DNA of 64,000 bases from Bacteroidia bacterium (lineage in GTDB: Bacteria; Bacteroidota; Bacteroidia; UKL13-3). A program made the position numbers and the translations under genes. This document shows, one piece after another, positions 1-64,000 of this stretch (position 1 is the first letter of the stretch; every line of letters starts with the position of its first letter). Location: positions 96,820 to 160,819 of the forward strand of contig JBIMKP010000001.1 in NCBI GenBank assembly GCA_051861545.1. The letters run 5' to 3'. The notes below the pieces were generated by a model. That model did not search any database, was not told where the DNA came from, and saw only the letters and a list, made by a program, of their open reading frames with translations.

Positions 1-437
1 TATTCGGCAACTGCCATTAATTTCGGCATTGGACCAAATGGTTTTCCCAAATAATCCATATCTAAACCAGCGGCAATTACCCTAACACCTTGGTCTGCTA
101 AAGTTTCACAAACATATACCAACTCATCATCAAAAAACTGAGCCTCATCAATGCCAACAACAGTTGCTTGATTCCTCATTAATAACATATTTAATGAAGA
201 TGTAATAGGAGTTGATTGAATGCTATTTTCATTGTGGGAAACTACAGCAGTTTCATCATACCGTGTATCAATAGCAGGTTTAAAAATTTCAACGGTTTGA
301 CCAGCAATTCTCGCACGATTTAATCTTCTGATTAATTCTTCGGTTTTACCAGAAAACATAGAACCACAAACAACCTCTATCCAGCCTTTTCTTTGCTGGA
401 TTCCATACCTAGGTTCAATAAAAATTTCTTCAGACAT
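1..437 (-). CDS. tdk: Thymidine kinase (3' part runs off the window start; start codon ATG at 437-435)
   Basis: The reverse-strand translation from 437 gives [68 protein letters not shown]... The [15 protein letters not shown]-loop block is the classic thymidine kinase signature. It is absent from the ORF track only because its stop codon lies beyond position 1. Confidence 0.85.
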
Positions 438-544
438 AAGGTGGCAATTTCGGGAATTACAGAAAATTGGCCACCTAATATCTTAAATTGTTGATTAATC
501 TTTGCATGCTTTATTAAAATTTGTGCTAAATCTCAATTAAAAAC

Positions 545-1477
545 ATGAATTCGCTCCAATTAATCAGTAAGTTAAAATCTAAGTCAGACGACCTACAACT
601 CGCACTACAACAAGTATTAAGTCCAGGTTCAAGTTTCAATAATATAGAAAAGGAGCTACTGAAGAAAAACTGTGTTGAATTGTATGAATTGGTGTTAAAA
701 CTTAAAACCGACACTGAATTGGCTGAAGAAAAAACTGAAATCAAACCAATTTTCAGTAATTTATTTCATGAAAATAAAGTTGAAACAAAAACAATTCAGC
801 CTGAAGAAAAGAAAATTGAAACACCAGTTATAGAAAAACCAATTGTTGAAATTCCAGAACCAGAAATTCATCAACCAATAGTTACTTTTGAAGCGCCACA
901 AAGTTTTAATGAAGTAATTAAAACAGTAGATGTTGAGGAAGAAACATTAAATAGCCTTCAAGAAAAAGCAAACTCTTCTATTACTGATTATGATGATTTA
1001 CCTGAACCTGAATTTAAATTTAATTCAGAGCAAAGCTTCCAAAATTCAAATCCAATTGAGTTAAATATTGAAAAAGCAGTTGAGAACAAAAGAATCTTTA
1101 AAACTGTAATGCCTGATCCAGAATTTAAACCAAAACCATCTTTAAACGAATTGGTTAAAACAAGAGATTTAACTTATAATGAAAAATTAGCTCAAAAAAT
1201 TGAAACTACTCCTTTGGTTGAGAGAACAACTGAATCACCTATTGAAAACATGAAATCGGAAATTAACCTAAACAAAAAAATTGCTTTAGTTAATGAATTG
1301 TTTTCCGAAAATGTGGTGGAATATGCAAAAGCAATTGACAAACTAAATTCCGCAAATGGTTTAAACGAAGCACTTAGGATATTTTCAGAATTAAAACACC
1401 ATTATAATTGGCAAAGCAACAACGAATTGGTTCTTGACTTGGAACGAATTATTAAAAGAAGGCATCCTATTAATTAA
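545..1477 (+). CDS. Hypothetical E/K/P-rich low-complexity protein (no signal peptide)
   Basis: 310-aa ORF with consistent coding frame. It is biased towards Glu/Lys/Pro/Ile, with repeated PEPEF(K)-type motifs and no recognisable catalytic motif. Confidence 0.45.
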   Translation: MNSLQLISKLKSKSDDLQLALQQVLSPGSSFNNIEKELLKKNCVELYELVLKLKTDTELAEEKTEIKPIFSNLFHENKVETKTIQPEEKKIETPVIEKPIVEIPEPEIHQPIVTFEAPQSFNEVIKTVDVEEETLNSLQEKANSSITDYDDLPEPEFKFNSEQSFQNSNPIELNIEKAVENKRIFKTVMPDPEFKPKPSLNELVKTRDLTYNEKLAQKIETTPLVERTTESPIENMKSEINLNKKIALVNELFSENVVEYAKAIDKLNSANGLNEALRIFSELKHHYNWQSNNELVLDLERIIKRRHPIN

Positions 1478-1634
1478 GACCCACTGAAAATCTTAAATAG
1501 GGCATGCTGAAAATCTAAATTAGCACTAATTATCAATCAATTGAATTAGTTTTAAACAAATCAGGTGTTATGTTTTTAAGAACAATTGCTTAAAAATCCT
1601 TACATGAAGTAAAATTCGTTTTCAAATTACCTAA

Positions 1635-1670
1635 AGACAGAAACAAAGAAGACTTTGTTTCTGTCTTTTT
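1635..1670 (+). terminator. Rho-independent terminator candidate downstream of ORF 545-1477
   Basis: Inverted repeat agacagaaacaaag / ctttgtttctgtct followed by TTTTT. Confidence 0.5.
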
Positions 1671-1806
1671 CAGCGGGCTCTAATTAGCCAAGGCTTGCTT
1701 AAAAAGATCAAAGAAATTGGCAGTTTCAAGAGTAAAGCTCAGTAAAATTGTATGATAAGAGAATGAAAATGAATAGTTTTCTTACAAGTATAAATCCATC
1801 AAAGAT

Positions 1807-2448
1807 TTATACTTGATTTAACCAAGATTTTATTTGGTTCACACAACTTTCATTCACTTCATGTTTACCTATGAATTCCATGAAACTCGTATTTTCACTA
1901 AACAAATGGCTCTTTGCTAAAACTGATTCTTTTCGCACCAAAGCATCATTTGAACCATATAAATATAAATTTTTAGAACGATTTATACTTTCAGGTAAAG
2001 AATCTTGCATTTCATGAGCAATATTTCCTGCAATAAATAATATGTGATTAGGCTTTAGGTCACTATTATGAATCCATCTACATAATGTAGAAACACCTTG
2101 TGAAAAACCACCAATAATTACCTTACTTGTAGAAGGTATTGTATAGTTTTTATAAACCAAATTGAGGTAATGAACATAATCTTTAATTTCTTCATCTCTC
2201 ATTAAACTTGTCATCCAAGAAGCTACTGGAATTCCACTTAAACCTCTAGCATAAAAGTGGTTTAATCCTTCTGGTACAACAAAGAAATGTTCATCACCAA
2301 AAGATTTAAAAGAAGCTAGTAAATGATCAGCTGTTTGCGCATAACCATGCAAGAGAAACCAAACATATTTAGTTTCTTCATTAAGTTCTCCTAAAGTAAA
2401 AACTCTTGCTGTTTTTTGTGTTTGAAAATAATGAAGAGTAGCTTCCAT
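1807..2448 (-). CDS. Alpha/beta-hydrolase fold esterase (serine hydrolase)
   Basis: GFSQG matches the G-x-S-x-G nucleophile elbow. The ~210-aa size and HGY...ADH region fit carboxylesterase/phospholipase-type hydrolases. Its start abuts the stop of the upstream lipoprotein gene (2448/2449), suggesting an operon. Confidence 0.6.
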   Translation of the reverse strand: MEATLHYFQTQKTARVFTLGELNEETKYVWFLLHGYAQTADHLLASFKSFGDEHFFVVPEGLNHFYARGLSGIPVASWMTSLMRDEEIKDYVHYLNLVYKNYTIPSTSKVIIGGFSQGVSTLCRWIHNSDLKPNHILFIAGNIAHEMQDSLPESINRSKNLYLYGSNDALVRKESVLAKSHLFSENTSFMEFIGKHEVNESCVNQIKSWLNQV

Positions 2449-3711
2449 TTATTGCAAATCAGAATTCAATCTGTACCTACAAACCCTGTTATTTCCTTTA
2501 TCACAAACAAAGATGGTACGATTGAAGAAACAAATTCCAGTTGGGTCAACAAAGTTATAAGGACCACTTGCTTTTCCATCTGGGCCAGAGCCTCCAAAAG
2601 ATACAATAACTTGTTTCTTAAAAGTTGAATTTGCCGGAGGATTTACTCCTTCAAATCCAGTATTTGAGAAAACATAAATTGAATCTGTTCCACTATCTGT
2701 TACAAATAGGAAGCCATTTTCAGTAGGTGAAGCAAAAATATCTTCAGGTTTTATAAACCTATTACTTTCATACATGAAACGATCTGCCTTTGTTTTATCG
2801 AAGTTTAGAAAATTCGTATTTTCACTGTATAAATAACCTTGGTCTGGATCTTCTGTTACAGCAATTCCTAAAGCTCTAAACTCCAATTTTTTGTTTTGAT
2901 CATCTCCTAAAGCAAGAAAGAAATTACGTGAAGTGCTAATCCCAGAAATTCTTTGCGGAGGAGCTGCTAAAGTTGCTAAACCGCTAATTCCAACAGAAGA
3001 TTTTATACTTGATTCTAAAGGATTTAAACCACTAGAATAACCAATATTTTCGCCTTGTGCAGAGAAAATCAAAACACCATTATCTGGACGAGCCACACTA
3101 TTCAAATCATTTCTTGGCCCAGTTCTAGCAACATAAAGTGTATTATCGAAAAGTGTAGCTAAACCAGTAAATTTAACTGCAACATCATCATTACCTCTGA
3201 ATGAAGTATTTCTTCGACTTTCATCACATTGAAAATGTTTTAAAGTGTCGAGGTAAGTAGGATTTCCAGAACCAATTCCAGTAATATGGTAAATAGCAGC
3301 TAAACTAATTGAAGGGTTGGCTACTTTATCAGGGTAATATCTGCCAGCAACATAGGAATGTAATCTTCTATCTTGGGTAAAATCTGTAGCACCAGGAATG
3401 GTAAAGCGATAACTTAAATCCGCCTTTTGGTCAAAAACCAAAACTTCATTGTCATCAATAGTTGTTTCATCATTTTCAATTACTACATAAATCAATTCAT
3501 CATAACCATAAAAAACATCTAATGGCTTATTTACATTATTGATGAAAGGAAAAACAGGAACATAACCTACGTTATTTAAACCTGTATTAGGGTCGATATT
3601 ACCTTGATTAAAAACTTCTTGAGCAGTATCATTTTTCTTATCTCCCAAAAAACTGCAAGAGCTTAAGAAAAATGTGAAACCTATTAAAATATAATTTTTC
3701 AAAGTGAACAT
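2449..3711 (-). CDS. Lipoprotein with NHL-type beta-propeller repeat(s)
   Basis: N-terminus MFTLKNYILIGFTFFLSSCSF is a lipoprotein signal with a lipobox Cys. The C-terminal FVDPTGICFFNRTIFVCDKGNNRVCRY fits the NHL repeat pattern (P.GIa.d..g.iyVaD.gNnRI). Confidence 0.5.
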   Translation of the reverse strand: MFTLKNYILIGFTFFLSSCSFLGDKKNDTAQEVFNQGNIDPNTGLNNVGYVPVFPFINNVNKPLDVFYGYDELIYVVIENDETTIDDNEVLVFDQKADLSYRFTIPGATDFTQDRRLHSYVAGRYYPDKVANPSISLAAIYHITGIGSGNPTYLDTLKHFQCDESRRNTSFRGNDDVAVKFTGLATLFDNTLYVARTGPRNDLNSVARPDNGVLIFSAQGENIGYSSGLNPLESSIKSSVGISGLATLAAPPQRISGISTSRNFFLALGDDQNKKLEFRALGIAVTEDPDQGYLYSENTNFLNFDKTKADRFMYESNRFIKPEDIFASPTENGFLFVTDSGTDSIYVFSNTGFEGVNPPANSTFKKQVIVSFGGSGPDGKASGPYNFVDPTGICFFNRTIFVCDKGNNRVCRYRLNSDLQ

Positions 3712-3712
3712 A

Positions 3713-4714
3713 TTAACGAAGGTTAAATAACAATGAAAGTCGATGTGAATTGCCCATTCTAGACTTACTTACCAAACTATAATCAAACCTAAAATCTCCA
3801 AACTTTCTAGGAAGTCGAATACCTAAACCAGCAGTTGGAAAAGTATAAGCTTCATCACTACCAAATTCCCAGCCAGTTCTTGCATACAATAAACGTTTAT
3901 AACCATATTCAGCAGCAACTGCAAAAGTTTCATTATTATCTGTTGGATGGTTTAGCTGAGCTAATAATGTCAATACTTGATTCTTAGCATGCAAAGGGTC
4001 GAAAGCTCCGCCAATTCTAAACATACCTGGTGCAGAAACCTCACCAAAACTAGTTTTAATAATATCGCCAGAAAGATTTAACATATTTACTTCACCTGTT
4101 GGAGAAACATTTAAACCAAAATTCGTAAATGCAACGCCAAATCGAGCATGTTTTATTCCAATATCGTATGTTAAACCTAAATCAAAAAGGAAATTATTAA
4201 TTCGAACATCTCCAATTCCTTCATGTGCCCATTTGCTGCTTAATCCAAAACTAAAATTATCTGTTAAAATTTTAGCATAAGTTAAACCAATCAAAGTATT
4301 ACTTACGTTCACAAACCTTCCTGTACCCATTGGCTGAAACTCTGTAGTTTCTTCCATAGGTGCATAATTTATTGAAATAACCTGTACTCCGAGTGTACTT
4401 AAACTACCAGTTTTATAAGTTACGCCTAAAAAGTTGGCTGAATTTGCAGCAGTATATCTTGTATTTGAAACAAAAAATGAAGCCTTACTGCTATCACCCA
4501 CTGCAATTCCTGAAGGATTCCAAAACATAGCAGAAGGGTCTTTTGTAAATCCAGCAACAGCGCCAGAAAGCGCGCTAGAACGGGCATCTGGCATTATTTT
4601 CAAAAATTGCATTCCACTTGCACCGGTTCTGGAATTACCAAAAGTAGGTAGCAATTGAGCGCTAGAAGTTTGCAAAAAACAAACTAAACATAATATTGAT
4701 AGATAAAATCTCAT
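3713..4714 (-). CDS. PorQ/PorV-family T9SS-associated outer-membrane beta-barrel protein (PorQ-like by size)
   Basis: Signal peptide ...FLQTSSA|Q. The block GASGMQFLKIMPDARSSALSGAVAGFTKDPSAMFWNPSGIA matches the conserved N-terminal motif of the PorV/PorQ family (FL.i.P.AR..ALGG.....D.....NPA). The 333-aa length fits PorQ better than PorV. Alternating beta-strand-like composition continues to the C-terminal Phe/Arg. Confidence 0.5.
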   Translation of the reverse strand: MRFYLSILCLVCFLQTSSAQLLPTFGNSRTGASGMQFLKIMPDARSSALSGAVAGFTKDPSAMFWNPSGIAVGDSSKASFFVSNTRYTAANSANFLGVTYKTGSLSTLGVQVISINYAPMEETTEFQPMGTGRFVNVSNTLIGLTYAKILTDNFSFGLSSKWAHEGIGDVRINNFLFDLGLTYDIGIKHARFGVAFTNFGLNVSPTGEVNMLNLSGDIIKTSFGEVSAPGMFRIGGAFDPLHAKNQVLTLLAQLNHPTDNNETFAVAAEYGYKRLLYARTGWEFGSDEAYTFPTAGLGIRLPRKFGDFRFDYSLVSKSRMGNSHRLSLLFNLR

Positions 4715-4777
4715 CTGGTTTGCAAAATAGTAAAAACTATAATTAAAACTGACACTTTACAAAAGCTTATTATGAAA

Positions 4778-5812
4778 TTAAAATGCAGTCCAACCTTGTG
4801 CTTGTAAAGTATGTTTTTGTCCACCTTTTGAAATCATGTTCATACCCTCATCTTCTGGTGTTACAAAACCAATGATTGAAAAATCTGGATGATTTTCAAT
4901 TTTCCTATAATCTGATTGAGAAATTGTCATGAGTAACTCATAATCCTCTCCTCCACTTAAAGCGGTCAGAATTGGGTCGAGTTCTAATTCTCTGGCGAAG
5001 TTATAACTAGTTGGATCTATAGGAACTTTGTCTTCATAAATAGTAATTCCTACTTTTGATTGTTTAGCCAAATGAAAACATTCAGAAGAAAGTCCATCAC
5101 TAATATCCATCATTGAAGTTGGTTTAATATCTAAAGCATCTAATAAATCAATAATATCCTTGCGGGCTTCTGGTTTTAATTGGCGTTCAATAATATAATC
5201 GTGACCAGCCAAATCGGGTTGAGCTTGAGGATTAGCCAAAAACACTCTTTTCTCTCTTTCTAATAATTGAAAACCGCAATAAGCAGCTCCTAAATCACCA
5301 CTTACAACGAGTAAATCGAGAGGTTTTGCGCCATTACGGTAAACTACTTTTGATTCATCAGCTTCGCCAATAGCGGTTACTGAAATAACAAGACCTTGTT
5401 TTGAACTAGAAGTGTCACCTCCTACCAAATCTACACCATATCTATCACATGCTAGTTGAATGCCAGAATAAAGTTCTTCAAGAGCTTCTAAAGAAAACCT
5501 ATTAGAACTTCCAATTGAAACAGTAACTTGTTTGGGCTTAGCATTCATTGCGTAAATATCACTCAAATTAACCGTTATCGCTTTGTATCCCAAATGTTTA
5601 ATTGGGAAATAGCTCAAATCAAAATGTACACCTTCCAATAATAAATCGGTACTCACTAAAGTAACTTTATTTTCTGTTGATTTAATAACAGCAGCATCAT
5701 CACCAATACCTTTAATAGTATTGTTTTTCAATTCAAAATTTTTAGTAAGGTGGTCGATTAAGCCAAATTCCCCTAAAGTACTTAGTTCAGTTCTTGCAGC
5801 ATTTTCAAACAT
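4778..5812 (-). CDS. thiL: Thiamine-monophosphate kinase
   Basis: AIR-synthase-related fold. GIGDDAAVI, DLLLEGVHF and DLVGGDT motifs are typical of ThiL. Confidence 0.75.
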   Translation of the reverse strand: MFENAARTELSTLGEFGLIDHLTKNFELKNNTIKGIGDDAAVIKSTENKVTLVSTDLLLEGVHFDLSYFPIKHLGYKAITVNLSDIYAMNAKPKQVTVSIGSSNRFSLEALEELYSGIQLACDRYGVDLVGGDTSSSKQGLVISVTAIGEADESKVVYRNGAKPLDLLVVSGDLGAAYCGFQLLEREKRVFLANPQAQPDLAGHDYIIERQLKPEARKDIIDLLDALDIKPTSMMDISDGLSSECFHLAKQSKVGITIYEDKVPIDPTSYNFARELELDPILTALSGGEDYELLMTISQSDYRKIENHPDFSIIGFVTPEDEGMNMISKGGQKHTLQAQGWTAF

Positions 5813-5915
5813 AGCTACAAAGATATGAAAAGTTTAAACGGGAATATGCGAAGGAAATTTCTAAGGTCTTTTAAAAACCAAAAGAAGCTATGAGTAGATA
5901 TTGGAATATTGAGAA

Positions 5916-6359
5916 CTATCTCATTCTTTCATCCATCAAATCCACGAAAATTCTTTCGAGTTGTTTAATATCAGAAGGTAAATCATCAGAACCCTTAAGC
6001 CATTTCCACTCGCGATAAAGGGTATTATTTTTGCGGATTCTCACAAAAATAATCTCCTCTCCAATTTGGTAGAGAGAACTATTCCCCGATTTAAGTCCAG
6101 CAACTGTATTGTAAATAAAATCAGCATCCTTTTGAGGGATTTTTTTCATTAAAGTGGATTTGGAATCGATTGCATTTTTCTGAAAAAGACTTCCATCTCT
6201 AACAATTACAAAAGCATTAAAAGCTGACGTTTTTTGATTGATATAACCAAATTCAATATGATCAGCAGGTATTTCTATTTGCAGAGCTTTAGGAGCAGCG
6301 CAGGAAATAAATGAGATAATTATCAAAAAGAAAAATCTTAAAACTTCTGAAATTTTCAT
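5916..6359 (-). CDS. Hypothetical secreted/lipoprotein-like small protein
   Basis: 147 aa with a hydrophobic N-terminus (FFFLIIISFISCAAP). No other recognisable motif. Confidence 0.45.
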   Translation of the reverse strand: MKISEVLRFFFLIIISFISCAAPKALQIEIPADHIEFGYINQKTSAFNAFVIVRDGSLFQKNAIDSKSTLMKKIPQKDADFIYNTVAGLKSGNSSLYQIGEEIIFVRIRKNNTLYREWKWLKGSDDLPSDIKQLERIFVDLMDERMR

Positions 6360-6414
6360 GTAGGGAAAAATACAAAAACAATACCAAAAAATAAAAACTA
6401 AAGTATTAAAACGT

Positions 6415-6447
6415 AAAAAGGCGCGCAGCTAAGCTGCGCGCCTTTTT
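6415..6447. terminator. Strong bidirectional rho-independent terminator
   Basis: aaaaaGGCGCGCAGCtaaGCTGCGCGCCttttt. The GC-rich 11-bp stem in an AT-rich genome is flanked by an A-run and a T-run. It lies just downstream of the stop of the 2061-aa gene. Confidence 0.7.
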
Positions 6448-6466
6448 AACTTATTGAGAAATCAAA

Positions 6467-9400
6467 TTATTCTCTGATTAAAGTAATTGATCCTCTTACC
6501 GTTTGTTCTGTTTTACCTCTTAATCTATAAGTTAATATAAAGTAGTAGGTTCCATCAGGACAATCAGCACCAGAATTATTTACTTTACCATTCCAGATAT
6601 TAGTTGAATTGGTTGACTCAAATACTTGACCACCCCAACGATTGTAGATTTTTAAGTCGTACAATTCTTCACCCTTGATATCAATTTTGAAGAAATCGTT
6701 TTTGTTGTCACCATTTGGAGTAAATACATTCGGAATAGTAATATCAGTTACAAATGCATTACTTACCACTACACATGCTGAATCAATACAAGCATCAGGT
6801 TCTGCAGTATAAGCCCAAATACAAATTGTGAAATCACCAGTATCATTTCCGAAGTTTAATTCACCTAAGTTAAAGTTTGGATCATCATTTCCATTTACAG
6901 TAACTTCTTTGAATACACTATTGTCTTTGTTTCTAGTTACTCTCCAAATATATTTAACAGCTTCAGAGCTATCACTTAAGTTAGTTACATAGTACTTAGG
7001 TAATAACATTACCTCAGCTTTTAAATCAGCTTTTGATAATAGCGCTCTCATTGTAATAGTATCTTTATTCTCACATTCAGGTGCTCCAGTTAAGAACCTG
7101 GTAGAATGCATTACCAAATGATACACACCTTTGTTCTTAAAGTAGAAATTAAACGATGTATCTTGAGGTAAACTTGTTTTGAACAAAGTATCATTTATAA
7201 AAGTGTAATCAGCATTATAATTATATAATCTGTACTTAGTAATAGTATCATGTTGTGACCTATTTTTCAATTCGAATGGTTCACCCACACAAACCGCAGT
7301 ATCAGGAGTAAATAAACCAACACTATAAGGATTCTTCACATAAATCTTAATTGGTCTTTCAGTTCCACCTACAGTATCAGGAATAATAACTGGAGGACAA
7401 GAAGATGCTCCTGGAGAGCTAGCATCATAACCAACTGCATTTACATAGTATGTACCTTCTTGAGTGTATACAAATGTTACAGTATCAGGATTGTTTAATG
7501 CCAATTTTGGTGGCTCAAATGGAATACCTGAATTAATTAAAGTAGACCTTGTTGCGCTAAATCCAGCAGAGTCATCAGGGTAACTTACTATTCTTAATGT
7601 GTAAGGAACACAACCTAAAGTATCATTCAAAAGTTTGATTCTTGGACGTGGACCAGCAATAAAGATTTTTTCAGTTAATGTATCTTGACAACCTTGTTCA
7701 GTTTCAACAACTAAACGAACTGCATACCAACCATTTTTACGGTAATCATAAGTAGGATTTACTTCAATTGAACGGTATTCATCTTTACCATATCCGTAAT
7801 CACCAAACCACCATCTACGCTCTTTGAATCTATCACAAGAGAAACCATAGTTTTGGAAACACCAGTCATCTACAAAAGAAGCATCATTAAATTTAACTGT
7901 ATCACTGCATAAAAACACTCCTTTACTTGTATATCGTGCATTTGGTTTCACAACATTTACAAATTGGAAACAAGTATCCCAATATCCTAAACTATCTCTA
8001 GTAATCATTGAAACTTTAAAACGTCCTGGATCATTAAATTGGAAAGTTGGATTTTTACCATGTTTGTCAATTACACCATCTGATTGGAAATCCCAATAGA
8101 TTCTTTCATGATAGAAGGTATCAATTTTCTGACAAAGTAAAGCAGTAGCGGCTCCAACTGTCACGGGAGTTGAAACCCATGCTACAGGACAAGTACCAGT
8201 TGAAGGAACAACAAAATACTTCGTAGGATTTACGTATAATTTCATTGTATCAACAGGATAACCTCTCATAGCAAAACCATGGAAATCAATATCAACATAT
8301 TCTACTTCTCCAGCTTGTAAAGGCCTAAAAGGATTATAAATACCATTAGCCTTAGGATACCAATATCTAATAGAATCTTTAAACAATACAGTTTCTCCAA
8401 TACAGAATGTAGTATCATAATTGTTCTTCATATCTCTAATGAGGAAAGTATCAATTACACCAATTACAATTTGTCTCGAGGCAATGTTCTGACAATCTGT
8501 TGTAGTTGTCATCACATGTATAATAGGAGTGATATCATTTCTTCTGGTAAAACTACCTCCACCGGAAGCAACTTTCATCTCCCATGATGATTGAATATAC
8601 GTATGTGGCACAGGTTCCATTAAGAAGGCTGAGTCAATACGAATATTTACACGATTTATAGCTTGAGGCGCCATTGCCCTTAGAGGGTCATCACATCTCC
8701 AAACTGTATCATATCTTGTACTATCAAGAACTCTTATTCCGATTGGAATATGAGTTGCACTAATAATTGTCCAAGGTAAAGTTTGAACATTGTATTCAAA
8801 ACGGATACGACCTAAAGGCCAAGTATGCGCATCATATTGAAGAGTATCAAAAACACCAGGTTGACCTTTTCTTTCTACAGCAACAAAAGTATCTTCTGCA
8901 TTTGTATAGAAAGAATCCACTGTAGCATAATCATCACCCCAAACCCATGCATCTGATTTCACAAAATCTTGCTTAACTGTATTTAAGTTACCAAAGATTT
9001 TGTTTGTTTTTTCAGGATATGAAGGATAGAATGATTTTCCATGTAAGTAACAATATGGTTCACGATAATTAGGATTAGCTACATAAGCCAAAGCATTACC
9101 AGGGCCAATTACTGGATAGAATTTAGAAGTATCAAATTTATCGTAAGTAAAGTTAGCATCTAAGGTAATAAAGTGGAAGAAATTATGGTACCAAACAGTA
9201 TCAGAAGTACAACCAGGCAAATTAGATGTTGGTGAAGCATAACCATTTCCAGTAATAATACCTATGGTTACAAAACCACGTGGATCTTTTGGAAGATTTG
9301 AGTATTGAACTGGTGTATTTCCAGGAACATAATGTGTAACGTTTCTAGCACCATTAGGACTTTGCCAAATTAAATTTGGATTCCAGTTTGGACCATTGTA

Positions 9401-12400
9401 GAAAGCCGGCATATTGTATCCACCAGGTGTAGTTGTAGTACCTGTCATTGGTGAAGTTCCAGAGAAATCAACGAATGCATCTAACATACAACGAGTATTC
9501 TGACCATTCCAAACTGGATTCGGGTCATTTCTATCTGCAAATGAATCGTAGTTGATTAATAAGAATGTTCTGGCTCCGCAAGTAGGAGCTAAACCTGGAG
9601 AACCACCAGATCTGTCAAAAACGAATGTAGGATTACCGCCATTTTGAGACCTTAAACCAGGACACTCATCACCATCTTTTCCTAAACCAAAAGCATCTGG
9701 ATTCATTAATGGTAATTGAACAGTACTTGTACCGCCGCAATCCCACTCATCGACATAACCATAATCCTCTTCAACTAAAACAAATTTACCGACAGCATCT
9801 TGTTGAACAGTTATTGAATCCGGGCCACGGAAGAAAAATTTATTATTAACAATATTAATTCCTTCAGTATATCTTAAAGTTTGTAGTAAAATACCATCGT
9901 GGTACTCAGGAATACTAATGGTATTTCCAACCATATTGATCCTCAATAAATTTTTAACAGGATCAGCAGATTGGTTATTCACTGAATCTTTCATAAACAA
10001 TCTAACAGTATAACATTGTTGAATTCTTCTTTCGAAAGCATAATCATACAATGTTTTAGAAGAACCAGGCAATAAATCAGTTCCTCTGTATCTTCTGCTG
10101 CTTCCATCAGGCAGTTTATCTGTCATAATAGGAGTAATGAAAGCATTTGTTGGTCTTATTATTGATCCTGATGGAATCGTAAACTTATAAAAGCCTTTTA
10201 GATTAGCAAATGGATCCGGAATATCATTGTTTAATGTAATTTGTGTTTGAGGATCTAAATCCGCTGGCCACATTTCGATTGTATCGATTCTAGCTTGAGC
10301 AGAACCAGATGAGAACATTGGTTTATTCCACAACAATGTATCCATTGGATGAACCAATCTTTTTCCATTAGGATTACCTGGATTCCAAGTAACTAAATTT
10401 GGATCAGTTGTCCACTGAGTTGTATCATAAGGAGGGAAGTCATGTCCAAATTTATGCCATCTTAAAACAGTAGCCCAATTTTCATAACCATGAATAGGTA
10501 AAGTATCATGTGAGAATTTACAATTTACACGACCAGGATACAATTGACCATTTGCCCAAAATCTAGGTTCTGTGCGGTTATACATATCCTGCGCATTTGT
10601 GTAAGGAGGACCACCCATTAAGTCATTTGCCACTGAGAATGATGTACAAGCAGGAGCAAAATTATCTCCAAAATCCCACTTTTTATAAAGGTGATTTGAT
10701 TGGTAAATTGAAGAAGCATTTGTGAATTCCACAGGGAAAGATGGACCACATTGGTTCTTCAAGAATTTATTAATAACAATAGGAACTGGAGGTGCTTCAA
10801 TAGAAACTGCTGGACCAAGTATATTTACACCGTATCCAAATAATTGTCCTCTAGTAATTCTCTTGTTAAACTTTAAAGTATCGTCTTGGAAAAATTTCCA
10901 ATAACTAACTATACTATCTCTATATGGTTTCAACCAGCGATAAACTGGTAAATTACCTCCAGGATAATTAAAAGTAATTTGAGGTCCACCAACAGTAGCT
11001 GATAAAGCAAACTCATCACCATTTGCAAAAATTAAAGTATATCTTGTTAATGTATCAATACCAGTTACAGCGCCAATAGTTGTAAATTTAATTTGATAAC
11101 CTGGTTGTAAGTTATGGTTAGGAGAGATAAAGGTACCCATTGAATTGTTTACACCAGTAATATTGGTAGGAGCACCTAATCCATCAGGAATAAACCTATG
11201 AAGAGAAATTGAATCGGGAGCAGTATTACCTGGTCTCGGAGCGAAAATATATCCGTTAATTGTATTTAAACGTGGGTTTGCTACTGGAGGAAAAGTTGGA
11301 GAATTGTAACGCATTACATCATTAACAGTATCAATTCTCGACCAGAAATTAACTGTTTTTGCTGGTTTACCAGGACAGAAAACTGTTAAAGTAGGGAAAT
11401 ATTGACCTAAACCTTGGTATTTATAACAAGGAGAAACTTCATTTAATTTTTTATCAGAACCTGGAGGATTTGCATTTGGATCTGCGAAATCCCATAATAA
11501 TTGAAGCTGAGCATTAATTCCTTGAAGTGGATATTGATTATATAAACAAACACTAGCAGTATTACGATTCATAAAACAAACCGAATCAGCAATTGTATCG
11601 TTTTGATTGGTGCGTCTTGATCTAACATCATATTGAATAACAATATTCTCAGGTAGCACATCTCCACTTAAATTATAATCAAAACTATCTGCACAATTAA
11701 AGAATCTATGTTGAACAAATAATTTAGGTGCAAAAACTCCACCTCTAACGTAATTATGAGTAAAAGAAGTCCAAAAAGCAATATCTGCTGGAATAGGAGG
11801 ATTTCTTGAAGTATAAGAAGTTCCATCACCAAAATCCCATCTAAACCTACCAACTTGACCAATAGGAATAGCAGTTTTATTTACGAAAATATAAGGAGTG
11901 GTATCACATCTAGGCACACCAACCACCTGAAATTTCGCATCAATATTAGGAGCAACATAAACAAACTTTTGTTGTGAGTTTATACAACCAAGTTGGTCGG
12001 TGACTCTTAAAGTTACAGAATTTCTTCTACCACCAATCGGATAAATATGATTAATTGAAGAACCTCCAGGAGTTGGCATTGATTCTTCAGAACCATCACC
12101 CCAAACCCAGTATCTGCTGGCAATTGGCGAAGAAGGAGCTGGAGCCTGTGTTGAAAGGTCACCAAACACATAATTGTTACCTTTAAAACACTGCGAGTCG
12201 AAACTAGTTAAGTTCCAATTAACTACAGGTCTAGCATAAACTGTATCCCAATATTCGTAGTTTAAATCACCACGATTGGTAAATTTTGCTGTAACCTGAA
12301 TTTTGTAAGCGCCTGGTGCAGCATAGTTATGGATATAAAAGTTTCCAACAGGAGAGCCTGTTGTGATTGAAACTTTTGATCCGTCTCCTAAGTCCAGGTC

Positions 12401-12610
12401 GTAGCTTTTTACATCGGCTCTGTTAACCCCATTCAATAAAACAGTAAGTTCAAGTGTACCAGTAGTACCATTGAAACAGACAATTTTAGGTGAAGGATCT
12501 AACGTAACGCTCTGTGCAAAAGCTCCCATTGAAACTACCCACATGAGTAGCACCAACGATAGTCGATTTAATAGAGGTTTTATCATATTCTGTTGTATAG
12601 TTTTATTCAT
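6467..12610 (-). CDS. Giant (about 2050-aa) T9SS cargo/adhesin with PKD-like modules and a type-B CTD
   Basis: The C-terminus IPNVFTPNGDNKNDFF...IYNRWGGQVFE...WNG...GTYYFILTYRLRGKTEQTVRGSITLIRE matches the type-B CTD (TIGR04131). Multiple WDFGDG / WWFGDYGYG PKD-like beta-sandwich signatures are present. The track start at 12652 is a TTG. The in-frame ATG at 12610 gives a proper signal peptide MNKTIQQNMIKPLLNRLSLVLLMWVVSMGAFA|Q. Confidence 0.85.
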   Translation of the reverse strand: MNKTIQQNMIKPLLNRLSLVLLMWVVSMGAFAQSVTLDPSPKIVCFNGTTGTLELTVLLNGVNRADVKSYDLDLGDGSKVSITTGSPVGNFYIHNYAAPGAYKIQVTAKFTNRGDLNYEYWDTVYARPVVNWNLTSFDSQCFKGNNYVFGDLSTQAPAPSSPIASRYWVWGDGSEESMPTPGGSSINHIYPIGGRRNSVTLRVTDQLGCINSQQKFVYVAPNIDAKFQVVGVPRCDTTPYIFVNKTAIPIGQVGRFRWDFGDGTSYTSRNPPIPADIAFWTSFTHNYVRGGVFAPKLFVQHRFFNCADSFDYNLSGDVLPENIVIQYDVRSRRTNQNDTIADSVCFMNRNTASVCLYNQYPLQGINAQLQLLWDFADPNANPPGSDKKLNEVSPCYKYQGLGQYFPTLTVFCPGKPAKTVNFWSRIDTVNDVMRYNSPTFPPVANPRLNTINGYIFAPRPGNTAPDSISLHRFIPDGLGAPTNITGVNNSMGTFISPNHNLQPGYQIKFTTIGAVTGIDTLTRYTLIFANGDEFALSATVGGPQITFNYPGGNLPVYRWLKPYRDSIVSYWKFFQDDTLKFNKRITRGQLFGYGVNILGPAVSIEAPPVPIVINKFLKNQCGPSFPVEFTNASSIYQSNHLYKKWDFGDNFAPACTSFSVANDLMGGPPYTNAQDMYNRTEPRFWANGQLYPGRVNCKFSHDTLPIHGYENWATVLRWHKFGHDFPPYDTTQWTTDPNLVTWNPGNPNGKRLVHPMDTLLWNKPMFSSGSAQARIDTIEMWPADLDPQTQITLNNDIPDPFANLKGFYKFTIPSGSIIRPTNAFITPIMTDKLPDGSSRRYRGTDLLPGSSKTLYDYAFERRIQQCYTVRLFMKDSVNNQSADPVKNLLRINMVGNTISIPEYHDGILLQTLRYTEGINIVNNKFFFRGPDSITVQQDAVGKFVLVEEDYGYVDEWDCGGTSTVQLPLMNPDAFGLGKDGDECPGLRSQNGGNPTFVFDRSGGSPGLAPTCGARTFLLINYDSFADRNDPNPVWNGQNTRCMLDAFVDFSGTSPMTGTTTTPGGYNMPAFYNGPNWNPNLIWQSPNGARNVTHYVPGNTPVQYSNLPKDPRGFVTIGIITGNGYASPTSNLPGCTSDTVWYHNFFHFITLDANFTYDKFDTSKFYPVIGPGNALAYVANPNYREPYCYLHGKSFYPSYPEKTNKIFGNLNTVKQDFVKSDAWVWGDDYATVDSFYTNAEDTFVAVERKGQPGVFDTLQYDAHTWPLGRIRFEYNVQTLPWTIISATHIPIGIRVLDSTRYDTVWRCDDPLRAMAPQAINRVNIRIDSAFLMEPVPHTYIQSSWEMKVASGGGSFTRRNDITPIIHVMTTTTDCQNIASRQIVIGVIDTFLIRDMKNNYDTTFCIGETVLFKDSIRYWYPKANGIYNPFRPLQAGEVEYVDIDFHGFAMRGYPVDTMKLYVNPTKYFVVPSTGTCPVAWVSTPVTVGAATALLCQKIDTFYHERIYWDFQSDGVIDKHGKNPTFQFNDPGRFKVSMITRDSLGYWDTCFQFVNVVKPNARYTSKGVFLCSDTVKFNDASFVDDWCFQNYGFSCDRFKERRWWFGDYGYGKDEYRSIEVNPTYDYRKNGWYAVRLVVETEQGCQDTLTEKIFIAGPRPRIKLLNDTLGCVPYTLRIVSYPDDSAGFSATRSTLINSGIPFEPPKLALNNPDTVTFVYTQEGTYYVNAVGYDASSPGASSCPPVIIPDTVGGTERPIKIYVKNPYSVGLFTPDTAVCVGEPFELKNRSQHDTITKYRLYNYNADYTFINDTLFKTSLPQDTSFNFYFKNKGVYHLVMHSTRFLTGAPECENKDTITMRALLSKADLKAEVMLLPKYYVTNLSDSSEAVKYIWRVTRNKDNSVFKEVTVNGNDDPNFNLGELNFGNDTGDFTICIWAYTAEPDACIDSACVVVSNAFVTDITIPNVFTPNGDNKNDFFKIDIKGEELYDLKIYNRWGGQVFESTNSTNIWNGKVNNSGADCPDGTYYFILTYRLRGKTEQTVRGSITLIRE

Positions 12611-12655
12611 TTTCAATTTCGCTAACATACGTTTAATCTCCCAAATTTTCAAACC

Positions 12656-13540
12656 TTATCTGTTTAAGAAAATAAAGCCGCCAATAACCTTTACATTCTC
12701 TTTTCCTTTGAGTTGATATTCAAGTATATACCTATATTCTCCAATTTCTGCAAGTTGTCCAGAACCTAAAACATGACCTTTCCATTTTACATTCACATTT
12801 TCTGTTTCAAAAACAAGTACTCCTTTTTTGGTGAAAATTCTCAAATGGTAAAAATCTACTGGTGGCATTTCAATCACCAATTCATCATTTAAACCATCGC
12901 CATCTGGAGAAATAGCATTGTTTACAACCGGATAATCCTTTCTATTTTCAGTTTCAACTGGTTTCACTTCGTCCTGTTTAACTTCTTCAGTAGTTTCAAT
13001 TTCAGGATTACCTTCCACAGTCTCTATTTTTGCATCTTTACTAACTAAAATATCAAACTTCGAAGCAATTGGTTCATGAACGGAAGTTTTTATTACATGT
13101 TCATTTTCATCAAGAACTTCTTTATTAAATGAATTTAGTTTCTGTTCGTCTTTTACTTCTGTATTAGGAATTGGACTTGGTTTTGTAAACTTAATAACTG
13201 GGCTTTGGGAAATTTCATTAGGACTTTCAATAATTGGAGTAGTTGCTATATTTTCAGATTTTGCTGATTCAGTTGTTTGTGTTTGCACAATATTTTCCGA
13301 AACAGGAGCTTTCTCAAATCCGCCTAATAAAAAATAGCTCGCTGTAGCAACAGCAAGGATTCCAGCAACAATGGTTGATTTAACAGCAATTGATAAACCT
13401 GAAATTGTATTTATTGATGCAGGGGCAGCCGCTGAACCAAGGTTTGAACTGATTTGAGTCCAAACATCAGCAGGAACATCAGGTGTAAAATCCTGCATTC
13501 TTTCCTTTAAGAGTTCATCAATGTTATTAATATCTTTCAC
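12656..13540 (-). CDS. Anti-sigma-factor-like single-pass membrane protein with a C-terminal type-B-CTD-like domain
   Basis: The N-terminus (DELLKERMQDFTPDVPADVWTQISSNL) resembles the cytoplasmic domains of Bacteroidetes ECF anti-sigma factors. One TM helix is present (STIVAGILAVATASYFLLGG), followed by an E/T/K-rich linker. The last ~90 aa (NNAISPDGDGLNDELVIEMP...WKGHV...GEYRYILEYQLKGKENVKVIGGFIFLNR) follow the type-B CTD pattern. GTG start 3 nt after the sigma-factor stop and 3 nt before the adhesin start. Confidence 0.6.
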   Translation of the reverse strand: MKDINNIDELLKERMQDFTPDVPADVWTQISSNLGSAAAPASINTISGLSIAVKSTIVAGILAVATASYFLLGGFEKAPVSENIVQTQTTESAKSENIATTPIIESPNEISQSPVIKFTKPSPIPNTEVKDEQKLNSFNKEVLDENEHVIKTSVHEPIASKFDILVSKDAKIETVEGNPEIETTEEVKQDEVKPVETENRKDYPVVNNAISPDGDGLNDELVIEMPPVDFYHLRIFTKKGVLVFETENVNVKWKGHVLGSGQLAEIGEYRYILEYQLKGKENVKVIGGFIFLNR

Positions 13541-13543
13541 TTT

Positions 13544-14089
13544 CTATATTTTACTTTTTTGCAGTTCATTCCAAGTTTGAGTAAAAATTACTCTTGCTCG
13601 AGACAATTGAGATTTGGAGGTTCCTTCACTAATATTTAATAATTCTGCAATTTCGGCATGCGTATAACCTTCTATTGCATACAAGTTTAAAACAGTTTTG
13701 TAGCCAGTTGCCATTTTACTCAAAACATCTAAAATTTCCTTTTGAGTAATTTTCTCAATTGCAAATCCTTGAATTTCATGATTATAGGCCTGATCTACAT
13801 CACTTTGTTCCATATAGACTTTATTTACTCTATAATGTTCTAAAGCTGTATTTATAAATACCCTTTTAAGCCAACCTTCCAAAGAACCTTTGTTACTGAA
13901 CTGATTCAATTTTGCAAAAACTTTTATAAAACCTTCTTGCAAAATATCCTTGGCATCATCTGGTGAATTACTGTACCTCAAACAGATACCATACATAGTT
14001 CTACTAAAAAACTCGTAAAACGCTTTTTGCGCTTTCGGGTCATTTTTCAAACATCCATGTATTATGGCATCATCAATTGGTTTGTTCAC
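13544..14089 (-). CDS. ECF-type RNA polymerase sigma-70 family factor
   Basis: Region-2-like LQEGFIKVFAKL and region-4 HTH YTHAEIAELLNISEGTSKSQLSRARVIF. ~180 aa. First gene of a three-gene minus-strand operon. Confidence 0.8.
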   Translation of the reverse strand: MNKPIDDAIIHGCLKNDPKAQKAFYEFFSRTMYGICLRYSNSPDDAKDILQEGFIKVFAKLNQFSNKGSLEGWLKRVFINTALEHYRVNKVYMEQSDVDQAYNHEIQGFAIEKITQKEILDVLSKMATGYKTVLNLYAIEGYTHAEIAELLNISEGTSKSQLSRARVIFTQTWNELQKSKI

Positions 14090-14227
14090 TTTTATGGTGC
14101 TTGGTATTTAGATGAAACTATTTTAGTAATGGTTGCAAGTTGCTGTTAAAATTTCTTAAAATTCTCCTAAGCTGCAAATGAATAGGCCGAATTTATTAGA
14201 AGTTTAGTATTTTAGTAAAAAAATTCC

Positions 14228-17035
14228 TTGAGAAAAATACTACTCATTTTAAGCTTTTGTACTTTTTTGTCCAATAAAAATTTTGGAAAGGAACACATAC
14301 AATCTCTTCCCAAGACTATAAAAGATTTCGAATTCATAGAAAATAAAGGTCAATGGAATAATGAGATTTTATTTAGAGCAACTTCGTACAATACTGATTT
14401 TCAAATAAAGGAAAACTCAATTCAATATTATTTCTTTGATGAAAATGCATTTAAAATGCATCACCATAAAAATGAAAATAAAGAAATTGCAAATTCAAAT
14501 CTACTTGTACATGGAATCAACATGAATTTAATAGGAGCTGAAAAAGGGGCTGATTTAGATTGGCAGGCTTCGAGTCATTATTACAACTTTTTTCAAGGAA
14601 ATAATCAAAAAAACTGGGCAAGTGGAGCTAAATCAACAAAAGAAGTTTTATTAAAAAATGTTTATTCGGGTATCTCTTTAAATGTAGCTTCAACAGAAAC
14701 TGGAATTAAATATGAATTCAGGTGTAAGCCAAATTCAAATCCTGAAAAAATAGTATGGGAAATAAACGGCGCCAATAAAATTGAATTGGAATATGGAGAT
14801 TTAAGTATTTACCATACTTATGGGAAAATGAAAGAATCGAGACCATTTTCATATCAAATAATAAAAGGGAAAAGAATTCAAATTGATGTAGATTTTATTT
14901 TAGTGGGTAATCAAATAAAATATAAAATCCCTCAAAATTACAACCCTAATTATGAGCTAATTATCGACCCAGATTTGGTTTTCTTAACTTATTCTGGTTC
15001 AACAGCCGATAATTTTGGTTGTACAGCAACACCGGGAGAAAATGGGACTTTGTATACGGGTGGGATAACCTCAGAACCTAGTTCAATAATTCCAGATGGA
15101 AAATACCCAACTACAGCAGGTGCATTTCAGCTCAATTATGCTGGGGGTGATACATCAGAAGGTGGCGATTTAAGTACTTTTCCTTGTGATATAACTATTA
15201 GTAAATATTCCTCTGATGGAACTCAGCTGCTTTGGGCTACTTACCTTGGCGGTTCAAATAATGAAATCCCTCATAGCTTGGTAGTCGATAAATTTAACAA
15301 CCTTGTTATTTTCGGCACAACGTATTCTAAAAATTTCCCTGTATCTAGTTCAGCTTATGATACAAGTAATAATGGAAGAACCGAAATAATAGTAACTAAA
15401 TTTTCTTCTGATGGTATGAGACTTGCTGGCTCTACTTATATTGGAGGCTCGAATAATGATGGACTTAATGACAATAGCGCCACAGTCTATTTCTTTGCAG
15501 ACGAATACAGAGGTGATGTAATTTGTGATGAAAATGGAAAAATTTTAGTTGCAACTGCAACAAAATCCGACAACTTTCCAGTTGTTGGAAGTCCTATTCA
15601 AAACCAACTTAAGGGCTCGCAAGATGGAGTAATACTTCAACTCGATAGTCAATTAAGAGTATTAGAATTTTCTACCTATTTAGGTGGAACTGGAGTTGAG
15701 GCACTTTATAGCATCGATATTTCAAAAAACAATGAAATATTTGTTTCTGGTGGAACAGGAAGTATAGATATGCCAAATATTTCTACAAATGCCTTAAGAA
15801 AAGAGAATTTGGGCGGAGATGTGGATGGTTTTATTTATCACTTAAACAGAAACATAAGTACAATTATTAATGCAACTTATTTTGGAACAGATAAATACGA
15901 CCAAATATATTCCTTAGACATTGACCCTGACAATCAAATTATTGTGGTAGGACAAAGTTTAGGAAATTTGCCAATTACATCAGGAGTTTACAGCGTTCCT
16001 AATAGTAAACAATTCATAAGTAGCTTAAGCCCTGATTTAAGTAAGTTAAACTGGTCTACAAATTTTGGTTCAGGAAGAGGAGTTATAGATGTTACGATAA
16101 ATGCTTTTCTGGTTGATGATTGTGGTAGAATATATCTGAGTTCATGGGGTGGTGAATTGAGTGATAAACCTAATTCTTCAACTTTAGGTTTAGAGGTAAC
16201 TCCTGATGCCTTCCAAAATAAAACCGATGGATCAGATTTTTACTTGATGTGTTTAGATAAAAATGCTAGTTCCCTTTTATACTCAACCTTTTTAGGAGGT
16301 AACTCACCCAACGCTAGTGGCGATCATGTTGATGGTGGTACAAGTCGATTTGATAAAAAAGGAATTGTTTACCAAAGTATGTGCGCAAGTTGTCCAAGAG
16401 GTAATTTAACTGGATTTATCTCAGATTTAAAAACTACTCCAAACTCTTTCAGTCCAACCAATAAAAGTCCACGTTGTAGCAATGCCGGTTTGAAATTCGA
16501 TTTTCAAATTAAAAGTGCAGAAATTACTTGGTATGCAGATACCTGTACTTCACTATTTACCTTTACGGCAGAAGCTAAAAATGCCTATAGTTTTTATTGG
16601 AAATTTCCTGATGGAACAGAATCAACTGAAAAAAATCCTGCATTAATAATCAATCCTGATTTCTATAATAAACCTATAATGCTGATTGTTAGTCCGGGTA
16701 CAGTTTGTGCAGATACAGCATTTGGCACTGTTAGTTTACCCGATTCAATTACGAAATTAACAATACCAAATGTATTTACTCCAAATGGAGATGGAGTGAA
16801 CGATTATTTTAAAATTGAAGGATTATTAAGTCAGTGTGATGAGGCTGCTGTTGAAGTTTATAACCGTTGGGGCCAGTTAATTTTTTCTGATGATAAAACG
16901 TATTTTGCTTGGGATGGTAAAGACAAAAACGGGATGGAAATAAGTGATGGAGTTTATTTCATTATGTTAAAATCGAAAAAGAAAAACGATACTGAATTTA
17001 AGGAAATTCATTCAACATTAACCTTAATTAGGTAA
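14228..17035 (+). CDS. T9SS cargo with SBBP beta-propeller repeats and type-B CTD
   Basis: Repeated YLGGS.N(D/E)... / ...NFPV motifs match SBBP beta-propeller repeats. The C-terminus IPNVFTPNGDGVNDYFKIEG...VYNRWGQLIFS...WDGKDKNG...GVYFIMLKS...STLTLIR is a type-B CTD. Apparent TTG start. Divergent from the ECF sigma operon across a 138-bp intergenic region. Confidence 0.8.
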   Translation: MRKILLILSFCTFLSNKNFGKEHIQSLPKTIKDFEFIENKGQWNNEILFRATSYNTDFQIKENSIQYYFFDENAFKMHHHKNENKEIANSNLLVHGINMNLIGAEKGADLDWQASSHYYNFFQGNNQKNWASGAKSTKEVLLKNVYSGISLNVASTETGIKYEFRCKPNSNPEKIVWEINGANKIELEYGDLSIYHTYGKMKESRPFSYQIIKGKRIQIDVDFILVGNQIKYKIPQNYNPNYELIIDPDLVFLTYSGSTADNFGCTATPGENGTLYTGGITSEPSSIIPDGKYPTTAGAFQLNYAGGDTSEGGDLSTFPCDITISKYSSDGTQLLWATYLGGSNNEIPHSLVVDKFNNLVIFGTTYSKNFPVSSSAYDTSNNGRTEIIVTKFSSDGMRLAGSTYIGGSNNDGLNDNSATVYFFADEYRGDVICDENGKILVATATKSDNFPVVGSPIQNQLKGSQDGVILQLDSQLRVLEFSTYLGGTGVEALYSIDISKNNEIFVSGGTGSIDMPNISTNALRKENLGGDVDGFIYHLNRNISTIINATYFGTDKYDQIYSLDIDPDNQIIVVGQSLGNLPITSGVYSVPNSKQFISSLSPDLSKLNWSTNFGSGRGVIDVTINAFLVDDCGRIYLSSWGGELSDKPNSSTLGLEVTPDAFQNKTDGSDFYLMCLDKNASSLLYSTFLGGNSPNASGDHVDGGTSRFDKKGIVYQSMCASCPRGNLTGFISDLKTTPNSFSPTNKSPRCSNAGLKFDFQIKSAEITWYADTCTSLFTFTAEAKNAYSFYWKFPDGTESTEKNPALIINPDFYNKPIMLIVSPGTVCADTAFGTVSLPDSITKLTIPNVFTPNGDGVNDYFKIEGLLSQCDEAAVEVYNRWGQLIFSDDKTYFAWDGKDKNGMEISDGVYFIMLKSKKKNDTEFKEIHSTLTLIR

Positions 17036-17046
17036 TTCATACAAAA

Positions 17047-17078
17047 AAAGCGAATCCATTTTACTGAATTCGCTTTTT
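17047..17078. terminator. Bidirectional terminator between the 935-aa cargo gene and sucD
   Basis: aaaaaaAGCGAATccattttactgaATTCGCTtttt: an 8-bp stem flanked by A-run and T-run. Confidence 0.6.
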
Positions 17079-17102
17079 GGAATATAAAAAGGAAATTGGT
17101 TT

Positions 17103-17978
17103 CTATTTCTTTAAGGCAGCAGCCATAGCAGCGCCAATCTCAGCAGGTGATTCAACTACTAGCAAACCGCATTCACGCATGATTGCCATTTTTGCTTCAG
17201 CAGTATCGTCTTTTCCACCAATAATTGCACCAGCATGACCCATTCTTCTTCCTGGAGGAGCTGTTTGGCCTGCGATGAAACCAACTACTGGTTTTTTATT
17301 ACCATTAGCTTTAATCCAACGAGCAGCATCAGCCTCATAACTACCACCGATTTCACCAATCATAATAATGGCATCGGTTTCAGGATCATTCATTAACAAC
17401 TCAACGGCATCTTTAGTAGGAGTTCCAATGATAGGATCACCGCCAATACCGATAGCTGTTGAAATACCTAAACCAGCCTTTACAACTTGGTCGGCAGCTT
17501 CATAAGTTAAAGTACCAGATTTTGAAACGATACCAATTCTACCTTGTTTGAAAACGAAACCTGGCATAATACCAACTTTAGCTTCACCTGGAGTAATAAC
17601 ACCAGGACAATTAGGACCGATTAAAGTACAATTTCTAGATTTGATATACTCTTTAACAGGAATCATATCTTTTACAGGAATACCTTCTGTAATACAAACA
17701 ATTACATTAATTCCAGCATCAGCAGCTTCCATAATGGCATCAGCAGCAAATGCAGGTGGAACAAAAATAATTGAAACATTAGCTCCAACAGAATCAACAG
17801 CATCCTTCACTGTATTAAATACTGGTTTATCAAGGTGAGTTTGACCACCTTTACCTGGAGTTACACCACCAACTAAGTTGGTACCATACTCGATCATTTG
17901 TTGTGCATGAAAGCTACCTTCACTACCGGTAAAACCTTGCACTATTACTTTTGAATTTTTATCTACTAAAACTGCCAT
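17103..17978 (-). CDS. sucD: Succinate--CoA ligase [ADP-forming] subunit alpha
   Basis: [45 protein letters not shown] is near-identical to the canonical SucD N-terminus. The CoA-binding and ligase-CoA domains are intact. Confidence 0.9.
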
Positions 17979-18116
17979 GTTTTCAATTTTATGCGGGGCA
18001 AATATGGGTATTTTTTTTAGGTTATGTAGAAGTATTAATGATTTTCTTTTTTTCTATTGAAATAATATCAAAAACTGAAAATTAAATACTTCATATTCAA
18101 CACTATATAACTGAAG

Positions 18117-20570
18117 CTACGACATTAAAAGATTGACCTTCTGAAGTAATAAATCTTTATTAAAAGGTTTGGTTACATAATCATTCATACCAACCTGGAA
18201 ACATTTACTTTTTTCTTCGGCATCATCATGAGCAGTAACAGCAATAATTGGAATTTTATTGTCATCTGAATAAACGTCATCATTTCTAATATGCCATGTT
18301 GCCTCAATTCCATCCATTTCGGGCATTCTAATATCCATTAAAATTAAGCCGAATTCTTTTTCTTTCAGCATACTTAGTGCCTCTTTACCATTAGAAGCAA
18401 TTCTAAAATCAAATCCTGCCTTTTCTAAAATTTTGGCCATCAATCTTTGGTTCAATTGATTGTCTTCAACAATTAATATTGCACGCCTATTTTTAGCAAC
18501 AAATTCATTTTTATCTGAAAAAACGGAAGCTAAATTTTCATTTAACTCTTCTATTTCAAGTTCCACAATAAAACTACTACCCTGCCCTGGTTCGCTTAAA
18601 ACTTCTATATGACCACCTAAAATATCACACAAATCTTTCACGTTTTTTAAACCAATTCCAAAACCATTAGGGTTTTCAGGGTTTTTATATAATCCTTTAA
18701 AAATATTTTTAATCTCTTTTGCAGTTAAACCCTTTCCTTCATCACTAACCACAAATTGAATATTTACAATAGACTTACCTTCTTTATCGCGTTTAGAATT
18801 TTGCTTAACTTCAACCCTCACTGTCCCACTATGACTATGTTGAATGGCATTTGAAATAAGATTATGTAAAATAGTATTAATTTTCTGTTTATCAGCATTT
18901 ACCATAACAGGAACACCTGGGTAAACCATTTGAGTAAACATGAGATTTTTTGCCTTCGCTTTTAAATCAAAAACCTTAAAACTTTCTTCCAGAGATTCTA
19001 CAAAATGATAGGGTGATGGAATGGCTTTACTTTGATTTCTATCGATTTGTAAGTAAGCAATTAAGTTATTTAACACGAACAATAACTCATCGCTCGACAT
19101 TCTAATATTAGCCAAATATTCTTTTAACTCATTAAAGGTTTTGCTTTCCATGGCCAACTGGCTCATACCAGCAATTGCATTTAATGGAGTTCTGATTTCA
19201 TGATTCATTTGCAATAAAACATGACTCTTAGCTTTATTACTTAGTTCGAAAACCTTCCTTTGCTTATTAACATAAAAGCTATAAACCACTAAACCAGAAA
19301 GAAGTAAAAGTAAAAATAAAGCAACTCCAAAAGCAATTAAGATAATATTTTTGGTTTCGAGTTCAAGTTCTTGCTCTCTTATTTTTAAATCTTGAATTTC
19401 TTTCTCTTTTGCCAATAATTTAATCTTTGCTTCCTTTTTTTCGTTCTCGTAATTAGCCTGAATTGAATTTACCTCAGCCCTCTTGGCTTTATTAGTTAAA
19501 CTCTGTTTGATATCTTCAGCTTGTTTGGCATACATTTCCGACTTTTGATCCTCACCTCTATCGGCAAAAATATCAGAAAGAATAGTTAAAGCATTAATTT
19601 TTTCATGGTCAATTCCGTGCGTATTTGCCAATTTCAAACCTAAATTTCCAAAATAAAGCGCTGAATCACTTTTACCTAATTTTTGGTAACAGTTTGCTAA
19701 ATTTCCGCAAGCTAATACTTGTGATTTTTTATCATTCATTGCCTCATCAATCCTGTTCGATTCCAATAAAAACGGAAGTGCTTTGCGGTATTGTTTTCTT
19801 CCTGAATAGATTGTTCCAATATTATTCAACGCTGAGGAAACGTCATACGCACTGCCTTTTTCTCTAAAAACCTGTAAAGCATTTAAATAATGATAAAGTG
19901 CCTTTAAATCGTAACCCTGAGCCTGGTAAATATTTGCAAGATTATTTGAAATTTCAGCAGTCAATAAATCATCATTCATTGTTTTGTGAAGGTCTAAAGA
20001 CCTTAAATAAAACTCTTCTGCTTTTGAATGATTTCCCAACTCAGTGTATAAGGAACCAATATTATTTAAGGTCTTTGCAATACGTCTATAATCTTTTAAT
20101 TGTTCTGATAATTTTAATGAGCCTATATAATACCTTAGTGCTTTGGGGTAATCACCTTTAAAGTAGGCAAGATTTCCTAAACTATGATAAGCCAAAGAAA
20201 CAGAATACGGTTCTTTACATTTTAATCCTAAGGCTAATCCTTCCAAATACATTTGTTGGGCTTGAAGGAAATTATTTCGGTTTTTTAATAAAATACCAAT
20301 AATTACAGCGGCAGTAGCTTTTCCTTTACAAAAGTTAATTTTATTAGATAAAGCATAAGCTTGACGAGCATAACTGCCAGCTTTAGTTGTATCGGTTGAG
20401 CGAAGTGTTAATGCGATTCCATTTAAAATATCAACCCTTTGTGCATCATTCGCAAAAGGAAGCAGACTCTCTAAACTATCAAGTTCAGATTCTGCATATA
20501 CCTTGTTGTTATTTGTTGAAACGACAAATAACAACACGACCAGAAAAATTGAAACAATAGACTTCAACAT
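18117..20570 (-). CDS. TPR-repeat hybrid sensor histidine kinase/response regulator
   Basis: Signal peptide, then multiple TPR-like repeats (AYHSLGNLAYFKGDYPKALRYY...), a TM helix (IILIAFGVALFLLLLLSGLVVYSF) and a coiled coil. The HisKA H-box is MNHEIRTPLNAI and HATPase_c is present. The C-terminal receiver is ILIVEDNQLNQRLM...LILMDIRMPEMDG. Confidence 0.8.
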   Translation of the reverse strand: MLKSIVSIFLVVLLFVVSTNNNKVYAESELDSLESLLPFANDAQRVDILNGIALTLRSTDTTKAGSYARQAYALSNKINFCKGKATAAVIIGILLKNRNNFLQAQQMYLEGLALGLKCKEPYSVSLAYHSLGNLAYFKGDYPKALRYYIGSLKLSEQLKDYRRIAKTLNNIGSLYTELGNHSKAEEFYLRSLDLHKTMNDDLLTAEISNNLANIYQAQGYDLKALYHYLNALQVFREKGSAYDVSSALNNIGTIYSGRKQYRKALPFLLESNRIDEAMNDKKSQVLACGNLANCYQKLGKSDSALYFGNLGLKLANTHGIDHEKINALTILSDIFADRGEDQKSEMYAKQAEDIKQSLTNKAKRAEVNSIQANYENEKKEAKIKLLAKEKEIQDLKIREQELELETKNIILIAFGVALFLLLLLSGLVVYSFYVNKQRKVFELSNKAKSHVLLQMNHEIRTPLNAIAGMSQLAMESKTFNELKEYLANIRMSSDELLFVLNNLIAYLQIDRNQSKAIPSPYHFVESLEESFKVFDLKAKAKNLMFTQMVYPGVPVMVNADKQKINTILHNLISNAIQHSHSGTVRVEVKQNSKRDKEGKSIVNIQFVVSDEGKGLTAKEIKNIFKGLYKNPENPNGFGIGLKNVKDLCDILGGHIEVLSEPGQGSSFIVELEIEELNENLASVFSDKNEFVAKNRRAILIVEDNQLNQRLMAKILEKAGFDFRIASNGKEALSMLKEKEFGLILMDIRMPEMDGIEATWHIRNDDVYSDDNKIPIIAVTAHDDAEEKSKCFQVGMNDYVTKPFNKDLLLQKVNLLMS

Positions 20571-20622
20571 AATTTTTAATCGGGTACTAATTTAATACCT
20601 CTGCAATAGAAATTTAGAAATA

Positions 20623-20973
20623 TTATTTGGGTTGCTGTTGAAGCGCTTCCCAATACTCTACGGCTCGTCTTGTATGCGGAATCACAATTGTTCCCCCAAC
20701 AATATTTGCTACAGCAAAAATTTCAAACATTTGTGATGTTGAAACACCCATATCATAACATTTTCCCAAATGATATTTAATACAATCATCACAACGCAAA
20801 ACCATACTGGCTACCAATCCTAACATCTCTTTAGTTTGAGCAGATAAAGCTCCATCTTCATAAGTATTGGTATCAAGATTAAATAAACGTTTCAAAACCA
20901 GGTTATCTGCACCCAGAATTTTTTCATTCATTTTCTCTCTATACTCATTAAATTCATTAACCTGATCATTCAT
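20623..20973 (-). CDS. Carboxymuconolactone decarboxylase (AhpD-like) family protein
   Basis: ~116 aa with a RCDDCIKYH Cys-x-x-Cys...His core typical of the AhpD/CMD fold. Confidence 0.6.
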   Translation of the reverse strand: MNDQVNEFNEYREKMNEKILGADNLVLKRLFNLDTNTYEDGALSAQTKEMLGLVASMVLRCDDCIKYHLGKCYDMGVSTSQMFEIFAVANIVGGTIVIPHTRRAVEYWEALQQQPK

Positions 20974-20983
20974 ATTATATCAA

Positions 20984-21322
20984 TTAAAGGCTTAATTCTT
21001 TATTAGGATCCCAAAATAACTCTTTGAAAACTAAAATTTTATCATTTTTCACCGCGATACCTTCTGCTTCTAAAAGTTCCTTCATTTCATCACCAAGACC
21101 AAAAAAATGCTTTCCACTCAACACTCCTACCCTATTTACAACTCTATGTGCAGGTACATAAGGAACAATTTTGTGAGAACCATTCATTGCATAACCAACT
21201 AATCTTGCACTTTTTTTTGCTCCTAAATATGCGGCAATTGCTCCATACGATGTTACTCTACCTTTTGGAATCAACCGAACAACATCATAAACATTTTCAA
21301 AAAATGAATAATCTGTAGGCAT
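20984..21322 (-). CDS. MGMT-family DNA-binding protein (alkyltransferase-like; active-site Cys replaced by Ala)
   Basis: IPKGRVTSYGAIAAYLG...ARLVGYAMNGSH...VPAHRVVNRVGVLSG corresponds to the methylguanine-methyltransferase DNA-binding domain. The canonical PCHRV is PAHRV here. Confidence 0.65.
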   Translation of the reverse strand: MPTDYSFFENVYDVVRLIPKGRVTSYGAIAAYLGAKKSARLVGYAMNGSHKIVPYVPAHRVVNRVGVLSGKHFFGLGDEMKELLEAEGIAVKNDKILVFKELFWDPNKELSL

Positions 21323-22326
21323 TATTTTTCCTTGTAAAGAACTTCTAAAAGTGATTGTCCAACAGCTTTTAAAGTATTTCTATCAATTACACTCATATTA
21401 TCACCCAAAGTATGCCAATGTGCAGGAAATGAGCTGTTTGTTTGTTCTGAATAGTGAATAATATCAATCATTGGTATGCCTGAAATTTTATTTACATAAT
21501 AATGATCGTCTGTAATACCGTTTCCTTGGTAATAATAAAAATAGTTACTATAACCCAATTGAACGGCTTGGTCCCAAACTTTCCTTACAGTACTTTCAGC
21601 ATATTTTACACTAATTGATTCCCAAACAAATTTGGCATCTCTAGCACCAACCATATCCAACAAAATACCATAATCAGCTTTATAATTTTTAACATGTGGA
21701 TTCTTAGACCAATATTGTGAACCTAAACAATAGGAATCTTCAAATTGAGGTTTACCTAAATCTTCTGCATCAAAGCAAATAAAATCAATCCCAATTTCAG
21801 GTTTTTTAAGCGACATAACTCTCGCCATTTCAAGCATGACAGCTACACCTGAACCAGCATCATCTGCTGCTAAAATTGGCTCATTGTGTTTTGATTTATC
21901 TGCATCTTGATCGGCATAAGGTCTACTATCCCAATGAGCGGCTACTATCACACGTTTTTTTGCATCAGGATTAAAAGAAGCTATAATATTCCTAATATGA
22001 AGAATTTTTCCATCGAAATTTTTCACATCAGCTTTTTGCTCATAAACTTTATCAGCATAAGAATTAAACTTTGAAACCAACCAATTTCCGCATTTTGTAT
22101 GCCCATCACTATTGGTAAAACGGGGACCAAAATTTACTTGTTCCTGAACAAATAAATAAGCAGAATCTGAATTAAAATCTGGAGAAACTAATACTGGTTT
22201 TACTTGCTCTGTTTGCGTTTCCGTTTTTTGCTTTGAATTTGAACTGGTTTCATCGCCACATGAAGAAAGTAAAATTAAACTCAATCCAGCAAATAAAAGA
22301 AACGGTTTATGATTCGATAAAAACAT
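21322..22326 (-). CDS. M28-family zinc peptidase-like lipoprotein; likely glutaminyl-peptide cyclotransferase
   Basis: Lipoprotein signal (LILLSSCGD). M28 metal-binding blocks AAHWDSRPYAD, DDAGSGVAVMLEMAR and FDAEDLG are present. Size and blocks match bacterial QC-like proteins. Confidence 0.6.
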   Translation of the reverse strand: MFLSNHKPFLLFAGLSLILLSSCGDETSSNSKQKTETQTEQVKPVLVSPDFNSDSAYLFVQEQVNFGPRFTNSDGHTKCGNWLVSKFNSYADKVYEQKADVKNFDGKILHIRNIIASFNPDAKKRVIVAAHWDSRPYADQDADKSKHNEPILAADDAGSGVAVMLEMARVMSLKKPEIGIDFICFDAEDLGKPQFEDSYCLGSQYWSKNPHVKNYKADYGILLDMVGARDAKFVWESISVKYAESTVRKVWDQAVQLGYSNYFYYYQGNGITDDHYYVNKISGIPMIDIIHYSEQTNSSFPAHWHTLGDNMSVIDRNTLKAVGQSLLEVLYKEK

Positions 22327-22333
22327 GATATGA

Positions 22334-23800
22334 TTAATTACTAATTGTATAAGAGGAACCTTCTTTACTGTCTTTTACTTCAATTCCAATTTCCTTTAAT
22401 TGGTCTCTAATTCCATCTGATGCAGCAAAATCTCTTCTGGCTTTTGCAGAAGCTCTTTGTTCAAGAATCATTTTCATAAGACCATCAACTTTAGAATTAT
22501 CTGCTGTTGATTCTTCCATCAAGCCTAAAACATCAAAAACGATATCATTAAATAATTTTCTTAGTTTTACTAAATCAGCTTCAGATATCTTTGATTTTCC
22601 ATCATTGATAGAATTAATCATTCTTACTCCATCAAACAAAGCTGCTAAAGTAATGGGTGTATTAAAATCATCGTTTAAAGCATTGTACACGTTATCTGTA
22701 AGCTCCTCAATATTTACATCAGAACTTGCTGAAGCTTTTAGATTAGGTAGCAACTTCACTGCATTCATTAATCTTTGGAAACCTTTTTCGGCAGCCTGTA
22801 ATGCTTCGTTACTAAAATCTAATGTGCTTCTATAATGTGCTTGTAGCATAAAAAAACGAACAGTCATTGGGCTATATCCTCTTTCTAAAAGTGGATGAGT
22901 ACCAGCAAATAACTCATGAGGAAGAAATGAATTTCCAAGACTCTTACTCATTTTTTGTCCGTTAACTGTTAGCATATTGGTATGAATCCAATATTTAACA
23001 GGCACTTCATGGTTGCAAGCAAGATTCTGAGCTATTTCATTTGTATGATGTGTAGGAACTAAATCCATACCACCACCATGAATATCAAAACTATTTCCTA
23101 AATATTTAGAACTCATAGCTGAACATTCAATATGCCAGCCTGGAAAACCTTCACCCCAAGGACTTGGCCAATGCATAATATGTTCAGGTTTTGCTTTAAT
23201 CCAAAGTGCAAAATCCAATCTACCACGTTTATCATCTTGACCACCTAAATCGCGGGTATTATTGAGTAATTCATCCAAATTCCTTCCAGAAAGTTCTGTG
23301 TAAGGATATTCTTTAGAGAATTTTTCTACATCAAAATAAACAGTACCATTTGATTCATAAGCATACCCATTTTCGATGATTTTTTTTGTCATCTCAATTT
23401 GCTCAATAATATGACCAGTGGCAGTAGGTTCAATACTTGGAGGCCAATTATTAAACAAACGCATTACCTCACGAAAATCGACAGTATAACGTTGAACGAT
23501 TTCCATTGGCTCAAGCTTTTCTAATTTAGCTTTTTTACCAATTTTATCTTCACCTTCATCTGCATCATTTTCTAAGTGCCCAGCATCTGTGATATTTCTA
23601 ACATATCTTACTTTATAACCTAAATGAGTTAAGTATCTAAAGATAATATCAAAGGAAGTGAAAGTTCTTACATTGCCTAAATGCGCATTGCTATATACTG
23701 TTGGTCCGCACACATACATTCCTACAAATGGAGCGTGAATGGGTTCAAAAACCTTGGTTTGTCGGCTAAGTGTATCGTAAATTTTTAAAGGACCTTTCAT
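22334..23800 (-). CDS. cysS: Cysteine--tRNA ligase
   Basis: CGPTVYSNAHLGNVRT is a HIGH-type class I motif and KMSKSLGN is the KMSKS motif. Length and order fit CysS. Confidence 0.9.
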   Translation of the reverse strand: MKGPLKIYDTLSRQTKVFEPIHAPFVGMYVCGPTVYSNAHLGNVRTFTSFDIIFRYLTHLGYKVRYVRNITDAGHLENDADEGEDKIGKKAKLEKLEPMEIVQRYTVDFREVMRLFNNWPPSIEPTATGHIIEQIEMTKKIIENGYAYESNGTVYFDVEKFSKEYPYTELSGRNLDELLNNTRDLGGQDDKRGRLDFALWIKAKPEHIMHWPSPWGEGFPGWHIECSAMSSKYLGNSFDIHGGGMDLVPTHHTNEIAQNLACNHEVPVKYWIHTNMLTVNGQKMSKSLGNSFLPHELFAGTHPLLERGYSPMTVRFFMLQAHYRSTLDFSNEALQAAEKGFQRLMNAVKLLPNLKASASSDVNIEELTDNVYNALNDDFNTPITLAALFDGVRMINSINDGKSKISEADLVKLRKLFNDIVFDVLGLMEESTADNSKVDGLMKMILEQRASAKARRDFAASDGIRDQLKEIGIEVKDSKEGSSYTISN

Positions 23801-23850
23801 ATCAAAAAATATGCACGAATATAAAAGATATTTTGGGCATTCACTGAAAT

Positions 23851-25185
23851 TTACTCAAGCTCTAATTCAACATTTTCGTAAAGTGAATCAAAAACCTCTT
23901 TCCAATTTGCCCAGCCCTCATCTTCATCAAATGAAGAATTGTGCCAAATACTAATGAAATAGCCATTAACACGCTGGGTTTCTCTCTTAAAATGCTGAAT
24001 CATTTGTATAGCATTTTCAGGAGTTAATTTTGAGTAATTTTTAAGACCAACATCCATCAAACAAGATGAATAAATTGTTATTGGCAATACCTCCTGGGTA
24101 CTTAAATCAAAAAACTGAAACGGATAAGAAGTTGATGCTCTAAATCCAGGTGCTTCTGAATAAGCCATGGTGTAATCTTCTGAAATTCCCATATCAACTA
24201 AATTTAGATAGGTTTCAGGTAAACGAATTTTCAGAAAGTGTTGACGTGAAGTTTTTGGATAAACGCCAAATAATTCAAAAAATAATTCCTTTTCTTCCTT
24301 TAATAATTTTCGATTTAAAGCAGAAGCATAAGAAGGATGAATTCCACAAATAGCTTGTGTAAGTAGGAATTTGCATAAGTTTTTCATTTCAACAGATTTC
24401 ATTGAAATATTCTTATCAAAACCACCCCTATCAGACAACAGAAAAAAGAAACGATTTTCAATTCCAGAATCTTTTGCCTTTTGTAAAATCATTTGGTAGG
24501 TGTCGTAAGGATCTTTTTCTACACCATACAAAGCTTTTGTGAAATCAGAAAATTTACCTCTAACCAAGGTTCCAATTGTTTTACGAAACCTAGCAGATGT
24601 TGATAATCCTAAAAACTTAAAAGCAAAATCGATATCAATGGTGCTTATTTGTTTGAAATTATTTTCTCTAAATTGGATAGAAGCATATTGCAGAAGTAAT
24701 TGTTGTTTAAACAAATCAACCCAGGAATCGAGTAAAGGCATATGTAAAAAACCACATCTATAGGCTAAGGAATTTTCTGCCTTATAACGGCCATGCTCAT
24801 CTCTTTTTACATTTGGTTGATATTCTTCGTACCTACTGATAAAATAGAAAAACGATGAGAACAAATCGAAAGGCAATAATTGAGTTGGTTGAGGCAAATC
24901 ATGAGGAATTTCCCAATTGAAAGGGAACATTGTATAATACCAATCCTCATCTTGTTTTATCTCTGGTTCAAAAATGCGAATATCATCTTCATACAATAAA
25001 TTTGAAGCAGGTATATTTACACAATTAGTAAAAATTGAATTGCTGTAATTAATTCTGATGGAACTAGTTTTCTCAAAATAATCAGCATTATCAGTAGTTT
25101 TATATTTTATCCCTAAACGTCTTACAAGGATTTCATCTAAAACATATTTTACTCTGGGAGATTCGTGTGCACAATAAACTAGCAT
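23851..25185 (-). CDS. Hypothetical protein; possibly polysaccharide-deacetylase-family protein
   Basis: The N-terminal pattern MLVYCAHESPRVKYVLDEIL... resembles a ~440-aa Bacteroidetes family usually annotated as polysaccharide deacetylase. This rests on remembered similarity, not on catalytic motifs. It sits immediately downstream of the flippase gene. Confidence 0.4.
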   Translation of the reverse strand: MLVYCAHESPRVKYVLDEILVRRLGIKYKTTDNADYFEKTSSIRINYSNSIFTNCVNIPASNLLYEDDIRIFEPEIKQDEDWYYTMFPFNWEIPHDLPQPTQLLPFDLFSSFFYFISRYEEYQPNVKRDEHGRYKAENSLAYRCGFLHMPLLDSWVDLFKQQLLLQYASIQFRENNFKQISTIDIDFAFKFLGLSTSARFRKTIGTLVRGKFSDFTKALYGVEKDPYDTYQMILQKAKDSGIENRFFFLLSDRGGFDKNISMKSVEMKNLCKFLLTQAICGIHPSYASALNRKLLKEEKELFFELFGVYPKTSRQHFLKIRLPETYLNLVDMGISEDYTMAYSEAPGFRASTSYPFQFFDLSTQEVLPITIYSSCLMDVGLKNYSKLTPENAIQMIQHFKRETQRVNGYFISIWHNSSFDEDEGWANWKEVFDSLYENVELELE

Positions 25186-25253
25186 ATCAAAATAATAAAC
25201 GGCAATTTAATTCAATCGAACGAAAACAGATAATATTAAAGAAAAGAGAAATT

Positions 25254-26570
25254 TTACTTTTTTGCTTGTTCTCTTCCGTATTTAAAGACTTCTAATAATT
25301 GTAAAGGATTTAAAGCTTTTACAAAAAGAGTAAGCGATTGTTTAGGTTGATATAATACCAAAGTGGCAATCATACCCGAATAGTATGTTACTAAAACAGC
25401 ATAAGCCATTCCATTAATTTGGTATTTGGGGATGAAATAAAAAGCTGTAATTAAATAAACAACCAAATTCCAAACCTGAAATAAAATTACAACCTTTTGT
25501 TTATTCATAGCCAGCATCCACATTCCCCAAGCTGTACCAAAAAATACAGGAATTGAACCCCAAATATGTAATTTAAAAACAGCAGGTGATAAATGATATT
25601 TTTCTTTAAAAAGTAATCCAATAACCTGATCTCCTAGTAAAACCCCACCAATTGAAATAAATATAGCTGACCAAATCATTAATGAAGCCAATTGAACATA
25701 TCTTTTAAATTGGAGTTCATAATTATGGCGATTATTGATAATCCCTGGAAAAACTGCGGCACAAATGGCAACTGGAATAAAATAAGAAGCTTCACTCATT
25801 CTAACTGCTGCAGAATATTGACCCACAAAATCTAAATCTCTTAAAAAACGAAGAATTAAAATCTCACCTGATTTTTGGTATAACATCAAAACCAACGAAC
25901 TCAATATCAATGGATAAGAATGAAATAACAACTCTTTAGCTTCAACAAGAGAGAACCTCCATTTTGTAATATCCATTCCTTCCTTTTTAAAGAATCGTAA
26001 TTGATTTATAACAGAAAACCCAGCTTCAAAAACAGCCATTCCAGCAAACCAATATACATGGGCAGAAAAATAAATCAACATCAACTTTACTACTGAAGAA
26101 ACTAGTAGCGTAATTACTTGTCCAATTGCGGTATACTTACCTTTTACTTGCGATTGGAAATAAAAATCTATTACTGCAAATGATTGCAGAGCAATAGATA
26201 AACTTACAATAAAAACAGTAATTGTTTTATCTGGAGTATCTCTTAAAAAAGAATATGCAGTTGAACCAATTACAACCAACAATGCTCCGAAAAGACGCAT
26301 GAAAAAAGTTGTACCTAAAATTTCATTTTTCTTGTCCTTTCTGGTAATGAGTTCTCTTACTACAATGCCATCTAAACCTAAAGTTGAAAGGATTGTAAAA
26401 ATTGAAATTACACTTAATGCATAATTTATTAAACCATATTGCGCTGGACCTAAATATCTAGCAACCAAAACACCAACAAGAATTCCGGAGATAATTCTAG
26501 AGGATTTCTCCAACAACATCCATAGTGAATTGCTGAGGTAATTATTTTTGGGTTCGATTACATTACTCAT
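25254..26570 (-). CDS. Oligosaccharide/polysaccharide flippase (Wzx/MOP superfamily)
   Basis: 438 aa, about 12 predicted TM helices, N-terminal WMLLEKSSRIISGILVGVLVARYLGPAQYG typical of Wzx-like flippases. Confidence 0.65.
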   Translation of the reverse strand: MSNVIEPKNNYLSNSLWMLLEKSSRIISGILVGVLVARYLGPAQYGLINYALSVISIFTILSTLGLDGIVVRELITRKDKKNEILGTTFFMRLFGALLVVIGSTAYSFLRDTPDKTITVFIVSLSIALQSFAVIDFYFQSQVKGKYTAIGQVITLLVSSVVKLMLIYFSAHVYWFAGMAVFEAGFSVINQLRFFKKEGMDITKWRFSLVEAKELLFHSYPLILSSLVLMLYQKSGEILILRFLRDLDFVGQYSAAVRMSEASYFIPVAICAAVFPGIINNRHNYELQFKRYVQLASLMIWSAIFISIGGVLLGDQVIGLLFKEKYHLSPAVFKLHIWGSIPVFFGTAWGMWMLAMNKQKVVILFQVWNLVVYLITAFYFIPKYQINGMAYAVLVTYYSGMIATLVLYQPKQSLTLFVKALNPLQLLEVFKYGREQAKK

Positions 26571-27142
26571 TATTTATTGAATTCATTCATGGTAGGAGCA
26601 AGTCCTCTAAACACAAAACTTTCACACGCTTTAAGCGAATGGTCGATTAAAAGCGGCAAATCAGCTGCTTCGTTTTCATTCCATTTTCCTAATACAAAAT
26701 CAATTTGTTTGCCTTTACTAAAATTACTTCCTATTCCAAATCTTAAACGAGGATAATCTTTAGTAAGCAAACACTCTTGGATATTCTTTAAGCCATTATG
26801 TCCAGCATCGGAGCCAGATGGACGGATTCTAATTTTCCCAAAATCAATTGCTAAATCATCAACCAAAACAAAAATTTGTGATGGAGTTAGTTTAAGTTCT
26901 TGCATCCAATATCTAACAGCTTTGCCACTTAGATTCATAAAAGTAGTTGGTTTAATGACTACTACTTGGCGTCCTTTAATAGAAAATTCAGCAAAATCGG
27001 CATGACGGCCTGGCTGAAAAGCAGCAGAATATTTATTAGCCAAAGCCTCAGCAATATCAAAACCAATATTATGTCGGGTATGTGCATATTCAGAGCCCAT
27101 ATTCCCTAATCCAATGATTAAATACTTCACAATTGAAATCAA
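26570..27142 (-). CDS. pth: Peptidyl-tRNA hydrolase
   Basis: LIIGLGNMGSEYAHTRHNIGF matches the Pth N-terminal signature. 190 aa. Confidence 0.9.
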   Translation of the reverse strand: MISIVKYLIIGLGNMGSEYAHTRHNIGFDIAEALANKYSAAFQPGRHADFAEFSIKGRQVVVIKPTTFMNLSGKAVRYWMQELKLTPSQIFVLVDDLAIDFGKIRIRPSGSDAGHNGLKNIQECLLTKDYPRLRFGIGSNFSKGKQIDFVLGKWNENEAADLPLLIDHSLKACESFVFRGLAPTMNEFNK

Positions 27143-27218
27143 CGAGTTTTTACAAAATTAGGTTATCAAAGCTGAAAAATACTGAATTTATTAAGCAATT
27201 AGCAGTGATATAAAACAA

Positions 27219-27246
27219 AAAACCCCGCAAAAGCGAGGTTTTTTGA
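27219..27246. terminator. Terminator-like hairpin between rplY/ctc and pth
   Basis: aaaaaACCCCGCaaaaGCGAGGTtttttt. The stem has one mismatch and is flanked by A-run and T-run. Confidence 0.5.
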
Positions 27247-27262
27247 AATCTTATAAAAGATA

Positions 27263-27853
27263 TTATTTCTTTTTCTTTCCGCCTTCTTCAGCTTTAGCAG
27301 CTTCTTGAGCAGCACGAGTTGTTTTAACAGAAACAATAGGATTGTTTGGAGAATCTAATAATAGTAAATCACCAGCTACTACATCAGCAACTTTTAATGA
27401 TTTTCCGATTTCTAGAGTTTCTACGTTTAATTCAATAGCATCAGGCAATTGATCAGCCATAGCACGAACGCGTAATTTTTTAGTTTTTACAATTAATTTA
27501 CCACCTTGACGAACACCAATTGAATTTCCAACTAAACGAACAGGAACAGCAACTTCCACTGGTTTTCCTTCAATGATTTCTTGGAAATCAGCATGCATAA
27601 TTGAATCATTCACTGGGTGAAATTGCATGTCTTTTAAGAAAGCATAGTAAACTTTACCTTCAACATCTAATTTTACTTTGTAAGTGTTTGGAGTATAAAC
27701 CAATAATTTAAAATCTGGTTCATAAACAGAGAATTGAACATTATCAGTTCCTCCGTACAAAACGCAAGGTACTCTACCTTCGTTTCTTAATTCTTTGGTT
27801 GACACTTTGCCTAAAGAGGCGCGAGAGTTTCCAAATAAAGCGATAGTTTTCAT
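27263..27853 (-). CDS. rplY: 50S ribosomal protein L25 / general stress protein Ctc
   Basis: MKTIALFGNSRASLGKVSTKELRNEGRVPCVLYGG is the L25/Ctc N-terminal signature. It has the Lys/Ala-rich C-terminal tail typical of the Ctc form. Confidence 0.85.
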   Translation of the reverse strand: MKTIALFGNSRASLGKVSTKELRNEGRVPCVLYGGTDNVQFSVYEPDFKLLVYTPNTYKVKLDVEGKVYYAFLKDMQFHPVNDSIMHADFQEIIEGKPVEVAVPVRLVGNSIGVRQGGKLIVKTKKLRVRAMADQLPDAIELNVETLEIGKSLKVADVVAGDLLLLDSPNNPIVSVKTTRAAQEAAKAEEGGKKKK

Positions 27854-27937
27854 ATATATTTTTAATTTTCGGTTTACTCAAAAATCACCCTGATGGTTAA
27901 ATCAGGATTATTTCCCATCAACTATAGATTCTGCTAA

Positions 27938-28888
27938 TTATTTATTCGACATTTCGAACAAAGAACTAATAGAACCATGCTCAGTAATATTGTGAATAGC
28001 ATCTGCAAATAACTTTGCAACTGATAACACTTTTATTTTAGAGCTTTGACGTGCTAGAGGAATTGTATCACAAACTACCAATTCATCTATTACACTACTT
28101 TCAAGAACTTCATAAGCCTTACCACTTAATACAGGATGTGTACACATGGCTCTTACACTTACAGCACCTTTGTCTTTCAACAATTGAGCAGCTTTTGCCA
28201 AAGTATTTCCTGTATCAATGATATCATCTACCATCATCACATGTTTACCGCTCACATCACCAATTAGGTTCATGGAAGCGATTTCATTTGCACGACGTCT
28301 TTCTTTGTCAACAATAACCATATCACAACCTAAAGCCTTGGCATAAATTCTGGCACGAGCTGAAGAACCCATATCAGGAGAAGCAATGATAACATTATGG
28401 TCTAAATTTAACTCCCTCATATAAGGGAGGAAAATGATAGAAGGATCGAGATGATCAACTGGTATTTCAAAGAAACCTTGGATTTGCGGTGCGTGTAAAT
28501 CCATGGTAATAACTCTGCTGGCCCCAACAACTGTTAGCATATCAGCAATAACTTTTGATCCAATAGAAACGCGAGGTTTGTCTTTTCTATCTTGGCGAGC
28601 CATTCCATAATAAGGAATAACAGCTGTGATATAATGAGCTGAAGCACGTTTTGCGGCATCAATCATTAACAAAAGCTCCATCAAATTATCAGAATTTGAG
28701 AAAGTTGATTGTACAAGAAACACATCACAACCTCTCACCGACTCATTAAAATTTGGCTGAAACTCCCCGTCAGCAAACCTACTGATGGTACAATCGCCTA
28801 GTTCCACTCCATAAGATTCTGCAATCTTTTCAGATAGATAACGAGAATTAGTTCCCGTAAAAATTTTGACTTGGTTACGTACCACCAT
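27938..28888 (-). CDS. prs: Ribose-phosphate pyrophosphokinase
   Basis: KIFTGTNSRYLSEKIAESYGVELGDCTISRFADGE and the PRPP-binding loop VMMVDDIIDTGNTL. Confidence 0.9.
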   Translation of the reverse strand: MVVRNQVKIFTGTNSRYLSEKIAESYGVELGDCTISRFADGEFQPNFNESVRGCDVFLVQSTFSNSDNLMELLLMIDAAKRASAHYITAVIPYYGMARQDRKDKPRVSIGSKVIADMLTVVGASRVITMDLHAPQIQGFFEIPVDHLDPSIIFLPYMRELNLDHNVIIASPDMGSSARARIYAKALGCDMVIVDKERRRANEIASMNLIGDVSGKHVMMVDDIIDTGNTLAKAAQLLKDKGAVSVRAMCTHPVLSGKAYEVLESSVIDELVVCDTIPLARQSSKIKVLSVAKLFADAIHNITEHGSISSLFEMSNK

Positions 28889-28940
28889 TATATTAAAAAT
28901 TATGCAAGTCTACCCTGAAGAAGACTTGCATGAGTTATTT

Positions 28941-29013
28941 GTTGACCGACCAGGTCTCGAACCTGGACTCTTCTGAACCAAAATCAGACGTGTTGCCAAT
29001 TACACCATCGGTC
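28941..29013 (-). tRNA. tRNA-Gln (anticodon UUG)
   Basis: Reverse complement: TGACCGA-T-G-GTGT-AATTGGCA-ACAC-G-TCTGA-TTTTGGT-TCAGA-AGAG-TCCAG-GTTCGAG-ACCTGG-TCGGTCA-A. This folds as a cloverleaf with a 7-bp acceptor stem, a 4-bp D stem, a 5-bp anticodon stem with loop TT-TTG-GT, and a 5-bp T stem with TTCGAG loop. CCA is not encoded. It sits in the conserved position next to prs. Confidence 0.8.
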
Positions 29014-29184
29014 AATTCGGGGAGTGCAAAAGTAGAAATTTTCTGAAAATAGTAAAGCCTTTTTAAAAAAAATTTCACTTTTCTTGAAAAAACTGTCTTT
29101 TATGCCGCAATATTAAGGGTTTACGATGTGAATATGTGAAGAGTTCAAAAGAATTCTGCCGAAATATTATCAGATTTTCGCTTT

Positions 29185-30366
29185 ATGACAGATGTATTTT
29201 GTGTAGCATTGATATTTCCAAGGAGCTCTTATCGCTTCCGGACCTATGCTATGCAATATGCAAAAGCTTTGTTGGAAATGAATAAAATGGTCTGGATTTA
29301 TAGTCCAGATTGGATTTTAGTTAACGAATTTCTACTTAGAAACTTTCCACATAAAGCCGGTTTTTTTAGGTGTTTTCCTGCAGAAGGAAATGATAATCAA
29401 GGAGAAAGTCTTGGAATTGCTAGTGGAAGTTTACATTGGTACAACCTAAGCCGAAGATTAAAACAAACCGAAAAAATGTTGGAAACCAAAATCGACTTGG
29501 TTTTCTTTTGCCCAGTAGACGATTGGATTTCACCAGCTTCAGGAAAAACTCTAATGGATAACCTGTTTCCTTATAACTGGAGCGGATTATTTTTAAATAC
29601 AGCTCATCTATATTCCGAGAAACTAAAATTAAATGCAGATCCTTCAAAAGGTGATCCCGATTATTTATTCTTATCTGAAAATTGTGTGGGGGCTGCAATT
29701 TTAGATAGGTTTAAAAGTCAGGAATTAAAAGGACGTATTTATAAGAAGGTTTTGGTGATGCCCGATATAACAGATTGGACAATCAACCTTGAAGGCAGTA
29801 AATTAGCTAGTCAGATAAAAGCCATGGCTGGAAATAGAATAGTAATAGGTACTATTTTATTAGAAAATGAGGAAGCATCAAGCTTTTTTGAAATGGCAGC
29901 CAATGCATCGAGTGAAAAATACTTTTTTGTATGCACTGGAGAAATGGAAGCGGCAGCTAAAAATAAAGTTAGTCGCAGCGCCCTACAAAAATTAATTATA
30001 GAAAAACACGAAAATAACTTCATCAGCCCAATGAAGCTTGATGATAGTCAGCATCTTAATAGCATAATACAGAGTTTTGATATTTGTTATTTAAACGAAT
30101 CTAGAAACTTTTTACCTCCAAATTTGCTCACCAAAGCCGCTTATTTTCACAAACCAGTAATTGGACATAAAAACCAACTAGAAGGAAAACTGGTAGAAAT
30201 TTTCAAAACTGGATTAGCAGTAGGACCTTATTTACAAGACAATTTGAATGCGCTTGAGATTTTAAGTCAACAAATTCCACAAAATATAAGTGGCATGGAA
30301 AACTACGCAAAACTTCAAGACATTGATAACCTGAAAGAATCATTAGAGCAATTGATGTGGTTTTAG
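29185..30366 (+). CDS. Hypothetical protein (first gene of the plus-strand glycan-modification cluster)
   Basis: 393-aa ORF with no recognisable motif. The true start may be the downstream ATG at 29245 (MQYAKALLEM...). Confidence 0.4.
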   Translation: MTDVFCVALIFPRSSYRFRTYAMQYAKALLEMNKMVWIYSPDWILVNEFLLRNFPHKAGFFRCFPAEGNDNQGESLGIASGSLHWYNLSRRLKQTEKMLETKIDLVFFCPVDDWISPASGKTLMDNLFPYNWSGLFLNTAHLYSEKLKLNADPSKGDPDYLFLSENCVGAAILDRFKSQELKGRIYKKVLVMPDITDWTINLEGSKLASQIKAMAGNRIVIGTILLENEEASSFFEMAANASSEKYFFVCTGEMEAAAKNKVSRSALQKLIIEKHENNFISPMKLDDSQHLNSIIQSFDICYLNESRNFLPPNLLTKAAYFHKPVIGHKNQLEGKLVEIFKTGLAVGPYLQDNLNALEILSQQIPQNISGMENYAKLQDIDNLKESLEQLMWF

Positions 30367-30453
30367 GGAATTGTTAAAAAATGGGATAAGGGTGAAATTT
30401 TAGATTTATTTTTATTTTCGCTGAGAATAAATTTCAATAAAAAAATTAAACCT

Positions 30454-30900
30454 ATGAGAAACATTTTAAAAAAATCAGCAACTTTACTTATTGTTACAAT
30501 CCTAACTGCAGGTCTTTTTTCTTCTTGTAAAAAAGATGAAGAAACAACTACAACAACTTACAATGTTGAAGGATTATGGACAGGAACATACAATGTAAAA
30601 GGTGATGCTGGAATTGGAAATCAACCATTTGTATTAAGCGTTAAAAAAGATGGTTCAGTTTTGGTTGAAACAAAATTCTTTGCTGAATACCAAGTAGCAA
30701 AGGGAACATGGACACTAAGCGGTGACCAATTTTCTTGTTCATATACTTATATTTATGGAGCAGGTGCAAGCACAAATACAACTCAATCAGCTACAGCTAC
30801 TTTTAGTAAAAGTGCTGGAACCTTAACTAATGCTACTTGGGTAAATGTAAATCCAGCTACCGGCCAGAATGGAGCCTTAGTTTTAACAAAGGTTAATTAA
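30454..30900 (+). CDS. Small lipoprotein
   Basis: Signal peptide with lipobox LFSSCKKDEETTTTT. 148 aa, Thr/Gly-rich. Confidence 0.5.
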   Translation: MRNILKKSATLLIVTILTAGLFSSCKKDEETTTTTYNVEGLWTGTYNVKGDAGIGNQPFVLSVKKDGSVLVETKFFAEYQVAKGTWTLSGDQFSCSYTYIYGAGASTNTTQSATATFSKSAGTLTNATWVNVNPATGQNGALVLTKVN

Positions 30901-30927
30901 TAAATAACCTGATAATTAATTTATAAT

Positions 30928-30960
30928 AAACCTGAATTTCATTTTATGAAATTCAGGTTT
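30928..30960 (+). terminator. Rho-independent terminator after the small lipoprotein gene
   Basis: AAACCTGAATTTCATtttATGAAATTCAGGTTT: a perfect 15-bp inverted repeat followed by a T-rich tract. Confidence 0.6.
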
Positions 30961-31021
30961 ATTTATGTTCTTATACATTCACTTTTTCATTGTAGATTAA
31001 AAGTATGTTATTTGAAAAAAA

Positions 31022-31876
31022 ATGAACTACAGAATAAATCAATTTCAGCAGTTAAATGAAAAAGCAATTTTGCTTTTAGCATTCCTTCCAGGAAAGTTTT
31101 ATAAGTTTATTCCTAGTTATTTAAGAGAACAAAATAGAATATTAAATTCTTCGATATCAGCTTCATACAAAATAAATTTTGACAACCAAGCTTATGTAAT
31201 ATCGAAAAATGGCATTTCATACAGAATTAGAAAAAAGTCGACTGATTTTTTAGTTTTTGAACAAGTTATTTTAAATCAGGAGTATAAACCATTTTTAGAT
31301 TTAATTAAAAATCACAATCAAAATAAAGCACTAAATTTGGTTGATGCTGGCACAAATGTTGGATTTGCATCTTTATATTTAAATGAACATCTCAATATAA
31401 ACAGAACAATTTCTATTGAACCTTCAAAAGAAAATATTAAAAACTTAAAAGAAAATTTCGAGTCCAATGCAATTTCAAATTTTCATATTTATGAAACAGG
31501 TCTTTGGGAAAAGAAAACTCGCTTGAAATTAGATACAAGTTTTAGAGATGGTAGAGAATGGTCTTTAAGACTAATTGAAACTGCAGAAAATGATCCAGAA
31601 GGTTTTGATTGTATTTCAATTGAAGATATTTTCAAAGACGAGAAAATTGAAATAATCGATATCCTAAAAATTGATATAGAAGGTGGTGAAAAGGAAGTAT
31701 TTAAAGCTTTTGAAAAAGATAATTCCATTTTGCAAAAGATTAAATTCATTGCAATTGAAATACATGATGAAGTTGCAGACAGGACCAAAATTAATACCCA
31801 ATTATTAAACGCAGGTTTTAAAATTGAAACCGTTGGAGAAACTACTATTGGGGTAAACAAAAATCTAGTTTTATGA
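31022..31876 (+). CDS. FkbM-family methyltransferase
   Basis: LVDAGTNVGFASLYL resembles the FkbM/Methyltransf_21 motif (D.GAN.G..S). ~280 aa. Confidence 0.55.
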   Translation: MNYRINQFQQLNEKAILLLAFLPGKFYKFIPSYLREQNRILNSSISASYKINFDNQAYVISKNGISYRIRKKSTDFLVFEQVILNQEYKPFLDLIKNHNQNKALNLVDAGTNVGFASLYLNEHLNINRTISIEPSKENIKNLKENFESNAISNFHIYETGLWEKKTRLKLDTSFRDGREWSLRLIETAENDPEGFDCISIEDIFKDEKIEIIDILKIDIEGGEKEVFKAFEKDNSILQKIKFIAIEIHDEVADRTKINTQLLNAGFKIETVGETTIGVNKNLVL

Positions 31877-32547
31877 GAGAAGTAAATGCGGAGAGACTAT
31901 ATAGTTATCAAATAAAAAAACATTTTTATTACTATTTAGAACATGTTTTTATTATTGAATCTTTAATTGGCGCAATAAATAAATATGCAAAAGGAAAGGT
32001 TTTAGATATTGGTTGTGGAAATAAACCATACCTAGAACTCTTTAATGGAAAAATTGAGAGCTACATCGGCTGCGATATCATTCAATCCTCTGGAAATTGT
32101 GTAGATGTTTTATGTCCTGCGCAAGAAATTCCTTTGGAAAGTTTGTCGTTTGATACTGTGTTTTCTACTCAAACTATTGAACATGTTGGCGATTTTCAAG
32201 GTATGGTTGATGAGGCTTTCAGACTTCTTAAACCTGGTGGACATTTTATCGTTTCGGGTCCAATGTACTGGCCTTTACATGAGGAACCTTACGACTATTT
32301 CAGGTTTACAAAACATGGATTTCGATTGAGTTTAGAAAAAGCAGGATTTGAAGTTTTAGAAATCAATCCAAATGGAGGAAAATGGGCTTTATTGGGTCAA
32401 ACATTATTGTTAACGCTACCTAAATGGATGACTTTCCCAAAAATCACTAGAACTTTACACAATTTGTTTTATGAATGGTTAGATAGAAAATTTTTCGACC
32501 CTATTAACACCATGAATTATGTTGTAATTGCTAAAAAATCTGTTTAA
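31873..32547 (+). CDS. Class I SAM-dependent methyltransferase
   Basis: VLDIGCGNKPY (motif I) and LKPGGHFIVSGP (post-II). Overlaps the upstream gene by 4 nt. Confidence 0.65.
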   Translation: MREVNAERLYSYQIKKHFYYYLEHVFIIESLIGAINKYAKGKVLDIGCGNKPYLELFNGKIESYIGCDIIQSSGNCVDVLCPAQEIPLESLSFDTVFSTQTIEHVGDFQGMVDEAFRLLKPGGHFIVSGPMYWPLHEEPYDYFRFTKHGFRLSLEKAGFEVLEINPNGGKWALLGQTLLLTLPKWMTFPKITRTLHNLFYEWLDRKFFDPINTMNYVVIAKKSV

Positions 32548-33371
32548 TGAATCCCAGAATATCAGTAATTATACCCTGTTATAACCATGGGAAATATATC
32601 CGTGAAGCCTTGGCTGGTTTGAAAAAACTACCTGAAGGTTTATGCGAAATAATTATTGTTAATGATGGCTCAACAGATACTTATACAATTGAAACCCTTG
32701 AAAAATTAAAATTAGAAGGATATAAAATCATCCATCAAACAAACCAAGGTTTAGGTAAAACCAGAAACAATGGAATAAAACTGGCTTTGGGTGAATATAT
32801 ACTTCCTTTGGATTCAGATAACCGAATTAATCCGGAATACATTACTGAAGCCATTAGAATATTAGATAGAAATGCAGGATTTTCGGTAGTTTACAGCAAT
32901 CCAAATTATTTTGGTGATAAAAAAGGCACAACAGAACTTCCCGATTTTAACTTGCAACAAATGATGATTGGAAATTACATAGATGCTTGTGCAATTTACC
33001 GAAAATCTGCTTGGGTAGAAGTGGGTGGTTATGATGAAAACATGCCTTTTATGGGCGTTGAAGACTGGGAATTTTGGCTACATCTATCATTTAAAGGACA
33101 CAAATTTTATCATATAAATAAGGCACTTTATGATTATAGAGTTGCGGCAGTTTCGATGATAAAAAAAGATACCGCACCCAATTTTCAAGAACTAAAAAAA
33201 TACATTGAACAAAAACATGCTTCATTCTTAAATTATGATGCAATAGGCAATTATGTTTCAGAAAGATTTGCTGCTGCACCATTTATGTTTATTATGAAAC
33301 TCATCTTAAAAACCTATTTTCCCGCCAAATACAACAAATTAATTGTAGCAAAAAAAATCAACAGAATTTAA
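32547..33371 (+). CDS. Family 2 glycosyltransferase
   Basis: ISVIIPCYNHGKYIREAL...IIVNDGSTD...LDSDN has the GT2 N-terminal nucleotide-binding signature and the DxD-like DSD. Confidence 0.75.
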   Translation: MNPRISVIIPCYNHGKYIREALAGLKKLPEGLCEIIIVNDGSTDTYTIETLEKLKLEGYKIIHQTNQGLGKTRNNGIKLALGEYILPLDSDNRINPEYITEAIRILDRNAGFSVVYSNPNYFGDKKGTTELPDFNLQQMMIGNYIDACAIYRKSAWVEVGGYDENMPFMGVEDWEFWLHLSFKGHKFYHINKALYDYRVAAVSMIKKDTAPNFQELKKYIEQKHASFLNYDAIGNYVSERFAAAPFMFIMKLILKTYFPAKYNKLIVAKKINRI

Positions 33372-34273
33372 TGAATACTCCTGTTTTACTTATATTATTC
33401 AACCGCTCTGATACGGCACTACAAGTATTAGAAAGAATAAAACTTGCAGGGGTTAAAAAGCTATATTTATTTTCTGATGGCCCCAGAACAAATAAAACGG
33501 GCGAATCTGAAATTCTAAAAAAAGTACAATCTGAAATTCTGAATGCAATTAACTGGGAATGTGAAGTAAAAACAAAATTTGAGGAAGAAAACAAAGGTCC
33601 ACGCTATGCCATTGGAAATGGAATAAACTGGTTTTTTGAAAATGAAGAAAATGGAATCATTTTCGAACACGACTGTCTACCAAACCTCAGCTTTTTTAGT
33701 TTCTGTGAAGAATTATTAGCCAAATATGCTGATGATGAAAGAATCATGCACATATCGGGTAATAATTTTCAGTTTGGGAGAACATTTGGAACTGGTGACT
33801 ACTACTTCTCAAAATTTAATCATATATGGGGCTTTGCTACTTGGAGAAGAGCCTGGAAACATTACGATTTAGACATGAAAAGTTATCCGGAATTTAAATT
33901 GAAAAACGAGTTAGTTAATATATTCCCAGATAATAGAGTTTATAAATTTTGGGAAACTGTATTTGATAAAACATATAATAAAGAAATCGAAACTTGGGAT
34001 TACCAATGGACATTTAGTATGTGGTGCCAAAATGGATTGGCGATTTTGCCACAAAAGAATCTGGTTAGCAATATAGGTTTTGATTCTGAAGCACTTAATA
34101 CAAAAAACCCAAATCATAAAGTAGCTTTCATGGAAACTTTTGAATTATTGGAAATCAAGCATCCAAAATGGATAATTCACCAAATGGATGCAGATATTTT
34201 CAGCATTCACAATATATTCTACCCAAGTATCCTTAAATTTGGAATCCAAAAAATAAAAAAACTGCTTAAATAA
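33371..34273 (+). CDS. Putative GT-A-fold nucleotide-diphospho-sugar transferase
   Basis: N-terminal PVLLILFNRSDTALQVLERIKLAGVKKLYLFSDGPR resembles bacterial GNT-I/HlpA-like glycosyltransferases. This is a memory-based call without a clear DxD. Confidence 0.4.
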   Translation: MNTPVLLILFNRSDTALQVLERIKLAGVKKLYLFSDGPRTNKTGESEILKKVQSEILNAINWECEVKTKFEEENKGPRYAIGNGINWFFENEENGIIFEHDCLPNLSFFSFCEELLAKYADDERIMHISGNNFQFGRTFGTGDYYFSKFNHIWGFATWRRAWKHYDLDMKSYPEFKLKNELVNIFPDNRVYKFWETVFDKTYNKEIETWDYQWTFSMWCQNGLAILPQKNLVSNIGFDSEALNTKNPNHKVAFMETFELLEIKHPKWIIHQMDADIFSIHNIFYPSILKFGIQKIKKLLK

Positions 34274-34279
34274 TCGTAA

Positions 34280-35197
34280 ATGAACTTAAAAAACCTTTTA
34301 AAGAAAAAGAGTGGCATTGATGCTTTTCTGCGTTGGCAGAGGATTGAATTGGAACAAAGCAGGATTCTAAATGGTCGATTATTTGCTAGTATTAACTCTT
34401 CAAAAGGTTTAGTTGAGGATTTTGAGAAAATAGAATTTTCAGTTTTTTCACAACTTGGAGATGATGGAATAATTCAATATTTGATTGAACAAATAAATTT
34501 TCCAAATAAATATTTCATTGAATTTGGAGTTCAAAATTATATGGAATCAAACACCCGATTTTTATTGATGAATAATAATTGGAGTGGATTAATAATGGAT
34601 GGCTCTGAGGAGTTTATCAATTTTATTAAAAACGATTATTATTATTGGAAATATAATTTAACCGCAAAGAAGCTATTTATTACAAAAGACAATATCAATC
34701 AGGCATTTTTGGAAGAAAAAGTCCCTCAAAACCCCGGAATTCTGCACATTGATATCGATGGAAATGATTACTGGATTTGGAAATCAATTGAAGTGGTAAA
34801 TCCAATTTTGGTAATAATGGAATACAACAGTGGTTTTGGTGACATAAGACCTATTACCGTTCCATATGTAGATGATTTTGAAAGATATAATTGTCACTTT
34901 AGCGGCTTGATATTTGGAGCATCTTTGCAGTCGCTTTGTGATCTGGCTGAGGAGAAAGGTTATTATTTCATTGGAAGCAACAGTTATGGCAATAATGCCT
35001 ATTTTGTAAAAAAAGAATATATTGGAAGCTTAAAGCCAATTACTTGTAAAGAAGGTTATAGATTAAGTAATTGCAGACAAAACAAAAATAAAGAGGGTAA
35101 TTTTACACTTGAATTGGATGAAAACATGATTAAAACTTATCCAAATGTAAAAGTGGTAAATACAAGAACAGGAAATTTAGAGAATTTAAATGAGTAA
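34280..35197 (+). CDS. Hypothetical protein in the glycan cluster
   Basis: 305-aa ORF, consistent frame, no recognisable motif. Confidence 0.4.
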   Translation: MNLKNLLKKKSGIDAFLRWQRIELEQSRILNGRLFASINSSKGLVEDFEKIEFSVFSQLGDDGIIQYLIEQINFPNKYFIEFGVQNYMESNTRFLLMNNNWSGLIMDGSEEFINFIKNDYYYWKYNLTAKKLFITKDNINQAFLEEKVPQNPGILHIDIDGNDYWIWKSIEVVNPILVIMEYNSGFGDIRPITVPYVDDFERYNCHFSGLIFGASLQSLCDLAEEKGYYFIGSNSYGNNAYFVKKEYIGSLKPITCKEGYRLSNCRQNKNKEGNFTLELDENMIKTYPNVKVVNTRTGNLENLNE

Positions 35198-35924
35198 TAA
35201 AGAGATGAAAACAGAACAAGAAGTAAAATTAGATAGTTATTTTAATAACAGAACCGTAGATCCGACTTATTATTCTAGTTATAAAATTCCAAGGTATTTA
35301 AAACCACATATTCCTGTAAATAAACATGCCAAAATATTAGATGTTGGTTGTGGATATGGTCAATTTTTAAATTCATTAAAAGAGCAAGGATATACTAATA
35401 TTTTAGGTATAGACATTAACAATGAATCAATTAATGAATGCAATGCAAAAGGATTAAAAGCAATACAAATTGAGGATATTAGAAATTATGCAAAAGAATG
35501 TAATGAAAAATATGATTTCATAACAATGAGTCACGTTCTTGAGCATATAGATAAAGATAAAATCATTGATACTTTATATCACATTAAAAAGTATTTACTC
35601 AAAGAAGGTGGCGAATTCATTTTAATGGTTCCAAATGCACAATCATACACAGGTGCTTACTGGAGATATGAAGATTTTACTCATACAATTATGTTCACTG
35701 CAGGGAGCTGTAACTATGTTTTAAAAGCAGCAGGTTTTAATACTATATCATTTATTGATGCAGATGGAACAGAACATATGAGTTTTTTAAAAAAGGTCAT
35801 AATCAAATCCTTAATAGGCATATATAAATTAAAAGAAGACTTTTGGAATATCGTTTTACAAACATCCTTTCACAAACCAAGTCCTAGGATATACTCATTT
35901 GAACTTAAAGTATCTGCCAAATAA
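35190..35924 (+). CDS. Class I SAM-dependent methyltransferase
   Basis: ILDVGCGYGQFLNSL (motif I) and LKEGGEFILMVPN. Overlaps the upstream gene by 8 nt. Confidence 0.65.
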   Translation: MSNKEMKTEQEVKLDSYFNNRTVDPTYYSSYKIPRYLKPHIPVNKHAKILDVGCGYGQFLNSLKEQGYTNILGIDINNESINECNAKGLKAIQIEDIRNYAKECNEKYDFITMSHVLEHIDKDKIIDTLYHIKKYLLKEGGEFILMVPNAQSYTGAYWRYEDFTHTIMFTAGSCNYVLKAAGFNTISFIDADGTEHMSFLKKVIIKSLIGIYKLKEDFWNIVLQTSFHKPSPRIYSFELKVSAK

Positions 35925-35939
35925 AAAAAAAATCTACCC

Positions 35940-38900
35940 ATGAAACCCTACTTAAGAATTCTACAATTATTAGTTTTTTGTTTTCTATCAAACATTAATA
36001 ATTCGATTTCTCAATGTATTACCTGTACAACTGTTAATTCATTAAACAACGGATTAATCTGGTGCCATCCTTTCAGTGGAAATGCAAACGATGTCACAGG
36101 CAATGGGTATGATGGTTTTGTTTCTGGTGCAACTTTAATGCCAGATAGAGCTGGAAACCCAAACTCAGCTTATAATTTCGATGGATTTTCAAGTTATATT
36201 TCTTTATCGAAGAATATTCCTAGTACTTTAACCACTTTTTCAATAAGCATGTGGTTAAAACCAGGTAGCAATTCTGGAAATGGATTCATTTTTTGGGAAG
36301 GAGATAATATATGTGGAAATGATATTTACCTTGTTTTACAGAATTCCACATTAAAACTTGGAGCAAATAAAGCGGCTAGTCTTGGCGGTTTAGGAAATTT
36401 ATCTCATACTTACACTGTGCCAAGTCCATTTATAAACACTTGGACTCATATAGTTTGGGTAATGGAGCCAACAACATCTAAACTTTATGTAAATGGAAGT
36501 TTAGCCACAACAATCAATTCAACAGGGAACGGTTCAGGTTATAATTTTCCAGCAAGTTATGGCAGTAAATATGATGGAAATACGGGTTCTTGTGGAGCAC
36601 CAAGGCAATTTTATTACCAAGGAGGAATAGATGATGTTCGACTTTACAATAGGAGCTTAAGCGCAAGTGAGGCATTAAGTTTGTTTAATATTTCCGCAGT
36701 AAGTCCACCTATACTTAATTCATTATTAGTTGATAGAAACATTTGCAAAGGAGATTCTATTCTAGCAAATCCAAGTGCTACAAATGCAAATAGTTATTTG
36801 TGGACTCCAAGTCTTGGCGTTAGTAATAATAGCATTCTTAATCCATACTTTAAACCTTCAGTTACTACTAATTATATCCTAAGTTTAAGTAATAATGTAT
36901 GTACAATAAGAGATACTTTTACAATTAATGTAAACTCTTTAAATATTGAATTAGGACCAAATAGAAACATCTGCAAAGGAGATTCAATTCGAATTAATCC
37001 AAGTATTATCAATGCAATAAATTTTAACTGGACTCCTAACATTGGTTTGAGTAATTCCTCTATTAGTAATCCATATTTTAAGCCAATTCTGACTACAAGT
37101 TATATTTTAACAGCAAGTAACAATCAATGTTCGATAAAAGATACATTTACAATAAATATAAATCCATTAAACCTTGAATTAGGGCCGGATAAAAACCTTT
37201 GTTTGGGTGATTCAATGCAAATGAACCCTGTAATAAATAATGCAAATAATTTAATATGGTCACCTCCCATAAATATAAGCAATGTTAATATTGCAACTCC
37301 ATTTGTAAAACCATCAATTTCAAGTAAATATTATCTTAATGTAAGCAATGGAACTTGCAGTTTAACTGATTCGATTTCAATTACAATAAATACTATTTCA
37401 TTAGATATTGGTTTAGATAAATCAATATGTTTAGGCGATAGTGTAGAAATCAATCCTACTGCTGGAGCAGGTACTTTTATATGGTCACCAAGTTTGGGCC
37501 TGAGTTCAATAATCACTAAAAATACCATCGCCAAACCAATTACAAGCACTAAATACTATTTAAATCATGTTAGTGGTGCTTGCAGTTTAACTGATTCTAT
37601 AAGTATTGCGGTTAATTCCCTTTCAGTTGAACTAGGAGTTGATAAAGGCTTTTGTTTAGGAGATAGCATTCAACTAAATCCAGAAACAAATAATTCAACA
37701 ATCTACAGCTGGAGCCCGACTAATTGGTTATCTGATCCACTAATTAAGAATCCTTTCTTCAAACCCGATTTACCAACAAAATACTTCCTAGCCGTTTCAA
37801 ATGGCATTTGTTCTGCAATCGATTCTATTATAATTAGTCCTAAATCTATTAGCGTAGAAGCAGGTATGGATATAGTAATTTGTTCAGGTGATAGTATAAA
37901 GTTAAATGCTGTTGCCGGTGCAGGTATTTATGCATGGTACCCGAAAATAAATATAAGTGATACAAGCATTTCTAATCCTATTATTAAACCAACAAGTGAT
38001 ATAAAATACTATTTAAAATATACTGAAGATGGATGTGAGAACATTGATTCAATATTTGCAATTGTCAGGCAGATAAGTTTGAATCTTTCTAAAAATGAAA
38101 CCATTTGCTTAGGAGATAGTGTTAAAATTTTAGCAAGTCAAACAGGAGCTAGCAATATAGAGTGGACACCAGCAATCGGTCTTTCTAATACAGATATCAT
38201 TCAACCATGGGCTAAACCAAATTCCACCCAAAAATATAAAATTCAACTTGATGATGGAGTTTGTTTTAAATCAGATAGTTTAACAATTTATGTTTTTGAT
38301 AAAAATTCCTATACCAAAAATAATGATACAAGTATTTGCCGTGGAAATAGCATTCAATTAAATATTTTAGGAGGTACAGCCTGGAATTGGATAAATCCTT
38401 ACATGCTAAACTCAAATAATATTCCAAATCCAATTGCATCTCCTCAAGTTGATACTTCATATATCGTAAAAATCTCAAATAATAACTGTTCAATCTACGA
38501 CACTATTTCACTTAAAGTAAATCAATTACCTGCAATTCAAGCAGGTAATGATACATTTCATTGCTTTAACAAATCGGTCCAAATATTTGGAAATAAAATG
38601 AACTCTTTACTTACCTACTGGGAGGCAAATCCCTATTTTCAGGATACCTTCGAACTAAATCAAAACGTATCTGTAAGTAATAACTATGAATTTGTATTAA
38701 TTGGAAAAAGTAATGACTGTTACAATTATGATACCATTCGAGTAGAGGAAAAACCGCTGGTAAATGCTGATTTTAAAATTAATCGAGAAGAAGGTTATCC
38801 TCCGCTAAACATAGTTTTAAATAATACCTCACCTATTACGCCATATTTTAATTGGAACTTTAATAATAACAATATTTCTACTGGGGGTAATTTAGACACC

Positions 38901-39287
38901 TCATTCATTTATAATAAAAGCGAGGACTTAAATATAAAACTTACAGTCACAGATAGCTTTAGCTGTGCAGATACTATTGTTAAAAGTGTAAAAATTTTAT
39001 TAAAACCATATTTTCAAGTACCTAATGCTTTTACACCTAATGGCGATGGTAATAACGATTATTTTCAAATAATTTATAATTCTGGGGCATTTAAATATGT
39101 TCAATATGAAATTTATAACCGTTGGGGAGAGCATCTATTCACATCAATTTTGCCTGGAGGTAAATGGTGGGATGGTTATTTTGAAAATTCTCCTTGTCCT
39201 GATGGAGTATATTTTTTTATTGCCAGAGGTGAAGCACTTGATGGCACAATATTTAATTCTCAGGGCACTGTAACACTTTTGCGATAG
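35940..39287 (+). CDS. T9SS type-B-CTD cargo: LamG lectin domain + 9 Cys-containing ~76-aa repeats + PKD-like module + CTD (paralog A)
   Basis: Signal peptide ...NINNSIS|QC. LamG/Laminin_G_3-like block CHPFSGNANDVTGNGYDGFVSGATL...MWLKP...IDDVRLYNRSLSASEALSL. Nine tandem units of form IC.GDSI..NP......W.P..GLSN..I.NP.FKP..TT.YIL.......C...D...I.VN. The CTD is VPNAFTPNGDGNNDYFQI...IYNRWGEHLFTS...WWDGYF...GVYFFIARGEALDGTIFNSQGTVTLLR. Confidence 0.8.
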   Translation: MKPYLRILQLLVFCFLSNINNSISQCITCTTVNSLNNGLIWCHPFSGNANDVTGNGYDGFVSGATLMPDRAGNPNSAYNFDGFSSYISLSKNIPSTLTTFSISMWLKPGSNSGNGFIFWEGDNICGNDIYLVLQNSTLKLGANKAASLGGLGNLSHTYTVPSPFINTWTHIVWVMEPTTSKLYVNGSLATTINSTGNGSGYNFPASYGSKYDGNTGSCGAPRQFYYQGGIDDVRLYNRSLSASEALSLFNISAVSPPILNSLLVDRNICKGDSILANPSATNANSYLWTPSLGVSNNSILNPYFKPSVTTNYILSLSNNVCTIRDTFTINVNSLNIELGPNRNICKGDSIRINPSIINAINFNWTPNIGLSNSSISNPYFKPILTTSYILTASNNQCSIKDTFTININPLNLELGPDKNLCLGDSMQMNPVINNANNLIWSPPINISNVNIATPFVKPSISSKYYLNVSNGTCSLTDSISITINTISLDIGLDKSICLGDSVEINPTAGAGTFIWSPSLGLSSIITKNTIAKPITSTKYYLNHVSGACSLTDSISIAVNSLSVELGVDKGFCLGDSIQLNPETNNSTIYSWSPTNWLSDPLIKNPFFKPDLPTKYFLAVSNGICSAIDSIIISPKSISVEAGMDIVICSGDSIKLNAVAGAGIYAWYPKINISDTSISNPIIKPTSDIKYYLKYTEDGCENIDSIFAIVRQISLNLSKNETICLGDSVKILASQTGASNIEWTPAIGLSNTDIIQPWAKPNSTQKYKIQLDDGVCFKSDSLTIYVFDKNSYTKNNDTSICRGNSIQLNILGGTAWNWINPYMLNSNNIPNPIASPQVDTSYIVKISNNNCSIYDTISLKVNQLPAIQAGNDTFHCFNKSVQIFGNKMNSLLTYWEANPYFQDTFELNQNVSVSNNYEFVLIGKSNDCYNYDTIRVEEKPLVNADFKINREEGYPPLNIVLNNTSPITPYFNWNFNNNNISTGGNLDTSFIYNKSEDLNIKLTVTDSFSCADTIVKSVKILLKPYFQVPNAFTPNGDGNNDYFQIIYNSGAFKYVQYEIYNRWGEHLFTSILPGGKWWDGYFENSPCPDGVYFFIARGEALDGTIFNSQGTVTLLR
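36723..38775 (+). repeat. In-frame tandem array of about 9 x ~228-bp (76-aa) two-Cys repeat units inside paralog A
   Basis: Repeat boundaries at each ..LELGPD/LDIGLD..(K/R)N-I-C-x-G-D-S. Recurring nucleotide motif tgtttaggagatagt (e.g. 37428, 37656, 38106). Confidence 0.55.
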
Positions 39288-39666
39288 TAATAAAATTTAT
39301 CATTAAACATACAATCATAATTTGACAAAAAAGTCAAATAACTGAAAATATTTTATGATTAAAAATTTTACTAATTACAATAAAACAAAGTAATTCTTAA
39401 TGATAGGTAGAAAAATATTGAAACTAAAACAAGGCTCCCCTTACTGTCTCATTTTACTAATAACAAGAAATCAAAATGATGATTCTTTGAAGCAACAAGA
39501 ACCTAGATTTAAATATTATTTAAAAAACTCATAATCAAAATTTTAATTGGATTTATCAGAATTTTGAGAGAAATTTGACATCAATTTGTTTAATTATTTT
39601 CCATAAAACAATTCAAGAGATTTATTCAGTTAAATGAAGAGTATTTGCATAATCAAAAATCTACCC

Positions 39667-42600
39667 ATGAGAGTAAATTTAAAAGTTCTATTATCATTGA
39701 TATTTTTCTATTTCGCAAATATCTCTATTTCGAAATCTCAATGTCTTACGTGTACAACTAACAACCCATTAAACTCTGGATTAATCTGGTGTCACCCTTT
39801 CAGTGGAAATGCAAACGATGTTACCGGAAATGGATATGATGGTTTTGTTTCAGGGGCAACATTAATTCCAGATAGGGCTGGTAACTTAAACTCAGCTTAC
39901 AATTTTAATGGCACATCAAGTTATATCTCTATATCAAAATTATTACCAAGTTTTCTTCCAACATTTTCTATGAGTATGTGGCTAAAACCTGGCACAAATA
40001 CAGGCAATGGTTTTGTTTTATGGGAAGGAGATAACGCTTGTGGGAATGACATTTATCTGGTAGTTCAAAATTCAACTATTAAACTTGGTGCAAATAAAAA
40101 TTCAAGCTTAGGCGGACTTGGAAATTCTGCTCATACATATACAGTTCCTGGATCATTTATAAATAACTGGACTCACATAGTTTGGGTAATGGAGCCAACA
40201 ACATCAAGACTTTATGTTAATGGTAATTTAGTAATTACAATCAATGCAGCTGGAAATGGTTCTGGTTATAATTTCCCAACAAGCTATGGAAGTAAATTTG
40301 ATGGAATTGGAGGTTCTTGTGGTGCACCAAGGCAATTTTATTACCAAGGGGGTATTGATGATGTTCGACTTTATAATAGGAGTTTGAGTGCAAGTGAGGC
40401 ACTAAGTTTATACAATATTTCACCTGGAACACCACCTATAATTACCTCAATAACTGACAGATTTATTTGTAAGGGAGATTCAATACAAGTAAATCCGATT
40501 GTGAGTAATGCAACAAATTTTTCATGGTCACCAACTTCTGGGGTAACCAATCCGAATATTATAAATCCTTTTTTTAAGCCCTCAGCATCTACAACTTACA
40601 TTTTAAGTGCCAGCAATAGTCAATGTACAGAAAAAGACACATTCTCAATCTATTTAAATAGTCTTAACCTTGAACTTGGGGCAAATAGAAATATATGCTT
40701 GGGAGACTCTATAAGACTCAATCCTATTATTTCAAATGCAAGCACGTTTAGTTGGACACCTGCAACCGGTATAAGCAATACAGGAATTTCCAATCCTTTT
40801 TTAAAACCAATAAGCACAACAACATATATTCTTACCGCAAGCAACAACTCTTGTTCTATAAAAGATACTGTTACAATTGTTGTAAATAATATTAGTTTAG
40901 AAGTGGGACCTGATAAAAATATATGCCCTGGAGATTCCATTCAAATCATCCCAATTTTTAGCAATGTCGATAATTTTTCCTGGCAACCAACTTTGGGAGT
41001 AAGCAATTCCGTAATAAGTAGCCCTTATTTCAAGCCAACAACTACAACTAATTATATTCTAACTGCAACAAATAGTTCATGCACAATAAAAGATACTGTT
41101 CGAATTCAGGTAAATGGTATTAGTTTAGAATTAGGTGCTGACAAAACATTTTGTCCAGGAGATTCAATAAAAATAAACCCAACAATAGTTAATGCAAATA
41201 ATTTCAGTTGGCTACCCATAACCGGTCTTAGTAATCCAAATATTAGTAACCCCAATTTCAAGCCCAGTGTTACCACTAAATACATACTTACTGCAAGCAA
41301 CAACTTTTGCACATTAAAAGATTCAATTACGATTCATGTAAATGACTTAAGTCTAGAATTGGGTTTAAATAGAAACATTTGTCCAGGAGATTCTGTCCAG
41401 CTAAATCCCATATTTACTAATGCAAATAGTTTTCTTTGGACTCCCAATTTAGGTATAAGTAGTCCAACAATAAGTAACCCTATTTTAAAGCCTGATACTA
41501 CAACTAAATATATATTGACAGCGAACAATACTTCTTGCTCAATTAGCGATACCATTTTAATTCAGGTAAACAATTTAAGGATTCTACTCGGACCCAATAA
41601 AAATATCTGTTTAGGAGATTCAATTAGAATCAATCCCTTTACATCAAATGTTTCATCATTCAATTGGTCTCCATCAATTTTTGTAAGTAATACCGGCATA
41701 GAAAATCCATTTTTAAAACCAACTACTTCCACTAAATTTTATTTAGATGTGAGCAATAGTTCCTGTAGCTTAAAGGATTCCGTTGAAATCACAGTAAATA
41801 CAATTTCACTTGAACTGGGTTCTGATAAGACAATTTGTTTGGGAGATAGTATTATTCTTAACCCTTTAGCAGGAAATGGTAACTTTTTATGGTCACCGGC
41901 AACTGGACTTAATACAATAAATTCTAAAAATACCATTGCAAAACCTATATCAAATATTAAATACTATCTAAATCATACCAATGGGGCTTGTTCAATGATT
42001 GATTCAGTAACAATTTCAGTAAATAGTATTTCTGTAGAACTTGGCACAGATAAGTCTGTTTGTTTAGGAGATAGTATCAGAATTAACCCCACAACAATAA
42101 ATACATCAAATTATTCTTGGAGCCCTATAAATGGAATTTCTGACCCATTAATTAAAAACCCCTTCTTCAGTCCAAATATTTCAACTAAATATTTTTTATT
42201 AGTTTCTGATGGCTTATGTAGTGCAAAAGATTCAATTTCCATTGAAACCAAAATTATAAGTTTAAATGCTGGATTGGACCAAACAATTTGTTTAGGAGAT
42301 AGCATTCAATTAAATGCAATAGCAGGTATTGGAAACTATTCATGGTATCCTAAAATAGAAATTAGTGATACAAGTATTTCAAACCCTATAGTTCAGCCTA
42401 AAAACGATAGAAAATACTTCATTAGCTATGCAGAAAATGGTTGTCGAACATTAGATTCAATTTTAGTAATAGTGAGGCAAATAGGTTTGGATGCGGGTAT
42501 AGACAAAACAATTTGTTTAGGAGATAGTATACAAATCTTAGCAAATCAATTTGGTGGAAGTAATTTAATTTGGAGTCCTGCAATTGGTCTTTCTGATATT

Positions 42601-43692
42601 AACATAATCCAACCTTGGGCAAAACCAATTTCAACTCAAAAATATAAATTAAAAATAGACGATGGAGTTTGCTTTAAATCAGATAGTTTAACCATTACAA
42701 TTTTAGATAAAAACCTAATATCAAAAAGCAATGACACAATGATTTGTTCCGGAAATTCTGTTCAACTAAACATTATTGGTGGAACTAATTTGCAATGGTT
42801 AAATCCATACAATTTAGATTTAAGTAATATTTCTAAACCTGTTGCATCACCTCTTATTGATACAATATATATTGTAAAATTTTCTACGAATGGTTGTTGG
42901 TTTTTTGATTCAATTTCTATCAAAGTAAATAAAAGTCCTTTTATTGATGCTGGTAGAGATACATTTCATTGTTTCGAAAATTTTGTTAAAATAACTGGGA
43001 ATAAAGGAAATTCGTTACAATCATATTGGCAGTCTAACCCGTATTTCTCAGATACATTAAAATTAGACCAAATTGTTTCAATCAAAAATCAATATAAATT
43101 TATTCTAACCGGAAATAGCAATGGTTGTTTTAGTTTTGATACTATTGTTGTAAATGAAAGGCCTAAAGTAACTGCCGACTTTTCGGTATTTCCTGAAAGC
43201 GGTTTGACCCCCTTAGATATTAACTTAAAAAATACTTCAACAAATTATACAATATTCTCTTGGGTAATTGATGGTACAAGTTCAAATGGACTCGACCCTG
43301 ACACTAGCTTTATTTATAATAACAAAAAGGATTTAAGTATTCTTTTGACTGTATTTGACAGCTCTGGATGCACTGATACTATAAGCAAAACTATAAAGAT
43401 AAATGTTGAACCCGTTTTTAAGATCCCAAATGTGTTTACACCAAATGTAGATTATTCCAATGATTACTTTGAAATATTACACAATCCGGAAGCATTCAAA
43501 TATGTTGAATATGAAGTTTATAACAGATGGGGTCAATTGCTATACAAAACCAAAATGCCTGGCGGAAAATGGTGGGATGGTACTTTTGATGGAAATCCTT
43601 GCCCGGAAGGCGTCTATTTTTATATAGCAATTGGAGAAGCTTTAAACGGAAAAATGTTTAATGCTCATGGAACATTAACCTTACTTAGGTAA
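39667..43692 (+). CDS. T9SS type-B-CTD cargo: LamG + about 14 Cys-containing repeats + PKD-like module + CTD (paralog B; track start 39634 is probably 33 nt too far upstream)
   Basis: Same architecture as paralog A. The LamG domain is ~85% nt-identical (CHPFSGNANDVTGNGYDGFVSGATLIPDRAGNLNSAYNF...IDDVRLYNRSLSASEALSL). The shared start context aaaaatctacccATGA(a/g)a is found at 35928-35945 and 39655-39672, supporting the ATG at 39667 (MRVNLKVLLSLIFFYFANISISKS|QC). The CTD is slightly degenerate (IPNVFTPNVDYSNDYFEIL...YNRWGQLLYKT...GTLTLLR). Confidence 0.8.
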   Translation: MRVNLKVLLSLIFFYFANISISKSQCLTCTTNNPLNSGLIWCHPFSGNANDVTGNGYDGFVSGATLIPDRAGNLNSAYNFNGTSSYISISKLLPSFLPTFSMSMWLKPGTNTGNGFVLWEGDNACGNDIYLVVQNSTIKLGANKNSSLGGLGNSAHTYTVPGSFINNWTHIVWVMEPTTSRLYVNGNLVITINAAGNGSGYNFPTSYGSKFDGIGGSCGAPRQFYYQGGIDDVRLYNRSLSASEALSLYNISPGTPPIITSITDRFICKGDSIQVNPIVSNATNFSWSPTSGVTNPNIINPFFKPSASTTYILSASNSQCTEKDTFSIYLNSLNLELGANRNICLGDSIRLNPIISNASTFSWTPATGISNTGISNPFLKPISTTTYILTASNNSCSIKDTVTIVVNNISLEVGPDKNICPGDSIQIIPIFSNVDNFSWQPTLGVSNSVISSPYFKPTTTTNYILTATNSSCTIKDTVRIQVNGISLELGADKTFCPGDSIKINPTIVNANNFSWLPITGLSNPNISNPNFKPSVTTKYILTASNNFCTLKDSITIHVNDLSLELGLNRNICPGDSVQLNPIFTNANSFLWTPNLGISSPTISNPILKPDTTTKYILTANNTSCSISDTILIQVNNLRILLGPNKNICLGDSIRINPFTSNVSSFNWSPSIFVSNTGIENPFLKPTTSTKFYLDVSNSSCSLKDSVEITVNTISLELGSDKTICLGDSIILNPLAGNGNFLWSPATGLNTINSKNTIAKPISNIKYYLNHTNGACSMIDSVTISVNSISVELGTDKSVCLGDSIRINPTTINTSNYSWSPINGISDPLIKNPFFSPNISTKYFLLVSDGLCSAKDSISIETKIISLNAGLDQTICLGDSIQLNAIAGIGNYSWYPKIEISDTSISNPIVQPKNDRKYFISYAENGCRTLDSILVIVRQIGLDAGIDKTICLGDSIQILANQFGGSNLIWSPAIGLSDINIIQPWAKPISTQKYKLKIDDGVCFKSDSLTITILDKNLISKSNDTMICSGNSVQLNIIGGTNLQWLNPYNLDLSNISKPVASPLIDTIYIVKFSTNGCWFFDSISIKVNKSPFIDAGRDTFHCFENFVKITGNKGNSLQSYWQSNPYFSDTLKLDQIVSIKNQYKFILTGNSNGCFSFDTIVVNERPKVTADFSVFPESGLTPLDINLKNTSTNYTIFSWVIDGTSSNGLDPDTSFIYNNKKDLSILLTVFDSSGCTDTISKTIKINVEPVFKIPNVFTPNVDYSNDYFEILHNPEAFKYVEYEVYNRWGQLLYKTKMPGGKWWDGTFDGNPCPEGVYFYIAIGEALNGKMFNAHGTLTLLR
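40456..43170 (+). repeat. In-frame tandem array of about 14 x ~228-bp two-Cys repeat units inside paralog B
   Basis: Same unit as in paralog A. The motif tgtttaggagatagtat recurs at ~41835, 42059, 42288 and 42515. Confidence 0.55.
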
Positions 43693-43785
43693 TTTAACTC
43701 TAAAAATTATATCAATTTTTGTTGAAACTATATTCTAAGCAATATTATTATATTAAATTCCAAAATATTTTTGACATAAATTTTT

Positions 43786-45852
43786 GTGAATTATAACAAA
43801 TTAAATATTCAGTTTTGGTATATACTTATTTCCCAAATTTGTGGTCTATCTTTCTTTTCTAAAGTTCAGGCTCAGTGCACTTTTGCAAATCGAATAACAT
43901 ATACAAATTTGGCTGTAAATGGTGATTTTACTTTAGGAAATACTGGATTTAACCATCCAGATTTATTTTATTCAAGCATTTACCCGTTAGACACAGGTAA
44001 ATTTACAATTACAACAAATGCAGCTTTGGTAAGTCCTAGCTTAAGTGGATTCGATCATACCAGCGGTAGTGGTAATTTTATGGTTATTAACCAAGGTTCA
44101 AATCCTGTAGTTTGGAAACAAACCATTACTGTTAATCCAGGAGAAGCTTATTTATTTGCATCTTGGTTTAAAAATGTAGTAAAACTGCCAGATTATGCAG
44201 GTTTACCAACTGCCAAAATGGAACTTTGGATAAATGGAACAAAAATTAGTAGTACACTAAATGTGTCTGATTCACCAGATGAATGGCGTCTTTTGGAAGC
44301 AACTTGGATTTCAGGAACTGCAACAACTGCTAATATAGAAATCAGGAATGCTGAAACTTCAACAAGTGGAAATGATTATGGCATTGATGATGTAACATTT
44401 AAATCATGCTGCCAAAACAAAGTAAATGCAGGTATTGACCAAACTATTTGTTTGGGAGATAGTGCTATTCTAAACGCAGATGGTGCAGTAAGCTTTGTTT
44501 GGTCTCCAGTTTTTCATATAAACAATATTAATATCCCAAACCCAATAGTTCGACCTCCTGTTACAACAAATTATTATGTTACTAGAACAAATGGATCCTG
44601 CATTTCAAAAGATACGATATTAATAACTGTTCAACAAGTTTCTGCAAATGCGGGCATTGACCAAAAAATTTGTGCTGGTGATAGTATTCAACTCAACGGA
44701 AAAGTTGTTGCCACAAAATGGGAATGGATTCCAACAACAGATTTAAGAGATCCCCTAAGTTTACAATCTTGGATGGTTCCAAAAACACCAACTAAACTTA
44801 TTCTAAAAGCTGAAATAACTAATTGCACCAGGTACGATACTGTTGATATATCTTTCATCAACAACATAAATGCAAGAGCTGGTAACGATACATTTACATG
44901 TTCAGGAAATCCAATTCAATTAAAAGCTAGTGGTGGAAATAACTATTTATGGCTAACAAATTATCAAATCAATGATATAAATTCAGCCAATCCTATTGTT
45001 AATCCTTTGGTAGATACCAATTACATTTTAAGGGTTCAAGTAGGAAGTAATTGTTTTGGCTATGATACTGTTTTTGTTGCTGTAAATGGGGCAGCAAGTA
45101 TAGAACTAGGAGAAGACTTAGGACATTGTTTTGATGGTGCTGTTCAAATACCAACAGTATTTAAAAATCCAGTAGATTCTTTTAATTGGTCGCCACAAAC
45201 AGGTTTAAATAATGTGAAAATTGAACGTCCATTTGCAGCAATTAAAGGCAAACAAACATTTACACTTACAGCTTATAAAAATTCTTGCATAAGCAAAGAC
45301 AGTGTTTTGGTTTATGAAATGCCAAAAATAACCGCAAAATTCATTACCAACCCACAAAATGCAATTGCACCAAGTTTTGTTCAATTCATTAATCAATCAA
45401 CGAATGGAACAAGATTTTCATGGGAATTTGGAGATGGGTCATTTCCGTCACAAGAAGTAAATCCTGTTCATTATTACAAAGATACAGGTGAATTTATAGC
45501 CAGATTATTTGCTATTGATAGTTTAGAATGTGCTGATAGAGCTGTAAAAACTATAACATTAGTTACTGCTCCTTATTTAAAATTACCTAATGCAATAAGC
45601 ATTAATGGAGACGGTATCAATGAAAAGTTCATTCCTATTTTTAATGAAGAAGCATTTTTATGGTTGAGATATACTATTTATGATAGATGGGGAAATGAGA
45701 TTTATTTTACAGAATATCCTAATGCAAATTGGTGGGATGGAACCATAGACGGTGAACCTTGCCAAACTGGAACATATTTTTATAAAATTGATGCTTTAGG
45801 CCGAAATAATGAGCCATTTAATTTAAAAGGCACAATCGATTTACTCAGATAA
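43786..45852 (+). CDS. T9SS type-B-CTD cargo: N-terminal jelly-roll/CBM-like domain + about 4 of the same Cys repeats + PKD-like module + degenerate CTD
   Basis: Signal peptide ...SKVQA|QC. The N-terminal ~200 aa (GDFTLGNTGF...GSGNFMVINQGSNPVVWKQTITVNPGEAYLFASWFKNV...YGIDDVTFKSCC) resembles a CBM_4_9/galactose-binding-like module. Then ICLGDSAILNADG...WSP...NP...P.VTTNYYVTRTNGSCISKDTILITV-type repeats. The CTD is LPNAISINGDGINEKF...IYDRWGNEIYFT...WWDGT...GTYFYKIDALGRNNEPFNLKGTIDLLR. GTG start. Confidence 0.7.
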   Translation: MNYNKLNIQFWYILISQICGLSFFSKVQAQCTFANRITYTNLAVNGDFTLGNTGFNHPDLFYSSIYPLDTGKFTITTNAALVSPSLSGFDHTSGSGNFMVINQGSNPVVWKQTITVNPGEAYLFASWFKNVVKLPDYAGLPTAKMELWINGTKISSTLNVSDSPDEWRLLEATWISGTATTANIEIRNAETSTSGNDYGIDDVTFKSCCQNKVNAGIDQTICLGDSAILNADGAVSFVWSPVFHINNINIPNPIVRPPVTTNYYVTRTNGSCISKDTILITVQQVSANAGIDQKICAGDSIQLNGKVVATKWEWIPTTDLRDPLSLQSWMVPKTPTKLILKAEITNCTRYDTVDISFINNINARAGNDTFTCSGNPIQLKASGGNNYLWLTNYQINDINSANPIVNPLVDTNYILRVQVGSNCFGYDTVFVAVNGAASIELGEDLGHCFDGAVQIPTVFKNPVDSFNWSPQTGLNNVKIERPFAAIKGKQTFTLTAYKNSCISKDSVLVYEMPKITAKFITNPQNAIAPSFVQFINQSTNGTRFSWEFGDGSFPSQEVNPVHYYKDTGEFIARLFAIDSLECADRAVKTITLVTAPYLKLPNAISINGDGINEKFIPIFNEEAFLWLRYTIYDRWGNEIYFTEYPNANWWDGTIDGEPCQTGTYFYKIDALGRNNEPFNLKGTIDLLR

Positions 45853-46115
45853 ATTTCGAAAACTCAGTCATTTTTTTTCGAAAATCTTATCGCTTTTTAC
45901 GAAAATCAGCACGAATCAATTACAAGTCATTCATATTCTATTACTTACATCAAAACAAGTTCTCCTTGATTAAGTTTATTTTAAGAAAAATTTCGCTCGA
46001 AATTGTTAATTTTGAGAGATTAGGAAAACTGAATTCATAAGATACACTCACGATTTTAAAATCTAGGTGAACATTTAAAATTTAGTTATCATTAAAATAG
46101 AAAAAGGAAACTCGT

Positions 46116-49100
46116 ATGAAGATAAAATTACTTAGGTTGATTTTCGCATTTGTATTTCTAGTTGGATTAGGTTCAAAGCAATTAAATGCTCAAACTTATT
46201 CTTGGGCAGTTAAAGCAGCAGGCACAGGTGCAGATCATACCCGCGGAATAACTACAGATGCTCAACAAAATGTTTATCATTATTTTTATTACACAGGTAG
46301 TGTTACTATTGATAGTGCAGGAACACCTATTACCATAACAAGTAATGGTGGTAAAGACTTAGCCATTGTTAAGTATAACTGTAATAAACAATTTCAATGG
46401 GTTGTAAAAATTGGAGGACCATACCAAGATGGAGGAGACTTTAATAATCTAGGGATTGCAGTTGATTCATTAGGAAATATTTTTGCCTCTGGCTCTTACC
46501 GAGTTCAATTATTTGTAACATCAAGTAATGGTAGCACTATAACAAGAGGAGCAACGGGCCCAGTTAGTGTAATAGACAATATGTTTATTTTAAAAATGAC
46601 CAATAGTGGTATTGTGCAATGGGTAAACACTGGAATAAGTAATGGAGATGATGAAGGAGCAGGATTATGTGTTGATAGAGCTGGTGATGTATACGTTACT
46701 GGTTTTCATTCTAATAATGCCTTATTTACTTCAACTTCAGGAACAACAAACGCAACTTTAACAAGCTTAGGAAGTACAGATATTTTTATTGTTAAATACT
46801 CAACTCTTGGAGAGATTTTAATTAGTAACAGAGGAGGAGGTAACTTTCAAGATTTAGGCGCATCAATTGATGTTGATAGCAGCAGTAATATTTATGTAGC
46901 AGGTCAATTTGGTTCAGGAGGTTCTGGTATAGTTACATTAGGAAACGTAATTTCAAATACTGGAGGATGGGGAGCATTTGTAGCAAAAGCAGATGCAAAT
47001 GGTACTTGGATTTGGGCAAATTCAATGGGGCAAGCAGCATCTGAAGGTTATTCAAATGTAAAAGTAGATGATTTAAATGATAGAGTTTATGTAACTGGTC
47101 ATTATAACGGAAACTCCCAAGTAACAAGTAGGCCTGGTGGCACATTTGTAAATGTTACAACCAATGGCCAATTTGATGCAATTATAGTCTGCATGAATTT
47201 AGATGGAGCCAACCAATGGGTTAGAACCATGGGAAGTGTCTCTAATGAATTCGGTTATGGCCTAACATTAGATGCAAACTTAAACGTGATGTTTTCTGGT
47301 GAATTCTCTGGGACCATTTCACTTGGAGCTTTATCTATAGCTTCTTCTGGAAACTCATCTGGATATATGGCAAGAATTTCTAGATTAAATGTACCTTTAA
47401 ACCTATACAAAATTGGAACAACAAGCCCAGGTTTTAGAGCTGCAAGTGTTTTACATACTGGAAGTTCAGGAAAAGTTTATGTAGGTGGGTATTATATTTC
47501 ATCTCCAGTATATTTTTCAAATGATACCCTAGTAGGTGCTGGTGGTGAAGATGCATTTTTAGCTAAAATAAACGAAAATGATACTACATTTTTAAGGAGC
47601 ACAGCAACCACCATTCAATGTACTGGAGATACCTCATTTTTATACATTCCAAACAAAGATTTTGGAACATTTAGGTGGTTAAGAAATGATACCTTAATTA
47701 CAATTACTACCGACAATCGCTTTAAAACCAATATTAGCGGTACTTATAGGGTTGTAAGTGTTAGTCCTTGTGAACCTAATGATACTTCAATAGCAATAAC
47801 TGTAAATAAATTAACAACCTTTGTAACACCAAGATTAGGCGATAAAACAATCTGTAGGTCTGACAGCGCACAACTTGGAGGAAATACTGCATATAATTAT
47901 ACATGGACACCAAGTGCTGGTTTAAGAGATTCAATGGCAGCGAGTCCTTGGGCATTACCTAACACGAATACTACTTATTTTGCAACAATAAATTTCCAAG
48001 GTTGTACTTCTAGAGATACCTTAGTGGTTTCCGTTAATCAGAATTGTTGTATTACATGTTCTACGCCATACGATATCAACCAAGGATTAATTGCTTGTTA
48101 TCCATTTAATGGAAATGCAAATGATGAAAGTGGAAATGGAAACAATGGCACAGTAACTGGCGCAACCTTAACTGCAGATAGATTTGGAGTTGCAAACCGC
48201 GCTTACCTGTTTAATGGATTTAATAATTTCATTAATGTTCCAAACTCTCCAAGTTTAGCTTCACCTACAAATGAAGTAACCATTGCATTTTGGGGAAGAA
48301 TTAATGGATTTTATACATTTAACCCAGGAACAATATTTGCATCTGCAGTAACAAAAGGAAGTTCAACTACAAATTACCAATACCGTTTTGCAGTTAAAAA
48401 TAATGGTATTTTAAGCTTTAATAACAATAGACAATGGAACTTTACAGTAGGCACTAATACTGCACTAGCAACTTGGTATCACTTTGCTGTTACTATGAAG
48501 GATACGCTAATGATTTATTACAGAAATGGTTTACCAGTAGGCTCTTCAACAGTTACTAGCTCTTATACAAGTGCAAGAAATGAAAATTTAAGGATTGGAA
48601 GAGGAAATCCAACAAATGCTGCCGACCAATACAATGGTGTGATTGATGAAGTAAAAATTTGGAATAGAGCATTATCAGGAGCAGAAATATTTAAATTGTA
48701 TAGCTTAAGTTCAATTAATGGTTTACCTACAGTTAATGCTGGATTAGATAAAAACATGTGTAAAGATGATAGTGTGTTTATTAATGCTACAGGTACTGGA
48801 ATTGCAAACTTTTTATGGACTCCAAATAGAAGTTTAATGACAGATTCAACGGCTCTTATCATTAGAACATGGCCAGCTGATACTACAACTTTTATTTTAA
48901 GAGCGGATGTTAGTGGTTGCAAAAACTACGATACCATGAACGTAAATGTAATAGATTTCAAACCTGAAGCTGGTCTGCCGCAAAATATATGCTTTGGTGA
49001 TAGCACTCAATTAAATGCATCATCGGCCTTATTACACCAATGGTCGCCAAACCTATATATTAGCAATGTTAATATTTCAGATCCTTGGGTAAAACCTGAT

Positions 49101-51053
49101 ACAACTACAAGGTATTTCTTAACTGCAAATAATGGACTTTGTACAAGATATGACACAGTTGATATTAATGTAACCAAGGTATTGTTAGACCCGATTCGAG
49201 ACACAACCATGTGTTTAGATGATAGTGTACAAATTTCCATCAATACAACAGGTATACTAAGTTACTTGCCAATTACAGGCATTAGCGATACTACTGTAAG
49301 CAATCCATTTGTTAAAGTAGCAGCAAATACAACTTATATTGTTACCTCAACTTTATTTGGTTGTTCTGTTAGAGATACCTTTGAAGCCAATACCTCACAA
49401 CTAAATTTAGATGCTGGACCAGATAGAGAAATTTGCATTTTTGATTCAATTCAATTAAACGCTGTTGCAAGTGTTGGTGCTGATTATAGATGGTCTCCAA
49501 ATTATTTTATTGAAGATACAGCCCTTTCAAATCCTTGGGTTAGCCCACAAATAACAACAGTATATTATTTAAAGTCACAAAATGGATACTGCACAAAATA
49601 CGATAGTGCAATTGTGATTGTAAATCGTCCGATTGCCAATGCTGGTTCAGACAAAACAATGTGTCTTGGAGATACCATTCGTTTTAATGGAACTTCAAAT
49701 GGAATTACAACTTGGACACCAAATACTGGAATTTTAGATACTGGTGCAATAGCTAGACTGACTCCATTAGTTACAACTGATTATATCATGACTGTTACTC
49801 AAGGAATTTGTTCTGCTAAAGATACAGTTAAAGTTGATGTTTTAAATTTAACTGTTGATGCAGGTACAAATCAAAAAATATGTTTAGGAGACTCTGCTCA
49901 ATTAACTGCTACTGGTGCTTTGAAATATAATTGGCTACCTCTATATGCTATTAATGATACAGGAATTGCTAATCCAAAAGTTGCTCCAATTGTTAAAACA
50001 ACATATTATGCAATTGTAACAAATGGTTATTGTTTTAGGTTCGATTCAGTAGAGGTTGATGTACAATCGGTAAGTGCACAAGCTGGTTTAGATACCTCTG
50101 TTTGTGAGGGAGAATCGGTAAGGTTAAATGCAAGTGGAGGAACTAACTATGTATGGACACCTACAACAGGTGCAGATAATCCGAATATAGCTAATCCAAT
50201 AATTACTCCTATAAGTTCAGGAACCTGGATAGTTAAAGTAAGTGATGCATTAGGTTGCTCTGATTTTGATTCATTAGATATAAAAATTCATGCTTACCCA
50301 ACAATTGATGCAGGTCCTGACTTGAAACATTGCCCAGATGATATTGTTCAAATCAATGCAACAGGAAAAGATTATACATCTATTATTTGGACTCCAGCAA
50401 CAGGTTTAAATGATAGATTAAGTTTAACTCCTTTTGCATCAGTATCAACTAATACAAGTTATATTTTAACAGCTAGAAATTACCAATGTACAAAATATGA
50501 CACTGTTGAAGTAACATTACCTCCACCAATCTCAGCTGCGTTTGATTTAACTCCAAACCAAGGAAATGCGCCACTATTGGTTCAATTTACAAACAATAGC
50601 TTAAATGCACATTTTTATACCTGGACATTTGGTCCGGCCGGTGCAAGTTCAAGTTTAAAAGACCCTTCTTATACTTACAACGAAAAAGGAATATTCACTG
50701 TAAAACTAACAGTTGAAGATAGCACAGGTTGTATTGATACAGCCTCAAAAATTGTAAATGTTGATATTACAGCAACCCTTTTTGCACCAAATGCATTTAC
50801 ACCTAATAACGATGGAGATAATGATGTATTTGCATTTACTTATCCTGCTTCTGAATTTGAATTCCTTGAATACAAAGTTTACAATAGATGGGGAGTAGAG
50901 ATATTTTCAACTAGAATGCCAGGTGGACAATGGTGGAATGGTACTGATGGAACTAATCCTGCTCCTTCTGATACTTATGCTTATGTAATGAGTGCCAAAG
51001 ACAAATATGGCAAAAAATACAAACTAACAGGAAGTATATTCCTAATTAGATAA
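46116..51053 (+). CDS. T9SS type-B-CTD cargo: SBBP beta-propeller + internal LamG domain + about 8 Cys repeats + PKD-like module + CTD
   Basis: Signal peptide ...KQLNA|QT. SBBP-like repeats (VVKIGGPYQDGG.FNNLGIAVDSLGNIFASG...). Internal LamG block CYPFNGNANDESGNGNNGTVTGATLTADRFGVANRAYLFNG...GVIDEVKIWNRALSGAEIFKLYS. Repeats M/ICxGDS...W.P...NP...P..TT.Y. The CTD is APNAFTPNNDGDNDVFAF...VYNRWGVEIFST...WWNGTDG...YAYVMSAKDKYGKKYKLTGSIFLIR. Confidence 0.8.
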   Translation: MKIKLLRLIFAFVFLVGLGSKQLNAQTYSWAVKAAGTGADHTRGITTDAQQNVYHYFYYTGSVTIDSAGTPITITSNGGKDLAIVKYNCNKQFQWVVKIGGPYQDGGDFNNLGIAVDSLGNIFASGSYRVQLFVTSSNGSTITRGATGPVSVIDNMFILKMTNSGIVQWVNTGISNGDDEGAGLCVDRAGDVYVTGFHSNNALFTSTSGTTNATLTSLGSTDIFIVKYSTLGEILISNRGGGNFQDLGASIDVDSSSNIYVAGQFGSGGSGIVTLGNVISNTGGWGAFVAKADANGTWIWANSMGQAASEGYSNVKVDDLNDRVYVTGHYNGNSQVTSRPGGTFVNVTTNGQFDAIIVCMNLDGANQWVRTMGSVSNEFGYGLTLDANLNVMFSGEFSGTISLGALSIASSGNSSGYMARISRLNVPLNLYKIGTTSPGFRAASVLHTGSSGKVYVGGYYISSPVYFSNDTLVGAGGEDAFLAKINENDTTFLRSTATTIQCTGDTSFLYIPNKDFGTFRWLRNDTLITITTDNRFKTNISGTYRVVSVSPCEPNDTSIAITVNKLTTFVTPRLGDKTICRSDSAQLGGNTAYNYTWTPSAGLRDSMAASPWALPNTNTTYFATINFQGCTSRDTLVVSVNQNCCITCSTPYDINQGLIACYPFNGNANDESGNGNNGTVTGATLTADRFGVANRAYLFNGFNNFINVPNSPSLASPTNEVTIAFWGRINGFYTFNPGTIFASAVTKGSSTTNYQYRFAVKNNGILSFNNNRQWNFTVGTNTALATWYHFAVTMKDTLMIYYRNGLPVGSSTVTSSYTSARNENLRIGRGNPTNAADQYNGVIDEVKIWNRALSGAEIFKLYSLSSINGLPTVNAGLDKNMCKDDSVFINATGTGIANFLWTPNRSLMTDSTALIIRTWPADTTTFILRADVSGCKNYDTMNVNVIDFKPEAGLPQNICFGDSTQLNASSALLHQWSPNLYISNVNISDPWVKPDTTTRYFLTANNGLCTRYDTVDINVTKVLLDPIRDTTMCLDDSVQISINTTGILSYLPITGISDTTVSNPFVKVAANTTYIVTSTLFGCSVRDTFEANTSQLNLDAGPDREICIFDSIQLNAVASVGADYRWSPNYFIEDTALSNPWVSPQITTVYYLKSQNGYCTKYDSAIVIVNRPIANAGSDKTMCLGDTIRFNGTSNGITTWTPNTGILDTGAIARLTPLVTTDYIMTVTQGICSAKDTVKVDVLNLTVDAGTNQKICLGDSAQLTATGALKYNWLPLYAINDTGIANPKVAPIVKTTYYAIVTNGYCFRFDSVEVDVQSVSAQAGLDTSVCEGESVRLNASGGTNYVWTPTTGADNPNIANPIITPISSGTWIVKVSDALGCSDFDSLDIKIHAYPTIDAGPDLKHCPDDIVQINATGKDYTSIIWTPATGLNDRLSLTPFASVSTNTSYILTARNYQCTKYDTVEVTLPPPISAAFDLTPNQGNAPLLVQFTNNSLNAHFYTWTFGPAGASSSLKDPSYTYNEKGIFTVKLTVEDSTGCIDTASKIVNVDITATLFAPNAFTPNNDGDNDVFAFTYPASEFEFLEYKVYNRWGVEIFSTRMPGGQWWNGTDGTNPAPSDTYAYVMSAKDKYGKKYKLTGSIFLIR
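48720..50540 (+). repeat. In-frame tandem two-Cys repeat array inside the 1645-aa cargo gene
   Basis: About 8 units (MCKDDSVFINATG..., ICFGDSTQLNAS..., MCLDDSVQISIN..., ICIFDSIQLNAV..., MCLGDTIRFNGT..., ICLGDSAQLTAT..., VCEGESVRLNAS..., HCPDDIVQINAT...). Confidence 0.45.
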
Positions 51054-51055
51054 AC

Positions 51056-51086
51056 TAAAAAATCCCGCAATTGCGGGATTTTTTTT
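51056..51086 (+). terminator. Rho-independent terminator after the adhesin gene block
   Basis: aaaaaATCCCGCAATTGCGGGATtttttttg: a perfect 10-bp GC-containing palindrome plus a T8 run. Confidence 0.7.
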
Positions 51087-51186
51087 GCATAGAATGGTGG
51101 AAATCAATAACTGAACAAAATCAAGAATTTTTATTCGTTCTCTCCAATTCATTCTCGTAATTTAGCAGCGCAAAAATTAAAACCAT

Positions 51187-52581
51187 ATGTCATTCAGAAC
51201 AGAACATGATACCATGGGCGAGGTACAAGTACCTGCCGACAAGTATTGGGGAGCGCAAACAGAACGCTCAAGAAATAATTTTAAAATTGGCCCTGAAGCC
51301 AGTATGCCAAAAGAAATTATTTATGCATTTGCATACCTAAAAAAAGCTGCTGCTCATGCAAACATGGATTTGGGAGTATTAAGCAAAGAAAAATGCGATT
51401 TAATTAGCAAGGTTTGCGAAGAAATTTTAACTGGTACCCTAGATGGAGAATTTCCATTAGTTATTTGGCAAACTGGTTCAGGTACCCAGAGTAATATGAA
51501 CGTAAATGAAGTTGTTGCCTACCGCGCTCATGTATTAAGTGGTGGTTCTTTAAATGATGAGAAAAAAGTTTTACACCCGAATGATGATGTAAATAAATCT
51601 CAATCGAGCAACGACACCTACCCTACTGCTATGCACATTGCTGCCTACAAATTGGTAGTTGAAAATACAATTCCAGGAATAAAATTATTGAGAGACACTT
51701 TTGCTGCAAAATCAGAAGAATTTAAAACCATTGTTAAAACAGGTAGAACCCATTTTATGGACGCAACTCCTTTAACTTTAGGACAAGAATTTTCTGCATA
51801 TACACAACAATTAGATAATGGAATACGTGCTTTAAAATCTGCACTAGAAATGGTGAAAGAACTTGCACTAGGCGGAACTGCAGTTGGTACCGGATTAAAT
51901 GCTCCAAAAGGTTATGATGTTTTAGTTGCAGCTAAAATTGCTGAATTCACAGGTTTACCATTTGTAACTGCTCCAAACAAATTCGAAGCTCTTGCAGCTC
52001 ATGACGCGATGGTTGAGTTAAGCGGTGCACTTAAGAGAGTTGCTGTTAGCATGATGAAAATAGCAAATGATATCAGAATGTTATCATCGGGACCAAGAAG
52101 TGGTATTGGTGAAATCATTATTCCTGATAACGAACCTGGTTCATCTATTATGCCTGGTAAGGTAAACCCAACACAACCAGAAGCAATGACAATGGTAGCA
52201 GCGCAAGTTATGGGAAATGATGTTGCAGTTGGAATTGGCGGAAGTAATGGCCATTTTGAACTAAATGTATTCAAACCTCTTATTGCGGCTAACGTATTAC
52301 AAAGCGCAAGATTAATAGGTGATGTTTGCGTTTCATTTAACAATAATTGTGCTGTTGGTATTAAAGCAAATCATGAAATAATTAATAGACATTTAGAAAA
52401 TTCATTGATGCTTGTTACCGCTTTAAATACGCATATTGGCTATGAAAATGCAGCTAAAATTGCTAAAAAAGCTCATAAAGAAAACAAAACTTTAAGAGAA
52501 GCCTCAATTGAATTGGGTTTGGTAACAAACGAACAATTCGACCAATGGGTTATTCCTGCCAATATGGTTGGAAATTTATAA
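51187..52581 (+). CDS. fumC: Class II fumarate hydratase
   Basis: [13 protein letters not shown] is the fumarase/aspartase family signature. [16 protein letters not shown] and the overall 464-aa length fit FumC. Confidence 0.9.
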
Positions 52582-52596
52582 TTTGAATCAATTTTT

Positions 52597-52632
52597 CTAA
52601 AGGCTGATGAGATTAAAATTCATCAGCCTTTT
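52597..52632. terminator. Bidirectional terminator between fumC and the response-regulator gene (overlaps the last codons of the latter)
   Basis: AAAGGCTGATGAGattaaaattCATCAGCCTTTtttt: a 13-bp stem with a T-run on the plus side. Confidence 0.5.
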
Positions 52633-53326
52633 TTTGTGAATGAATGAGTAATTTAAAACCTGATCCATGATGATTCATTAATTCGATATTCTTGTCTAAA
52701 CTCAAATATTTTCGCAATTTAGATATAAATACATCCATGCTTCTGCCAGTAAAATAATCATTTGTTCCCCAAATTTTCTTTAATAAGTCTTCCCTTTTTA
52801 CCAACTGATTCATGTGAACACAAAGCTCCTTTAATAAATCAGCTTCTTTTTGAGTTAAGGATTTAATTTGTTGCTTATGCACCAACTCAAGCTTTAAAAA
52901 ATCGAAAATATATTCACCAATTTCAAAGCTTGTTATATTTAAAATTTCAGAAAAAACAGATTTACGTTTTACAAAAACTTTAATTCTAAACAACAATTCC
53001 TCTAAACTAAAAGGCTTAACTAAATAATCATCCCCACCTACTCTAAAACCGCTAAGTTTATCTTCTTTCATACCTTTTGCAGTAAGAAAGATGATGGGAA
53101 TATCTTGGTTTGATTTTCGTATTTGTTCTGCCAAAGAAAAACCATCCATTAAAGGCATCATAACATCTAATAAACAAATATCAAATCTTTGTTTATGAAA
53201 AATATCAAGGGCTCTTTTACCATTCTCACAAAGCACAACTTCATAGTCATTCTCTTGTAAGTTATCTTGAATGACAAAACCCAAATTAGAGTCATCTTCT
53301 GCCAATAAAATCCTGGTTTTATTCAT
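52613..53326 (-). CDS. OmpR-family response regulator (REC + winged-helix)
   Basis: ILLAEDDSNLGFVIQDNLQENDYEVVLCENGKRALD...DICLLDVMMPLMDGF...IIFLTAKG gives the receiver domain. The C-terminus LTQKEADLLKEL...VSKLRKYL is a winged-helix DNA-binding domain. Its start abuts the upstream kinase gene (53326). Confidence 0.8.
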   Translation of the reverse strand: MNKTRILLAEDDSNLGFVIQDNLQENDYEVVLCENGKRALDIFHKQRFDICLLDVMMPLMDGFSLAEQIRKSNQDIPIIFLTAKGMKEDKLSGFRVGGDDYLVKPFSLEELLFRIKVFVKRKSVFSEILNITSFEIGEYIFDFLKLELVHKQQIKSLTQKEADLLKELCVHMNQLVKREDLLKKIWGTNDYFTGRSMDVFISKLRKYLSLDKNIELMNHHGSGFKLLIHSQKKADEF

Positions 53327-54576
53327 TATTCAATTACCTTAATTTTAATAAAAAATGAACTCCCAATTCCTACTTTACTTTTCACTTCAATTTTAGCCTT
53401 ATGCGCCAGAATTACGCGTTTTACATAACTCAAACCAATTCCAAAACCCTTTACATTATGAATATTTCCAGTTGGAATTCTATAAAATTTATCAAAAATT
53501 CTTTTTAAAAATTCAGCTTCCATCCCTATGCCATTATCCTGTATTTCTAGTAGTAAAAAACTAGACAGTGGATTACTGGTTTTAATGGTAATTTTTGAAT
53601 TTCCTTGGCTATACTTTTTTGCATTATCTAAAAGATTCTGCATTGATTGGTAAAAATGAAATGTATCAATTAAAACGACTGATTTTTTGGCATTTAACTC
53701 TAAATACAAATCGCATTTTACCTCATCTTCCGTTTTACAAAAGTCAGCAAAATGAGTCTTTATGAATTCATGTAATTCAACCCTTTCAAGATTTACTTTA
53801 AACTTGTCGCCAGCAAATGATAATACCCTATCTAATTGCCCCTTTAATTTTTCTGACTCATGAGATATAATTTGCAAATATTTCAATTCACGTTCTTGCT
53901 TCATTGAACTTTGGTTTTGCTGTAAAATACTTTTAACAGATAAAGAAATTGTAGTTAGAGGCGTTCTTATTTCATGGGCCATGTTATTAATAAAATCTCT
54001 TTGCACCTCAGCAAAACGTTTTTGTTTAAGAATCACAAATAATCCATAAGCAAAAAATAAACTAACTAGTAAAACAGCTAATGATGAAAACAACCAGATA
54101 CCCATTTCGCTAATTAAATTTCCTGAATGATTTGGAAAGTAAATTGTGAAATAATAATTACTAGGCAAACCTTCAACTGCGCTTAAATACTTCAATTGTT
54201 TTACAACTGTTCCGCCAAATACAGGTTCTTTTGAGGAACAATCATATGAAGCATATTCGTATGGCTCTTGAATTCTATATTTTAAAAAAGACAATTCTAG
54301 ATAATGTTCTAAAACCTCAATTTGAATAGGTTCATTAACATTTACAACAAAAAGCTTTTCATTAACTTGGTTAACACTATTTAATGAACCATTCTTACTT
54401 CCATTATAAACTTGCAATCCTAATACAACTTCTTGTAAAGAAAGATCCACTTGTTTGTTAAACTCAGCTTGTTTATGTTGAAATGCTTTCTTAAACCAAA
54501 ATACTTGTGTAATAATGATTCCAGAAATTGAAATCACCGCTAGCACAACAAAAATTCTAATGGTTAAAGTACTCAT
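53326..54576 (-). CDS. Sensor histidine kinase (two TM segments, HisKA + HATPase_c)
   Basis: H-box NMAHEIRTPLTTI. N/G-boxes LLDNAKKYS and GFGIGLSYVKRVI. Two hydrophobic segments flank a ~150-aa periplasmic loop. Confidence 0.8.
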   Translation of the reverse strand: MSTLTIRIFVVLAVISISGIIITQVFWFKKAFQHKQAEFNKQVDLSLQEVVLGLQVYNGSKNGSLNSVNQVNEKLFVVNVNEPIQIEVLEHYLELSFLKYRIQEPYEYASYDCSSKEPVFGGTVVKQLKYLSAVEGLPSNYYFTIYFPNHSGNLISEMGIWLFSSLAVLLVSLFFAYGLFVILKQKRFAEVQRDFINNMAHEIRTPLTTISLSVKSILQQNQSSMKQERELKYLQIISHESEKLKGQLDRVLSFAGDKFKVNLERVELHEFIKTHFADFCKTEDEVKCDLYLELNAKKSVVLIDTFHFYQSMQNLLDNAKKYSQGNSKITIKTSNPLSSFLLLEIQDNGIGMEAEFLKRIFDKFYRIPTGNIHNVKGFGIGLSYVKRVILAHKAKIEVKSKVGIGSSFFIKIKVIE

Positions 54577-54714
54577 AGCTTAACAAATGTATCATTTGAA
54601 CTTAAAAAGCTCATAGAATAAATGGCCTTTAACATATCATTAACAATATTTGGCAAATCCTTAACTAAACAGTGTATGTAAGAATATCACCTTTGATGGG
54701 TAATAAAAAACAAA

Positions 54715-55131
54715 ATGAAAAATCTTTTTACACTAGTAATGTTGCTTATTGGCGGGATGCTAATGGCACAAAACAATGAAATCACTTCAAACAAAACAAA
54801 CAATTTGAAACCTGAAATTAGTTGGGTTAAAACTAAACATGATTTTGGCAAAATTCCACAAGGAAAACCTGTTACTATAACTTATGAATTTACAAATACT
54901 GGAAATGGACCATTAATTATTGCATCAGTAAATCCATCATGTGGCTGCACTACAAACGATTTTACTAAAAGTTCAATTGCTCCTGGCAAAAAAGGATTTA
55001 TCACTTTAACCTATAATGCTGTAGCAGTTGGAAATTTTACAAAGAGTGCAACAGTAAATACCAATGCAGATCCAGGCCAAATAATTCTATATTTTAATGG
55101 TGAAGTTATTGAAGAAACTGCATCGAAATAG
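54715..55131 (+). CDS. DUF1573 domain protein (secreted)
   Basis: Signal peptide ...GGMLMA|QN. VNPSCGCTT matches the conserved Cys-Gly-Cys core of DUF1573, which is common in T9SS-encoding Bacteroidetes. Confidence 0.6.
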   Translation: MKNLFTLVMLLIGGMLMAQNNEITSNKTNNLKPEISWVKTKHDFGKIPQGKPVTITYEFTNTGNGPLIIASVNPSCGCTTNDFTKSSIAPGKKGFITLTYNAVAVGNFTKSATVNTNADPGQIILYFNGEVIEETASK

Positions 55132-55210
55132 TCGGCAAAGAAGCTAATTTCAAGAAAGAAGTTTGCATAAGCCTGTCCAAATTCATTATATTGGGCAGGC
55201 TTTATAAATA

Positions 55211-55870
55211 ATGGACTGGATAGGCGTAATATCAAAAGGAATAATAACCGGACTAATACTGACTCTCTCTTTTGGAGCAGGATTTTTTGCATTGGTTCAA
55301 ACCAGCATATCAAGAGGAACCAACAAGGGAATTTTGATTGCAGTTGGTGCTGTAATAAGTGATGCACTTTATATTTTCATGGCCATGTTCGCCACTTCCT
55401 TTATTAGCGAGGAACTTCCTAAATACGATAAATGGATTCGTATTGCAGCACTTGTATCCTTTATATTTATAGGTATTCGAACGATAATTAAATCGAGTAA
55501 AGTTTTACAAACAGGTGATATTGGCGAAAAACCTAATTACTACTTCATTAGTAAAGGCTTTTTATTGAATAAACTCAATCCTATGATTTTGATTACATGG
55601 ATTGGAATTACTGCTTATTTAAGATCATCATTATTGTATGATTTACCGCATCTAATTGTTTTCTTTTTGGCTGTTATGACAAGCGTATTTGCTACTCAGG
55701 CTGGCATTTGTTATTCATCAAACAAAATAAAAAAATGGCTCTCAGAACAGTTTATACACAGGATGAATATTTTGATTGGAATATTGTTCATAGGGCTGGG
55801 ACTCTTGATATTCATTTCTGGAGGAAGCACTGAAGAAGGAATTGAAAAGGCAAAAGACCTCCTAAACTAG
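55211..55870 (+). CDS. LysE/RhtB-type amino-acid exporter family membrane protein
   Basis: ~220 aa, 6 predicted TM helices. N-terminal GIITGLILTLSFGAGFFALVQTSISRG resembles the LysE translocator family. Confidence 0.5.
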   Translation: MDWIGVISKGIITGLILTLSFGAGFFALVQTSISRGTNKGILIAVGAVISDALYIFMAMFATSFISEELPKYDKWIRIAALVSFIFIGIRTIIKSSKVLQTGDIGEKPNYYFISKGFLLNKLNPMILITWIGITAYLRSSLLYDLPHLIVFFLAVMTSVFATQAGICYSSNKIKKWLSEQFIHRMNILIGILFIGLGLLIFISGGSTEEGIEKAKDLLN

Positions 55871-55957
55871 AATTTTAAGGAAATCTAAGGTTTGCCAAAT
55901 CAGTGAGAATGTTTAATTTGTGAGGTCTACAAAAATTGACCATATAATTTTCATCAA

Positions 55958-56947
55958 ATGAATAAAAATTTACTGCTTTTAATATTGTGTTTTTCTATTT
56001 TTCAAATTAAGGCACAACGCGCTTTAACAATTGAAGAAGGTTTAAAATTAGGAAATGTTAGCACAATCGGTTTTGTAAAGGAAACAAACAAAGATATTGA
56101 TGACATCTTTTTAAATACTGGTTATAACCATGTTTGGGATTTCACTAAGGAAAATTGGAATTCTCCAATGGTGAACTATGGATTTAGGTATTCTTTTCTT
56201 AGCGATATTACAGCTATGCATTATACTTGGATGAATGAATACTGCGAAACTCCAATTCCAAGAAATTTTTTCTATACCTACAATGCTGCAAGGGATACCG
56301 TATTTCTTGATGGATACATGGATGGAATTCATCTGATGAAATACCCTCAAAGAGTTCCTTATTTAACTTATCCAATGAATTTTGGCGATACTGTAGTTCA
56401 CTATACCCCACAAAAACAGAATTCTACAAATCCATTTTTACCAATTGGCAAGGTATACTCAGTAACTTTTTATGATGGATTTGGTACTTTAAAAACACCA
56501 ACTCATACATTTGATAGCGTTTTTAGAATTACTAGAGTTCAATTTGACAGCATTTATTTGGGTCCGATTTTACTAGACAATCCTGGATTTGTTGAAATTT
56601 TTTGGGTTCAAGCCAATGTTGGATTACCTATTTTAAGATTTGTTGGGCTAGAGGATGGTTACATGGTATATTATTCTGATACGCTAGGTAATACTTTAGG
56701 AATAGACAAAAACGATTTAAACAGAAATGTTCAGGTTTATCCTAATCCATTTAAAGATGAAATTCAAGTTGAACTTAATGGATACCAAATCAGCAAATTA
56801 AGTATGAGTGATATGAATGGCAAATTGATTTTAGAACAAATAGGAAGTCAATCAAACATAGAAACATCACATCTACCTGAAGGAATGTATTTGTTAGAAA
56901 TTGAAATTACTAGCGGGGAACGAGTTTACCGAAAAGTAGTTAAATAG
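55958..56947 (+). CDS. T9SS type-A-CTD (Por_Secre_tail) secreted protein
   Basis: Signal peptide ...FQIKA|QR. The C-terminal ~80 aa VQVYPNPFKDEIQVELNGYQISKLSMSDMNGKLILEQ...GMYLLEIEITSGERVYRKVVK matches the type-A sorting domain (TIGR04183: YPNP..., ...G.Y......, ...K(V/L).K). Confidence 0.7.
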   Translation: MNKNLLLLILCFSIFQIKAQRALTIEEGLKLGNVSTIGFVKETNKDIDDIFLNTGYNHVWDFTKENWNSPMVNYGFRYSFLSDITAMHYTWMNEYCETPIPRNFFYTYNAARDTVFLDGYMDGIHLMKYPQRVPYLTYPMNFGDTVVHYTPQKQNSTNPFLPIGKVYSVTFYDGFGTLKTPTHTFDSVFRITRVQFDSIYLGPILLDNPGFVEIFWVQANVGLPILRFVGLEDGYMVYYSDTLGNTLGIDKNDLNRNVQVYPNPFKDEIQVELNGYQISKLSMSDMNGKLILEQIGSQSNIETSHLPEGMYLLEIEITSGERVYRKVVK

Positions 56948-56977
56948 GGCCCGCTGAAAAAGATTTTCAGCAGGCCC
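56947..56977. terminator. GC-rich hairpin between convergent genes 55958-56947 (+) and 56986-58005 (-)
   Basis: GGGCCCGCTGAAAAagaTTTTCAGCAGGCCC: a 14-bp stem with 1 mismatch. The flanking T-runs are weak. Confidence 0.4.
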
Positions 56978-56985
56978 TAAAAAGT

Positions 56986-58005
56986 TTAATTCCAAATTTT
57001 TGTTCCTTCAGAACAATTTGTACAGATATCTATTTCTTTTCTTGATTTAAGAATAGCTTTCCTAAAACCTTCATAAGATTGGTTTGTCCAAACTTGTTTA
57101 AACGTTTCTTTGCTTAAATCACCAAAACGATGTGTAGCATCTTTATCAAAACAACAAGGAACAACTAAACCATCCCAAGTAATTACTGAACCTTTCCAAA
57201 GTCGCCAACATTGGTTTAGTAACTTATTTTTTATTTGGTAACCTTCTTCAGTTTTCACATACCTACTAAACTCTAAATTTTCAGGAATAAACTCATCCGA
57301 ACTTTTATAGTCGTAAATCTGTGCTGTTTTAATTCCTAATTCATCAACTCCAATCTCCTTCGCCATTCTTTTTACCTCTGGTAATTGGTCTTCATTGTGT
57401 TTAAATACAATAAATTGCCAAATGATATGAGGTGTAGCAGAATTCATTTTCTTTTTCCATTTAACAAGGTTTTTAGTTCCCTCTAGCACCTTTTCTAAAT
57501 CACCACCAACTCTATATTTTGAATACGATTCTTGAGTAATACCATCAATAGAAACAATCAGGCGGTCTAAACCTGATTCAATGGTAGCTTTAGCCATATC
57601 ATCAGTAAAATAATGGGCATTGCTTGAGGTTGATGTATAAATGTTTTTATCGGAAGCGTATTTGACAAACTCAAGAAACTTCTTGTTCAAAAATGGCTCA
57701 CCCTGAAAAAATAAAACTAACCAAACCAATTCATGTTGGACCTCATCAATAATCTTTTTGAATAAGTTTAAATCAAGCATTCCTGTATTTCTGGTGAATT
57801 CACGCAAACCACTTGGGCACTGCGGACATCTTAAATTACAACTGGTGGTAGGTTCAATTTCCAAAGTAAACGGCATTCCCCAGTGATAATGACGTTTTGT
57901 AATTCTCGACAACTGATAACTAGCAAATAAGCGCACAAAATTTGAAATTCTGCGTGTACTTAACTTTGAAAGTAAATTTATTCCATCCTTAAAACTTTTG
58001 TTCAT
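56986..58005 (-). CDS. Radical SAM / SPASM-domain protein
   Basis: CNLRCPQCPSG matches the CxxxCxxC radical-SAM cluster motif. The C-terminal Cys cluster is CWRLW...PCCFDKDATHRFGD...CTNCSEG (SPASM/twitch-like auxiliary cluster). Monocistronic. No adjacent small peptide ORF noticed. Confidence 0.7.
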   Translation of the reverse strand: MNKSFKDGINLLSKLSTRRISNFVRLFASYQLSRITKRHYHWGMPFTLEIEPTTSCNLRCPQCPSGLREFTRNTGMLDLNLFKKIIDEVQHELVWLVLFFQGEPFLNKKFLEFVKYASDKNIYTSTSSNAHYFTDDMAKATIESGLDRLIVSIDGITQESYSKYRVGGDLEKVLEGTKNLVKWKKKMNSATPHIIWQFIVFKHNEDQLPEVKRMAKEIGVDELGIKTAQIYDYKSSDEFIPENLEFSRYVKTEEGYQIKNKLLNQCWRLWKGSVITWDGLVVPCCFDKDATHRFGDLSKETFKQVWTNQSYEGFRKAILKSRKEIDICTNCSEGTKIWN

Positions 58006-58099
58006 TTGACTCTATCCTTCTGCAATTATAGGCCTAAACACTAAGAATGTATTATTGGAGATTGTCAAACATGTATTAAATTGAATAAGCGGTATGATT

Positions 58100-59467
58100 T
58101 TAACCAAATAACAGATTTAACAATTCTTCAATTTTTGAAATTTGAACAATATTGATACCCGAACTTGTTTGAGGCAATTTGTTGAATTTTGATAAATAAA
58201 TAGTTTTGAATCCCAATTTCTCAGCTTCCGAAATTCTTTGTTCTATGCGTGTTACAGCTCTAATTTCACCACTTAATCCCAATTCACCTACAAAACAAAT
58301 TTCATTATCAACTGGCATGCTCTCGTAACTCGAAACAATAGAAGCAATAATTCCTAAATCTATACCCGGATCTTCAACTCTTAATCCACCTGCAATATTC
58401 ACAAATACATCCTGCATACCCATTCTGAGTCCACACTTCTTTTCTAAAACAGCCAATAGCATATTTAGTCGCTTGCTATCATATCCATTTGAATTACGTT
58501 GTGGAGTGCCGTAAACAGCCTGACTTACAAGGGCTTGAGTTTCAATTAAAAGCGGGCGCATTCCTTCCAAAGAAGCTGAAATTGAAATACCACTTAAAGC
58601 TTCATCACGTTGCGAAATCAATACCTCAGATGGATTACTAACTTCTCTTAGACCGCCAGCCTGCATTTCATAAATACCAATTTCATTAGTTGAACCAAAG
58701 CGATTTTTGGTGCTTCTCAGAATTCTATAAACGTGATGTCTATCGCCTTCAAACTGTAGAACCGTATCAACCATGTGCTCCAGTAATTTAGGTCCGGCTA
58801 GGGTTCCATCTTTTGTAATATGACCAATTAAAAATACAGGTGTTCCGCTTTCCTTTGCATATCGAATGAGGTCGCCAGCAGTTTCTTTAACCTGTGAAAT
58901 ACTGCCAGGAGTTGAATCTATTAAATCACTTTGAAGTGTTTGAATAGAATCGATAATTACCAAATCAGGTTCAAGTTGTTGTAAAGCTTTTCCTATTTTC
59001 TGGGTTGATGTTTCTGTAAAAAGGTAACAATCTTCATTTTGAAAAGCAATACGTTCAGCACGCATTTTAATCTGACGTTCACTTTCTTCCCCAGAAATAT
59101 ATAAAACCTTTCTTCCTTTAAACCTAAGCGCTAATTGAAGCATGAGAGTAGATTTCCCAATACCAGGTTCGCCACCAACTAAAATTACAGACCCTGGAAC
59201 CAAACCACCACCTAAAACACGAGAAAGTTCTGTATCATCAATAGGAAATCTTTCTTCATTACCCTTTTCAATTTCATTTAAAAGTAAAGGTTGTAAACTC
59301 CTTTTTACCTTTTCAGATTTCCAAGTACTTTTATAATCTGGTTTATCTTTATGAACTACTTCTTCAACATAAGTATTCCATTCACCACAAGCAGGACATT
59401 TTCCGACCCATTTTGCAGAGGAAGCTCCGCAACTTTTACAAAAGAAAGTAGTTGATGTTTTTGCCAT
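58100..59467 (-). CDS. radA: DNA repair protein RadA/Sms
   Basis: N-terminal C4 zinc finger CKSCGASSAKWVGKCPACGEWNT. Walker A GGEPGIGKST. KNRFG motif. C-terminal Lon-protease-like domain. Confidence 0.9.
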   Translation of the reverse strand: MAKTSTTFFCKSCGASSAKWVGKCPACGEWNTYVEEVVHKDKPDYKSTWKSEKVKRSLQPLLLNEIEKGNEERFPIDDTELSRVLGGGLVPGSVILVGGEPGIGKSTLMLQLALRFKGRKVLYISGEESERQIKMRAERIAFQNEDCYLFTETSTQKIGKALQQLEPDLVIIDSIQTLQSDLIDSTPGSISQVKETAGDLIRYAKESGTPVFLIGHITKDGTLAGPKLLEHMVDTVLQFEGDRHHVYRILRSTKNRFGSTNEIGIYEMQAGGLREVSNPSEVLISQRDEALSGISISASLEGMRPLLIETQALVSQAVYGTPQRNSNGYDSKRLNMLLAVLEKKCGLRMGMQDVFVNIAGGLRVEDPGIDLGIIASIVSSYESMPVDNEICFVGELGLSGEIRAVTRIEQRISEAEKLGFKTIYLSKFNKLPQTSSGINIVQISKIEELLNLLFG

Positions 59468-59506
59468 GAAAAGCGAAAATACAATGAAATTTTCGGATGT
59501 TATTCT

Positions 59507-59965
59507 TTAAAAATGCAGTAAAGCAGGCAAATCAAAATTAAACAATACTTTTAACCCATAAAGTAGTAGGGTCCAGAAAATTAGAGAAACAAACATAAAA
59601 AGTTTTATTCTCCATTTATTGGGTTCAATAGTTGTGGCAATTATACTTCCAACAGGCATTGTAAGAATTAAAGGAGTTAAGAATGCAACTCCGTACAACT
59701 CATACTCTTTGATGATTTTTACAATAATTCTTTTGGTTTTACTAAATTTAACTGGCTTGTTCTTTTTGGGTACAAACTTTCTGAAAACATGAACAATTAA
59801 ATCCCATAAATAAAGATAAATAACAACTCCAACCATGCCACCACCTACGGTACCAATTAGAACTTCAAGTATATTAAAACCAGAGGCCAATGCTAAACCA
59901 AAACCAATGATAAACTTAACGGTACTCCAAGCCATTACAAGCAAAATCTTCCAGAAAATTTCCAT
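59507..59965 (-). CDS. Small hypothetical polytopic membrane protein
   Basis: 152 aa, 4 hydrophobic segments, basic loop KFVPKKNKPVKFSKTKR. Start 3 nt after the murQ stop. Confidence 0.45.
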   Translation of the reverse strand: MEIFWKILLVMAWSTVKFIIGFGLALASGFNILEVLIGTVGGGMVGVVIYLYLWDLIVHVFRKFVPKKNKPVKFSKTKRIIVKIIKEYELYGVAFLTPLILTMPVGSIIATTIEPNKWRIKLFMFVSLIFWTLLLYGLKVLFNFDLPALLHF

Positions 59966-59967
59966 GC

Positions 59968-60957
59968 TTATTTAGCTTTTGCTGATTGTTTTTTCGAAAC
60001 TTTTTTAACTTTTACTTTTTTAGGAGTTTGCACTTTTTCATTTTCAGATTTTATCTTATCCGTCTTTATTTTTAATGATTTAGGCTTTTTTGCTGCCGAT
60101 TTTTTTGATTTTTTGACAGCCAATCTTCCTGGAGGTTCTTCAAAATAAGCTTTAATAGCCTGACGAACATTTCCATATTTCATCAATAACTCTTTAGCTT
60201 TTGAAAAAGAAACTTTAAGTTCATCCATAATCATGCGTGCACCTCTTTCTTCTAATTTGTGGTTACTAAGCTGCATGTCAACCATTTTATTGCCCTTAAC
60301 CCTGCCAAGTTTAATCATGATACTTGTACTAATCATATTTAAACAAAGCTTCTGAGCAGTTCCGGCTTTCATGCGTGTACTACCTGTAACAAATTCCGGA
60401 CCAACAATGATTTCAATCGGAAATTTTGCAAGTGAAGCAATTATACTTCCTTTATTACAAACTATACATCCGGTATCCACACCATTTTTGTTAGCTGTAT
60501 CTAAAGCAGCAGCAACATAAGGCGTGCTTCCACTAGCAGCAATCCCAATTAGAAAATCTTTTTTAGATATTTTGTATGATTTTAAATCCTTCCAGCCTTG
60601 AGTTTTTGAATCTTCGGCAAATTCAACAGCCTTTCTAATGGCAGCATCTCCACCTGCAATTAAACCAATAACCAAACCCTGTGGCACACCAAAAGTTGGT
60701 GGACATTCACTAGCATCAACAATGCCTAAACGACCACTAGTACCTGCTCCAATGTAAAATAATCGACCACCATTTTTCAGCTTCTCAGTAGCAGCATCAA
60801 TCAACTTCTCAATAGATGGAATTGACTTTGACAAGGACAAAGCAACAGATTGGTCCTCATTATTGATGTTTTTTAACAAATTTCGCGTACTCATCTTTTC
60901 CAAATTATTATAGTTTGAAGATGATTCTGTTGTGCTTGTTGATTTAGTTTTATTCAT
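59968..60957 (-). CDS. murQ: N-acetylmuramic acid 6-phosphate etherase with Lys-rich C-terminal tail
   Basis: SIS domain with GAGTSGRLG. The core of ~270 aa fits MurQ. An extra ~55-aa tail PGRLAVKKSKKSAAKKPKSLKIKTDKIKSENEKVQTPKKVKVKKVSKKQSAKAK follows. The N-terminus may start at the internal MSTRN. Confidence 0.8.
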   Translation of the reverse strand: MNKTKSTSTTESSSNYNNLEKMSTRNLLKNINNEDQSVALSLSKSIPSIEKLIDAATEKLKNGGRLFYIGAGTSGRLGIVDASECPPTFGVPQGLVIGLIAGGDAAIRKAVEFAEDSKTQGWKDLKSYKISKKDFLIGIAASGSTPYVAAALDTANKNGVDTGCIVCNKGSIIASLAKFPIEIIVGPEFVTGSTRMKAGTAQKLCLNMISTSIMIKLGRVKGNKMVDMQLSNHKLEERGARMIMDELKVSFSKAKELLMKYGNVRQAIKAYFEEPPGRLAVKKSKKSAAKKPKSLKIKTDKIKSENEKVQTPKKVKVKKVSKKQSAKAK

Positions 60958-61011
60958 GATTATATAGAAAGAAACATGAGTAGATTATATTTGTGAACTC
61001 ACTTCAAAAAT

Positions 61012-62610
61012 ATGTCAAATCAAATCAATAAATGGCAACCCCTTATCTACGCATTGTTATTATCTTTAGGTATTACACTTGGAATGATATTAAAACCCGC
61101 TGGGAACATCATTTCTATTGGAGGAAATGAGGGAAAAATTAACGAATTGTTAAAGATTATTGAACAATCATATGTTGATTCGGTAGATGTAACTGACTTA
61201 GAAAAAGAAACCATTAACGGCTTATTGAGCAAATTAGACCCACATTCGGTTTATATTCCAGTTGAAGATTTAAAACAAGCCAATGAACAATTAGATGGAA
61301 ACTTTGAAGGAATTGGAGTTGAATTTAATATTTTTAATGATACAATAATGGTTGTTGCTGCTTTAAATGGCGGTCCAGCTCAGGAATTAGGTATTCAATC
61401 CGGAGATAGAATTATTAAAGTTGATTCAAGCAATGTTGCTGGAAATGGAATTACCTCTGAAAAGGTATTTAAACTGTTAAGAGGAAAAGGTGGTTCAAAG
61501 GTAAATGTTATGATTTACCGCCCTTCAGCCAAACAAAAAATTCCTTATGAAATTACAAGAGGAACCATTCCAATTTATAGTGTAGACGCAAGTTACATGG
61601 TTGATGAAATAACAGGATACATCAAAATCAGCAGGTTTGCAGAAAAAACACATGATGAATTTTTAAGTGCTTTTAATGATTTGAAAAAATCGGGATTAAA
61701 AAACCTAATTCTTGATTTAAGAGGAAATCCAGGTGGTTATTTAACCACTGCTACAAAATTGGTTGATGAATTTTTGGGAGATAAAAAATTAATGGTTTTT
61801 ACTAAAGGATTAAACAAAGCAAAATCTGAATATTTTACAGAAACTAGAGGTGTTTTTGAAGAAGGAAAATTAGCTATTTTAATTGACGAAGGCTCCGCAT
61901 CTGCAAGTGAAATTCTTAGTGGAGCCATACAAGATTGGGACCGTGGTATTATTGTTGGAAGAAGAAGTTTTGGTAAAGGATTGGTTCAAGAACCATTTGA
62001 ATTAAAAGATGGCTCTGCAGTAAGACTAACAGTTGCAAGATATTATACTCCTAGCGAAAGATGTATCCAGAAATCGTATACCAGTGCCGAAGATTATGAA
62101 CACGATTTATTAACTAGATACGAAAACGGTGAATTAGAAGACCAAAAGAAAGAAGCTATTTTTGATTCAACTCCTTACTTCACCAAATTAAAAGGAAGAA
62201 TAGTTTATGGTGGTGGTGGTATTTATCCTGATGTATTTGTACCTCTTGATACGAGCTTTAGTAGCAGATTTTTAACTGAAGTCGTATCTAATGCATTAAT
62301 TGGAAAATTTGCTTATGATTACTTAGACAGAAATAGAACCTCTATTACTGGAATTAAAGAACTTGAGGCATACGCAAAAGCCTATCAGTTGAGCAATGAA
62401 GCTTATAAAGAGTTTGTGAAGTTCGCGGTATCGCAAGGCTGTAAAGCACCTGATGCAAACGATAGCAAGAAGTCTGAGGCCTTTATCAAACTTCAAATTA
62501 AAGCATTAATGGCTCGCCAAATCTGGAGAGATAAGGGTTATTATTTAGTGATTCAACAAAATGATAAAGGGCTAAAAGCAGCTATTGAAGCAATAGAGAA
62601 ACCTGAATAA
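61012..62610 (+). CDS. S41-family carboxyl-terminal processing peptidase
   Basis: PDZ region (GIQSGDRIIKVD), catalytic-core signature LDLRGNPGGYL and GSASASEIL (Ser nucleophile region). 532 aa. Confidence 0.85.
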   Translation: MSNQINKWQPLIYALLLSLGITLGMILKPAGNIISIGGNEGKINELLKIIEQSYVDSVDVTDLEKETINGLLSKLDPHSVYIPVEDLKQANEQLDGNFEGIGVEFNIFNDTIMVVAALNGGPAQELGIQSGDRIIKVDSSNVAGNGITSEKVFKLLRGKGGSKVNVMIYRPSAKQKIPYEITRGTIPIYSVDASYMVDEITGYIKISRFAEKTHDEFLSAFNDLKKSGLKNLILDLRGNPGGYLTTATKLVDEFLGDKKLMVFTKGLNKAKSEYFTETRGVFEEGKLAILIDEGSASASEILSGAIQDWDRGIIVGRRSFGKGLVQEPFELKDGSAVRLTVARYYTPSERCIQKSYTSAEDYEHDLLTRYENGELEDQKKEAIFDSTPYFTKLKGRIVYGGGGIYPDVFVPLDTSFSSRFLTEVVSNALIGKFAYDYLDRNRTSITGIKELEAYAKAYQLSNEAYKEFVKFAVSQGCKAPDANDSKKSEAFIKLQIKALMARQIWRDKGYYLVIQQNDKGLKAAIEAIEKPE

Positions 62611-62611
62611 T

Positions 62612-63286
62612 TTATTCAGGCTTAATTGATAAACGCAAATCTGCTGGTAAAAGAAAACTTACATATTTTATCGTTCTTCCCTTTGAATGAAATAGTTTTT
62701 CGTAATGTGTTCTGATTTCTTTTACGTATTTATCTACTTTTTCAGATTCATAAACATTGTATTCCAATTGAAGAATGGGCACATTCATTTTTTGAAAAGT
62801 ATCAATGGTATAATCAAACAAAGCATCATCATCAGTTTTGAAATGTAACACTCCGTTTGGCTTTAAAACCTCTCTGTATAGTTCAAGGAAGTTTCTAAAA
62901 GTAAGTCTATGCTTTTCATGCCTATCTTTTGGAAAAGGATCAGGAAATGTTATCCATATTTCATCTACCTCTCCTACTGCAAAGATTTCGGGTAATTTCT
63001 GAACAATCATTCTTACAAAACCAACATTGGTCCTACCTAGTTCTTGTGCTAAAGCAGATCCCTTCCACATGCGGTTACTTTTCAGGTCTATACCAATAAA
63101 ATTTTTATCGGGGAATTCACCAGATAATTCAACAGTATATTCACCTTTACCACAGCCTAATTCTAGTACAATTGGATTTTGGTTTTTGAAAACTTGTGAT
63201 TTCCATTTTCCTCTTAATTCAAATGGGAAATCGAAACAATTTGGAAACGTTTTAAATTCAGCGAAGCGTCGAAGTTTATCTTTCAA
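62612..63286 (-). CDS. trmB: tRNA (guanine46-N7)-methyltransferase
   Basis: VLELGCGKGEYTVELS (SAM motif I) and the ...WITFPDPFPKDRHEKHRL block are characteristic of TrmB. Confidence 0.85.
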   Translation of the reverse strand: MKDKLRRFAEFKTFPNCFDFPFELRGKWKSQVFKNQNPIVLELGCGKGEYTVELSGEFPDKNFIGIDLKSNRMWKGSALAQELGRTNVGFVRMIVQKLPEIFAVGEVDEIWITFPDPFPKDRHEKHRLTFRNFLELYREVLKPNGVLHFKTDDDALFDYTIDTFQKMNVPILQLEYNVYESEKVDKYVKEIRTHYEKLFHSKGRTIKYVSFLLPADLRLSIKPE

Positions 63287-63300
63287 GGAAATAGAAGGTT

Positions 63301-63984
63301 TTATGGATTAGTACTAACTGTTTTATTTTTATACCCAACTGCATTAGGATTCAAAAGTAATTGAAGCATTGGACCAGCCATAATTGAAGTTAAAACAGCC
63401 ATAATTACAATTGCAACAAACAAAGGTTCGCTAATTAATTTAGCTTGAAGGGCTAAAGTTGCTAGAATAATTTCCATAGCACCACGAGCATTCATGCCAA
63501 AGCCAACAGCCAAAGCCTCCTTTTTGCTTAATCCTCCCCATAAAGCGCCTAAACCAGCTCCTAATAGTTTGCAAATTACTGCCAAAAAGAAAACCAAAGC
63601 TACTATTTGAAAATTAAAATTGGCTATAAAATTTACTTTAAATCCAACAGAAATAAAGAACAATGGTGCAAAAATATTGGTTACAAACTGATGAACTATA
63701 TCTCTAGTTTTTTCAGTAACATGAACAGAATCACCAATGGCAATCCCCATAATAAAAGCACCAAAAATAGCGTGAATTCCAGCATACTCAGTAAAAGCAG
63801 CTCCCAAGAATGCAAGTCCTAAAGAGATTGATAAGAAGCCACCTGGCCAAGTAAAATTCTTTTGGGCCCAAGGCAATGATTTATTGATTAAAAATCTACC
63901 AACAGTTAACATTCCAACTGCATAAAGTAGCGTTAAACCTAAGGTATAAACGAAGTCAATTCCTTGAGCAGATTTATTCATCAT
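63301..63984 (-). CDS. Cation:proton antiporter family membrane protein (C-terminal part; probably continues upstream beyond the window end)
   Basis: About 6 TM helices with GFGMNARGAMEIILATLAL and LGAGLGALWGGLS, typical of CPA-type Na+(K+)/H+ exchangers. There is no in-frame stop between 63984 and 64000, so the true start may lie outside. Confidence 0.5.
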   Translation of the reverse strand: MMNKSAQGIDFVYTLGLTLLYAVGMLTVGRFLINKSLPWAQKNFTWPGGFLSISLGLAFLGAAFTEYAGIHAIFGAFIMGIAIGDSVHVTEKTRDIVHQFVTNIFAPLFFISVGFKVNFIANFNFQIVALVFFLAVICKLLGAGLGALWGGLSKKEALAVGFGMNARGAMEIILATLALQAKLISEPLFVAIVIMAVLTSIMAGPMLQLLLNPNAVGYKNKTVSTNP

Positions 63985-64000
63985 ACCTAGAATTACCGAA

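What the first reader, a model, noticed from the sequence alone, without database searches (positions are those of the whole stretch)
6467..14227. ECF sigma factor, CTD-bearing anti-sigma-like protein and a 2061-aa T9SS adhesin form one tightly coupled operon, divergent from a second T9SS cargo gene
Three minus-strand genes are separated by only 3 nt each. The sigma stop is at 13544. The anti-sigma-like GTG start is at 13540 and its stop at 12656. The adhesin start region is 12652-12610. A GC-rich terminator follows only after the giant gene (6415-6447). The 138-bp region upstream of the sigma gene is shared with the divergently transcribed 935-aa SBBP/type-B-CTD cargo gene (14228-17035). This layout suggests a dedicated ECF sigma/anti-sigma module controlling expression of very large T9SS-secreted surface proteins. 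Regulation of individual T9SS cargo by a co-encoded ECF pair is not part of the standard T9SS picture.
Basis: partly seen in the sequence, partly recalled or inferred. Interest (0 to 1): 0.6.

Follow-up and report, generated by a model that had tools for sequence, protein, structure and literature searches.

The report
Anti-sigma factor carrying a T9SS sorting domain
A small sigma factor gene is followed by its membrane-bound inhibitor, which unexpectedly ends in the tag that Bacteroidota use to export surface proteins. This inhibitor belongs to a large, unrecognised family that may couple gene control to the type IX secretion system.

Summary
The giant gene most likely starts at ATG 12586, giving 2039 aa and a 69-nt gap after the anti-sigma gene, not 3 nt.

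The middle protein is very probably a real anti-sigma factor.
- Its roughly 35-aa N-terminal motif defines at least 1238 protein clusters.
- 122 of the 131 top members end in a CHU_C (T9SS type B) domain.
- In 16 of 16 unrelated metagenome loci with upstream DNA, an ECF sigma gene sits immediately upstream.
- The same motif occurs in beta-barrel proteins built like the Dma anti-sigma factors of Bacteroides. That makes this a Dma-like design with a secretion tag in place of the barrel.

An ECF-type promoter, TGCAACC-N16-CATCTAA, lies upstream of the sigma gene. It is the only intergenic copy in the window.

The link to cargo is weaker.
- A CHU_C cargo gene follows the pair in about 4 of 9 lineages.
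- The 69-nt spacer before the giant gene is 94-99% conserved and looks like a separate promoter.
- The divergent gene has no ECF motif and is a neighbour only in close relatives.

Verdict: a new variant of a known kind. How it works is inferred, not shown.

The parts
14108..14137 (-). ECF-type promoter upstream of the sigma gene. TGCAACC (14137-14131), a 16-nt spacer, then CATCTAA (14114-14108). It ends 19 nt before the sigma start codon.
   Evidence: Exactly one match in the window, with 0 expected by chance. The same motif at the same spacing lies upstream of the sigma gene in L005, L007-L011, L083, L091, L092, L096, L105 and L106. That it is a promoter is inferred.
14090..14227 (.). 138-bp intergenic region shared by the sigma gene and the divergent gene. 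Its length is fixed and it is under purifying selection.
   Evidence: It is 82-86% identical to L001, L002, L007 and L010 with no indels. Third codon positions of the sigma gene are 70-75% identical in the same comparisons.
13544..14089 (-). ECF sigma factor, 181 aa, GTG start.
   Evidence: Sigma70_r2 at 50 bits, Sigma70_r4_2 at 57 bits and TIGR02937 at 86 bits against a cutoff of 42.9. It is 41% identical (132 bits) to the sigma factor next to a Dma-like beta-barrel protein.
12656..13540 (-). Anti-sigma factor, 294 aa, GTG start. It has an N-terminal motif, one TM helix, a disordered tether and a type B CTD.
   Evidence: Family alignments A2 and A3. In the AF2 model, helices span residues 7-16, 24-35 and 54-72; pLDDT is below 50 for residues 35-194; a beta-sandwich at 205-292 has pLDDT mostly above 90. 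An ECF sigma gene lies immediately upstream in every locus examined.
13436..13540 (-). Codons 1-35: the conserved N-terminal motif NI[DE]ELxK..F..F.P.VP..VW..I, proposed to bind the sigma factor.
   Evidence: I7, L10, F18 and W27 are invariant or nearly so. An exhaustive profile search found 1238 clusters at E<=1e-3. No Pfam family matches it. The first 40 aa of Dma1 suffice to bind Das1 (PMC10927553). Binding here is inferred.
13319..13381 (-). Codons 54-74: the single transmembrane helix.
   Evidence: Mean Kyte-Doolittle hydropathy is 1.6-2.0 over 19-residue windows. AF2 places a helix at 54-72.
12659..12928 (-). Codons 205-294: CHU_C / T9SS type B C-terminal domain.
   Evidence: Pfam CHU_C scores 51.6 bits against a cutoff of 27. 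TIGR04131 scores only 19.1 against 35. The domain is 35% identical, without gaps, to the giant protein's CTD.
12587..12655 (-). 69-nt non-coding spacer, almost invariant across orthologues. It contains TTG (12652-12650), 20 nt, then TATGTTAG (12629-12622). It is a probable internal promoter and 5' leader for the giant gene.
   Evidence: It is 94-99% identical in L001, L002, L007 and L010, whereas the anti-sigma DNA is 57-66% identical. The core TA(T/G)GTTAGC is kept in L005 and L011. It has no predicted RNA structure (z = +0.99) and no Rfam match. Promoter function is inferred.
6467..12586 (-). Giant T9SS type B cargo, 2039 aa from ATG 12586. It has a signal peptide, PKD repeats and a C-terminal CHU_C domain.
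   Evidence: PKD_4 at 90 bits and CHU_C at 81.8 bits, plus TIGR04131 at 50.8 bits. The start is supported. Orthologues occupy the same position in L001, L002, L007 and L010, and PKD-bearing fragments occupy it in L005/L006 and L011.
6414..6448 (-). Intrinsic-terminator-like hairpin that closes the transcription unit.
   Evidence: 16-bp stem with 9 GC pairs. The only Rfam matches here are sub-threshold hits to leader and terminator hairpin models.
14228..17035 (+). Divergent T9SS type B cargo with DUF7948, SBBP and CHU_C domains. It is a clade-specific neighbour, not part of the core module.
   Evidence: Domains. It is present in L001-L011 but replaced by RNase R in L083 and absent from this position in L064. 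No ECF motif faces it.

Best explanation
Genes 13544-14089 and 12656-13540 encode an ECF sigma factor and its cognate single-pass anti-sigma factor.

[quoted passage not shown] It has a roughly 35-40-aa cytoplasmic sigma-binding motif, one TM helix and a tether of more than 100 aa that is predicted to be disordered. Where Dma proteins carry an outer-membrane beta-barrel, this family carries a T9SS type B sorting domain. About half of the members also have a PKD domain before it.

The sigma factor most likely transcribes its own operon from TGCAACC-N16-CATCTAA.

In this clade a 2039-aa PKD/CHU_C cargo gene follows with no terminator. It is probably reached by read-through. It probably also has its own promoter in the ultra-conserved 69-nt spacer.

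The most likely role of the CTD is to dock the periplasmic end of the anti-sigma factor onto the T9SS, through a PorP/SprF-like outer-membrane partner or the translocon. Sigma activity would then report the state or load of the secretion system.

Shown here: gene order, domains, family size, sigma adjacency and promoter-motif conservation. Inferred: sigma binding, membrane topology, docking, the nature of the signal and the regulon.
For: - Domains and gene layout.
- Synteny of sigma, anti-sigma (CHU_C) and a large cargo gene persists down to 23-30% anti-sigma identity in L005, L011, L064 and L083.
- An N-terminal profile of 74 positions found 1238 clusters in 1.84 billion representatives. Of the 131 top members, 122 have CHU_C and about 60 have PKD.
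- In 16 of 16 metagenome loci with upstream DNA, an ECF sigma gene similar to the window's (E 1e-27 to 1e-52) ends between 17 nt inside and 41 nt before the family member's start.
- The same profile hits beta-barrel proteins with 3-5 tandem N-terminal motifs (P0019, P0037, P0046, P0129). P0129 follows an ECF sigma gene with a 4-nt overlap, and that sigma is 41% identical to the window's.
- Literature on Dma: the first 40 aa of Dma1 bind Das1, and the architecture is N-terminal domain, TM helix, disordered region, barrel (PMC10927553; 10.1101/2025.09.27.678952).
- Literature on type B CTDs: they bind PorP-like outer-membrane proteins (PMC9143113).
- The AF2 model fits: two short helices, a TM helix, a low-confidence tether and a confident beta-sandwich. 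The tether is 129 aa and rich in E, K, T, S and P.
- The promoter motif YGCAACY-N17-RTCT lies upstream of the sigma gene in the window and in 9 of 9 re-scanned family loci.
- No terminator-like site lies between the anti-sigma gene and the cargo gene in the window, L083 or L096.
- The anti-sigma CTD resembles its own cargo's CTD more than the other five CHU_C CTDs in the window (57 bits against 25-37).
Against: - There is no experimental evidence for this family.
- The N-terminal domain matches no curated anti-sigma model.
- I did not tie the motif to the Dma1 accession itself. The link rests on proteins with the Dma architecture.
- TIGR04131 scores below its cutoff on this protein.
- Cargo adjacency is not general: about 5 of 9 lineages lack it.
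- No second ECF promoter lies upstream of any cargo gene.
- The 69-nt spacer looks like an independent promoter.
- The CTD resemblance fails in L064, where the downstream cargo ranks 98 of about 105. The comparison panel was also biased towards CTDs that resemble the anti-sigma CTD.
- Foldseek found only generic Ig-like folds.
Confidence: 0.55

Rival explanations
1. The sigma/anti-sigma pair is real, but its position next to the giant cargo gene is incidental synteny. The giant gene would be transcribed from its own promoter in the 69-nt spacer, and the sigma regulon would lie elsewhere in the genome, for example in T9SS or envelope genes.
For: - In the wider family the gene after the anti-sigma gene is CotH, a second sigma factor plus UvrC, PGA_cap or an M16 peptidase.
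- The spacer is 94-99% conserved and contains TTG-N20-TATGTTAG.
- The window is rich in cargo genes, with 7 CHU_C proteins in 64 kb, so chance adjacency is not negligible.
- In F. psychrophilum an ECF-type motif drives T9SS component genes and one sigma/anti-sigma pair (PMC9723704).
Against: - A CHU_C cargo gene directly follows the pair in four separate lineages whose passenger domains are unrelated: PKD, NIDO, Ig_7/PKD and Ig_7/PKD.
- No terminator-like site separates the genes in the window, L083 or L096.
- The anti-sigma CTD is closest to its own cargo's CTD in the window clade and in L083.
Confidence: 0.25
2. The CTD-like domain is an ordinary periplasmic Ig-like sensor domain that the T9SS never touches. 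Signalling would proceed by ligand binding and regulated proteolysis, as in conventional ECF anti-sigma factors.
For: - TIGR04131 scores below its cutoff, at 19.1 against 35.
- The protein has no signal peptide and is anchored in the inner membrane, so it is not a conventional T9SS substrate.
- The fold search returns only generic beta-sandwiches.
Against: - Across the family the C-terminus carries the canonical cargo signature IPNxFTPNGDGxNDxF...WDG...G.Y.Y. It scores up to 9e-22 on CHU_C and always sits at the extreme C-terminus, as a sorting signal must.
- About half of the members are PKD plus CTD, a miniature cargo layout.
- The tether is long enough to cross the periplasm (inference).
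Confidence: 0.3
3. One reading: a dedicated ECF module that directly controls both flanking giant cargo genes from the shared 138-bp region.
For: - The 138-bp region is conserved, at 82-86% against 70-75% for third codon positions.
- The divergent DUF7948 gene keeps its position across the whole window clade.
Against: - The only ECF-type motif faces the sigma gene, and none is on the + strand of the region.
- The divergent gene is absent from this position in L064 and L083.
- Its CTD is among the least similar to the anti-sigma CTD, ranking 95 of about 105.
Confidence: 0.1
4. The middle protein is simply a small T9SS cargo or hypothetical protein, as public annotation says, and has no role as an anti-sigma factor.
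For: Family members are named 'T9SS type B sorting domain-containing protein' or 'gliding motility-associated C-terminal domain-containing protein'.
Against: - It has no signal peptide. About 50 hydrophilic residues precede the only hydrophobic helix.
- An ECF sigma gene lies immediately upstream in 16 of 16 loci, often overlapping.
- The N-terminal motif is shared with Dma-like proteins.
Confidence: 0.03

Closest known systems
[quoted passage not shown]
   Same: - The gene lies directly after a Bacteroidota ECF sigma gene.
- The protein has a short N-terminal sigma-binding region (40 aa suffice in Dma1), one TM helix and a long disordered periplasmic tether.
- The C-terminal module is destined for the outer membrane.
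- My N-terminal profile also retrieves proteins with the Dma architecture.
- The window sigma is 41% identical to the sigma factor next to one of those proteins.
   Different: - The C-terminal module is a T9SS type B sorting domain (CHU_C beta-sandwich, sometimes preceded by PKD), not an eight-stranded outer-membrane beta-barrel.
- Any contact with the outer membrane would have to go through a T9SS partner.
- Dma-like proteins often carry 3-5 tandem N-terminal motifs. This protein carries one.
- The known Dma output is vesiculation. Nothing is known for this family.
PorA / PorXY-SigP signalling in Porphyromonas gingivalis (PMC7712824; PMC12152298)
   Same: A protein bearing a T9SS CTD feeds information about the secretion system into an ECF sigma factor.
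   Different: - PorA is a secreted surface protein that acts through the PorY kinase and PorX.
- SigP has no membrane anti-sigma factor.
- Here the CTD sits on the anti-sigma factor itself.
- I did not test for homology.
FlgM / sigma-28 flagellar checkpoint (general knowledge)
   Same: An anti-sigma factor carries the export signal of a secretion machine. This offers a way to couple transcription to the competence of that machine.
   Different: - FlgM is soluble and is exported whole through the flagellar type III system.
- This protein is anchored in the inner membrane, and the machine is the T9SS, which acts only across the outer membrane.
- The resemblance is an analogy, not homology.
Conventional T9SS type B cargo such as SprB/SprF and PG1035/PorP (PMC9143113)
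   Same: A CHU_C-type domain at the extreme C-terminus, often preceded by PKD. The protein is 35% identical to the CTD of the adjacent cargo.
   Different: - It has no Sec signal peptide.
- It has an N-in TM anchor and a cytoplasmic motif, and it is coupled to a sigma factor.
- No PorP/SprF gene is adjacent. A PorV/PorQ-family gene lies 1.7 kb downstream.

Membership tests
ECF (group 4) sigma-70 factors | Sigma-2 and sigma-4 domains only, about 180-200 aa | tested here: met
   Sigma70_r2 at 50.1 bits, Sigma70_r4_2 at 56.6 bits and TIGR02937 at 86.2 bits against a cutoff of 42.9. Length 181 aa.
ECF (group 4) sigma-70 factors | Autoregulatory promoter with an AAC-type -35 element and a CGT/CAT-type -10 element upstream of its own gene | tested here: met
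   TGCAACC-N16-CATCTAA at 14137-14108. It is conserved at fixed spacing across the family. Activity was not tested.
ECF21 group (Dma-associated sigma factors) | Assignment by the ECF-classification HMMs | not testable with these tools
   No ECF group models were available, and NCBIfam gave only superfamily-level hits. Indirect evidence: 41% identity to the sigma factor next to a Dma-like protein.
Dma (dual membrane-spanning anti-sigma) family | Encoded immediately after an ECF sigma gene | tested here: met
   The gap is 3 nt here. The same adjacency holds in 16 of 16 other loci.
Dma (dual membrane-spanning anti-sigma) family | Short N-terminal cytoplasmic sigma-binding region | tested here: inconclusive
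   The conserved 35-aa motif is shared with proteins of Dma architecture. Binding itself, and identity with the Dma1 N-terminus, were not tested.
Dma (dual membrane-spanning anti-sigma) family | Single TM helix followed by a long intrinsically disordered region | tested here: met
   Helix at residues 54-72. pLDDT is below 50 for residues 35-194. The tether is 129 aa and rich in E, K, T, S and P.
Dma (dual membrane-spanning anti-sigma) family | C-terminal eight-stranded outer-membrane beta-barrel (OMP_b-brl_2) | tested here: not met
   The C-terminus is a CHU_C beta-sandwich, with no OMP_b-brl hit. The protein is therefore not a Dma member in the strict sense.
T9SS type B cargo | C-terminal type B sorting domain (Pfam CHU_C / TIGR04131) | tested here: inconclusive
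   Pfam CHU_C passes, at 51.6 bits against 27. TIGR04131 fails, at 19.1 against 35. Relatives score up to 9e-22 on CHU_C.
T9SS type B cargo | N-terminal Sec signal peptide, so that the whole protein reaches the periplasm | tested here: not met
   About 50 hydrophilic residues precede the only hydrophobic segment, at 54-74. No cleavable signal is visible (by inspection).
T9SS type B cargo | T9SS-dependent export and binding to a PorP/SprF-like partner | not testable with these tools
   This needs genetics or biochemistry. No PorP/SprF gene is adjacent. A PorV/PorQ-family gene lies at 3713-4714.
Class I anti-sigma factors (ASD, zf-HC2, RskA, FecR) | Recognisable anti-sigma domain at the N-terminus | tested here: not met
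   No Pfam or NCBIfam hit on residues 1-98, even at E<=10.

The most novel reading that the evidence does not exclude
The anti-sigma factor acts as a cargo mimic and secretion checkpoint. Its type B CTD would be engaged by the T9SS, through a PorP/SprF-like adaptor or the SprA translocon. That engagement, or the pulling and cleavage that follow, would release the sigma factor. Transcription, including that of the co-encoded giant cargo, would then be tuned to T9SS capacity. This would be a FlgM-like logic for the T9SS, operating in more than a thousand Bacteroidota lineages whose proteins are currently annotated as plain cargo.
Probability: 0.25. Interest if true: 0.85.

Novelty: new variant of a known kind. 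Interest (0 to 1): 0.66.

Why it matters
T9SS regulation is known mainly from PorXY-SigP in one pathogen. How gliding and environmental Bacteroidota match cargo expression to secretion capacity is an open question.

A widespread anti-sigma family that carries the T9SS sorting signal would be a direct physical link between the secretion machine and an ECF sigma factor. It would also extend the recently described trans-envelope Dma design to a second way of reaching the outer membrane.

The finding also corrects annotation. At least 1238 clusters (at 50% identity) contain this N-terminal motif. The members I checked are named as T9SS cargo or gliding-motility proteins, yet they are probably regulators. 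This inflates cargo counts and hides a regulatory system.

The hypothesis can be tested with a simple pulldown, an anti-sigma deletion and T9SS mutants in any tractable member.

Tried and rejected
- The search for related loci with the full-length family alignment was swamped by ordinary CHU_C cargo. Only L011, L064 and L083 were true members.
- The search for homologous proteins with the N-terminal alignment returned just two fragments.
- Pfam and NCBIfam found nothing on the N-terminal 80-98 residues.
- Foldseek against the PDB found only generic Ig-like, FN3, PKD and FlgD folds, all at E>0.02.
- Rfam and RNA folding of the 69-nt spacer showed nothing. I rejected the idea of an RNA element there.
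- I searched for a second ECF promoter upstream of the giant gene, the divergent gene and the other four cargo genes, using strict and relaxed patterns. None turned up in an intergenic position.
- I tested whether the anti-sigma CTD always copies the CTD of its own cargo. This holds in the window clade and in L083 but not in L064, and the comparison panel was biased. I did not adopt it as a rule.
- I tested whether the 69 nt are coding, as an N-terminal extension from ATG 12626 or TTG 12652. I rejected this because conservation is equal on both sides of that ATG, the few changes would be non-synonymous, and L011 has stop codons there.
- I could not assign the sigma factor to ECF21.
- I did not link the motif directly to the Dma1 accession. 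The last protein search reached Flavobacterium 'outer membrane beta-barrel protein' homologues only.

Full report
**1. Observation**

- sigma factor, 13544-14089(-), 181 aa, GTG start
- middle protein, 12656-13540(-), 294 aa, GTG start
- giant ORF, 6467-12652(-), mechanical TTG start
- divergent ORF, 14228-17035(+), 935 aa

The sigma stop and the anti-sigma start are 3 nt apart. The shared intergenic region is 138 bp.

A hairpin with a 16-bp stem (9 GC pairs) at 6448-6414 follows the giant gene. No terminator-like site lies between the anti-sigma gene and the giant gene. Two weak hairpin matches fall inside the sigma and anti-sigma coding sequences.

The domains are as claimed:
- sigma factor: Sigma70_r2 and r4_2
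- middle protein: CHU_C only, at residues 206-282
- giant protein: PKD repeats plus CHU_C
- divergent protein: DUF7948, SBBP and CHU_C

One correction concerns the giant gene's start. Orthologue alignment shows conserved coding only from ATG 12586 (MIKPLLNRLSLVLLMWVVSMGAFA|QS). In L011 the sequence upstream of the equivalent ATG contains stop codons. A gene caller run on the identical sequence gives 2039 aa starting 69 nt after the anti-sigma stop. The second junction is therefore 69 nt, not 3.

**2. The middle protein is an anti-sigma factor of a large, unrecognised family**

The first search found only 15 full-length homologues. All of their contigs keep the order: divergent DUF7948 gene, sigma, CHU_C protein, giant PKD/CHU_C gene. 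This holds even for a member only 26% identical. A genome scan added L011, L064 and L083, at 23-30% identity. Each sits right after an ECF sigma gene.

The family alignment shows four parts:
- a sharply conserved N-terminal motif, NI[DE]ELxK..F..F.P.VP..VW..I
- a hydrophobic helix
- a variable, low-complexity stretch
- a conserved CHU_C domain

AF2 gives helices at 7-16, 24-35 and 54-72. pLDDT is below 50 for residues 35-194. A confident beta-sandwich spans 205-292.

I searched a profile of the N-terminal 74 positions exhaustively against 1.84 billion representative proteins. It found 1238 clusters at E<=1e-3. Of the 131 best full-length hits, 122 carry a C-terminal CHU_C domain and about 60 carry a PKD domain. 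No Pfam or NCBIfam model covers the N-terminus.

A metagenome scan with the N-terminal motif alone returned 18 loci. In all 16 loci that include upstream DNA, an ECF sigma gene similar to the window's (E 1e-27 to 1e-52) ends between 17 nt inside and 41 nt before the start of the motif protein.

Public names for members are 'T9SS type B sorting domain-containing protein' and 'gliding motility-associated C-terminal domain-containing protein'. None is called an anti-sigma factor.

**3. Relation to the Dma family**

The few profile hits without CHU_C include P0019, P0037, P0046 and P0129. These have 3-5 tandem copies of the same motif, a TM helix, a long low-complexity region and a C-terminal outer-membrane beta-barrel. 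P0129 overlaps the end of an ECF sigma gene by 4 nt, and that sigma is 41% identical (132 bits) to the window sigma. Its homologues are common in Flavobacterium, where they are named 'outer membrane beta-barrel protein'.

This is the architecture published for the Dma anti-sigma factors. Those have an N-terminal sigma-binding region (40 aa suffice for Dma1 to bind Das1), a TM helix, a long disordered tether and a C-terminal barrel. They are encoded next to ECF21 sigma factors (PMC10927553; 10.1101/2025.09.27.678952).

The window protein therefore works like a Dma protein in its first three modules. It fails the defining fourth feature, because it has a T9SS type B CTD in place of the barrel. 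I did not align it to Dma1 itself, and I could not run the ECF group HMMs.

**4. Promoter**

The 138-bp intergenic region is 82-86% identical to those of L001, L002, L007 and L010, with no indels. Third codon positions of the sigma gene are 70-75% identical in the same comparisons.

The region contains TGCAACC-N16-CATCTAA at 14137-14108. This matches once in the window, with 0 expected by chance. The same motif at the same spacing lies upstream of the sigma gene in distant members: L005, L011, L083, L091, L092, L096, L105 and L106. This is what an autoregulated ECF promoter looks like.

Relaxed searches found no other intergenic copy. None faces the giant gene, the divergent gene or the four other cargo genes of the window, and none precedes the cargo genes of L083 or L096.

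**5. The link to cargo**

A CHU_C cargo gene directly follows the pair in four lineages:
- the window clade (PKD)
- L064 (NIDO, 1215 aa)
- L083 (Ig_7/PKD, 1397 aa)
- L096 (Ig_7/PKD, 618 aa)

No terminator-like site intervenes in the window, L083 or L096.

In the other lineages the next gene is a CotH kinase, a second sigma factor plus UvrC, PGA_cap or an M16 peptidase. The cargo link is therefore enriched but not a defining feature.

The window is also unusually rich in cargo, with 7 CHU_C proteins. This raises the chance of accidental adjacency.

The anti-sigma CTD is 35% identical, without gaps, to the giant protein's CTD (57 bits). It scores only 25-37 bits against the other five CHU_C CTDs in the window. 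L083 shows the same preference, with its own cargo ranking 2 of about 105. L064 does not, with its cargo ranking 98. The comparison panel was biased towards CTDs that resemble the anti-sigma CTD.

The 69-nt spacer before the giant gene is 94-99% identical across orthologues whose anti-sigma DNA is only 57-66% identical. It contains TTG-N20-TATGTTAG, close to the Bacteroidota housekeeping -33/-7 pattern TTG...TAnnTTTG. The core TA(T/G)GTTAGC persists in L005 and L011. It has no RNA structure and no Rfam match.

I read this spacer as a probable internal promoter and leader. The giant gene is then likely expressed from two promoters, not from one tightly coupled operon.

The divergent DUF7948 gene is a neighbour only within the close clade. 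RNase R occupies its place in L083.

**6. Mechanism**

The steps are ordered from best to least supported.

(a) The N-terminal motif binds and sequesters the sigma factor at the inner membrane. This is inferred from strict adjacency and from the Dma analogy.

(b) The sigma factor drives its own operon from the conserved promoter. This is inferred from the motif and its conservation.

(c) Transcription reads through into the giant cargo gene in this clade. This is plausible but unproven.

(d) The 129-aa tether lets the CTD reach the outer membrane. There it would bind a PorP/SprF-like partner or the translocon, as type B CTDs do (PMC9143113). Sigma activity would then depend on the state of the T9SS. 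This is speculative.

The nearest precedents for the logic of step (d) are Dma1, PorA-PorXY-SigP (PMC7712824) and FlgM.

**7. Novelty**

Full-text searches combining anti-sigma, T9SS, type B CTD, ECF21 and Dma found no description of an anti-sigma factor bearing a CTD. Subscription-only literature was not searched.

I class the finding as a new variant of a known kind: a Dma-like ECF anti-sigma factor.

Noticed in passing
window 12587-12655 (-): The 69-nt non-coding spacer is 94-99% identical across orthologues, although the adjacent anti-sigma gene is only 57-66% identical at the DNA level. It contains TTG-N20-TATGTTAG. A TTAGC-containing box recurs in the equivalent spacer of L005, L011, L083 and L096.
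   Followed up: partly
window 3713-4714 (-), with 2449-3711 (-): A PorV/PorQ-family outer-membrane protein (NF033709, 163 bits against a cutoff of 90) lies 1.7 kb downstream of the giant gene. Next to it is a 420-aa ORF with a weak NHL-repeat hit. thiL and a 147-aa ORF lie in between. The arrangement is syntenic in L002 and L010.
   Followed up: partly
window 35940-51053 (+): Four consecutive CHU_C cargo genes of 1115, 1352, 688 and 1645 aa carry Laminin_G_3, Ig_7 and PKD domains. In total about 23 kb of the 64-kb window encodes type B cargo.
   Followed up: partly
window 13541-13546 (-): The sigma and anti-sigma genes are in the same reading frame, separated only by TAG-AAA. The 3-nt gap is kept in all close orthologues. 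Stop-codon read-through would produce a sigma/anti-sigma fusion like Dma3. Distant members have gaps of -17, -8 or +2, so the shared frame is not general.
   Followed up: no
window 18117-20570 (-): An 817-aa hybrid sensor with TPR repeats, HisKA, HATPase_c and a receiver domain lies two genes from the locus. It is syntenic in L001, L002 and L007. No link to the module was tested.
   Followed up: no
P0019, P0037, P0046, P0129 (L109 3001-4542): Dma-like beta-barrel proteins carry 3-5 tandem copies of the N-terminal motif. The CHU_C type usually carries one copy. A few CHU_C members, such as P0034, P0081 and P0112, have two.
   Followed up: partly
window 14138-14170 (-): An A/T-rich block, TTAGGAGAATTTTAAGAAATTTTAAC, lies just upstream of the -35 element. 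Its TTAAGAAA core is also present in L005 and L011. It could be an UP element or a regulator binding site.
   Followed up: no
window 13338-13357 (-): A terminator-like hairpin (8 pairs, then CTATTTTTTA) lies inside the TM-coding part of the anti-sigma gene. It is probably a chance match: the scan found 9 such sites in the region against 5.0 +/- 2.3 expected.
   Followed up: no

What the first reader, a model, noticed from the sequence alone, without database searches (positions are those of the whole stretch)
35940..43692. Tandem paralogous LamG-repeat-CTD adhesin genes with conserved ends and different repeat numbers
Genes 35940-39287 and 39667-43692 share a long near-identical 5' part: signal peptide, the 'QC(I/L)TCTT' start of the mature protein and a ~250-aa LamG domain. 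For example 36061-36185 and 39786-39910 are ~85% nt-identical, and 36592-36700 matches 40317-40425. They also share a 3' part (repeat 'WAKP(N/I)STQKYK..DDGVCFKSDSLTI', PKD module and CTD). The central array differs: about 9 units in one and about 14 in the other, all in frame. This is the signature of recent duplication with repeat-number expansion or contraction, or gene conversion, in a surface adhesin family. It is a plausible source of antigenic or adhesive variation.
Basis: seen in the sequence. Interest (0 to 1): 0.55.

Follow-up and report, generated by a model that had tools for sequence, protein, structure and literature searches.

The report
Old paralogous T9SS adhesin gene pair
Two neighbouring genes in a freshwater Bacteroidia genome encode related surface stalk proteins with a lectin-like tip and 9 or 12 immunoglobulin-like segments. 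They are an old, stable duplicate of a very common protein type, not a fast-changing repeat system.

Summary
The two genes are real tandem paralogs with the same build: signal peptide, LamG head, Ig-like units of about 76 aa, a PKD-like module and a T9SS type-B C-terminal domain. Several details in the finding are wrong.

- Unit counts are 9 and 12, not 9 and about 14.
- The quoted B coordinates are 2 nt off.
- The "near-identical" 5' part is 73% identical over 1.28 kb, or 79% in LamG.
- The 3' end is no better conserved than the middle.

The duplication is old. Synonymous divergence is about 1 to saturated everywhere. Both paralogs, with unchanged unit counts, occur in every related lineage found, including an A ortholog only 77% identical.

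Units share at most 71% DNA identity. Tandem Repeats Finder sees no array, and the longest exact repeat is 19-29 nt. I found no sign of paralog gene conversion or of a phase-variation switch. The "recent duplication, repeat-number flux or gene conversion" reading is therefore not supported.

Strain variation exists, but elsewhere. Against a near-identical Lake Mendota relative, the gene A head is a replaced block (dS 0.93), while the stalk is almost identical (dS 0.02).

Overall these are ordinary new members of the "gliding motility-associated C-terminal domain" proteins. The closest solved relative is the GhpA grappling-hook stem.

The parts
35940..39287 (+). Gene A, 1115 aa: signal peptide, LamG head, 9 Ig-like units, PKD-like module, type-B CTD
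   Evidence: ORF, translation, Pfam and NCBIfam hits, unit HMM
35940..36011 (+). Gene A signal peptide (aa 1-24). Predicted cleavage is SIS|QC, leaving an N-terminal Gln
   Evidence: Read from the translation; no signal-peptide predictor was run. Gln at +1 fits the Bacteroidetes Q-rule (PMC5837995)
36012..36713 (+). Gene A LamG / concanavalin-A-like head (aa 25-258), beginning QCITCTT
   Evidence: PF13385 E 6.6e-18. AF2 core pLDDT about 80-90. Foldseek best hits are AbnA domain 4 and the clostridial neurotoxin Hc lectin-like domain
36714..38759 (+). Gene A array of 9 Ig-like units (A1-A9), 75-77 aa each
   Evidence: Three-unit AF2 model has pLDDT 92.8 and is all-beta. Homologous to GhpA stem Ig-like domains
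38760..39005 (+). Gene A PKD-like module (aa 941-1022)
   Evidence: No Pfam hit of its own. Aligns collinearly with gene D's PKD_4 + CHU_C region, 34% identity, E 1e-39
39006..39284 (+). Gene A T9SS type-B C-terminal domain (aa 1023-1115)
   Evidence: PF13585 56.6 bits (cut-off 27); TIGR04131 48.5 bits (cut-off 35)
39288..39666 (+). A-B intergenic spacer, AT-rich. The last 12 nt (AAAAATCTACCC) are shared with the leader of gene A
   Evidence: No convincing inverted repeats
39667..43692 (+). Gene B, 1341 aa (1352 aa from the alternative in-frame ATG at 39634): same build as A but with 12 units
   Evidence: The start at 39667 is supported by the shared leader and by the alignment of the two signal peptides
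39739..40437 (+). Gene B LamG head (aa 25-257)
   Evidence: PF13385 E 9.1e-17. 81.8% aa identity to the A head
40438..43167 (+). Gene B array of 12 Ig-like units (B1-B12)
   Evidence: PF19081 Ig_7 62.5 bits
40894..41577 (+). Units B3-B5, the three units with no counterpart in gene A. They are closest to unit 2 (57-66% aa)
   Evidence: Unit identity matrix: A1=B1, A2=B2, A3=B6, A4-A9=B7-B12
43168..43689 (+). Gene B PKD-like module (aa 1168-1248) and type-B CTD (aa 1249-1341)
   Evidence: PF13585 59 bits; TIGR04131 49.7 bits; alignment to gene A
43786..45852 (+). Gene C, 688 aa: unrelated head, 4 Ig-like units, PKD, type-B CTD. Same family and same cluster
46116..51053 (+). Gene D, 1645 aa: SBBP beta-propeller-like N-terminus, 1 unit, an internal LamG preceded by CCITCST, 8 units, PKD, type-B CTD
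51057..51084 (.). Palindromic GC-rich hairpin flanked by A and T runs. It is the only strong terminator-like site after the four genes
35612..37018 (+). Strain-variable block 1. It is 15% divergent from the otherwise 99-100% identical relative L007. It covers the gene A leader, signal peptide, LamG head and unit 1
   Evidence: Mismatch map. dS 0.93 in the head against 0.021 in units 2-8
39906..40215 (+). Strain-variable block in the gene B LamG head, 13% divergent from L007/L002

Best explanation
Genes A and B are ancient tandem paralogs. They form a four-gene cluster with C and D and encode surface-displayed, adhesin-like fibrils of the Bacteroidota type IX secretion system.

Proposed working of each protein:
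1. It is exported by Sec, and the signal peptide is cut before a glutamine. This is inferred.
2. It is recognised through its C-terminal PKD-like module plus type-B CTD. The CTD is shown by sequence.
3. It is passed through the T9SS translocon and is probably held on the outer membrane by a PorP/SprF-like shuttle encoded elsewhere. This is inferred from F. johnsoniae and P. gingivalis work.
4. A rod of 9 (A) or 12 (B) Ig-like domains projects an N-terminal LamG / ConA-like, probably glycan-binding, head away from the cell. The folds are supported by sequence homology and predicted structure. The N-terminus-distal orientation is inferred by analogy with GhpA. Ligand binding is inferred.

The two proteins therefore present two related heads (82% aa identity) on stalks that differ by three domains. 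That is roughly 12 nm if each domain spans about 4 nm, an estimate from my own knowledge.

The three-domain difference is an old event, and outgroups suggest a gain in B of unit-2-like domains. It is now fixed.

The array is a diverged domain array, not a DNA repeat. Repeat number is therefore not a contingency switch here.
For: Domain content:
- Pfam Laminin_G_3, Ig_7 and CHU_C, and NCBIfam TIGR04131, all score above cut-off.
- The gene A C-terminus aligns with gene D's PKD_4 + CHU_C region, E 1e-39.
- The units are homologous to the Ig-like stem domains of the T9SS substrate GhpA (PDB 9flp, E 4e-69).
- The three-unit AF2 model has pLDDT 92.8. Among its top Foldseek hits, the GhpA fragments have the highest sequence identity, about 20%.
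- The LamG head model matches the sugar-binding AbnA domain 4 (TM 0.73 normalised to the target) and neurotoxin Hc lectin-like domains.

Age of the duplication:
- A-B dS is 0.96 to saturated. dN is 0.12 in LamG and 0.20-0.49 elsewhere.
- The same A-B-C-D order occurs in L003 and L007; L002, whose contig starts just upstream of B, has B-C-D.
- P0019 is clearly A-type (77% identical to A, 63% to B) and has 9 units.

Stability of unit number:
- Counts are 9/9/9/9 for A-type genes and 12/12/12/12 for full-length B-type genes. A truncated B-type fragment is consistent with 12.

No recombination substrate:
- Tandem Repeats Finder finds no array.
- Unit-to-unit DNA identity is at most 71%.
- Exact repeats are 19-29 nt.

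No concerted evolution:
- LamG A-B identity is 77.3% within the window genome, against 74.5-77.5% between genomes.

Family context:
- Relatives with the same head-first build have 4, 5, 7, 7, 7 and 8 units.
- Public sources call such proteins [quoted passage not shown].

Literature:
- Type-B CTD substrates bind PorP-like proteins for anchorage (PMC9143113).
- Orphan type-B substrates use a shuttle encoded elsewhere (PMC12618676).
Against: - No experiment or expression data exist for these genes.
- No PorP/SprF or PorE gene, and no T9SS core gene, was detected in the 64-kb window. Secretion and anchoring therefore rest on homology.
- The ligand of the LamG head is unknown. A nutrient-capture role would fit the same architecture equally well.
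- The LamG model is only moderately confident overall (mean pLDDT 68.8).
- The direction of the three-unit change rests on weak parsimony from outgroups with 7-8 units. B3-B5 are about as far from B2 as from A2.
- Signal-peptide cleavage was judged by eye.
Confidence: 0.75

Rival explanations
1. A recent duplication whose central repeat array expands and contracts by slippage or unequal crossing-over, or whose ends are homogenised by gene conversion. This would give rapid antigenic or length variation, like the variable-length "periscope" stalk proteins.
For: The two genes differ by an exact multiple of the unit (3 x 76 aa). The LamG part is the most similar part between the paralogs. The longest exact A-B match (29 nt, 36450 / 40177) lies in LamG, inside the patch where B of the window differs from B of L002.
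Against: - dS is about 1 to saturated everywhere.
- Both paralogs are present in lineages with background dS of 0.4-1.8.
- Unit numbers are invariant in all relatives found.
- No DNA-level repeats exist.
- A-B identity is equal within and between genomes.
- In the B LamG patch, B of the window matches A at 18 sites and B of L002 matches A at 16. There is no clean conversion tract.
Confidence: 0.04
2. The locus does vary between strains, but through homologous recombination that replaces the LamG head (and genes C and D) with old, divergent alleles. The Ig-like stalks stay nearly identical across strains. Heads would be exchangeable specificity modules on a conserved stalk, kept diverse by selection such as differing ligands or avoidance of phage and grazers.
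For: - Window against L007: 0.1-0.9% divergence over 34286-43978, except for sharply bounded blocks at 35612-37018 (15%), 38652-38765 (18%), 38886-39251 (6.6%) and 39906-40215 (13%). Everything right of 43979 is about 20% divergent.
- Gene A head dS is 0.93 against 0.021 in units 2-8, a 44-fold difference.
- The three head alleles (window, L003, L007) are mutually at dS 0.85-0.93 with dN/dS 0.07-0.09.
- Central stalk dS between the window and L003 is 0.07-0.08, against 0.42-1.8 for flanking genes.
- Against more distant comparators the stalk evolves faster than the head: A against P0019 is 76% in the stalk and 82% in the head, and A against B shows the same. Constraint therefore does not explain the near-identical stalks.
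- L002 and L007 are separate assemblies from different samples, and they agree at 99.6-100% in every 300-nt window across the breakpoints.
Against: - All sequences are metagenome assemblies or MAG contigs, and chimeric assembly of co-occurring strains can mimic mosaics.
- The only other copy of the window configuration (L001) is identical to the window, so it is not independent.
- Only three or four alleles are available.
- dN/dS is low, so there is no direct sign of diversifying selection.
- No formal recombination test was run.
Confidence: 0.45
3. A and B are short relatives of the GhpA grappling hook. They would form multimeric rigid appendages used to catch other cells.
For: The units are homologous to GhpA stem Ig-like domains. 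The organisation is the same: an N-terminal binding module, an Ig-like stem and a T9SS CTD (bioRxiv 10.1101/2024.01.29.577165). The conserved Cys pairs and D-S/T-x sites recall the disulfides and putative O-glycans of the GhpA stem.
Against: - A and B have 9-12 units against 52, and 1115-1341 aa against 5898.
- The head is LamG, not the roughly 1400-aa hook module.
- There are no adjacent PorP/PorE homologs like ghpB/C.
- Oligomerisation is untestable here.
- Sequence identity to GhpA domains is only about 20%.
Confidence: 0.08
4. The proteins are not adhesins in the strict sense. They would be cell-surface glycan-capture proteins for nutrient acquisition, with the LamG head acting as a carbohydrate-binding module held away from the cell.
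For: The best structural match of the head is the arabinan-binding domain 4 of the GH43 arabinanase AbnA. The LamG superfamily includes many carbohydrate-binding and glycosidase-associated modules. The host is a freshwater Bacteroidia, a group known for polysaccharide use (my own knowledge).
Against: No glycoside hydrolase, SusC/D or other PUL gene lies next to the cluster. The head also matches protein- and ganglioside-binding lectin-like domains. Fold alone does not give the ligand.
Confidence: 0.25

Closest known systems
GhpA, grappling hook protein A of Aureispira sp. CCB-QB1 (PDB 9flp, 9fls, 9flu-9fly, 9g8b)
   Same: It is a T9SS substrate with an N-terminal binding module, a stem of tandem Ig-like domains and a C-terminal sorting domain. 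The units here are detectably homologous to its stem domains (E 4e-69 overall). Its fragments are among the top Foldseek hits for the unit model and have the highest sequence identity, about 20%.
   Different: GhpA has 52 Ig-like repeats and 5898 aa, a roughly 1400-aa hook instead of a LamG head, forms heptamers, and has PorP/PorE homologs encoded next to it. None of these holds, or can be shown, here.
Orphan type-B CTD substrates of Flavobacterium johnsoniae (Fjoh_1123, Fjoh_1720, Fjoh_4934) and the broad class annotated [quoted passage not shown] (PF13585 / TIGR04131)
   Same: They carry a TIGR04131 CTD, are putative adhesins, and have no porP/sprF-like gene directly downstream (PMC12618676). 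Database relatives carry exactly this annotation.
   Different: No orthology to the named F. johnsoniae proteins was tested. The shuttle protein for A-D is unknown.
SprB, the gliding adhesin of F. johnsoniae
   Same: It is a large repetitive type-B CTD surface protein that binds a PorP-like partner, SprF (PMC9143113).
   Different: No SprB-repeat (PF13573) hit was found in A or B. A and B are much shorter and have no adjacent sprF. Nothing links them to motility.
Variable-length "periscope" stalk proteins and other contingency repeat adhesins (my own knowledge: Whelan et al., PNAS 2021)
   Same: They have a binding head on a stalk of tandem Ig-like or similar domains, with paralogs or alleles of different stalk length.
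   Different: That class is defined by near-identical DNA repeats and by copy-number differences between strains. Here repeats share at most 71% DNA identity and counts are invariant.

Membership tests
T9SS type-B CTD substrate (TIGR04131 / PF13585 CHU_C) | C-terminal type-B sorting domain scoring above the curated cut-offs | tested here: met
   A: PF13585 56.6 bits (cut-off 27), TIGR04131 48.5 (cut-off 35). B: 59.0 and 49.7. D: 54.1 and 42.0. C: 54.1, and 34.4, which is just under 35
T9SS type-B CTD substrate (TIGR04131 / PF13585 CHU_C) | N-terminal Sec signal peptide | tested here: met
   Judged by inspection only. There is a basic n-region, a hydrophobic core, small residues, then Gln at +1 in A, B, C and D. 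This fits the Bacteroidetes Q-rule (PMC5837995). No predictor was available
T9SS type-B CTD substrate (TIGR04131 / PF13585 CHU_C) | Cognate porP/sprF-like shuttle gene directly downstream (common, but not universal: orphans exist) | tested here: not met
   No PorP_SprF or OmpA-type hit in any ORF scanned in the window. This places A-D in the orphan class described in PMC12618676
T9SS type-B CTD substrate (TIGR04131 / PF13585 CHU_C) | Secretion depends on the T9SS and the protein is surface-anchored | not testable with these tools
   Needs genetics or proteomics
LamG / concanavalin-A-like lectin domain (PF13385) | Profile match above cut-off and a jelly-roll fold | tested here: met
   65.7 and 62.0 bits against a cut-off of 27.6. 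PDB 4qvs LamG E 1.3e-6. Foldseek AbnA domain 4, TM 0.73 normalised to the target, rmsd 3.2
LamG / concanavalin-A-like lectin domain (PF13385) | Carbohydrate or other ligand binding | not testable with these tools
   Fold only
CHU_C-associated Ig-like domain array (PF19081 Ig_7; GhpA-stem type) | Tandem Ig-like beta-sandwich units homologous to Ig_7 / GhpA stem domains | tested here: met
   B scores 62.5 bits on Ig_7 (cut-off 27.3). A has no Pfam hit at E <= 0.01, but both match GhpA. The unit HMM finds 9 and 12 units. The AF2 three-unit model has pLDDT 92.8 and is all-beta
GhpA grappling hook | N-terminal hook module, about 52 Ig-like repeats, adjacent PorP/PorE homologs (ghpB/C), heptameric assembly | tested here: not met
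   LamG head instead of a hook, 9-12 units, and no porP/porE in the window. Oligomeric state is not testable
SprB-type gliding adhesin | SprB repeats (PF13573) and an adjacent sprF | tested here: not met
   No PF13573 hit in A-D; no sprF
Contingency or "periscope" variable-length repeat adhesin | Near-identical tandem DNA repeats | tested here: not met
   Tandem Repeats Finder finds none. Best unit pair is 71% identical. Longest exact repeat within a gene is 19-22 nt
Contingency or "periscope" variable-length repeat adhesin | Repeat number differs between strains | tested here: not met
   9 units in 4 of 4 A-type genes and 12 units in 4 of 4 full-length B-type genes
PKD domain (PF18911 / PF00801) | Profile match | tested here: inconclusive
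   No Pfam PKD hit in A or B at E <= 0.01. The module does align with the PKD_4 + CHU_C region of gene D at 34% identity, E 1e-39

The most novel reading that the evidence does not exclude
The lectin-like heads of these T9SS fibrils may be exchangeable specificity cassettes. Among otherwise near-identical freshwater Bacteroidia strains, homologous recombination would swap ancient, strongly diverged LamG-head alleles (dS about 0.9) onto a conserved Ig-like stalk (dS about 0.02). The stalk segments themselves have spread across lineages that are only about 85% identical elsewhere. That would be a domain-level gene-specific sweep combined with balanced polymorphism in a surface adhesin.
Probability: 0.3. 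Interest if true: 0.45.

Novelty: new member of a known kind. Interest (0 to 1): 0.22.

Why it matters
As it stands, little changes. The genes add two more members to the very large class of Bacteroidota T9SS type-B "gliding motility-associated C-terminal domain" proteins.

- **Methodological point.** A tandem array of protein domains plus a paralog of different length looks like a contingency locus to the eye. DNA-level repeat identity, synonymous divergence and unit counts in relatives show that it is a fixed, old architecture.
- **Biological points.** The GhpA-type Ig-like stem is reused in short, head-first fibrils of 4 to 12 units. In this population the strain-to-strain differences sit in the lectin-like heads rather than in stalk length. 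If that holds in real genomes, these heads are candidates for ecological specificity determinants in abundant lake bacteria.

Tried and rejected
- **Paralog gene conversion.** I compared A-B identity within and between genomes for four regions. I also scored site by site the patch where B of the window differs from B of L002 (18 sites match A one way, 16 the other). No signal, so rejected.
- **DNA-level tandem repeats or slippage substrates.** Tandem Repeats Finder at minimum score 30, the repeat finder and a longest-exact-match search found nothing usable.
- **Phase-variation switches.** An inverted-repeat scan of the three intergenic spacers gave only weak AT-rich pairs. The homopolymer scan found only an A10 run in the 15-nt leader before gene A (A7 in L003). 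It is non-coding except where it overlaps the upstream stop codon.
- **Promoter and terminator scan.** The sigma-70 promoter scan was at or below shuffle expectation and does not suit Bacteroidota. Only the hairpin after gene D stands out.
- **First metagenome scan.** Exact peptide patterns from gene A found nothing. The second scan, with an alignment, gave only distant relatives.
- **Word-indexed search with the LamG head alone.** It returned only fragments and missed A and B themselves. The full-length search and the exhaustive search were needed.
- **Direction of the three-unit change.** The unit identity matrix cannot decide it. Outgroups with 7-8 units only weakly favour a gain in B.
- **Independent support from L001.** L001 is identical to the window, so it adds nothing.

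Full report
**What is at the coordinates**

The + strand carries four consecutive large ORFs:
- A: 35940-39287, 1115 aa.
- B: 39667-43692, 1341 aa. An in-frame ATG at 39634 would add 11 aa.
- C: 43786-45852, 688 aa.
- D: 46116-51053, 1645 aa.

All four end in the CHU_C / TIGR04131 domain, the type-B sorting signal of the Bacteroidota type IX secretion system. A and B each begin with a signal peptide, then Q-C-(I/L)-T-C-T-T and a Laminin_G_3 domain.

The 12 nt before the ATG are the same in both genes: AAAAATCTACCC before 35940 and before 39667. This supports 39667 as the homologous start of B.

**Check of the observation**

- A and B are collinear homologs. blastn gives 73.1% over 1278 nt at the 5' end and 67.5% over 2433 nt for the remainder.
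They are 85.6% and 85.3% identical when B is shifted by +2 nt, to the true offset of 3727.
- By region, nucleotide and amino-acid identity are as follows:

| Region | nt identity | aa identity |
|---|---|---|
| LamG | 78.6% | 81.8% |
| Individual units | 64-75% | 56-70% |
| PKD-like module | 55.7% | 47.6% |
| CTD | 68.5% | 63.4% |

- Only the head is better conserved. The 3' end is not, so there is no "conserved ends, variable middle" pattern.
- The longest exact match between the genes is 29 nt.

**The repeat array**

- Anchoring on the conserved C-x-G-D-S motif gives 9 units in A and 12 in B, each 75-77 aa. An HMM built from these units recovers the same counts.
- The unit-by-unit identity matrix gives a clean correspondence: A1=B1, A2=B2, A3=B6 and A4-A9=B7-B12, at 54-68% aa.
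- B3-B5 (window 40894-41577) are the extra units. They resemble unit 2 most, at 57-66%.
- The 226-aa length difference is three units minus two single-residue indels.
- At the DNA level there is no repeat. Tandem Repeats Finder reports nothing inside the genes. The best unit pair is 71% identical. The longest exact repeats within A and B are 19 and 22 nt.

**Age of the duplication**

- Nei-Gojobori estimates between A and B give dS of 1.12 in LamG and 0.96 to saturated in the units and C-terminus. dN is 0.117 in LamG and 0.20-0.49 elsewhere.
- The higher similarity of the head therefore reflects purifying selection on protein sequence, not recent exchange.
- The same four-gene order, with A of 1115 aa and B of 1340 aa, occurs in L003 (CALRIT020000014.1) and in L007 (JGI 3300034121). 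L002 (JBIPMI010000031.1, a Lake Mendota Bacteroidia MAG) has B, C and D. Its contig starts just upstream of B.
- Flanking genes of the window and L003 differ at dS 0.42-1.8.
- P0019 is a more distant A-type protein: 77% identical to A and 63% to B. It still has 9 units.
- All full-length B-type proteins have 12 units. The N-truncated P0021 shows units 2-12.
It is met.

**No concerted evolution and no switch**

- In LamG, A-B nucleotide identity is 77.3% within the window genome, 74.9% within L003 and 74.5-77.5% across genomes.
- In the one patch where B of the window departs from B of L002/L003, B of the window matches A at 18 sites and B of L002 matches A at 16.
- The intergenic spacers hold only weak AT-rich inverted repeats.
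- The only homopolymer near the genes is an A10 run in the leader before gene A.

**What the proteins are**

- *Units.* The units hit one solved protein strongly: GhpA, the grappling-hook protein of Aureispira (E 4e-69 over many domains). GhpA is a T9SS substrate whose stem consists of 52 Ig-like repeats (bioRxiv 10.1101/2024.01.29.577165).
- *Unit fold.* An AlphaFold2 model of units A2-A4 used the other triplets of A and B as its alignment. It is confident (pLDDT 92.8) and all-beta. Its Foldseek hits are generic tandem-Ig arrays and GhpA fragments. The GhpA fragments have the highest sequence identity, about 20%.
- *Head.* The head model is moderate overall (68.8) but has a core at 80-90. It matches the arabinan-binding domain 4 of AbnA (TM 0.73 normalised to the target) and the lectin-like half of clostridial neurotoxin binding domains.
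- *C-terminus.* The gene A C-terminal 181 aa align with gene D's PKD_4 + CHU_C region at 34% identity, E 1e-39.
- *Anchoring.* The literature shows that type-B CTD proteins bind PorP-like proteins for anchorage (PMC9143113). Substrates without an adjacent porP/sprF gene use a shuttle encoded elsewhere (PMC12618676).
- *Shuttle.* I detected no PorP/SprF or PorE gene in the window, although it encodes seven CHU_C proteins.
- *Conclusion.* The best reading is a Sec- and T9SS-exported surface fibril. It would have a LamG head at the distal N-terminus, a 9- or 12-domain Ig-like stalk, and a PKD-like module plus type-B CTD at the membrane end. The orientation, the anchoring and the binding function are inferred.

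**The wider family**

- The LamG head belongs to a huge superfamily: 45,637 representative clusters at E <= 1e-3.
- Proteins with the same head-first build (signal peptide, C-x-x-C, LamG, units, PKD, type-B CTD) occur in other, mostly freshwater, Bacteroidota. They have 8 units (P0025), 7 (P0166, L004, and L005 with a second LamG), 5 (P0212) and 4 (P0257).
- These outgroups are equidistant from A and B. Unit number does change in this family, but on the timescale of deep divergence. Parsimony weakly favours a gain of three units in B.
- Sources annotate such proteins as [quoted passage not shown].

**Where strains really differ**

- Window against L007/L002: the stretch 34286-43978 is 0.1-0.9% divergent except for sharply bounded blocks.
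  - 35612-37018: 15% divergent. It covers the gene A leader, signal peptide, LamG head and unit 1.
  - 38652-38765: 18% divergent.
  - 38886-39251: 6.6% divergent.
  - 39906-40215: 13% divergent, inside the gene B LamG head.
  - Everything to the right of 43979 (genes C, D and fumC) is about 20% divergent.
- Within gene A, dS is 0.93 in the head and 0.021 in units 2-8.
- The three head alleles (window, L003, L007) are mutually at dS 0.85-0.93 with dN/dS 0.07-0.09.
- Between the window and L003, the central stalks have dS 0.07-0.08, far below the flanking genes.
- Against more distant comparators the stalk diverges faster than the head. Constraint therefore does not explain the near-identical stalks.
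- This pattern fits homologous recombination that exchanges head segments and spreads stalk segments between lineages.
- All the sequences are metagenome assemblies, however, and the only second copy of the window's configuration (L001) is identical to it. Chimeric assembly is not excluded. I give this reading about 0.45.

**Verdict**

The mechanistic interpretation (recent duplication, repeat-number flux, gene conversion) is not supported. The genes are ordinary new members of a known and very abundant class. The head-block mosaic is the only mildly interesting lead, and it needs read-level confirmation.

Noticed in passing
window 36714-38759, 40438-43167, and the units of genes C and D: Each Ig-like unit carries two matches to the Bacteroidota O-glycosylation sequon D-(S/T)-(A/I/L/V/M/T) at fixed positions: CxGDS[IV] near the start and Cxxx-D[ST][ILV] near the end. 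Counts are 15 in A (3.5 expected from shuffles), 26 in B (5.1) and 30 in D (8.2). The motif is as cited in PMC8550257. GhpA Ig-like domains were reported to carry putative O-glycans. The matches could equally be structural residues of the fold.
   Followed up: partly
window 31022-35924; L004 8918-9901 and 12837-13640; L006 7400-8545 and 11916-13082: Gene A starts 15 nt after a co-oriented run of FkbM and class-I methyltransferases, a GT2 and two unknown genes. The distant relatives in L004 and L006 are also flanked by glycosyltransferases. This may link the proteins to glycosylation, or they may simply sit in surface-polysaccharide regions.
   Followed up: partly
L003 (CALRIT020000014.1): The contig belongs to an assembly labelled Vulcanococcus limneticus, a cyanobacterium. 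It has 32.5% G+C and carries this Bacteroidota T9SS locus in full synteny. It is probably a mis-binned contig.
   Followed up: partly
window 6467-12652 (-), 12656-13540 (-), 14228-17035 (+), 55958-56947 (+): The window holds three further CHU_C type-B CTD proteins: 2060 aa with PKD domains, 293 aa, and 935 aa with DUF7948 + SBBP. An ECF-type sigma factor gene lies at 13544-14089. There is also one type-A CTD protein (Por_Secre_tail). T9SS cargo genes are unusually dense here, yet no shuttle gene was detected.
   Followed up: no
window 35940-36020, 39667-39745, 43786-43880, 46116-46190: All four proteins have Gln immediately after the likely signal-peptidase site (SIS|QC, SKS|QC, VQA|QC, LNA|QT). 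This is as expected from the Bacteroidetes Q-rule (PMC5837995).
   Followed up: partly
window 48054-48590 (gene D, aa about 647-860): The internal LamG of gene D is preceded by the same Cys motif (CCITCST ... ACYPFNGNANDESGNGNNG) as the N-terminal heads of A and B. The C-x-x-C element therefore belongs to the LamG module rather than to the mature N-terminus as such.
   Followed up: no
L002 position 1 (= window 39153): The Lake Mendota MAG contig starts in the A-B spacer, so gene A is missing from that MAG. The break may have been caused by the paralogous sequences. The gene is present in the separate assembly L007, which is 99.6-100% identical to L002 in every 300-nt window where they overlap.
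   Followed up: yes
window 35923-35932: An A10 run spans the stop codon of the upstream methyltransferase and the leader of gene A. L003 has A7 followed by TTT. It is non-coding apart from its overlap with that stop codon. Any effect on translation initiation is unknown.
   Followed up: partly
window 545-4714: Four consecutive ORFs of 212-419 aa have no Pfam family at E <= 1e-4: one on the + strand and three on the - strand.
   Followed up: no
window 56986-58005 (-): A radical SAM / SPASM-domain protein is encoded convergently, next to the type-A CTD protein gene. This could be a peptide-maturation context. I did not examine it.
   Followed up: no
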